Shown piece after piece: positions 1 to 24,000 of a stretch of 24,000 nt of DNA (position 1 is its first letter; each line of letters begins with the position of its first letter). Position numbers and translations under genes: made by a program. A model generated the notes under the pieces. The model searched no databases. It saw only the letters and a program-made list of their open reading frames with translations, and had not been told where the DNA came from. The stretch comes from Pseudobdellovibrionaceae bacterium (GTDB taxonomy: Bacteria; Bdellovibrionota; Bdellovibrionia; Bdellovibrionales; Bdellovibrionaceae). The DNA is taken from contig JBIKLL010000023.1 in assembly GCA_044359815.1 (NCBI GenBank), forward strand, positions 1 through 24,000, written 5' to 3'.

Positions 1-111
1 AGTTAGATAGTTAGATAGTTAGATAGTTAGATAGTTAGATAGTTAGATAGTTAGATAGTTAGATAGTTAGATAGTTAGATAGTTAGATAGTTAGATAGTT
101 AGATAGTTAGA
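1..111. repeat. Perfect tandem octanucleotide repeat (AGTTAGAT)n: 13 full units plus a 7-nt partial unit, truncated by the left window edge
   Basis: Read directly. Positions 1-104 are 13 exact AGTTAGAT units, 105-111 are AGTTAGA, and unique sequence follows. The unit carries TAG on the + strand and TAA on the - strand. Because 8 is not a multiple of 3, all six frames are closed, so the tract is non-coding. Confidence 0.97.
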
Positions 112-418
112 AAATCCAGAGCTGCGGTTTATGTAAAGAAATAAAAATAGTTGTAGCTCAAGATTTGCTTTATCATTTAGATTAAATCAAAATTTCTCCA
201 TCAGACCCCATCAATGCTGTAATTCAGATCAGGCTCCACAACGGAAGAGGCCAAATAAAATTCAAACCAAAAATATTCTGCAAATCCAGAGGCATATGCA
301 GCCAATCAGAAAACCTGATCCCAATCCGGAATCAAAAATCCAAAATAAAACAACATCAATACTGCAGTTCGAAAATTGGCTCAAACAGCGCAGATTCCGA
401 CTCAGAATCACGTTCAGG

Positions 419-925
419 TTATTGTGCAGGTTTCACTAGGGTGAAAGATTTTTCGATCTTTTGGCCTTTTTTAGTGACGGCGGCAAAGGTGAATTCGTTG
501 TTGCCAGTTTTAAGCTCGATAAAATCTGATGTGAACTCGCTTTTGTCGTTAACAACTATGCTGGCAGAAAATCCGTTAGTCTTATTGACCAACTTAATTT
601 CTTGATTCGTATCCAATGAACAATTGCGCCCTTTAAACCGAATGTGAGTCCCCTTGGCGATGGGCATTTCGATAGGCTGATTGCAGTCGATCATTCCTTC
701 TACTGTTTTAGCCAGATTCAAAGCATTTCCCTCAACCAAGGAAACCGACGCGGGCTTTCTGTCGCCACCTAAAACAACGGCGATTTCTTCTTTTTTCTGA
801 ATAGGCTCACGAACAACTGACAGAACCGAGAAAATTCCCAGTACCGTAATCGCCGCAAAGGTGACTCCTAATTGATAAAAACTGATAGGACTTTTTGGAT
901 CCGCCATCACAATACAGATCGACAT
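419..925 (-). CDS. Hypothetical bitopic membrane protein: N-terminal TM anchor plus a beta-rich C-terminal domain of about 120 aa. Candidate non-canonical partner of the upstream ExbB/ExbD pair
   Basis: 168-aa ORF. A hydrophobic segment (ISFYQLGVTFAAITVLGIFSVLSVV) lies near the N-terminus, followed by a charged KKEE linker and a strand-like alternating pattern. It is on the same strand as and downstream of exbB-exbD, but separated from them by 258 bp. I see no TonB Pro-rich spacer and no TolA-like Ala/Lys helix. The start could be ATG 925 or ATG 907. Confidence 0.6.
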   Translation of the reverse strand: MSICIVMADPKSPISFYQLGVTFAAITVLGIFSVLSVVREPIQKKEEIAVVLGGDRKPASVSLVEGNALNLAKTVEGMIDCNQPIEMPIAKGTHIRFKGRNCSLDTNQEIKLVNKTNGFSASIVVNDKSEFTSDFIELKTGNNEFTFAAVTKKGQKIEKSFTLVKPAQ

Positions 926-972
926 TTTTTTGGCAGGACTTAAAGCAGACTAAGGTGGTTCCAAGACTTTGG

Positions 973-1001
973 TTATAATACCCAGACTGATCAACTACCA
1001 A
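973..1001 (-). promoter_or_regulatory. Candidate sigma70-type promoter for the 419..925 gene
   Basis: On the minus strand: -35 TTGGTA (1001..996), a 17-nt spacer, and -10 TTATAA (978..973), about 45 nt upstream of ATG 925. This is pattern matching only. Confidence 0.25.
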
Positions 1002-1008
1002 AAACTTT

Positions 1009-1083
1009 GGTAACAAGGGCCAGGTCCAACACTAAAACCTCAGGTAACAAGGGCCAGGCCCAATACTAATACCTCAGGTAACA
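1009..1083. repeat. 34-bp tandem direct repeat: two full copies (1009-1042 and 1043-1076, 31/34 identical) plus a 7-nt third start (1077-1083)
   Basis: Read directly. Copy 1 is GGTAACAAGGGCCAGGTCCAACACTAAAACCTCA and copy 2 is GGTAACAAGGGCCAGGCCCAATACTAATACCTCA. Copy 2 contains the perfect dyad GGGCC-A-GGCCC. The repeat lies in the exbD/168-aa intergenic region, directly upstream of the candidate -35. Confidence 0.9.
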
Positions 1084-1183
1084 GCAGCTTGTACGGATAC
1101 AAGCTATTGTAATTGGCCAACTTGTCTGAGTTTAATTTTAAATTTTGAAAATAACCCCAGGCAATTAGATCGGTTATAAAATA

Positions 1184-1594
1184 CTATGGGGACTGTTTTT
1201 CAATCGAGATTGCAAATTTCTTGATCCCTGCAGACTTCACTACGTCAATAATATGGACTACAGAGCCGTGCGGGACAGTTTTATCCGCACTGATGATGGC
1301 CTGTGCATCAGGATTTTTTTCGATTTGCTCTTTGGCTTTGGCAGAAATCAAGGTGTCATCAGCTGGACTTCCGTTCAGTAAAGTCTTTCCATCCGATGTC
1401 AGCGTGACCGTCAGCTGAGTGGGTGCTGTTTGTTCGCCACTGGCAGCTTTTGGCAGATTAACTCCGATGGATGGCTTCATGATCATGGGTGCGGTCACCA
1501 TAAATATAATCAGAACAACCAAAATAATATCGACCAACGGAACCACATTGATTTCACTGATTGCTTCATCGTCGGACGAATATTTGCCAGCCAT
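1184..1594 (-). CDS. ExbD/TolR-family biopolymer transport protein
   Basis: 136 aa. It has a short cytoplasmic N-terminus, the family-typical TM (EINVVPLVDIILVVLIIFMVTAP) and then a periplasmic domain. The start lies 3 nt after the exbB-like stop. ExbD and TolR cannot be told apart from sequence alone. Confidence 0.9.
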   Translation of the reverse strand: MAGKYSSDDEAISEINVVPLVDIILVVLIIFMVTAPMIMKPSIGVNLPKAASGEQTAPTQLTVTLTSDGKTLLNGSPADDTLISAKAKEQIEKNPDAQAIISADKTVPHGSVVHIIDVVKSAGIKKFAISIEKQSP

Positions 1595-1597
1595 TTA

Positions 1598-2224
1598 TCA
1601 GCCTTTTTTCTTGGCAAAAGCCAAACACAGTTCTTTGACAGAATCTAAACTGGATAAAATACTTTTAACCTGTTTTTGAAAATAATTATAAAAAATCACC
1701 GCAGGTATTGCCACAAACAACCCAGTCGCTGTCGCCACAAGGGCCAACGAAATCCCGGCCATCACTGTCTGCTGACCAGCCTCTGCATTCATAGCCAAAT
1801 CATTAAAGGCTTTCATGATACCTAATACCGTACCTAACAATCCGATGTATGGAGCATTGGATCCCACTGTAGCCAAAAAGTTCAAAAACCTTTCCAGATC
1901 AGGCTTTTCAGTCAATGAATAGGCGTTAAAAACTTCTTCCAATCCTTTTGATCCATTGTCTCTGATGTGCTTCAAAGCATGATTGATTGCGCGGCCTTCA
2001 ACGGTATTGATGTTTTTCGAAAATTCTTGAACATCCTCAACGCTGTTGCTTTGCAAGGCTTGCCTAATTCTTTCGCGGAAATGGGCACTGTTTTTCGTTG
2101 CCGATCGCAGATAAAAAAACCGTTCCAGTATGACGCCGACTGAAATCACGCTCAATGCTATCAAAAGCCACAAAATACCCTGATCCAATATCTGTGCTAT
2201 CGCAAAAATTTTCTCTGTTAACAT
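1598..2224 (-). CDS. MotA/TolQ/ExbB-family proton-channel protein
   Basis: It carries the signature NAPYIGLLGTVLGIMKAF and three hydrophobic segments. I moved the start to ATG 2224 (MLTEKIF...). A GAGGGAG Shine-Dalgarno (CTCCCTC at 2231-2237 on the + strand) sits 5 nt upstream of that ATG. The longer track ORF (to 2275) would also collide head-on with the divergent gene. Confidence 0.9.
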   Translation of the reverse strand: MLTEKIFAIAQILDQGILWLLIALSVISVGVILERFFYLRSATKNSAHFRERIRQALQSNSVEDVQEFSKNINTVEGRAINHALKHIRDNGSKGLEEVFNAYSLTEKPDLERFLNFLATVGSNAPYIGLLGTVLGIMKAFNDLAMNAEAGQQTVMAGISLALVATATGLFVAIPAVIFYNYFQKQVKSILSSLDSVKELCLAFAKKKG

Positions 2225-2278
2225 AAATGCTCCCTCGACACTCTGATTATGGCTAGATATATTAAACACCGTCAAGCC

Positions 2279-3838
2279 ATGACCTATTTACGACTTATTT
2301 TTTTATTTTTATGTGTTGGACTTTTATCATGCGAGTTTCGCAGCAAAGATTCTAATCGTATCCTGATCATCGCTGTTGAAAAACTGGGAACAAAATTGAA
2401 TCTATGCGAACCCAGGTCCGAACAAACCAATAACGGATTTGTTGAGCTTTGTCAGAATTCAATTCGCTTTTCGCACGCATATTCACCATCGACTCAGGGT
2501 ATCCCCGCCCTGACTTCTGTCCTGACAGGTCTTTATCCTTTTGAACATCAGGTGCGACTGAACTCTGTTCAGTTTTTAAAGCCCGAATTTGACACTGTCA
2601 CAGAATTGGCTCGAGAAAAAAACATGTTCACGGCATTGATTTCGGGTGGACCACCACTGTTCAGAAAATCTGGGCTATCCCAAGGTTTCGAGATTTTTGA
2701 TGACTACCTGCCCTCGTCCATCAGAAAGCCTTTTCGTCCCATCGAGCAGTCCTTTGAAATTATAAAAAGCTGGATGCAGGAAGAACGGCATTTTTTCGGA
2801 GTTCTGTATGCTCCTGATTTACTGTACACAGAAACAGTCACTACAAATGATTTGGGTGAAATAAGAAACAGCACTTTTGATTCGCAGGTGGATGAATTAT
2901 CGGAAACACTGTTTCATTTTTTTGATTGGCTTAAAAAACATTCGCTTTGGGACCAAACCACTGTAATCTTAGTCGGTCTGAATTCAAACAATGACACCCA
3001 CCGAAGCTTTATCTCGGCAATCGAAGCTCCATTTTCAGATAAAACCCATGTGGCACTTTTTGTGAAACCCAGTTTTTACTTACAAAAGAATCAACATGTT
3101 GATCAATTAGTCTCCCTGGTGGATCTGGGGCAAACCTTGATTGAAAACCTGTCAGGGATAACCGGCACCCGTGATGATTTTGCTTTTCAGAAAAAATCAT
3201 TGACTGAAATTTGGCTTAATCCCGATTCCCATCCAAGCGAAAAACCCATAGTGATTGAAAACCTATTTGATTTCTGGCGCACAAAATTACCTGTGCAGAT
3301 TGCCCTTCGAAACAAAAATAATTTGTATTTCAGGTCTCACACGGAAGAATTTTTGTTTAATGTTTTATCAGATCCAAACGAACTGCACCCCTTATCCTTA
3401 AAAGAACCACTGATTGAAGGTATTTTGAAAGAGCGCAGAAAAGCTGTCGAGTCTATGAAGGACAGTTTGCTGAAGGTATCAATAGAGTCTTCAGCTTCTG
3501 CAAACTTGCGGATGTGTCTGCCAAAAATAAAATCTGTGCCGGTAAAACAATGGGCGGCAAAAGACTGTGACAATGTATTGTTTAGTAAATTTATGACTTG
3601 GCTTAAGCTGGAAATAGCTGGCGAAAATGACGACAACAAAGAATCCGCAAAGCGCGAATTTATCAGGTACTACACGGAATTTGTGCAGGAAAAGGAACTG
3701 TTTATTTTGGCTCTTCAAAAAGGCCGCAAATGGAATGTCAGACCTGATGGATTTATGTTTTTGGAGGATTTTGAAAAAATAAAAAACTTGAATCAGCTTT
3801 TACCTTACAAAGATAAAATCTCGAAATTACAGATTTAG
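2279..3838 (+). CDS. Lipoprotein with a sulfatase / alkaline-phosphatase-superfamily fold whose catalytic residues appear to be replaced (putative pseudo-sulfatase)
   Basis: Start taken at MTYLRLIFLFLCVGLLSC, which has an L-L-S-C lipobox. The N-terminal region is colinear with sulfatase blocks. RILIIAVEKLG matches the usual ..LILxDDLG block. IRFSHAYSPSTQGIPALTSVLTGLYPFEH matches the usual FTNAY..C/SxPxRxxLLTGxYP block. TVTELAREKNMFTALISG and GFEIFDDY also fit. The metal-binding DD is EK, and no C/S-x-P-x-R formylglycine motif is present. The C-terminal ~200 aa are unassigned. Confidence 0.6.
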   Translation: MTYLRLIFLFLCVGLLSCEFRSKDSNRILIIAVEKLGTKLNLCEPRSEQTNNGFVELCQNSIRFSHAYSPSTQGIPALTSVLTGLYPFEHQVRLNSVQFLKPEFDTVTELAREKNMFTALISGGPPLFRKSGLSQGFEIFDDYLPSSIRKPFRPIEQSFEIIKSWMQEERHFFGVLYAPDLLYTETVTTNDLGEIRNSTFDSQVDELSETLFHFFDWLKKHSLWDQTTVILVGLNSNNDTHRSFISAIEAPFSDKTHVALFVKPSFYLQKNQHVDQLVSLVDLGQTLIENLSGITGTRDDFAFQKKSLTEIWLNPDSHPSEKPIVIENLFDFWRTKLPVQIALRNKNNLYFRSHTEEFLFNVLSDPNELHPLSLKEPLIEGILKERRKAVESMKDSLLKVSIESSASANLRMCLPKIKSVPVKQWAAKDCDNVLFSKFMTWLKLEIAGENDDNKESAKREFIRYYTEFVQEKELFILALQKGRKWNVRPDGFMFLEDFEKIKNLNQLLPYKDKISKLQI

Positions 3839-4503
3839 AAACCTCTTAGTGGTATTTCAGCCAACCAAAAAGGTGATTGGTAGTCTGATTCAATCAGTGC
3901 AGATTCTAGTTGCTTAAAATCACCTTCAAAAGTTTTCAACAATTCTTGTTGATTAAAGCTGCAAGCAACTAATACCAGACTGTCCACACCCTTCAGATCA
4001 CAAGTCCCAGCAGACACAGATATTTCTGCTGAAACACCAAGGGCATTTAATGGCAGCGGCGAAGCCTCTGGCACAGCGGACTCAGATGCGCTCAACAACA
4101 TCAATCGATTACCTTGGCGCGCTGCCACCGTTAAATCTGAACAACAGGCCCAGTGCAATTGCTGATCGACTTTCTGAAAAATCGAAACCTCTACTAAATG
4201 TTTTAAATACACAGAATTGTATTCGCTCAATACGATTTCATTGGCAGATTTTAGAGAAGAATTCAGTTTTTCGTTAAATTCGGGTGCTGCCACAGGGTCC
4301 ATGCCCGAAATCTTGGTGACATCCAAATCAACTGAGATATTCAAAAAATCATCCAGCTTTGATGCCAGGCTTTCAATGCTCAGATCGCCACTCCATCTGG
4401 TAATCACAGTCAGTCGACGGCTTTTAACGTCGGCAATGACTTTCGGTCTGGGTCTGAAGGCTGTGCCTGCAAATATCCTTTGTTGTATCATCTTAAAGAC
4501 CAT
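3835..4503 (-). CDS. Hypothetical protein, last gene of the FHA operon. Possibly a degenerate PP2C/SpoIIE-like fold (fold assignment about 0.25 confidence)
   Basis: 222-aa ORF. It overlaps the upstream stop by 11 nt; the alternative ATG 4491 would leave a 1-nt gap. It is loosely colinear with PP2C blocks. LTVITRWSGDLSIESLAS sits where vvaDGMGGH..GevAS is expected. LHWACCSDLTVAARQGNRLMLLS sits where l.vanvGDSRayl.r.g.l..lT is expected. LKGVDSLVLVACSFNQQEL sits where l..gD.llLcSDGl is expected. The metal-binding Asp residues are absent. Confidence 0.6.
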   Translation of the reverse strand: MVFKMIQQRIFAGTAFRPRPKVIADVKSRRLTVITRWSGDLSIESLASKLDDFLNISVDLDVTKISGMDPVAAPEFNEKLNSSLKSANEIVLSEYNSVYLKHLVEVSIFQKVDQQLHWACCSDLTVAARQGNRLMLLSASESAVPEASPLPLNALGVSAEISVSAGTCDLKGVDSLVLVACSFNQQELLKTFEGDFKQLESALIESDYQSPFWLAEIPLRGF

Positions 4504-6415
4504 ATTTCTTTAGTTTCAGTTTTGCTTTTTTGTAATATTCTTCTTCAGGCAAACTCTTTTCCAGAATGCGCTTCCATTTGCCCTTGGCGGCTTCGACTTC
4601 ACCGACGCTTTCCTCCAAGATCCCCTCTTGGTAGTAAGCTTGCATTTGCCGTTTTAAATCACCCATCATCTGGCTCAGTTTTGTCTTTGCAACTTCGTTA
4701 TTAGGATTGATTTCCACAGAAGCTTTCATTTTCAGAATAGCTTCTTTCAGATTGCCATTTTTTAAGTAATCTTCGGCGTCTTTTTCGTACTTACGCTGTC
4801 TGGTTGACAGGTCATCCTGAATGCTAGCGATTTTTCGCTTGGCTTTTGATTTCAGATTATCTGGATCAGGCAATCCCGAGTTCACTACTACATCATAGGC
4901 CTTGATCGCAGCCAAATACTGAGTGTCGATAAACAAAGTTTCGGCCTTGTGAAACAGATTTCGCTGCCTTTGCACTCGGTCTTCATAGGCTTGCTGCTTT
5001 TCTTCTTTGATAGCCTGTTCAGCCATTATTCTTTCGACCTGTTCGCGAGCCTCTAAAATTGCAGGGTGCTCTGGATTTAGTACCAATACCTGATCCAAGC
5101 ATTTTTCCAAATCACTCATTGTAGTGGTCGGTCTGATTTGTGTTTTACAGATGTTCACTTGGTTTTGGATTTTGATTTCAGATTCACGTTTTTCTTCTTC
5201 CCTAGCCAGTGCTTTTTGCTGTTCGATCTGGGTTTGCAATGCTACCTCAGCTAACTGTTCCAGATTTTTTGATTCATAGTAATACGGAACCAATTGATGG
5301 ATTTTTGAAACTTCTTGTTTGGCTAATTGGTATTTGCCCTGTCTGAACAATTGATCAGCCAAACTGTAGGTATCATGCACATACCGCTGCTGCTGAGCCG
5401 TCAACCGATCAAACGCAGACTGCGGTCTGCCGCCTGATTCGCTGGCCATGTCAGATTTTTGCGATGAACCCGAATCTTCCAGAACATACATCAATGTCAA
5501 TCCTATCACCACCACACCAATAAACAGCACGTACCATTGATTGTCAGGTTGCTTGCGTTTTTTACGACGACTGGCTTGGTACTGTGACGGGTAATTCATC
5601 CCTGGCTGATAGGCGACTGGTGGCGGTGGTTCGTCTAAAATCGAAGCATCATGAAAGGACGACTCAACATCTTCGACCGCCATCACAGATTTCATTTTGT
5701 CTTTAAAATCTGGATCTCTGATTTCAAAAATTACCTTGTAATTCACGACCTCAATTGTGTCACCACTGGCCAGTCGATTCCATTGCATAGGAGTCAGGTT
5801 TTCACGATTCAAAACGGTGCCGTTTGAACTGTTTAAGTCCCTAACCATATAATTTCCGTCTTCGTATTTGATTTCAAAATGCTGACGGCTGAATTCAGAA
5901 ACATCAATAAATATAGTCGAACGAGTGTCGCGACCGGCAACCCAGTTTTGCCCCTCAAGCCTGAAGACCTTAAATATCTGACCCATTTCATTGGCAATTT
6001 TGACCAGAATTTCCTGTTTTTGCGAAACCACAACAGTGCGCTCGTTAATGGATTCGTTAAACGAGGATTCAATGCTTTTTTTGCGTCTGCTGGATTCAGT
6101 CTTTACTGGATTCTGAGCTTGCTCTTCATCAACGAACATAAATCTGTAAGGTGGCACATCAAACAGATGACCATGTTCCAGAACAATTTTGCTGTTTTTA
6201 ACACCGTTAACATACAGCTCTTTAAATTTAGACAAACAATCGACTGTCCATAAACCTTTTTCGTTAAAGATTTTCAGATGTTTTCGACTGATTCCAACTT
6301 CGGCCTCAATGGTGATGTCACAATTATGTCCACGGCCAACGATGTAGGATTTGCTTTGCTTCAGCTTGACCTCAGAAATCATGACATCATTTTTATATAT
6401 TCTCAGTAATGACAT
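4493..6415 (-). CDS. Membrane protein with tandem FHA domains: FHA-FHA, Pro-rich/basic linker, TM, then a long TPR/coiled-coil C-terminal region
   Basis: FHA1 is YIVGRGHNCDITIEAEVGISRKHLKI...LYVNG. FHA2 is WVAGRDTRSTIFIDVSEFSRQHFEIKYEDGNYMVRDLNSSNGTVLN. These are followed by PPPPVAY and SRRKKRKQ, then the TM WYVLFIGVVVIGLTLMYVL. The remaining ~320 aa are helical and TPR-like (for example AIKAYDVVV and DYLKNGNLKEAILKMKASVEINPNN). Start set at ATG 6415 (MSLLRIY), which forms a TGATG overlap with the upstream stop. Confidence 0.85.
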   Translation of the reverse strand: MSLLRIYKNDVMISEVKLKQSKSYIVGRGHNCDITIEAEVGISRKHLKIFNEKGLWTVDCLSKFKELYVNGVKNSKIVLEHGHLFDVPPYRFMFVDEEQAQNPVKTESSRRKKSIESSFNESINERTVVVSQKQEILVKIANEMGQIFKVFRLEGQNWVAGRDTRSTIFIDVSEFSRQHFEIKYEDGNYMVRDLNSSNGTVLNRENLTPMQWNRLASGDTIEVVNYKVIFEIRDPDFKDKMKSVMAVEDVESSFHDASILDEPPPPVAYQPGMNYPSQYQASRRKKRKQPDNQWYVLFIGVVVIGLTLMYVLEDSGSSQKSDMASESGGRPQSAFDRLTAQQQRYVHDTYSLADQLFRQGKYQLAKQEVSKIHQLVPYYYESKNLEQLAEVALQTQIEQQKALAREEEKRESEIKIQNQVNICKTQIRPTTTMSDLEKCLDQVLVLNPEHPAILEAREQVERIMAEQAIKEEKQQAYEDRVQRQRNLFHKAETLFIDTQYLAAIKAYDVVVNSGLPDPDNLKSKAKRKIASIQDDLSTRQRKYEKDAEDYLKNGNLKEAILKMKASVEINPNNEVAKTKLSQMMGDLKRQMQAYYQEGILEESVGEVEAAKGKWKRILEKSLPEEEYYKKAKLKLKKYGL

Positions 6416-7356
6416 CAGTGCCCCCCTTCCAGGCGCACAGAACACTCATCAAAGAGCTGCTTGGCTTCCTTAAATATGGGGTCATTGATGTCTTTAAGCA
6501 TAATCATGACTTGCGAAAACGATGACTTACACAATCTAAAATTGTTTTTTCCCAGATACCTTTTCCCCAGAATCATGTTTTGCTGAATCTGTCCGTCGAA
6601 CTTTCTCTTTGCCAGAGCCCAATATTTTTTGGACAGATCATGATTCGGAAAGAAACTCAGCGCTGCTTGAAATGATTGAATCGATCTGGCGTATTGTCCC
6701 TGTCGATAGTCCCGGAAACCCTTCAGATAATGCTGTTGCGCCAATTGAAACTGCAGTGTGTCCTGTCCAGTTTGTATGCGCTTTTGTTCAATATCTTTTA
6801 TTGTAGATATCGACTGCTCTATAGATTTAGTGACATCAAACTGTGATCTGACAGGAACTGGTTCAGATTTTTTTGTTTCAGGACTAAAGTACATATACGC
6901 AATAAGTCCTATTAATAGAGCGATTCCGTACAATCTGATTCTGCCCCAATCTGATCCAACGCCTTTTGCAAAAACCTTTGGTTTTTTAGCCAGGGACAGT
7001 TGTTCCAAAAACTCGGGATTAAATATTTTGTATCTGACTGTTAAATGAGTGTCGCCCAAGGTCAGTTTTACAGGCTGATTAACACTGACCTCTTTAATCA
7101 TATTGTCGTTCAAAAATAATACGTTTTTGTCAGAAACATTTCTGATTCTGATTCCAGATGGCGTCAGCTTGATTTCACAATGATGGCGACTGGCCTTAAT
7201 GTCCTCTAATATCACATCATTGTCGGGCTCGCGTCCCAGACTGATTTTCTGTTTAGTAAAGGTATAAATCTTGCCGACGTTTTTACCTGATTCCAGCACC
7301 ACTTCGATTACGAACTGTGGGGATCCATCTGGACGAATCATAGGGGCTGCACTCAT
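6415..7356 (-). CDS. Membrane protein FHA-TM-TPR-like
   Basis: Start set at ATG 7356 (MSAAPMIRPDG). An AAGGAGG SD lies 6 nt upstream, and the start forms an ATGA overlap with the upstream stop. The FHA domain is ISLGREPDNDVILEDIKASRHHCEIKL...LFLNDN. The TM is IRLYGIALLIGLIAYMYF. The C-terminal region is TPR-like (HYLKGFRDYRQGQYARSIQSFQAALSFFPNH). Confidence 0.85.
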   Translation of the reverse strand: MSAAPMIRPDGSPQFVIEVVLESGKNVGKIYTFTKQKISLGREPDNDVILEDIKASRHHCEIKLTPSGIRIRNVSDKNVLFLNDNMIKEVSVNQPVKLTLGDTHLTVRYKIFNPEFLEQLSLAKKPKVFAKGVGSDWGRIRLYGIALLIGLIAYMYFSPETKKSEPVPVRSQFDVTKSIEQSISTIKDIEQKRIQTGQDTLQFQLAQQHYLKGFRDYRQGQYARSIQSFQAALSFFPNHDLSKKYWALAKRKFDGQIQQNMILGKRYLGKNNFRLCKSSFSQVMIMLKDINDPIFKEAKQLFDECSVRLEGGH

Positions 7357-8948
7357 GCTGCGCCTCCTTGTGATTCTGTCAAAGGTGCGAATGAAATCAG
7401 ATAAAATTCTGGCTGACCATTTGATTGACCCAAAGCCTGACATTGAATCGACAACATCATGCTGGAAATTTCAATCTGATCGTTGACTGTAACCTGCGGC
7501 TGCGCCCCAGATTTTTTAATTAATTCTTGCAGATTTTTTTGTAAGGCCTGATCAGGTATGGCGACAATATTTTGATTGAATAATTGCATTGCCGAATAGC
7601 CAGTCAAAGCTTCAAATTGCGGATTGATTTCCAAAATCATACCCATTTTGTTAATCAACAATCCCGGAAAGCCCATAATCTTGATAATGTTTCTGATTTC
7701 GTTTTCATTGATACCACTGTGCTCTAACAATTGCGGCCCACCTGACACCCCACCACGCGACACCAGACTGTTAATATTTACCAAGACATCGTGTAATGCC
7801 TGTGACCTGATTGAAGTCTGCACGTGATCAACCTTGTTGCTCAAAACCTCGTCCAAGTTTTTCTTAAGCTGCACCAATGGGTATTCGACGACTTTTGCAA
7901 GCAGATAAAACATCACAAATCCCAACAGCAATGCGATAGCCAACATCTGGATAAACATGCTGAAAGCTTTCCCATCACTAAAGGTCAAGCTCTTCGGATT
8001 ATAGATAATGACCACTGTGGCTTTAGCTACGTTTTGTTGCAGCTCTGGATCAAACACTACAATTGGAGCACTGGCTGCGATCTGGTCATTTGACAGAACC
8101 ACAGAAGTTTCCTTGATGTATCCACGGATTTGTTTCACAAACCCTGCTTGTTTAGGCGAAGCTCCAACTCGTTCACCTGGGGCAATGATGGTGCCGTCTT
8201 TAGAAATGATGTAAACATCATCAATGCCTTCTTCGCGTAAAATCAAATCAGTGGTGTAGCTGGAAATATCATTGCTTCTGATTATTTTTTCATTGGATTG
8301 TGCCAAAGCTCTGGCCAGGGTCAATGCACGCCGTTTGCTTTCAATCTGCACACTTTCTTGTGTGATGCTCTTCATCGGAAAAATCGCCAACAAAGTAATC
8401 GCAAAAATAAATATTAGTGCAAACCCAACAACCACAGCTTTCACATCAAACGAATGCGTCAGCTGAAACAATCCCGGATAAACCGCGCGTTCCAAATAGT
8501 TTTCGATTTGTTCATTTAGTGATTTTGGCAGTGCCATTGATCGATTGACTGAAGAATCTGCAGACTGCTGACCCATCGCCGGTGTCATTGGCTGCGATGG
8601 CATCTGAGCCGCAGGCATCTGTCGGGTCTGTCGGGCCAATGCCCGTTGATTGACCTGATGATCCCTTTCAACCAGTTCCATCATAACGTCATGAGCAGCA
8701 ATCTTGTCGCCCTTTTTCAGGATCGTATTGCGAACACGAACTCCGTTTACAAAGGTTCCGTTACTGGATTCCAGATCCTTTAACAAAAATTTCTCGTCAC
8801 GATAAATGATTTCAAAATGTTCCTTGGAAACTTGTGGGTTATCAATCTGAATATCGCAACTCTCAGCCCTGCCGATTTTGTTGTGTCCCTTTTTCAGGGA
8901 ATAAGTTCTGCCTGTTTGGCTTCCAGATAGGATCTTAATTTTCCACAT
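7353..8948 (-). CDS. Sensor-like FHA protein: FHA, Q/M/P-rich linker, TM, Cache-like extracytoplasmic domain, TM, HAMP-like segment, PAS-like domain. No recognisable enzymatic output domain
   Basis: The FHA domain is NKIGRAESCDIQIDNPQVSKEHFEIIYRDEKFLLKDLESSNGTFVNG. TM1 is AVVVGFALIFIFAITLLAIFPM. A ~140-aa domain between the TMs has a Cache-like core (DDVYIISKDGTIIAP). TM2 is FSMFIQMLAIALLLGFVMFYLLA. The HAMP-like segment is YPLVQLKKNLDEVL...LVNINSLVSR. The C-terminal region is PAS-like (GLLINKMGMILEINPQFEALTGYSAMQL). Start taken at ATG 8948 (MWKIKIL) with GGGGA upstream; TTG 8963 is an alternative. Confidence 0.8.
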   Translation of the reverse strand: MWKIKILSGSQTGRTYSLKKGHNKIGRAESCDIQIDNPQVSKEHFEIIYRDEKFLLKDLESSNGTFVNGVRVRNTILKKGDKIAAHDVMMELVERDHQVNQRALARQTRQMPAAQMPSQPMTPAMGQQSADSSVNRSMALPKSLNEQIENYLERAVYPGLFQLTHSFDVKAVVVGFALIFIFAITLLAIFPMKSITQESVQIESKRRALTLARALAQSNEKIIRSNDISSYTTDLILREEGIDDVYIISKDGTIIAPGERVGASPKQAGFVKQIRGYIKETSVVLSNDQIAASAPIVVFDPELQQNVAKATVVIIYNPKSLTFSDGKAFSMFIQMLAIALLLGFVMFYLLAKVVEYPLVQLKKNLDEVLSNKVDHVQTSIRSQALHDVLVNINSLVSRGGVSGGPQLLEHSGINENEIRNIIKIMGFPGLLINKMGMILEINPQFEALTGYSAMQLFNQNIVAIPDQALQKNLQELIKKSGAQPQVTVNDQIEISSMMLSIQCQALGQSNGQPEFYLISFAPLTESQGGAA

Positions 8949-9282
8949 ACAACTGATCCCCAACTGAAAGACTAATTAAATTTGGATTTCCAGAACTGAC
9001 TTCGATAACTGAATTGGCTCCCCACACCGGCCAGACCAATCCAAAAGGTTTGATCTGTTTTTTGATTGCTTTGATTTTTAAATTTTTATCCAAAAACACA
9101 CAGTCGATGTCAAATTTCATAAAGCAAGTGTGTATGCTGTTGCAGCTGTGAATCCATAACCCCTGCTGATCAGTCAATGAACGACGACCCATCAGACCGA
9201 TAGCACGGTCCCAAAATTTATCAGCGATGATCAAATCGCTTAATAAAATCTGTTTAGAGTTGTTGTTCTTTAAGACCGCCAC
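8935..9282 (-). CDS. DUF192-family protein
   Basis: 115 aa. The family-like core is RAIGLMGRRSL....GLWIHSCNSIHTCFMKFDIDCVFLDKNLKIKAI. It uses a GTG start that overlaps the TAG stop of the upstream gene by 1 nt. No signal peptide is seen. Confidence 0.7.
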   Translation of the reverse strand: MAVLKNNNSKQILLSDLIIADKFWDRAIGLMGRRSLTDQQGLWIHSCNSIHTCFMKFDIDCVFLDKNLKIKAIKKQIKPFGLVWPVWGANSVIEVSSGNPNLISLSVGDQLYVEN

Positions 9283-10232
9283 TAATTGCCCCCGTACATA
9301 AACTGGATGATGACCGGACCAAACACGATGATAAAAACTGCTGGTAAAATAAATAATATCATTGGAACCAACAGCGCTTGCGAAGCTCTGGCACCGGCTT
9401 TTTCTGCGCGCACAAATCGCTCAAGCCTGATTTGTTCGCTTTGCTCTTTCAGAACTTTCGAAATGCTGGCACCCGTTGCGTCGGCATCAATCAACACAGC
9501 CACGAAGCTGGTGATTTCTGGAATGTCTAATCGTTTTGACATCCCCCTTAAAGCATCAGCACGGCTGGAACCCAGCTTGATGTCCTTCAGGATAATGCCT
9601 AGCTCTTCAGCCAAAACACTGTCCTGAGCCTTGTCAGCAATTTTTTGAATCGCCGAAATAAAATCCAAACCAGCTTCTGTCGACAACGCCAACAGGTCTG
9701 CAAAAAATGGCAGATCAGCACGCACTGAAATTTCGCGAGAATTTTTTTCTGAGCGAGCGTAGAAAGTCGGCAGATAATATCCAATCGGCATTAACAAAAT
9801 CACAATCGGCCATGAAAATCCCAAATCCATCGTAAAGTTCGCAACAGCAATCAGCGCTGGCGCCATAATCCCCCAGAAAAACTGGAAGCCAATAAATTCA
9901 TCAACGTTCAGTTCCTTGGAAAGCCCCGAAGTTAAAATCAAGTATTCGATTTTCTTTCTGTACTCGGGGTCTTTGACTTTCAATGCGTACTTGAGTGTGA
10001 ACTGATGCACCAGGGGTCTGGAAAAATTAATAATCGCAGATTTGGATTTTACGGGTTCGTTGCCACTAGCCCATGAAAGCAATTCTTTTTGTGCGTTGGT
10101 ATTAGTCATGAATGATGAAACTAAAAAATACACAGACAATGCTGCCATAAATAATCCTGCAAAAAGTAACAGGTCCGCTTGAATCACTTTTCTGGTTCCT
10201 TTCACGCAAAGTTTGTGATGAACTCGGTTCAT
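9282..10232 (-). CDS. Type II secretion system F-family protein (TadC/TadB-like Flp-pilus platform protein)
   Basis: The C-terminal T2SS-F domain is clear: LGSSRADALRGMSKRLDIPEITSFVAVLIDADATGASISKVLKEQSEQIRLERFVRAEKAGARASQALLVPMILFILPAVFIIVFGPVI. An N-terminal TM and central TMs are also present. The N-terminus is uncertain. ATG 10256 and ATG 10232 both overlap the divergent maf start, and GTG 10205 is another candidate. Confidence 0.85.
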   Translation of the reverse strand: MNRVHHKLCVKGTRKVIQADLLLFAGLFMAALSVYFLVSSFMTNTNAQKELLSWASGNEPVKSKSAIINFSRPLVHQFTLKYALKVKDPEYRKKIEYLILTSGLSKELNVDEFIGFQFFWGIMAPALIAVANFTMDLGFSWPIVILLMPIGYYLPTFYARSEKNSREISVRADLPFFADLLALSTEAGLDFISAIQKIADKAQDSVLAEELGIILKDIKLGSSRADALRGMSKRLDIPEITSFVAVLIDADATGASISKVLKEQSEQIRLERFVRAEKAGARASQALLVPMILFILPAVFIIVFGPVIIQFMYGGN

Positions 10233-11484
10233 GTACAAACTTGTGCTGGCATCCAACTCACCCCGAAGACAAAAACTTCTTCAGGAAGCAGGATTTCTCT
10301 TTAACTCATTCCCCGTTAACTTATCGGAAAAACTTGAGAATAACCTGAAGCCAGAGGAACAAATTTTATCCATAGCCCGACAAAAGGCCAGGTGGGCCGC
10401 ACAGACTTATAAACCATTGGATTCTGAAGATTTTCTGATACTGACGGCCGATACGATGGTTGTGTCAGAGGGAATCCCCTTGGGAAAGCCTGCTGATAAC
10501 CCAGACGCATGTCGAATGCTTTTACAACTTTCCGGAAATTCTCACCGGGTCATCACTGCGGTTACCCTCTGCAGAAGCCCCTATCAAGAGGTCCTGTCCT
10601 TCCATGTAACCACTGAAGTTTTCTTTAAAAAACTGAATGATACACAGATCCAAGATTATCTGGCTACGGGTCAGCATTTGGACAAGGCCGGAGCCTACGG
10701 GATCCAGAGTGCTGCTGGGAAATTTGTTGAAAAAATAATTGGTGATTTTAATAACGTCGTTGGCTTTCCGATTTTGGAATTTGAAAAACAATTGGCCGAT
10801 AAAAATATTATTCTGCAAAAACAAAAACCCACCGTTGAACCCTTGTCGGTAGTGACTGAGAAAATAAAATCAATCAGTGAAAAAACAAAAATCGTTGCTG
10901 TTTCAAAACTGCAAAGCACTGATGCGATTCGTGGATTGTATCTGCAAGGTCAGCTGGATTTTGCTGAAAATTATGTGCAAGAAACTGTTGAAAAACTGTC
11001 TGAGCTTTCCGATTTACCAATCAGATGGCATTTCATCGGGCACCTGCAAAAAAATAAAGTTAAAAATGTTGTGGGAAATTTTGAATTTATTCATTCTGTG
11101 GACACCGTTGAATTGTGCAAAAAAATCGATCAAATCGCTGGCGAAAAGGGCCTTTACCAAAAAATATTTTTACAAATCAACGTGGCGGGCGATCCTGGCA
11201 AATCAGGTTTTAATCCTGACAATATCTTGACCGATCTGAATCAGATTTTTAGTCTGAAAAACATTAGGGTCGTGGGTTTGATGACCATGCCGCCTTTGAC
11301 AAATTCTGCTCAGCAAAACAAAAAATATTTTATGGATCTCAGAAAAATTCGCGATCAGATCGCCGAAAACCATCCTGAATGTCAGGAACTGTCGATGGGA
11401 ACCACTCAGGATTTTTTGACCGCGGCTCAGTGTGGTGCAACCTTTGTGCGACTGGGTACGATTTTATTTGGCCAACGCCCGTAA
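10231..11484 (+). CDS. maf-yggS: Fusion protein: Maf nucleoside-triphosphate pyrophosphatase (N-terminal ~190 aa) plus a YggS-family PLP-binding protein (C-terminal ~200 aa)
   Basis: One uninterrupted 417-aa ORF. Maf motifs present: LVLASNSPRRQKLL, LTADTMVV, LGKP, LDKAGAYGIQS, NVVGFP. YggS motifs present: IVAVSK (PLP lysine), WHFIGHLQKNK, VGLMTMPP, LSMGTTQDF, FVRLGTILFG. Confidence 0.85.
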   Translation: MYKLVLASNSPRRQKLLQEAGFLFNSFPVNLSEKLENNLKPEEQILSIARQKARWAAQTYKPLDSEDFLILTADTMVVSEGIPLGKPADNPDACRMLLQLSGNSHRVITAVTLCRSPYQEVLSFHVTTEVFFKKLNDTQIQDYLATGQHLDKAGAYGIQSAAGKFVEKIIGDFNNVVGFPILEFEKQLADKNIILQKQKPTVEPLSVVTEKIKSISEKTKIVAVSKLQSTDAIRGLYLQGQLDFAENYVQETVEKLSELSDLPIRWHFIGHLQKNKVKNVVGNFEFIHSVDTVELCKKIDQIAGEKGLYQKIFLQINVAGDPGKSGFNPDNILTDLNQIFSLKNIRVVGLMTMPPLTNSAQQNKKYFMDLRKIRDQIAENHPECQELSMGTTQDFLTAAQCGATFVRLGTILFGQRP

Positions 11485-11537
11485 TTCTGCAATCATAAAA
11501 TTCAGAGACCTTTAAGCCTTTATGTCTGGAGCCTTTT

Positions 11538-12365
11538 GTGGATCAGCATTTTAAATTACCTTACAAAGTTGGATTTTTAGGAACTGGCAACCTGGCACAA
11601 GCCATGATCAAGGGTTTGCTTGAAAACAAAGTTCTGCCGCCTGAACGGATTTTTGGATCAAACAGATCACCTGGAAAGCTGCAGAAACTGGAAGCACTGG
11701 GGATAAAAGTTGTCGCGCAAAACGAAGAGCTTATAAATAATTGCGACGTCATAGTTGTCGCCACAAAACCTCAGGATCTGATTGCAGCATTGGAACCAAT
11801 CGGTTCGCTGATGTTACAAAATCAAATCGTCATCAGTTTGGCTGCAGGAATCAGTCTTAAAACTTTGCAAAGCAAAACTCCTCAATGCCGAGTGGTCAGG
11901 TTAATGCCAAACACTCCATCGATTATCAGTAAGGGCGTTTTGGGTTATGTTTCAAACACCACTGATGGAACAACGGATACAATTGTTGAGGATTTGTTTT
12001 CATCGTTAGGCTACGTCATCAAGGTCGAAGACGAAGAAAAACTGGAAAGCCTGTCTGTGGCTTGCGCTGCGGGGACGGGATTTGTTTTTGAACTGATGCT
12101 TTATTGGCAAGAATGGCTTGAAGAACATGGCTTTGCCACCGATGTGTCCCGCAAAATGACAGTCGAGACTTTTTTAGGTGCGGCGATGTTAGCGTCAATG
12201 AACAAAGATTCTTCGATCGATGACCTGTTGGCCAAGGTGGCATCGAAAAAAGGTATTACCCAAGCTGGACTTGAGTCCATGAGGGAATTAGAAATTGAGC
12301 GCGCGCTAAGATATTCTTTTGAAAAAGCAGCGTTACGCAATCAAGAGCTTGCGAAGATCAGCTAA
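11538..12365 (+). CDS. proC: Pyrroline-5-carboxylate reductase
   Basis: It has the Rossmann motif VGFLGTGNLAQAM, plus VVATKPQD, RLMPNTP and the C-terminal dimerisation region ending SKKGITQAGL. The GTG start at 11538 has GGAG 6 nt upstream. Confidence 0.9.
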   Translation: MDQHFKLPYKVGFLGTGNLAQAMIKGLLENKVLPPERIFGSNRSPGKLQKLEALGIKVVAQNEELINNCDVIVVATKPQDLIAALEPIGSLMLQNQIVISLAAGISLKTLQSKTPQCRVVRLMPNTPSIISKGVLGYVSNTTDGTTDTIVEDLFSSLGYVIKVEDEEKLESLSVACAAGTGFVFELMLYWQEWLEEHGFATDVSRKMTVETFLGAAMLASMNKDSSIDDLLAKVASKKGITQAGLESMRELEIERALRYSFEKAALRNQELAKIS

Positions 12366-12412
12366 GCTCCCCTAATCTAATAAAAGGTTATTTGATTTTT
12401 GCGGAGGAAAGC

Positions 12413-12985
12413 ATGAAGTTTTCAACTACTGAGATTGCCAATAAGGTTTTCAAAAAAGAATTTTATGGATATTGCGTTGAAGAGGTTAAATCTTATTTAG
12501 ACGGTTTATCAAATCATTTAAACCAAATCCTGCAAGAGCGAAATTCATTGAAAGAACAGGTCAGACTGTACGAATCGCAAATAACTGAATTTAAACAAAA
12601 CGAACAAATTTTGCGTGAAACAATCACGGCTGCGACACAAATGTCTGAGCGGATGAAAGAGGAAGCTCGAGTCGAAGCACATAAAATTATTTTAAGCAGC
12701 CAGGAAAAGTCTCAGCAGCAAAGCCAAGAGGCCACAGAATCGCTGAAAAAGATGTACTTGGAATTGGCAGAGCTAAAAAAGGCCAAACAGAATTTCGAAA
12801 TCAATCTGAAAGCTTTGGCAAAATCACATATTGATTACATCGACCAGTCGGCCAAATCTACAGCCCAGACCGAAATCCCAGTGGCAGTGGCCAAAACTGA
12901 GGTTGCTGAAAAAACCAGTAGGGCCGAACGCTCAGAAGAAATCAAATCCTCTGGCTTTAAAGTTCAGCCCCTAGATTTTACTTAG
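12413..12985 (+). CDS. divIVA: DivIVA-domain protein
   Basis: The N-terminal DivIVA motif is EIANKVFKKEFYGYCVEEVKSYLDGL, followed by a long coiled coil. Start set at ATG 12413 (MKFSTT), which has a GGAGGA SD at 12403-12408. Confidence 0.85.
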   Translation: MKFSTTEIANKVFKKEFYGYCVEEVKSYLDGLSNHLNQILQERNSLKEQVRLYESQITEFKQNEQILRETITAATQMSERMKEEARVEAHKIILSSQEKSQQQSQEATESLKKMYLELAELKKAKQNFEINLKALAKSHIDYIDQSAKSTAQTEIPVAVAKTEVAEKTSRAERSEEIKSSGFKVQPLDFT

Positions 12986-13005
12986 TTTAAATCTGGAGCG
13001 CAGCT

Positions 13006-14256
13006 CTATTTCGAGCCTGAGGGTAAAAATTTACGTTTTGAAAACACAATGGCAATTGCGATCACGTCAATGACTGCCGCAACCATAAAAGCAAAGGTGT
13101 GAGTGCCGCTATAAAAAAATCCACCAATCAAAGGACCTACGATACGACCCAGTGATGAATTTCCTTGCGCAGTTCCTAGCACAAGCCCCTGATCCTTGGG
13201 ATCAGTCAACAAACTGATACTGCCTAACAATGCAGGGCTGACAAAACTGATTCCCACTGAAAAGCTTGTCATCAATACAGCCAACCAAATCACATTGGGC
13301 CCAAAGGAAATCCCCGCAAAGGCCACCACCATCAAAACCAATCCCAACATTAAAACCTTGGCTTCGCCTATTGTTGGCAACAACCTGCGAACAATAAATC
13401 CCTGAGAAATCAACGAAATCACACCCACGTATACCATCCCAAAACCCATCTGCGACATGGTCCAATTAAATTCATCCTTCACGTACAAAACCAAGGTGGA
13501 TTCCAAACAGGCCATGGCAGTCGCCGATAAAAAAGAAACAAAAATTAAATTCCCAACAACAGGCTTTTTATAAACCTGCAAAAAAACTTTCAATCGGCTG
13601 TCCCGAGGAGCCTTGTATGAAGCAGACTTTTCTAAACTTTCCTTTAAAAAAAACCATCCAAACAAAAAACCTAAAATACAAACCACAGTGACCACGGCCG
13701 CAATTAATTTAATACTGGCCAGTTCAGATCCATACATCTGGGTTCCAATGTGTGACAATAATCCACCCACAGCTGGGCCCAACAAAAATCCCAATCCAAA
13801 GGCCACACCAATCAGCGCCATGCCTTTGGATCTGTTTTTTTCAGAGGTCACGTCAGAAATATAAGCTGATGCAGTTGAAATGCTGGCTCCAAAAAAGCCA
13901 GCAATGATCCTAGATGCAAACAGCATTTCGATACTGCTTGAAAGGGTCATCAAAAAATAAGCAAAGGCTTCCCCCAGCAAACAAACCAACAAAATTGGCC
14001 TGCGGCCATATTGATCGCTGAGCCTGCCCCAAAAGGGTGAAAACAAAAATTGCATGGCTGAAAAAACAGATAACAAGGCTCCTGAAACTATCGCAGAGCC
14101 GCCAGCGGCTTTGGCAATGGCTGGTAACAACGGAATCATGATTCCAAAACCCAGCAAATAGATAAAGATTGTTACAAAAATAAAAATCTGCGCGGACTTG
14201 GCAGTTTTATCTGCATCCTTACCTGTCAAATTGTCTGTTGATATTGATTCTGCCAT
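13006..14256 (-). CDS. MFS transporter, DHA1 / tetracycline-multidrug efflux-like
   Basis: 416 aa with about 12 hydrophobic segments. MFS motif A is present as GRLSDQYGRRPILL after TM2. The substrate is not inferable. Confidence 0.85.
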   Translation of the reverse strand: MAESISTDNLTGKDADKTAKSAQIFIFVTIFIYLLGFGIMIPLLPAIAKAAGGSAIVSGALLSVFSAMQFLFSPFWGRLSDQYGRRPILLVCLLGEAFAYFLMTLSSSIEMLFASRIIAGFFGASISTASAYISDVTSEKNRSKGMALIGVAFGLGFLLGPAVGGLLSHIGTQMYGSELASIKLIAAVVTVVCILGFLFGWFFLKESLEKSASYKAPRDSRLKVFLQVYKKPVVGNLIFVSFLSATAMACLESTLVLYVKDEFNWTMSQMGFGMVYVGVISLISQGFIVRRLLPTIGEAKVLMLGLVLMVVAFAGISFGPNVIWLAVLMTSFSVGISFVSPALLGSISLLTDPKDQGLVLGTAQGNSSLGRIVGPLIGGFFYSGTHTFAFMVAAVIDVIAIAIVFSKRKFLPSGSK

Positions 14257-14280
14257 TTTCTTTATCCATAATTGAGTTTT

Positions 14281-15435
14281 ATGAAAATGTCAGTGATTCT
14301 TACTTTTTTTATCAGTATTCCCAGCATGGCTTATTTCCAGTCACAGGACTTCAAGCAAAACCAATGGCAACTGTGGTCAGGGGTTAATCATTTTAGTGCT
14401 ACCAGTAATTTTACCCGTGAAGGCGGCCAGTTTGACCGATTGCCCAGCGGTAATCAGTATCAGCTGACTCAGATAGATTTTGGTGTGAACTATGGTTTTT
14501 CTAAATGGTCTCGCATCCGATTTATTGGCCAATCGGCCTCTGCAATGTCCGAGGATTCCGTAGCGCAAAGAAACAATTCGGGATTTACCTATGTTGGCGC
14601 TGCCATGGATTTTAAAATGTTAGATTACAATGGATTTCAGATTGTTCCCTCTGTGACCTATCTGGCGCCGGTGACAAATATTTCTGCAGCATCTGATGAC
14701 GTTTTTATTTCAGAGGGCGTCAGTGAATTGCAACTGAACACAATGATGTTGTGGGACGCGGGAACTTTTGAGCCTTTTGGTTCACTGGGATTTAATTACC
14801 GCGATGGAGGCAGAGCTTCGCTGCTGACCTATGCAGCGGGCGCCGAAGTTGATTTTGCAAAATTCAAAGCCGGTGCCGGCATTCAAGGTTACAACACTGT
14901 CATTGCCGATGAGTTTTCTAAAACACCTTCAGTGCGCGAGGCCTCTGCGTCTAAAAACGGCGGTGCGCTCAGATTTTACACCGTCGACCCCGCACTGCTG
15001 GAAAGCCAATACTGGATTCGGTTTGGTACAAAATCAAATTGGAGTTTGCAATTAGGTGGCGGCTTTTCAGTAACTGGAGCCGCGACTGCGGGTGGATGGA
15101 ACGCCTTTGGTTTGATTTCGTTTAGCATTGACAGTAAAAAAATCGAATCAATTAACAAAACAGAAGTCGAAAAATTTGAAGAGATAACTGAAGATGGTGT
15201 GGATCAGAATGCGTTTCAACATCCCGCAACACCGACCACAACTACCATTCCACCAAACACCAGTGCTCCTATGCCAGACGACGCAAATATTGTTGAAAAC
15301 CGTGGCAGATCTCAGTTAAAAGAAAAACGAGAAAAAGCTCCACCTTCGGATAATTCAAATGCCAGCCAATTGCAGGATGCCGAAATGCATATGGAACTCA
15401 GACTCAAAAAGAAAACTAAAAAACGTCAAAAATAG
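14281..15435 (+). CDS. Putative outer-membrane beta-barrel protein with a disordered, Lys-rich C-terminal extension of about 100 aa
   Basis: The signal peptide is MKMSVILTFFISIPSMA/YFQ. Amphipathic strands with aromatic girdle residues alternate up to ...GWNAFGLISFSI. A low-complexity tail follows (PATPTTTTIPPNTSAP ... LRLKKKTKKRQK). Start taken at ATG 14281 rather than the track's TTG 14272. Confidence 0.6.
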   Translation: MKMSVILTFFISIPSMAYFQSQDFKQNQWQLWSGVNHFSATSNFTREGGQFDRLPSGNQYQLTQIDFGVNYGFSKWSRIRFIGQSASAMSEDSVAQRNNSGFTYVGAAMDFKMLDYNGFQIVPSVTYLAPVTNISAASDDVFISEGVSELQLNTMMLWDAGTFEPFGSLGFNYRDGGRASLLTYAAGAEVDFAKFKAGAGIQGYNTVIADEFSKTPSVREASASKNGGALRFYTVDPALLESQYWIRFGTKSNWSLQLGGGFSVTGAATAGGWNAFGLISFSIDSKKIESINKTEVEKFEEITEDGVDQNAFQHPATPTTTTIPPNTSAPMPDDANIVENRGRSQLKEKREKAPPSDNSNASQLQDAEMHMELRLKKKTKKRQK

Positions 15436-15450
15436 ATTGCGGGATTTTAA

Positions 15451-18126
15451 ATGAGCCTACCTGATCGATACAACCCCTCTGAAGTCGAAACTAAAACCTA
15501 TCAATGGTGGGAAAGCTCTGGCTTTTTTAAAGCCGCAGAAAAATCCAACAAACCTCCTTATTGCATTATTTTGCCTCCACCTAACGTGACTGGATTTTTA
15601 CACATGGGACATGCATTGGATCACAGCATTCAAGATCTGTTGGTCAGATACAAACGCATGACGGGATTTAATGTTTTGTGGTTACCAGGCACTGATCACG
15701 CAGGTATCGCCACACAGGTTGTTGTTGAAAAAGAACTTAAAAAAGCTGGCAGTTCCCGATCATCATTGGGCCGCGAAAAATTTGTGGAAAAGGTTTGGGA
15801 ATGGAAACACCAATATGGCGATCGAATTTATTCGCAGATGCGCAAGCTTGGCGACAGTTGCGATTGGGACCGCGCTGTATTTACCTTGGACGAAAATGTT
15901 TCTAAAGCAGTTCGCAAAGTTTTTGTTTCGTTGTATCAAAAAAATCTGATTTACCGCGGTTTGCGTTTGGTCAATTGGAGCGGTCCATTGGAATCCGCAA
16001 TTTCTGACCTGGAAGTCGACTACAAAGAGGTTAAGGGTTCTTTGTGGCATATCAAATACCCAATCCAAGGCACCAAAGAATTTTTAATTGTTGCAACCAC
16101 CAGACCTGAAACTTTGTTAGGTGATTCGGCTGTTTGTGTCCACCCTGATGACGAACGCTACAAAAAATTTATCGGTAAAAATGTTTTACTGCCATTGCTA
16201 AACAGACCTATCCCGATAATTGCTGACGCTTATGTTGATCAAAGTTTTGGCTCAGGCGTTGTCAAAATCACTCCGGCCCATGATTTTAATGATTACAAAA
16301 TTGGTAAAACACATAATTTGCCATTTATAAATATTCTGAACAAAAAATGCGAACTGAACGAAAACGCAGGTCCTTACAAAGGTCTCAAGGTCACCGAGGC
16401 TCGCAAAAAAGTTTTGGAAGACCTGACGCAATTGGGATTGTTGGACAAAGAAGAACCTCACAAACTGAACGTGGGTCATTGTTCCAGAACAGGTGCAGTT
16501 GTTGAACCTTATTTATCCGATCAATGGTTTGTAAAAACTGAGGCCATAGCAAAACCAGCCAAACACGCAGTTGAAAACGGCACAATCAAATTTGAACCCG
16601 AATCATGGACCAAGGTTTATTTGCATTGGATGAGTATTATCGATGATTGGTGTGTCAGCCGTCAGTTGTGGTGGGGTCACAGGATTCCTGCATGGCATTG
16701 CATGGACTGTAAAAACATTATCGTTAGCGAAACTGATCCTGCTGATTGTACCAAATGCAAAAGCAAAAAACTGTCACAGGACGAAGACGTGCTAGACACT
16801 TGGTTCAGTTCGGCACTGTGGCCCTTTAGCACTATGGGTTGGCCGCAAGAAACTGAACTGCAAAAAACTTTTTACCCAACCAATACATTGGTAACAGGTC
16901 ACGATATAATATTTTTCTGGGTCGCCAGAATGATTATGATGGGTATCGAATTTAAAAAAGACGTTCCCTTCAGGCATGTTTATGTTCATGGCTTGATCCG
17001 CGACAGTCAGGGACGCAAAATGTCCAAGAGCTTGGGTAATTCTGTAGACCCTGTCGAAATGATCGATAAATACGGCGCCGATGCCCTGAGGTTTTCAATT
17101 TTGTCACAGTTGCATTCAGGCCGTGATATGAAATTCAGCGAACAGCGTTTGGAAAGTTCGCGCAATTTTATGAATAAAATCTGGAACGCGACTAGGTTTT
17201 GTCTGAATTATCTGAAAGATTTTAAACCACCAGCTCAAGGTGTGAATACAGCCCTGGATAAATCGGCATCGACTACCTATGATCAGTGGATTGTTTTTCA
17301 GATGAAGCTTTTGCAAGAATCCACCGAAAGCTTAATGGCGCAAAACAGATTTTCAGATGCAGCCAACGCAATCTACAGTTTTGTTTGGTACGAGTTCTGT
17401 GATTGGTACATCGAATTTATCAAACCCATCGTTAACGGTCCTGATGGCGCACAAAAACCCAATGCCCTGTTAAATATGGCGCAGATTTTAAACCGCATCA
17501 TGAGACTGCTGCACCCGTTTACGCCTTTTGTGACCGAAGAAATTTATCAAAAGCTTCCGATTAAAGGTGCCGCTTGTATCATTGATCAGTATCCAACAAT
17601 CAAAACGGACAAACAGTATTTGGATTCTGGGTCAGAACAGGCTTCTGATGAAATCGAACTGATCAAAGCGGTTATTGTGGCCGTCAGAAACATTCGTGGC
17701 GAAAACAAAATCAAAGCCGGGTCCCAAGTTTCGTGCAAAATCAAACCCAGCAATTCTTTTGTGGAAAATGTAATGAACAAACACAAAGTCGTGATCACTC
17801 AGCTGTCACGAATTGATGATTTAATTATCGGCGATACGGGTAATCTGTCTAAATGTGCTGTCACCAATGTCACACACAAGGACAATCAAGCCTTGGTTGT
17901 GATTCCCTTGGCCGGAATCGTTGATCTGGATGAGGAAATAAAGCGCATTCAGAAAAATATCGAAAAACTGGATAAAGATATTAGTTCTACTGAATCCAGA
18001 CTGAAAAACGAAAACTTTGTCAAAAATGCTGCCGAAGAAGTGATTGAAGCCGACCGTCTGTTGCTGTCACAATCAAAGGTCAAGGTTAAATCACTAAAGG
18101 AATCACTTGAGCGATTGCAGTCTTAA
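15451..18126 (+). CDS. valS: Valine--tRNA ligase
   Basis: 891 aa. The HIGH motif (PPPNVTGFLHMGHAL), the KMSKS motif (KMSKSLGN), the editing-domain region and the C-terminal coiled coil typical of ValRS are all present. Confidence 0.97.
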   Translation: MSLPDRYNPSEVETKTYQWWESSGFFKAAEKSNKPPYCIILPPPNVTGFLHMGHALDHSIQDLLVRYKRMTGFNVLWLPGTDHAGIATQVVVEKELKKAGSSRSSLGREKFVEKVWEWKHQYGDRIYSQMRKLGDSCDWDRAVFTLDENVSKAVRKVFVSLYQKNLIYRGLRLVNWSGPLESAISDLEVDYKEVKGSLWHIKYPIQGTKEFLIVATTRPETLLGDSAVCVHPDDERYKKFIGKNVLLPLLNRPIPIIADAYVDQSFGSGVVKITPAHDFNDYKIGKTHNLPFINILNKKCELNENAGPYKGLKVTEARKKVLEDLTQLGLLDKEEPHKLNVGHCSRTGAVVEPYLSDQWFVKTEAIAKPAKHAVENGTIKFEPESWTKVYLHWMSIIDDWCVSRQLWWGHRIPAWHCMDCKNIIVSETDPADCTKCKSKKLSQDEDVLDTWFSSALWPFSTMGWPQETELQKTFYPTNTLVTGHDIIFFWVARMIMMGIEFKKDVPFRHVYVHGLIRDSQGRKMSKSLGNSVDPVEMIDKYGADALRFSILSQLHSGRDMKFSEQRLESSRNFMNKIWNATRFCLNYLKDFKPPAQGVNTALDKSASTTYDQWIVFQMKLLQESTESLMAQNRFSDAANAIYSFVWYEFCDWYIEFIKPIVNGPDGAQKPNALLNMAQILNRIMRLLHPFTPFVTEEIYQKLPIKGAACIIDQYPTIKTDKQYLDSGSEQASDEIELIKAVIVAVRNIRGENKIKAGSQVSCKIKPSNSFVENVMNKHKVVITQLSRIDDLIIGDTGNLSKCAVTNVTHKDNQALVVIPLAGIVDLDEEIKRIQKNIEKLDKDISSTESRLKNENFVKNAAEEVIEADRLLLSQSKVKVKSLKESLERLQS

Positions 18127-19261
18127 AATTTTATCCCTAATTTTTTTGTTATTTACCGGCACTGCAAACGCCAGCCTGACAATGCCTCGATCCGTTGAAT
18201 TTTCTTGCACTAAATGCCACTACAATACCTTGGGTGGCACTGGGCTGAATGATTTTGGCAGGTCTTATTTAAAAAACGAATTAAACGGTGAATGGTTCAG
18301 AACTTCTGAAAAGCCACCCAGGTTCGAAGGCAATTATTGGTGGATTTCACCGCAGGCTCACATTAGCGGAATCACAACGCGCAGAAATCCCAATGGCGAC
18401 AATGATAAAAACAAAGGTTTTTTGAAAAGGCTTGAAGCAACTCTGACCTATGGGGATATGTTTTCAAAATGGAATTTGGGATTTACCTATGGCCATTTGC
18501 CGACGTCAATGACTGTGGCTACGTTTTCCTTTGATCCCAGCTTCAAACAATATTACGTCAGATACGAATTGGATCTAGGATTTTGGGTGTACGCAGGCTT
18601 GTTGCCCAAGGTTTATGGCTTGCGCCTCAGCGATCACACGTCGTTAAGTCGCAACGGCTTGGGATTTACCCCCTATGGAAATTATGATTTTAATGAATCA
18701 GAGCAAATTATTTTTCATCAGCAAAAATTAAGTTCAGAATTTGCTTTAGCTGTTTTTCAGGGTCACCCACTGGAAGCCCCTAATCTGAGGCACAAGGGTG
18801 GATCACTGATGATTGAAAACTCTATTGCCGAATACACCAAAATTGGTTTGTCAGTTTTGAGTTCTAAAAACCAAATCGAAAAACGGGATTGGTACGCCTT
18901 TCACATGAGGACCCAGCTAAACGTAAAATCTGCTTTGTTGTTTGAACAGGGATGGATCACCAATTCTGCCAATACTTCGGAACTGGACGGCAGCTATTAT
19001 AAATATTTTGGTACCTACAGTTTCCTGAGTCTCAGCCAGCAGGTTTCAAAATCGACCTTTTGGATCAATCAGATCAGCAGAATCAGTGTGCAAAATAAAC
19101 CTGACATCCCTGAAGCCTGGAAGCTCAGCATCGGGTTGGATACTTATTTTGATGAAAGCGGTTCTTTGCAACTAAGAGCCTCAAATGATCGATCACTGAC
19201 CAAAGAACAAACATTTGCAGAAAGTTGGCTATTATATGTTATTACCAATTTCTACTATTAA
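18107..19261 (+). CDS. Putative outer-membrane beta-barrel protein with a single N-terminal CXXCH motif
   Basis: A TTG start at 18107 has AAGGAA 4 nt upstream and overlaps the valS 3' end by 20 nt. The signal peptide is LKILSLIFLLFTGTANA/S. CTKCH is encoded at 18206-18220, and these are the only two Cys residues in the mature protein. The body is strand-rich and ends ...LLYVITNFYY, an aromatic C-terminal beta-signal. Confidence 0.65.
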   Translation: MSDCSLKILSLIFLLFTGTANASLTMPRSVEFSCTKCHYNTLGGTGLNDFGRSYLKNELNGEWFRTSEKPPRFEGNYWWISPQAHISGITTRRNPNGDNDKNKGFLKRLEATLTYGDMFSKWNLGFTYGHLPTSMTVATFSFDPSFKQYYVRYELDLGFWVYAGLLPKVYGLRLSDHTSLSRNGLGFTPYGNYDFNESEQIIFHQQKLSSEFALAVFQGHPLEAPNLRHKGGSLMIENSIAEYTKIGLSVLSSKNQIEKRDWYAFHMRTQLNVKSALLFEQGWITNSANTSELDGSYYKYFGTYSFLSLSQQVSKSTFWINQISRISVQNKPDIPEAWKLSIGLDTYFDESGSLQLRASNDRSLTKEQTFAESWLLYVITNFYY

Positions 19262-19285
19262 ATCCCTTATCCTTAAGGACTTGCG

Positions 19286-19362
19286 GAATCTGCAATCTGC
19301 ATCGAAAGTTGTTTTGGGTTTTGCTGTCACGAATCTGCAGTCTGCATCGAAAGTTGTTTTGG
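19286..19362. repeat. Two 32-bp direct repeats (19286-19317 and 19331-19362, 31/32 identical) separated by 13 bp
   Basis: Read directly. Copy 1 is GAATCTGCAATCTGCATCGAAAGTTGTTTTGG and copy 2 is GAATCTGCAGTCTGCATCGAAAGTTGTTTTGG. Each contains an internal TCTGCA doublet. Copy 2 ends 5 nt upstream of the ATG at 19368. Confidence 0.9.
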
Positions 19363-19367
19363 CCATT

Positions 19368-19937
19368 ATGTTTTCGATTTGTTTAATTTCTGTGGGCGCT
19401 GGTGCCTGCGAAGACGGATCCAATGATTCTGATCATACAGATCATTCACACAATGCCTTGTCAGCCGGTGTGGCGTTTTTTAGCCAACATTTGGCGATTA
19501 AAAACGCCGGGGTCAGCGAACATTATCTGGCCAGTATGACAGGATATGAAATCGGATACGAATACCAGTTTTCAGACCTGAATTTAAAATTAGGAATATT
19601 GCATGGCCAAGGCAGTCTGGTGACCCGCTTCAGTTCATTGAGCTATTCGACCTTTGATTCAAAATGGCAAATCACTGCTATGCAATTTGCATTTAAATTG
19701 TGGCAAAACCAAAAAAACAAAATATATTTTTCAGTCACCCCTGGTGTTCAAAAAATTTCTTTAAGCCAACCACCCTTAAGCGAAGAGGATTTGGATCTGT
19801 CGAATCAACCTTTTCAACGTGTGGGATTAATTTACCGAGCTGAAATATCTGAATATCATTTTTTCGACTTCGAAATCGCCAACGTCAGCCCCTTTAACAA
19901 AGCCCTCTGGAAACTCCAGATGGGCCTGATGTTTTAG
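19368..19937 (+). CDS. Small putative outer-membrane beta-barrel lipoprotein with a His/Asp-rich N-terminal segment
   Basis: Start taken at ATG 19368. [14 protein letters not shown] has a lipobox-like A-G-A-C, with the Cys encoded at 19407-19409. The mature N-terminus is [16 protein letters not shown]. The ~165-aa body is strand-rich and ends LQMGLMF, with a terminal Phe beta-signal. The track start at 19215 would put about 50 non-signal residues ahead of the signal peptide. Confidence 0.6.
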
Positions 19938-21754
19938 ATCTGATTCAGGTTTTCGTGGACTCCCAAAAACTGTATGGGCAAAGTATCATTAAATTTAGCA
20001 AAAAATTCTTTGTGGCTGGCAAATTCTGTTTGCCATTTTTTAGGATCCAAAACAATCGCCTTGTTAAATTGTTCGGGCGTAAAATTAATCCCCGACCAAT
20101 CTATGTCATGATAGCGCGGAACCAACCCTAAAAATGTTTTTGTACCACCGGCTTTGTTGTCGATGCGTTCAAACATCCATTTCAGCACACGGCTGTTTTC
20201 ACCATAGCCTGGCCATACAAATTTTCCGTTTTCGTCTTTGCGAAACCAATTGACGATAAAAATCTTAGGCAGCACCTGGGCCCTTGATTCAAAACTGAGC
20301 CAATGCGAATAATATTTTCCCATGTTGTAACCACAAAATGGCAACATCGCCATAGGATCACGCCTGACCTGACCGACGGCACCCGTTGCAGCAGCTGTGG
20401 TTTCAGATCCAATGGTCGCCGCAAAATAAACTCCAGCAGTCCAATTTTCAGGTTCAAAAACCAATGGGATTGTGTCGGCACGTCGACCACCAAAAATAAA
20501 TGCATTTACTGCTACGCCCTCGGGCTTTTCCCAAGCTGGATCAATCGATGGGCATTGGCTGGCGGGACTGGTGAACCGAGCATTAGGATGTGCAGCTGCT
20601 CTGCCGCAGCCTGGGGACCATTCTTGCCCCTGCCAATCGGTTAATCTGGCTGGTGGAATATCAGTCATGCCTTCCCACCAAACATCACCGTCTTCGGTCA
20701 ACCCAACGTTAGTAAAAATAGTGTTTTTCGACAGAGTCTTCATCGCATTAGGATTGGTTTTTACCGACGTACCAGGGGCGACTCCAAAAAATCCGTTTTC
20801 AGGATTGATGGCTCGCATTTCGCCAGCAGAATTTAATTTAATCCAGGCAATGTCATCACCAATGGTTGAAACCTTCCAACCGTCCAAACCAGCTGGAGGA
20901 ATCATCATTGCAAAATTGGTTTTACCACAAGCACTGGGGAAAGCCGCTGCCACGTATTTTTTGTTTTTATTGGGATTTTCCACACCTAAAATCAACATGT
21001 GTTCTGCAAGCCAGCCTTCTTGCTGACCGATGGCCGAAGCTATCCGAAGCGCAAAACATTTTTTACCCAACAGAGCATTGCCACCGTAGCCTGAACCATA
21101 GGACCAAATTTCCCGAGTCTCTGGGTAATGCACGATGTATTTATTTTCTTTGTTGCAAGGCCATTTCATATCAGCCTGTCCTGCTGCCAATGGAGCCCCT
21201 ACTGAATGCACGCATTTTACAAAATACGGTGATTGATCCAAATGCGAAATCACCTGTTTACCCATTCGGGTCATGATTCTCATGTTAACAACAACGTAGG
21301 GCGAATCTGTGATTTCAACACCGATTTGTGAAATCGGCGATCCCACAGGTCCCATGCTAAACGGAATCACATACATAGTTCGACCGCTCATGCAGCCCTT
21401 AAATAATCCACCCAATGTTTTTCGCATCTCGGTCGGATCCATCCAATTATTTGTCGGCCCTGCAAAGTCTTTTTTCTGGCTGCAGATAAAAGTTCTGTCT
21501 TCGACCCGTGCAACATCCGAAGGATCCGAACAGGCTAAATAAGAATTTGGCCGCTTAGCTGGATTGAGTTTTTTTAAAATCCCTGTTTCAACCATTTCGT
21601 TTAATAATCTTTGATTTTCTTCTTCGCTGCCATCGCACCAGTAAACAGATTTTGGTTCACACAAACTGGTCAGCTCATTAACCCATTTAATCAAATCAAT
21701 AGAATTTTTTGAATGCCCCAGCTGATAATTGACCGGCTGATTTTGTAAACTCAT
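19934..21754 (-). CDS. pckG: Phosphoenolpyruvate carboxykinase (GTP)
   Basis: 606 aa. It has the GTP-PEPCK kinase-1a motif FPSACGKTN, plus [18 protein letters not shown] and WMDP. A GGGGA SD lies upstream of ATG 21754. Confidence 0.95.
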
Positions 21755-21822
21755 TTTATCCCCTTAGCTGCAATAGCTCAAAAAAATGATTTTTAAATTC
21801 CTAATATTAAATTGGTACAACA

Positions 21823-22560
21823 TTACCTCATGCACTGACAACTAGAACGATCCAAGATATTACCGCACCGAAAAAACCTGTCCCCACGAACAAATTCGAC
21901 TTCAGACAGCTGTCCGTTGCGCTCGATATAATCCAATCTTTCGCCGCCCTGAAATGTCACAAATCCAGCTCTTTCTGAACCGGTAACATTGCCTTCTGAC
22001 AGCAATTTATCGATAACTTCTTGACTGGGATTGATTGATTTATCCGCATCGATAACGATGGGCACTGGCGCGCCTTCTTCGGCGATTTCAATGCCCTCAA
22101 TTTCTTTAAATAGGGCTCCATCAAAATCAATTTTTTCGTCTAATCTGTAACGTCGTTCTTTGCCATTTGGGGTTTTTATGACCCATGATTGCCATTTATT
22201 ATTTTGTGCTCCCGGCCCCAAGTCGCTTTGAAATTGCAATACCACAGTTTGCAAATCCACAGCCACGTCAGCTTGAGCTTCTGGAGCTTTAATTTCCAAA
22301 CACTGACCCATGTCCTCGACGACCATGGCAAAAATCCTTTTAGCTTCAGAATCCTGAACCGTTTTGTCAGGCCCCATATTCAGCACAGGTTCAGTTTTTT
22401 CGGATTCGTCCTGCCCCAGATTTTCTTGATTGACTGTTTGTTCTTCGGATTCTTCACTGGCAACAGTTTCAGATGGAGCATTATCCCTTGAGCAATAATA
22501 CCCAAAGCCTATTAACAAAACTGCTACTGCTAAAATGATCAGATTTCTTTTTGATCCCAA
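21823..22560 (-). CDS. Hypothetical signal-anchored or secreted protein with an acidic low-complexity linker
   Basis: 245-aa ORF with a TTG start. The N-terminal hydrophobic segment is NLIILAVAVLLIGFGYYC. An E/S/Q-rich stretch follows, then a ~170-aa globular region ending in a Cys cluster (RCGNILDRSSCQCMR). I recognise no family. Confidence 0.55.
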   Translation of the reverse strand: MGSKRNLIILAVAVLLIGFGYYCSRDNAPSETVASEESEEQTVNQENLGQDESEKTEPVLNMGPDKTVQDSEAKRIFAMVVEDMGQCLEIKAPEAQADVAVDLQTVVLQFQSDLGPGAQNNKWQSWVIKTPNGKERRYRLDEKIDFDGALFKEIEGIEIAEEGAPVPIVIDADKSINPSQEVIDKLLSEGNVTGSERAGFVTFQGGERLDYIERNGQLSEVEFVRGDRFFRCGNILDRSSCQCMR

Positions 22561-22571
22561 GGATCAAAATA

Positions 22572-23555
22572 CTACTTTAACAACCCTATTTCGCGCAATC
22601 TTTGCATTAAAAAATCATGGGATGAAATGTCCTGATATTTCGCACCTGCTCCCTTACAACTGGGTATGCACGACAACAGAGCTTCTGGGTGTGGATGCAT
22701 AAAAAATGGCATCGAATACCTGTGACTGTGCGTGGCTTCAGGCGAATTGATCACTTGATGAGTGGTCGATGGAATCACATCGTTGCAAATCCGCGACAGC
22801 ATATCCCCTGCATCCACAATCAGCGTACCTGGTTCGGCATTGACATCCAGCCATTGACCATCGCGGTCTTTAAGCTGCAATCCTGACGCTGTGGCTGCTG
22901 GCAAAATAGTGATCAGATTTATATCTTCATGTGGAGCCGCTCGTAAACAACGCGGATCCGCTCCTTCTGGAATCGGTGGATAATGCAGCAGCCTCAAGAT
23001 TGAATTTCCATCCGAGACCATGTTTTCAAAATAATCATTAGGCACATCCAACGGGAAGGTCAGCGCTTGCAACATGCTTTTGCCAGCTGCTTCCAATGCA
23101 AAATACAATTCAGAAAATACTTTTTGAAATTCTGCAATCTCCTGCGGCCAAACATTGTCAGGATAATAGGGTTTCAGCCTGTGACCGGCAGAAACCTCAC
23201 GGCCCACATGCCAAAATTCTTTTAAATCCATAACTGGATGATCTTTGGCGTGCTCTTGTCCAAAAGGCGTGTAACCCCTTTGGCCGCCATGGACACCTGA
23301 ATATCTGAGTTTTGTTTCAGTTGGTAAATTAAAAAACTGCTCAGAAACTTGGTAAGCGGTCGTTAGCAAATTTTCAGTGACGTCGTGATCCTTTAAAATC
23401 ACAAAACCAAAATCACGAATGCCTCGGTACAAATGATCAATAAATTTGATTTGGTCGTACTCGGCGCCTTCTGTAAAACTCTTTAAACTGATTGTTGGCA
23501 CCTGTCGCAGATTAGACAAAGTACTCCGTTCGACAACGACTTCTAGTTCCATCAC
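22572..23555 (-). CDS. 2-oxoglutarate/Fe(II)-dependent oxygenase (isopenicillin-N-synthase-like family)
   Basis: 327 aa. It has the HxD...H facial triad context (LLHYPPIP, APHEDINLITIL, LIVDAGDML, IPSTTHQV) and an N-terminal DIOX_N-like region (FGFVILKDHDV). The substrate is unknown. Confidence 0.8.
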   Translation of the reverse strand: MMELEVVVERSTLSNLRQVPTISLKSFTEGAEYDQIKFIDHLYRGIRDFGFVILKDHDVTENLLTTAYQVSEQFFNLPTETKLRYSGVHGGQRGYTPFGQEHAKDHPVMDLKEFWHVGREVSAGHRLKPYYPDNVWPQEIAEFQKVFSELYFALEAAGKSMLQALTFPLDVPNDYFENMVSDGNSILRLLHYPPIPEGADPRCLRAAPHEDINLITILPAATASGLQLKDRDGQWLDVNAEPGTLIVDAGDMLSRICNDVIPSTTHQVINSPEATHSHRYSMPFFMHPHPEALLSCIPSCKGAGAKYQDISSHDFLMQRLREIGLLK

Positions 23556-23609
23556 ACACCCCCCTCAGGCTGTCATTATTTAACACCAGATTTTTAGACC
23601 CAAATCAAA

Positions 23610-24000
23610 TCAAATTTTGATCAGATCTGTGACCAATATTCTGGTGTCATCTAGCACCTTAAAATGCACATCAAAATTATCCACAAATATTGCATGTTTA
23701 TCCCGATATTGAGGCTTGTTTTGCCGGTACACCAAGGGCCTTGGATCACGCTTCAGCGTGCCTTCGATCAGATCCTTCAGGGAGCCGCAGTCAAGATCCT
23801 GTATTGCCTTTTGAGCCTTTAGGTCCCACTCAACCTGCAACTGCAAATCAGCACTGTTTTGGCTCCACCCGCTTTGTGCATCGACGATAGCTTCGGTTTG
23901 CACCAAATAAGGTTTCAAATCAAAAATCGGCGTGCCTTCGATAAAATCAACACCCGAAATATGCAGCTGATTGTTTTCGATTTTTTCAAGTTTCACCAGC
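23610..24000 (-). CDS. trmO: tRNA (t6A37-N6)-methyltransferase TrmO/TsaA (YaeB family): C-terminal part only, because the N-terminus lies beyond the right window edge
   Basis: The family motif is ISGVDFIEGTPIFDLKPYL, followed by the YaeB-type C-terminal domain. The reading frame stays open upstream of the track's GTG at 23996 (the next codon is CTG) up to the window end. Confidence 0.75.
   Translation of the reverse strand, partial: LVKLEKIENNQLHISGVDFIEGTPIFDLKPYLVQTEAIVDAQSGWSQNSADLQLQVEWDLKAQKAIQDLDCGSLKDLIEGTLKRDPRPLVYRQNKPQYRDKHAIFVDNFDVHFKVLDDTRILVTDLIKI

Follow-up and report, generated by a model that had tools for sequence, protein, structure and literature searches.

The 24-kb window, that is, the whole stretch of DNA analysed, carries six tightly coupled open reading frames (g1 to g6), all found on the minus strand in a check of its reading frames. 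The genes and their surroundings are as follows:

9282..10187, minus strand: g1, tadC (kilH-type), 301 aa; Pfam T2SSF
8935..9282, minus strand: g2, DUF192 protein, 115 aa; Pfam DUF192
7353..8948, minus strand: g3, sensor-like FHA protein, 531 aa; Pfam FHA and weak PAS
6415..7356, minus strand: g4, bitopic FHA protein, 313 aa; Pfam FHA, Yop-YscD_cpl and weak TPR_2
4493..6415, minus strand: g5, bitopic two-FHA protein, 640 aa; Pfam FHA (two stretches) and TPR_2
3835..4503, minus strand: g6, predicted soluble PP2C-fold pseudophosphatase, 222 aa; family profile, AlphaFold2 and Foldseek
10188..10230: divergent gap between tadC and maf, 43 bp
1184..3838: downstream neighbours (context only), a sulfatase-like lipoprotein gene, exbB and exbD; Pfam
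2249-3838, plus strand: sulfatase-like lipoprotein gene, convergent with g6 (4-nt overlap)
1598-2275, minus strand: exbB; Pfam
1184-1594, minus strand: exbD; Pfam

Inspection of the sequence revealed every junction claimed in the preliminary description of six coupled genes: TAGTG between g1 and g2, a 14-nt overlap (ATGTGGAAAATTAA) between g2 and g3, AAGGAGG followed by ATGA between g3 and g4, and TGATG between g4 and g5. At the g5/g6 junction (ATGGTCTTTAAGATG) the two frames overlap by 11 nt or lie 1 nt apart according to the ATG chosen, g6 being 218 aa long when the ATG at 4491 is used. The start of tadC had been placed at 10256, the point to which the longest reading frame of g1 reaches; according to gene callers and all homologues, the GTG at 10187 is most likely instead, and the 100 %-identical database entry is 301 aa long. 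With this start the divergent gap to maf is 43 bp, and it is similarly short in relatives (20-28 bp by the gene coordinates of loci L004, L006, L007 and L012). The tadC promoter must lie within this gap or inside maf; no promoter-like site above chance was found in the gap. The reported lack of a kinase, ATPase, pilin and secretin was also borne out, as domain searches detected no kinase, ATPase or secretin domain in any large reading frame of the window, and no Flp-type prepilin motif was found in any frame of the 24 kb. The flank comprises maf fused to yggS, together with proC and divIVA, and these neighbours are transcribed divergently from the block.

The product of g1 contains one T2SSF domain (Pfam, 5e-19) and three hydrophobic segments by hydropathy, and the most similar database entries bear the names 'tight adherence protein C' or 'pilus assembly protein TadC'. 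In the Tad (Kil-like) pilus machine, TadC serves as the platform subunit in the inner membrane; the remaining components in Bdellovibrio bacteriovorus, namely TadB, the TadZA ATPase, the RcpA secretin and the Flp pilins, have their genes at separate loci. The g2 product matches DUF192 (Pfam, 8e-18), shares conserved motifs with its homologues and carries no signal peptide or transmembrane segment; a DUF192 gene immediately follows tadC in all related loci, including those of the distant tier.

Pfam and hydropathy analyses agree with the proposed set of a T2SS-F/TadC-like protein, a DUF192 protein and four FHA domains on three membrane proteins. FHA was matched in g3 (1e-21), g4 (2e-11) and g5 (3e-26, two domains), and two, one and one transmembrane helices, respectively, were predicted by hydropathy. 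All three proteins also match Yop-YscD_cpl, g4 at 1.5e-13. In g3, a cytoplasmic FHA domain and a disordered linker precede the first helix, a small periplasmic alpha/beta (PAS/Cache-like) domain lies between the helices, and HAMP-like helices and a cytoplasmic PAS domain follow the second. These elements are present in the AlphaFold2 model (pLDDT 84.7), whose top full-length structural match is the WalK sensor kinase; a weak match to the VicK family was also obtained, and no kinase core was found by Pfam or in the model. The FHA part of the model matches the structures of FhaA, GarA and DgcB, FhaA of Mycobacterium tuberculosis being its top PDB match. Proteins of this type (Bd0472 in B. bacteriovorus) are thus predicted by modelling to carry a WalK-like sensor module without the kinase core, which is newly described here. 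The g4 protein consists of a cytoplasmic FHA domain, a low-complexity linker, one transmembrane helix and a periplasmic TPR-like region, while g5 has two cytoplasmic FHA domains, one helix (residues 294-312) and a long periplasmic TPR/coiled region, as published for Bd0474 (PMC12034629). The G-R and S-x-x-H residues are found in 4/4 FHA domains; in g3 they are invariant, along with N-G, among 63 homologues, and for g4 and g5 the G-R and S-x-x-H residues are invariant among 8 orthologues. The canonical N-G-T loop is absent from g4 and from the first FHA domain of g5, so some of these domains may bind without phosphate. The nearest solved FHA domains (FhaA, GarA, OdhI, DgcB) are all phosphothreonine binders.

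No match to Pfam or NCBIfam was obtained for g6. Its family comprises 95 representatives of about 220 aa each, and the family profile matches the PP2C phosphatase tPphA (E=4e-6), with hhalign probabilities of 95.6-96.2 % against PP2C. An AlphaFold2 model of g6 (pLDDT 90.4) retrieved only PP2C proteins as top Foldseek matches, PppA of Pseudomonas aeruginosa being among the best. The metal-binding/catalytic Asp positions are replaced throughout the family. The earlier reading of a degenerate PP2C-like protein therefore stands, with the correction that in the window copy the third-metal site still has its Asp (D123). The family of Bd0475, the B. bacteriovorus counterpart of g6, is a predicted PP2C pseudophosphatase, an assignment that is new here; none of the cited papers calls the last gene PP2C-like, and the words phosphatase and PP2C do not occur in the report on Bd0473-Bd0475 (PMC12034629). 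One distant lineage (L022) retains an apparently intact PP2C in the position of g6, beside flp/tadV genes, also a new observation.

The expected synteny of the block was found in relatives. Besides the window, 11 closer-tier loci contain the complete six-gene block, and the distant tier, in which TadC identity is 40-45 % and the flanks differ, still shows the core order TadC-DUF192-FHA-FHA-2xFHA. This persistence of a five-gene core amid differing flanks is reported here for the first time. The maf-yggS, proC and divIVA genes adjoin the block in the window and all closer relatives, and the sulfatase-like/exbB/exbD trio follows it in 12/12 closer-tier loci whose contig extends there (L001, L002, L004-L007, L010-L015); this conservation of the closer-tier flanks may be a matter of overall synteny and not of function. 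In the distant loci L020 and L028, searches effective in the closer tier did not detect maf/yggS, proC or divIVA near the block, and the annotated upstream genes are unrelated to the closer-tier flank. L028, the only distant-tier contig running beyond a called 3' end of the block, has no sixth gene, and a convergent aldehyde dehydrogenase gene lies downstream of g5 in place of the trio; the sixth gene is thus not indispensable to the core. In L022 the block is located about 1.7 kb from genes for Flp-like prepilins, Peptidase_A24 (TadV) and a TadE-like protein.

The combination had been thought undescribed, which proved incorrect. Judged by sequence, the block corresponds to the tadC operon of B. 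bacteriovorus (Bd0470-Bd0475), so that the locus is genuine but already described; it has the same six genes, the same order and overlapping junctions. Gene by gene, identities are 66, 58, 35, 40, 35 and 25 % for g1 to g6 against Bd0470 to Bd0475, the g5 value being over the full length of a 674-aa protein. The flanks are alike, with maf divergent upstream and the sulfatase-like gene, exbB and exbD downstream. The window differs in its source, another Bdellovibrio-like predator of the group that is uncultured and has a GC content of about 42 %, in the maf-yggS fusion and in lacking the inserted peptidoglycan deacetylase gene (Bd0468) of B. bacteriovorus. The proteins of the B. bacteriovorus locus compared are 386, 674 and 228 aa long, as published for Bd0473, Bd0474 and Bd0475, and its upstream Polysacc_deac/Maf genes agree with published Bd0468. 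The operon has been named by Duncan 2019 (PMC6561027) and in PMC12034629, and a preprint depicts it as the separate 'tadC locus', tadC having FHA, TPR and PAS genes beside it (bioRxiv 10.64898/2026.07.08.737194). A BD0470::tn mutant showed no attachment, killing or rounding of prey, and BD0474::tn attached to prey without killing or rounding; both were complemented and able to grow axenically (PMC6561027). Deletion of tadC was not obtained in another study, from which its authors infer that the gene is essential; a TadC-mCherry focus was seen at the invasive pole, and tad genes were expressed in early predation (10.64898/2026.07.08.737194). Binding of Bd0474 to the TPR protein Bd0075 was detected by bacterial two-hybrid, and a Bd0473-Bd0475 complex was predicted by AlphaFold-Multimer with an ipTM of 0.60 (PMC12034629).

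The proposal of an envelope-spanning, FHA-based module on a pilus platform fits this evidence, and the translational coupling holds. The window carries the orthologue of the Bd0470-Bd0475 tadC operon, and the five proteins co-translated with TadC probably surround this platform as an accessory scaffold and sensor; most likely, they couple phosphothreonine signalling to the Tad predation pilus. Three inner-membrane proteins would hold in the cytoplasm four FHA domains that all keep phosphothreonine-motif residues, and display TPR or PAS-like domains in the periplasm, where the Bd0474 orthologue may contact the TPR network of Bd0075. In g3/Bd0472, the part of a WalK-type sensor that receives the input is recognisable, with FHA possibly replacing the kinase. 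A Ser/Thr kinase encoded elsewhere, comparable to Bd3148 as proposed for DgcB, might phosphorylate its targets upon prey contact, and the FHA proteins would read these marks and license a post-attachment step, namely invasion and the rounding of prey. The last protein may derive from a PP2C once encoded in the operon that has lost catalysis, and probably works by binding the FHA protein g4/Bd0473 as an adaptor, not as an enzyme.

The FHA domains might alternatively serve a phosphorylation-independent scaffold, as do the FHA-fold cytoplasmic domains of T3SS SctD (YscD/PrgH), forming rings or docking sites that hold the Tad ATPase and platform without any kinase input, the dead PP2C being a further structural piece. 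The Yop-YscD_cpl matches of all three proteins, the PrgH-type match given by Seef et al. for MXAN_4649, beside kilH of Myxococcus xanthus (PMC8460266), the lack of a kinase and of an active phosphatase in the operon and the missing N-G-T loops point in this direction. However, all four domains preserve over deep divergence the G-R and S-x-x-H residues that contact phosphate, without variation, the nearest solved FHA domains bind phosphothreonine, and the apparently intact PP2C kept in the operon of a distant lineage implies phosphorylated partners. Moreover, the SctD family model reached 32.7 bits, far under its cut-off of 86, and the periplasmic regions consist of TPR or PAS-like domains with no ring-building motifs, so that this explanation is unlikely. 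A signalling system that merely shares a transcript with tadC and has another attack-phase output, e.g. c-di-GMP via DgcB, gliding or envelope remodelling, would account for the attachment of BD0474::tn without killing, as opposed to the loss of attachment in BD0470::tn (PMC6561027), for a partner, Bd0075, that is not a Tad protein (PMC12034629), and for FHA signalling to DgcB in the same organism (PMC6733907). Yet the overlapping stop/start codons couple these genes translationally to tadC, their order holds down to 40 % TadC identity amid unrelated flanks, the block lies near flp/tadV in L022, and M. xanthus kilH likewise has annotated FHA and FHA-TPR neighbours (PMC8460266); such independence seems quite improbable.

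A cell-division/morphogenesis module similar to actinobacterial fhaA-fhaB-pstP, together with maf, yggS, proC and divIVA, had also been put forward, and the FHA-FHA-PP2C-like gene order, the adjacency of these genes in the window and all closer relatives, and FhaA as the top PDB match of the g3 FHA domain are in its favour. The neighbouring genes are, however, transcribed divergently, the block outlasts this flank in L020 and L028, domain searches revealed no RodA, PBP or Hanks kinase in the window, and the first gene encodes a pilus platform protein. As the published phenotypes concern predation and the Bd0470 and Bd0474 mutants grow axenically (PMC6561027), this alternative is very improbable indeed, and an accessory module of the Tad machine remains the preferred explanation.

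Such a module has a close known parallel in the Kil system of M. xanthus. The link to Kil made in the preliminary description is documented by Seef et al. 2021, who reported many FHA proteins in kil clusters, Kil-like systems in Bdellovibrionales, and Bd0470 as the KilH orthologue and reciprocal best hit (PMC8460266). In Kil cluster 2 (MXAN_4648-4661), TadC-type kilH adjoins proteins annotated as FHA (MXAN_4649) and FHA+TPR (MXAN_4648); FHA proteins are likewise over-represented, and the system acts in prey killing (PMC8460266). Unlike the window block, the M. xanthus kilH lies beside kilG (tadB), kilB and pilin genes, the cluster listing contains no DUF192 or PP2C-like gene, and the Kil ATPase has an FHA domain of its own.

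An analogy with threonine phosphorylation in T6SS was proposed for Kil by Seef et al. (PMC8460266). In the P. aeruginosa T6SS (PpkA, PppA, Fha1), FHA and PP2C-fold proteins are also encoded with a trans-envelope machine, but this machine is a T6SS and not a Tad pilus, its single FHA protein is soluble whereas three in the window are membrane-anchored, and the window operon has no kinase and a PP2C predicted to be dead. The g3 protein shares with WalK/VicK kinases the succession of transmembrane helix, extracytoplasmic PAS-like domain, second helix, HAMP-like helices and cytoplasmic PAS; it differs in its N-terminal FHA domain and in ending after PAS, without DHp or ATPase domains. DgcB (FHA-GGDEF), from an organism of the same group, has the same FHA fold, and its phosphothreonine-dependent switch is proven to license prey invasion, with a kinase encoded elsewhere, for which Bd3148 is the candidate (PMC6733907). 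DgcB is soluble with an enzymatic output (c-di-GMP), whereas the FHA proteins of the window bear only periplasmic TPR or sensor domains.

The six genes of the block (g1 to g6) follow one another on the minus strand, and every junction reported in the preliminary description was found on the sequence. The first two genes meet at TAGTG, one base being common to stop and start, and g2 and g3 overlap by 14 nt (ATGTGGAAAATTAA). AAGGAGG followed by ATGA joins g3 to g4, TGATG joins g4 to g5, and the g5/g6 junction, ATGGTCTTTAAGATG, is an overlap of 11 nt or a gap of 1 nt according to which ATG is taken. The count of promoter- or terminator-like sites inside the block did not exceed that of shuffled sequence in a consensus scan, and the operon status in Bdellovibrio bacteriovorus is taken from the literature (PMC6561027, PMC12034629). 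The extent of six genes was retained, but the upstream end at 10256 was not: GTG 10187 is almost certainly the start codon of the tadC-like gene, giving 301 aa, because a database entry of 100 % identity has this length and every homologue is close to 300 aa. With this start, the divergent gap to maf, which begins at 10231, is 43 bp.

Features of the block (ORF reading of the window; domains from Pfam)
3835-10256, minus strand: six consecutive ORFs, g1 to g6
g1: T2SSF (5e-19), one domain, residues 185-312; three hydrophobic segments
g2: DUF192 (8e-18); no TM helices
g3: FHA (1e-21) and a weak PAS; two TM helices
g4: FHA (2e-11) and a weak TPR; one TM helix
g5: two FHA stretches (3e-26) and TPR; one TM helix
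g6: no Pfam or NCBIfam match; no TM helices

These matches bear out the domain content proposed earlier for g1-g5. The database relatives of g1 carry the name TadC, and its homology shows it to be the platform subunit of a Tad pilus machine. The product of g2 is soluble, and neither a literature search nor a PDB sequence search yielded anything useful on DUF192. The products of g3, g4 and g5 are shown to be inner-membrane proteins, three in all, whose FHA domains face the cytoplasm and whose TPR or sensor domains face the periplasm. Residues G-R and S-x-x-H are kept in all four FHA domains of the block, and the FHA of g3 and the second one of g5 have N-G-T as well; the phosphate-contact residues G-R and S-x-x-H are also invariant across 63 g3 homologues and eight orthologues of g4 and g5.

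The AlphaFold2 model of g3 (pLDDT 84.7) consists, from the N- to the C-terminus, of an FHA domain (residues 1-94), a disordered linker, a TM helix leading into the periplasm, a small alpha/beta periplasmic domain (220-316), a second TM helix, HAMP-like helices and a PAS domain (415-522), after which the protein stops; no match to HisKA or HATPase_c was found in it. Among structural matches over the full length, the sensor kinase WalK ranks first, and in the structure search the FHA part matched phosphothreonine binders, among them DgcB of B. bacteriovorus. From these matches and the domain order, g3/Bd0472 is modelled as the input module of a sensor kinase, without the kinase core and with an FHA domain at its front.

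The last gene was more difficult to place. An exhaustive HMMER search was needed for g6, because a word-indexed homologue search returned only the query itself; it yielded 95 representative proteins, almost all of about 190-250 aa. A profile of 70 of the 95 matched the cyanobacterial PP2C tPphA (E=4e-6), and Pfam SpoIIE was touched weakly by six family members. The AlphaFold2 model of g6 has a pLDDT of 90.4, and its best 50 Foldseek matches in PDB were all PP2C proteins (E down to 1.5e-9, TM about 0.55), including PppA, a T6SS regulator, as well as tPphA, PstP and Stp1. Both profile and model assign g6 a predicted PP2C fold. The tail of the HMMER match list is probably non-orthologous, because a weak match in one metagenomic locus (L008, 5567-6259; E about 7e-4) has an unrelated context, with a TPR protein, a spermine synthase and a Class_IIIsignal protein as neighbours and no tadC block around it. 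The contig of a further locus, L003, is 1.2 kb long and gave no informative context.

The catalytic positions were mapped by hhalign of the family profile against PstP, PrpC and tPphA sequences, and the mapping was repeated with a PP2C encoded at the distant locus L022; residues were counted over the 70 family members. The column of the DGxGG aspartate is occupied by Thr in 61/70 members, and two residues further on the Met is replaced by Trp in 70/70. The column of the GDS aspartate, at the third-metal site, is variable, and the window's g6 retains one Asp there (D123); in place of the SDG aspartate stands Arg, Ser or His. For the terminal DN the family has Phe (63/70) and Trp (70/70), an equivalence drawn only from the position of the strand. 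Across the family, the face that was once the active site is highly conserved. The metal-binding Asp columns are replaced, and therefore the description of the last gene as degenerate and PP2C-like was right; the g6/Bd0475 proteins are pseudophosphatases of PP2C type, predicted to be catalytically dead. Its gene was found in every closer-tier locus examined, i.e. those with both the block and window-like flanks.

A genome scan with g3 gave two loci, one in an Oligoflexia MAG and one in a Bdellovibrio MAG, both with the same six genes and flanks as the window, and the context of distant g6-family members revealed four further loci with the block. The B. bacteriovorus locus (L012, CP168969.1) was reached through a g3 match named for this species.

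Gene content of the B. bacteriovorus locus L012
Upstream: DivIVA, ProC, YggS, hypothetical protein, polysaccharide deacetylase, Maf
Block: T2SSF protein, 302 aa; DUF192 protein, 115 aa; FHA protein, 557 aa; FHA protein, 386 aa
Block, remainder: double-FHA protein, 674 aa; 228-aa protein without a Pfam match
Downstream: sulfatase-like gene, exbB, exbD

Bd0473, Bd0474 and Bd0475 have the same lengths, 386, 674 and 228 aa, in the literature (PMC12034629), and the deacetylase occupies the expected place of Bd0468. Compared by position, g1 to g6 of the window are 66, 58, 35, 40, 35 and 25 % identical to their counterparts in this locus, with pairwise BLASTP E-values from 1e-139 to 9e-13. Because the lengths, the deacetylase in the Bd0468 place and the gene-by-gene similarity agree, the block is, judged by sequence, the orthologue of Bd0470-Bd0475.

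This operon has been partly characterised in B. bacteriovorus. Bd0470 is the reciprocal-best-hit orthologue of KilH, a TadC homologue of the Tad-like predation apparatus (Kil) of Myxococcus xanthus; kilH is directly adjoined by genes annotated as MXAN_4649 (FHA) and MXAN_4648 (FHA and TPR), FHA proteins are in excess in kil clusters, and Kil-like systems were placed in Bdellovibrionales and Bradymonadales (Seef 2021, PMC8460266), which verifies the link with Kil drawn in the preliminary description. The mutant BD0470::tn loses prey attachment, killing and rounding, while BD0474::tn keeps attachment and loses killing and rounding (Duncan 2019, PMC6561027); a requirement for predation is known only for these two genes of B. 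bacteriovorus (PMC6561027). Bd0473 and Bd0475 share one operon with Bd0470, 0471, 0472 and 0474; Bd0474 has two cytoplasmic FHA domains and an extracytoplasmic TPR domain and binds the periplasmic TPR protein Bd0075 in a two-hybrid assay, and a Bd0473-Bd0475 complex was predicted with an ipTM of 0.60, in a study that mentions neither phosphatase, PP2C, kinase nor Tad (PMC12034629). A July 2026 preprint (10.64898/2026.07.08.737194) names a separate 'tadC locus' with FHA, TPR and PAS neighbours drawn, places TadC-mCherry at the invasive pole and the other Tad genes of B. bacteriovorus at separate loci, and reports that a tadC deletion was not obtained, from which its authors infer essentiality.

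The locus is thus already recognised, with a related arrangement in the Kil cluster of M. xanthus, so that the earlier view of an undescribed combination is not upheld. The functional intuition behind it, an envelope-spanning FHA module on a pilus platform, largely stands without the novelty of the system. The window shows no new system; the new annotations are incremental, although they can be tested.

More distant relatives were sought by a metagenome scan with the g3 alignment and then with HMMs built from eight orthologues. Most of the 80 metagenome loci were generic FHA matches, and the full-length relatives among them were limited to L013-L017, L020-L022 and L028. The metagenome scan and HMM searches added three loci with the full block to the closer tier. 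In a distant tier, which includes L020, L022 and L028, with 40-45 % identity in TadC and 21-26 % in g3, the order TadC-DUF192-FHA-FHA-2xFHA is kept and the flanks differ.

Features of the distant-tier loci
L028, flanks: upstream metallophosphoesterase and amino-acid kinase; downstream convergent aldehyde dehydrogenase
L020, upstream: methylmalonyl-CoA mutase and GH3 enzyme
L022, 5622-6362: sixth gene, 246-aa PP2C (Pfam PP2C_2, 50 bits against a cut-off of 24)
L022, 8115-9754: small Tad set of two Flp-like prepilins, a 176-aa Peptidase_A24 (TadV), a further Flp-like ORF and a TadE-like ORF

The sixth gene is absent from L028, the only distant-tier contig that reaches past the called 3' end of the block (g5). 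The five-gene core, kept where the flanks differ, is shown to be an evolutionary unit; the conservation of the block in related genomes holds in the closer tier, and that of the core in the distant tier. By hhalign (96 % probability), the PP2C of L022 is a homologue of the g6 family, and it has intact NED, VADGMGG, LTDG and SDNAT motifs, with GNS replacing GDS at the third-metal site; it is apparently an intact counterpart of the dead g6/Bd0475 family. The simplest reading of this single locus is that an ancestrally active phosphatase lost its function in the Bdellovibrio lineage. The two prepilins (…GQSATEYILIV… and …GQTATEYILIL…) lie about 1.7 kb downstream with the rest of the Tad set, so that one lineage shows a physical tie between the module and pilin genes. 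A dedicated TadV is reportedly missing from B. bacteriovorus.

The neighbourhood of the block also varies. In the window, a single ORF of 417 aa (10231-11484, plus strand) covers both maf and yggS (PLP-binding, Ala_racemase_N), as in the window's own metagenome contig (L009); the two genes are separate in L001, L006, L007 and B. bacteriovorus, and in L005 Maf is fused to an amino-acid kinase domain instead. A sulfatase-like lipoprotein gene followed by exbB and exbD occupies 1184-3838. The lipoprotein gene converges on g6 with a 4-nt overlap (3835-3838), which therefore leaves no room for a terminator between them. The trio occurs in every closer-tier locus reaching that far (L001, L002, L004-L007 and L010-L015), its place being taken in L028 by the aldehyde dehydrogenase. 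Directly after exbB-exbD lies a 168-aa ORF (419-925, minus strand) with an N-terminal hydrophobic segment and no Pfam match, whose position suggests a TonB/TolA-like anchor; the ORF after exbD in L010 is also of 168 aa. Four sizeable ORFs have no Pfam match (14272-15435, 18107-19261 and 19215-19937 on the plus strand, 21823-22560 on the minus strand). One of the four, a 387-aa ORF between an MFS transporter gene and valS, has counterparts in L001 and L013 (33-37 % identity), and B. bacteriovorus has a 382-aa gene at this position.

The question of interest is how predators turn prey contact into Tad/Kil firing, for which the FHA proteins adjoining kilH or tadC are the usual candidates; reviews see in the FHA proteins the probable connection from prey contact to control of the machine. 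In B. bacteriovorus, a phosphothreonine-FHA switch licenses invasion via DgcB, with Bd3148 as the proposed kinase (PMC6733907). In the most probable mechanism for the Bd0470-Bd0475 operon, a kinase encoded elsewhere would write phosphothreonine marks to be read by the FHA proteins, which would connect events in the periplasm and at the outer membrane with the Tad platform on its cytoplasmic side, and the pseudophosphatase would serve as an adaptor for g4/Bd0473. A bolder proposal, which we put forward tentatively and consider rather unlikely as a whole, is that the operon encodes a phosphothreonine checkpoint that acts on the Tad platform and is gated by a pseudophosphatase: the remodelled, invariant former active site of a once active and now dead PP2C (T35, W37, E105, F212, W213) would bind an FHA protein or shield a phosphosite. 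Jointly with the kinase-less, WalK-like g3, this dead enzyme would latch the FHA scaffolds, three in number, to the platform, and it would set the moment at which attachment gives way to invasion. If true, such control of a pilus machine would be without a described parallel among type IV filament systems.

The main rival, a live one, is a phosphate-independent, SctD-like scaffold, in which the FHA domains would act without phosphothreonine. The degenerate loops in two of the FHA domains and an operon without a kinase fit such a scaffold, but the invariance of the phosphate-binding residues and the PP2C of L022, apparently intact, argue against it. Four additions are usable: the module as a unit, a PP2C as its sixth member, a kinase-less sensor as its third, and the flp/tadV adjacency in one lineage. 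They give a concrete basis for mutagenesis and binding work in B. bacteriovorus.

Compared with known systems, the block departs from the canonical Tad/Flp arrangement, in which tadC stands beside tadB, the tadA ATPase, a secretin and flp. Kinase, ATPase and secretin domains are absent from every ORF of at least 80 aa in the 24-kb window, and no Flp-type prepilin motif occurs in any frame of it, in agreement with the preliminary description. The longest public contig to include this stretch measures 33 kb. The T6SS PpkA-PppA-Fha1 system shares with the block the putative phosphothreonine-binding residues (GR and SxxH in 4/4 FHA domains, N-G-T in 2/4), but its Hanks-type kinase and active PP2C have no equivalent in the window, where no Pkinase domain was found and the block's PP2C is predicted to be dead. 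With the PP2C/PPM Ser/Thr phosphatases, g6 has in common the fold but not the DGxGG, GDS, SDG and DN aspartates. T3SS SctD proteins (YscD/PrgH) carry ring-building periplasmic domains, whereas those of the block are TPR or PAS-like, and the TIGR02500 scores of 32.7 and 13.2 bits lie far below the cut-off of 86. The actinobacterial fhaA-fhaB-pstP-rodA-pbpA-pknA-pknB cluster includes RodA, PBP and PknA/B kinases, which are absent from the window, and a block protein reaches 54.8 bits with the FhaB family model against a cut-off of 125. The division or morphogenesis module offered earlier as an alternative is rejected. Only the sensor half of WalK resembles g3, which is devoid of the DHp and HATPase_c core. 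The relation to M. xanthus Kil includes an orthology of FHA proteins that is taken from published annotation only. With the Bd0470-Bd0475-type operon, the block shares both a one-domain T2SSF first gene and six collinear counterparts.
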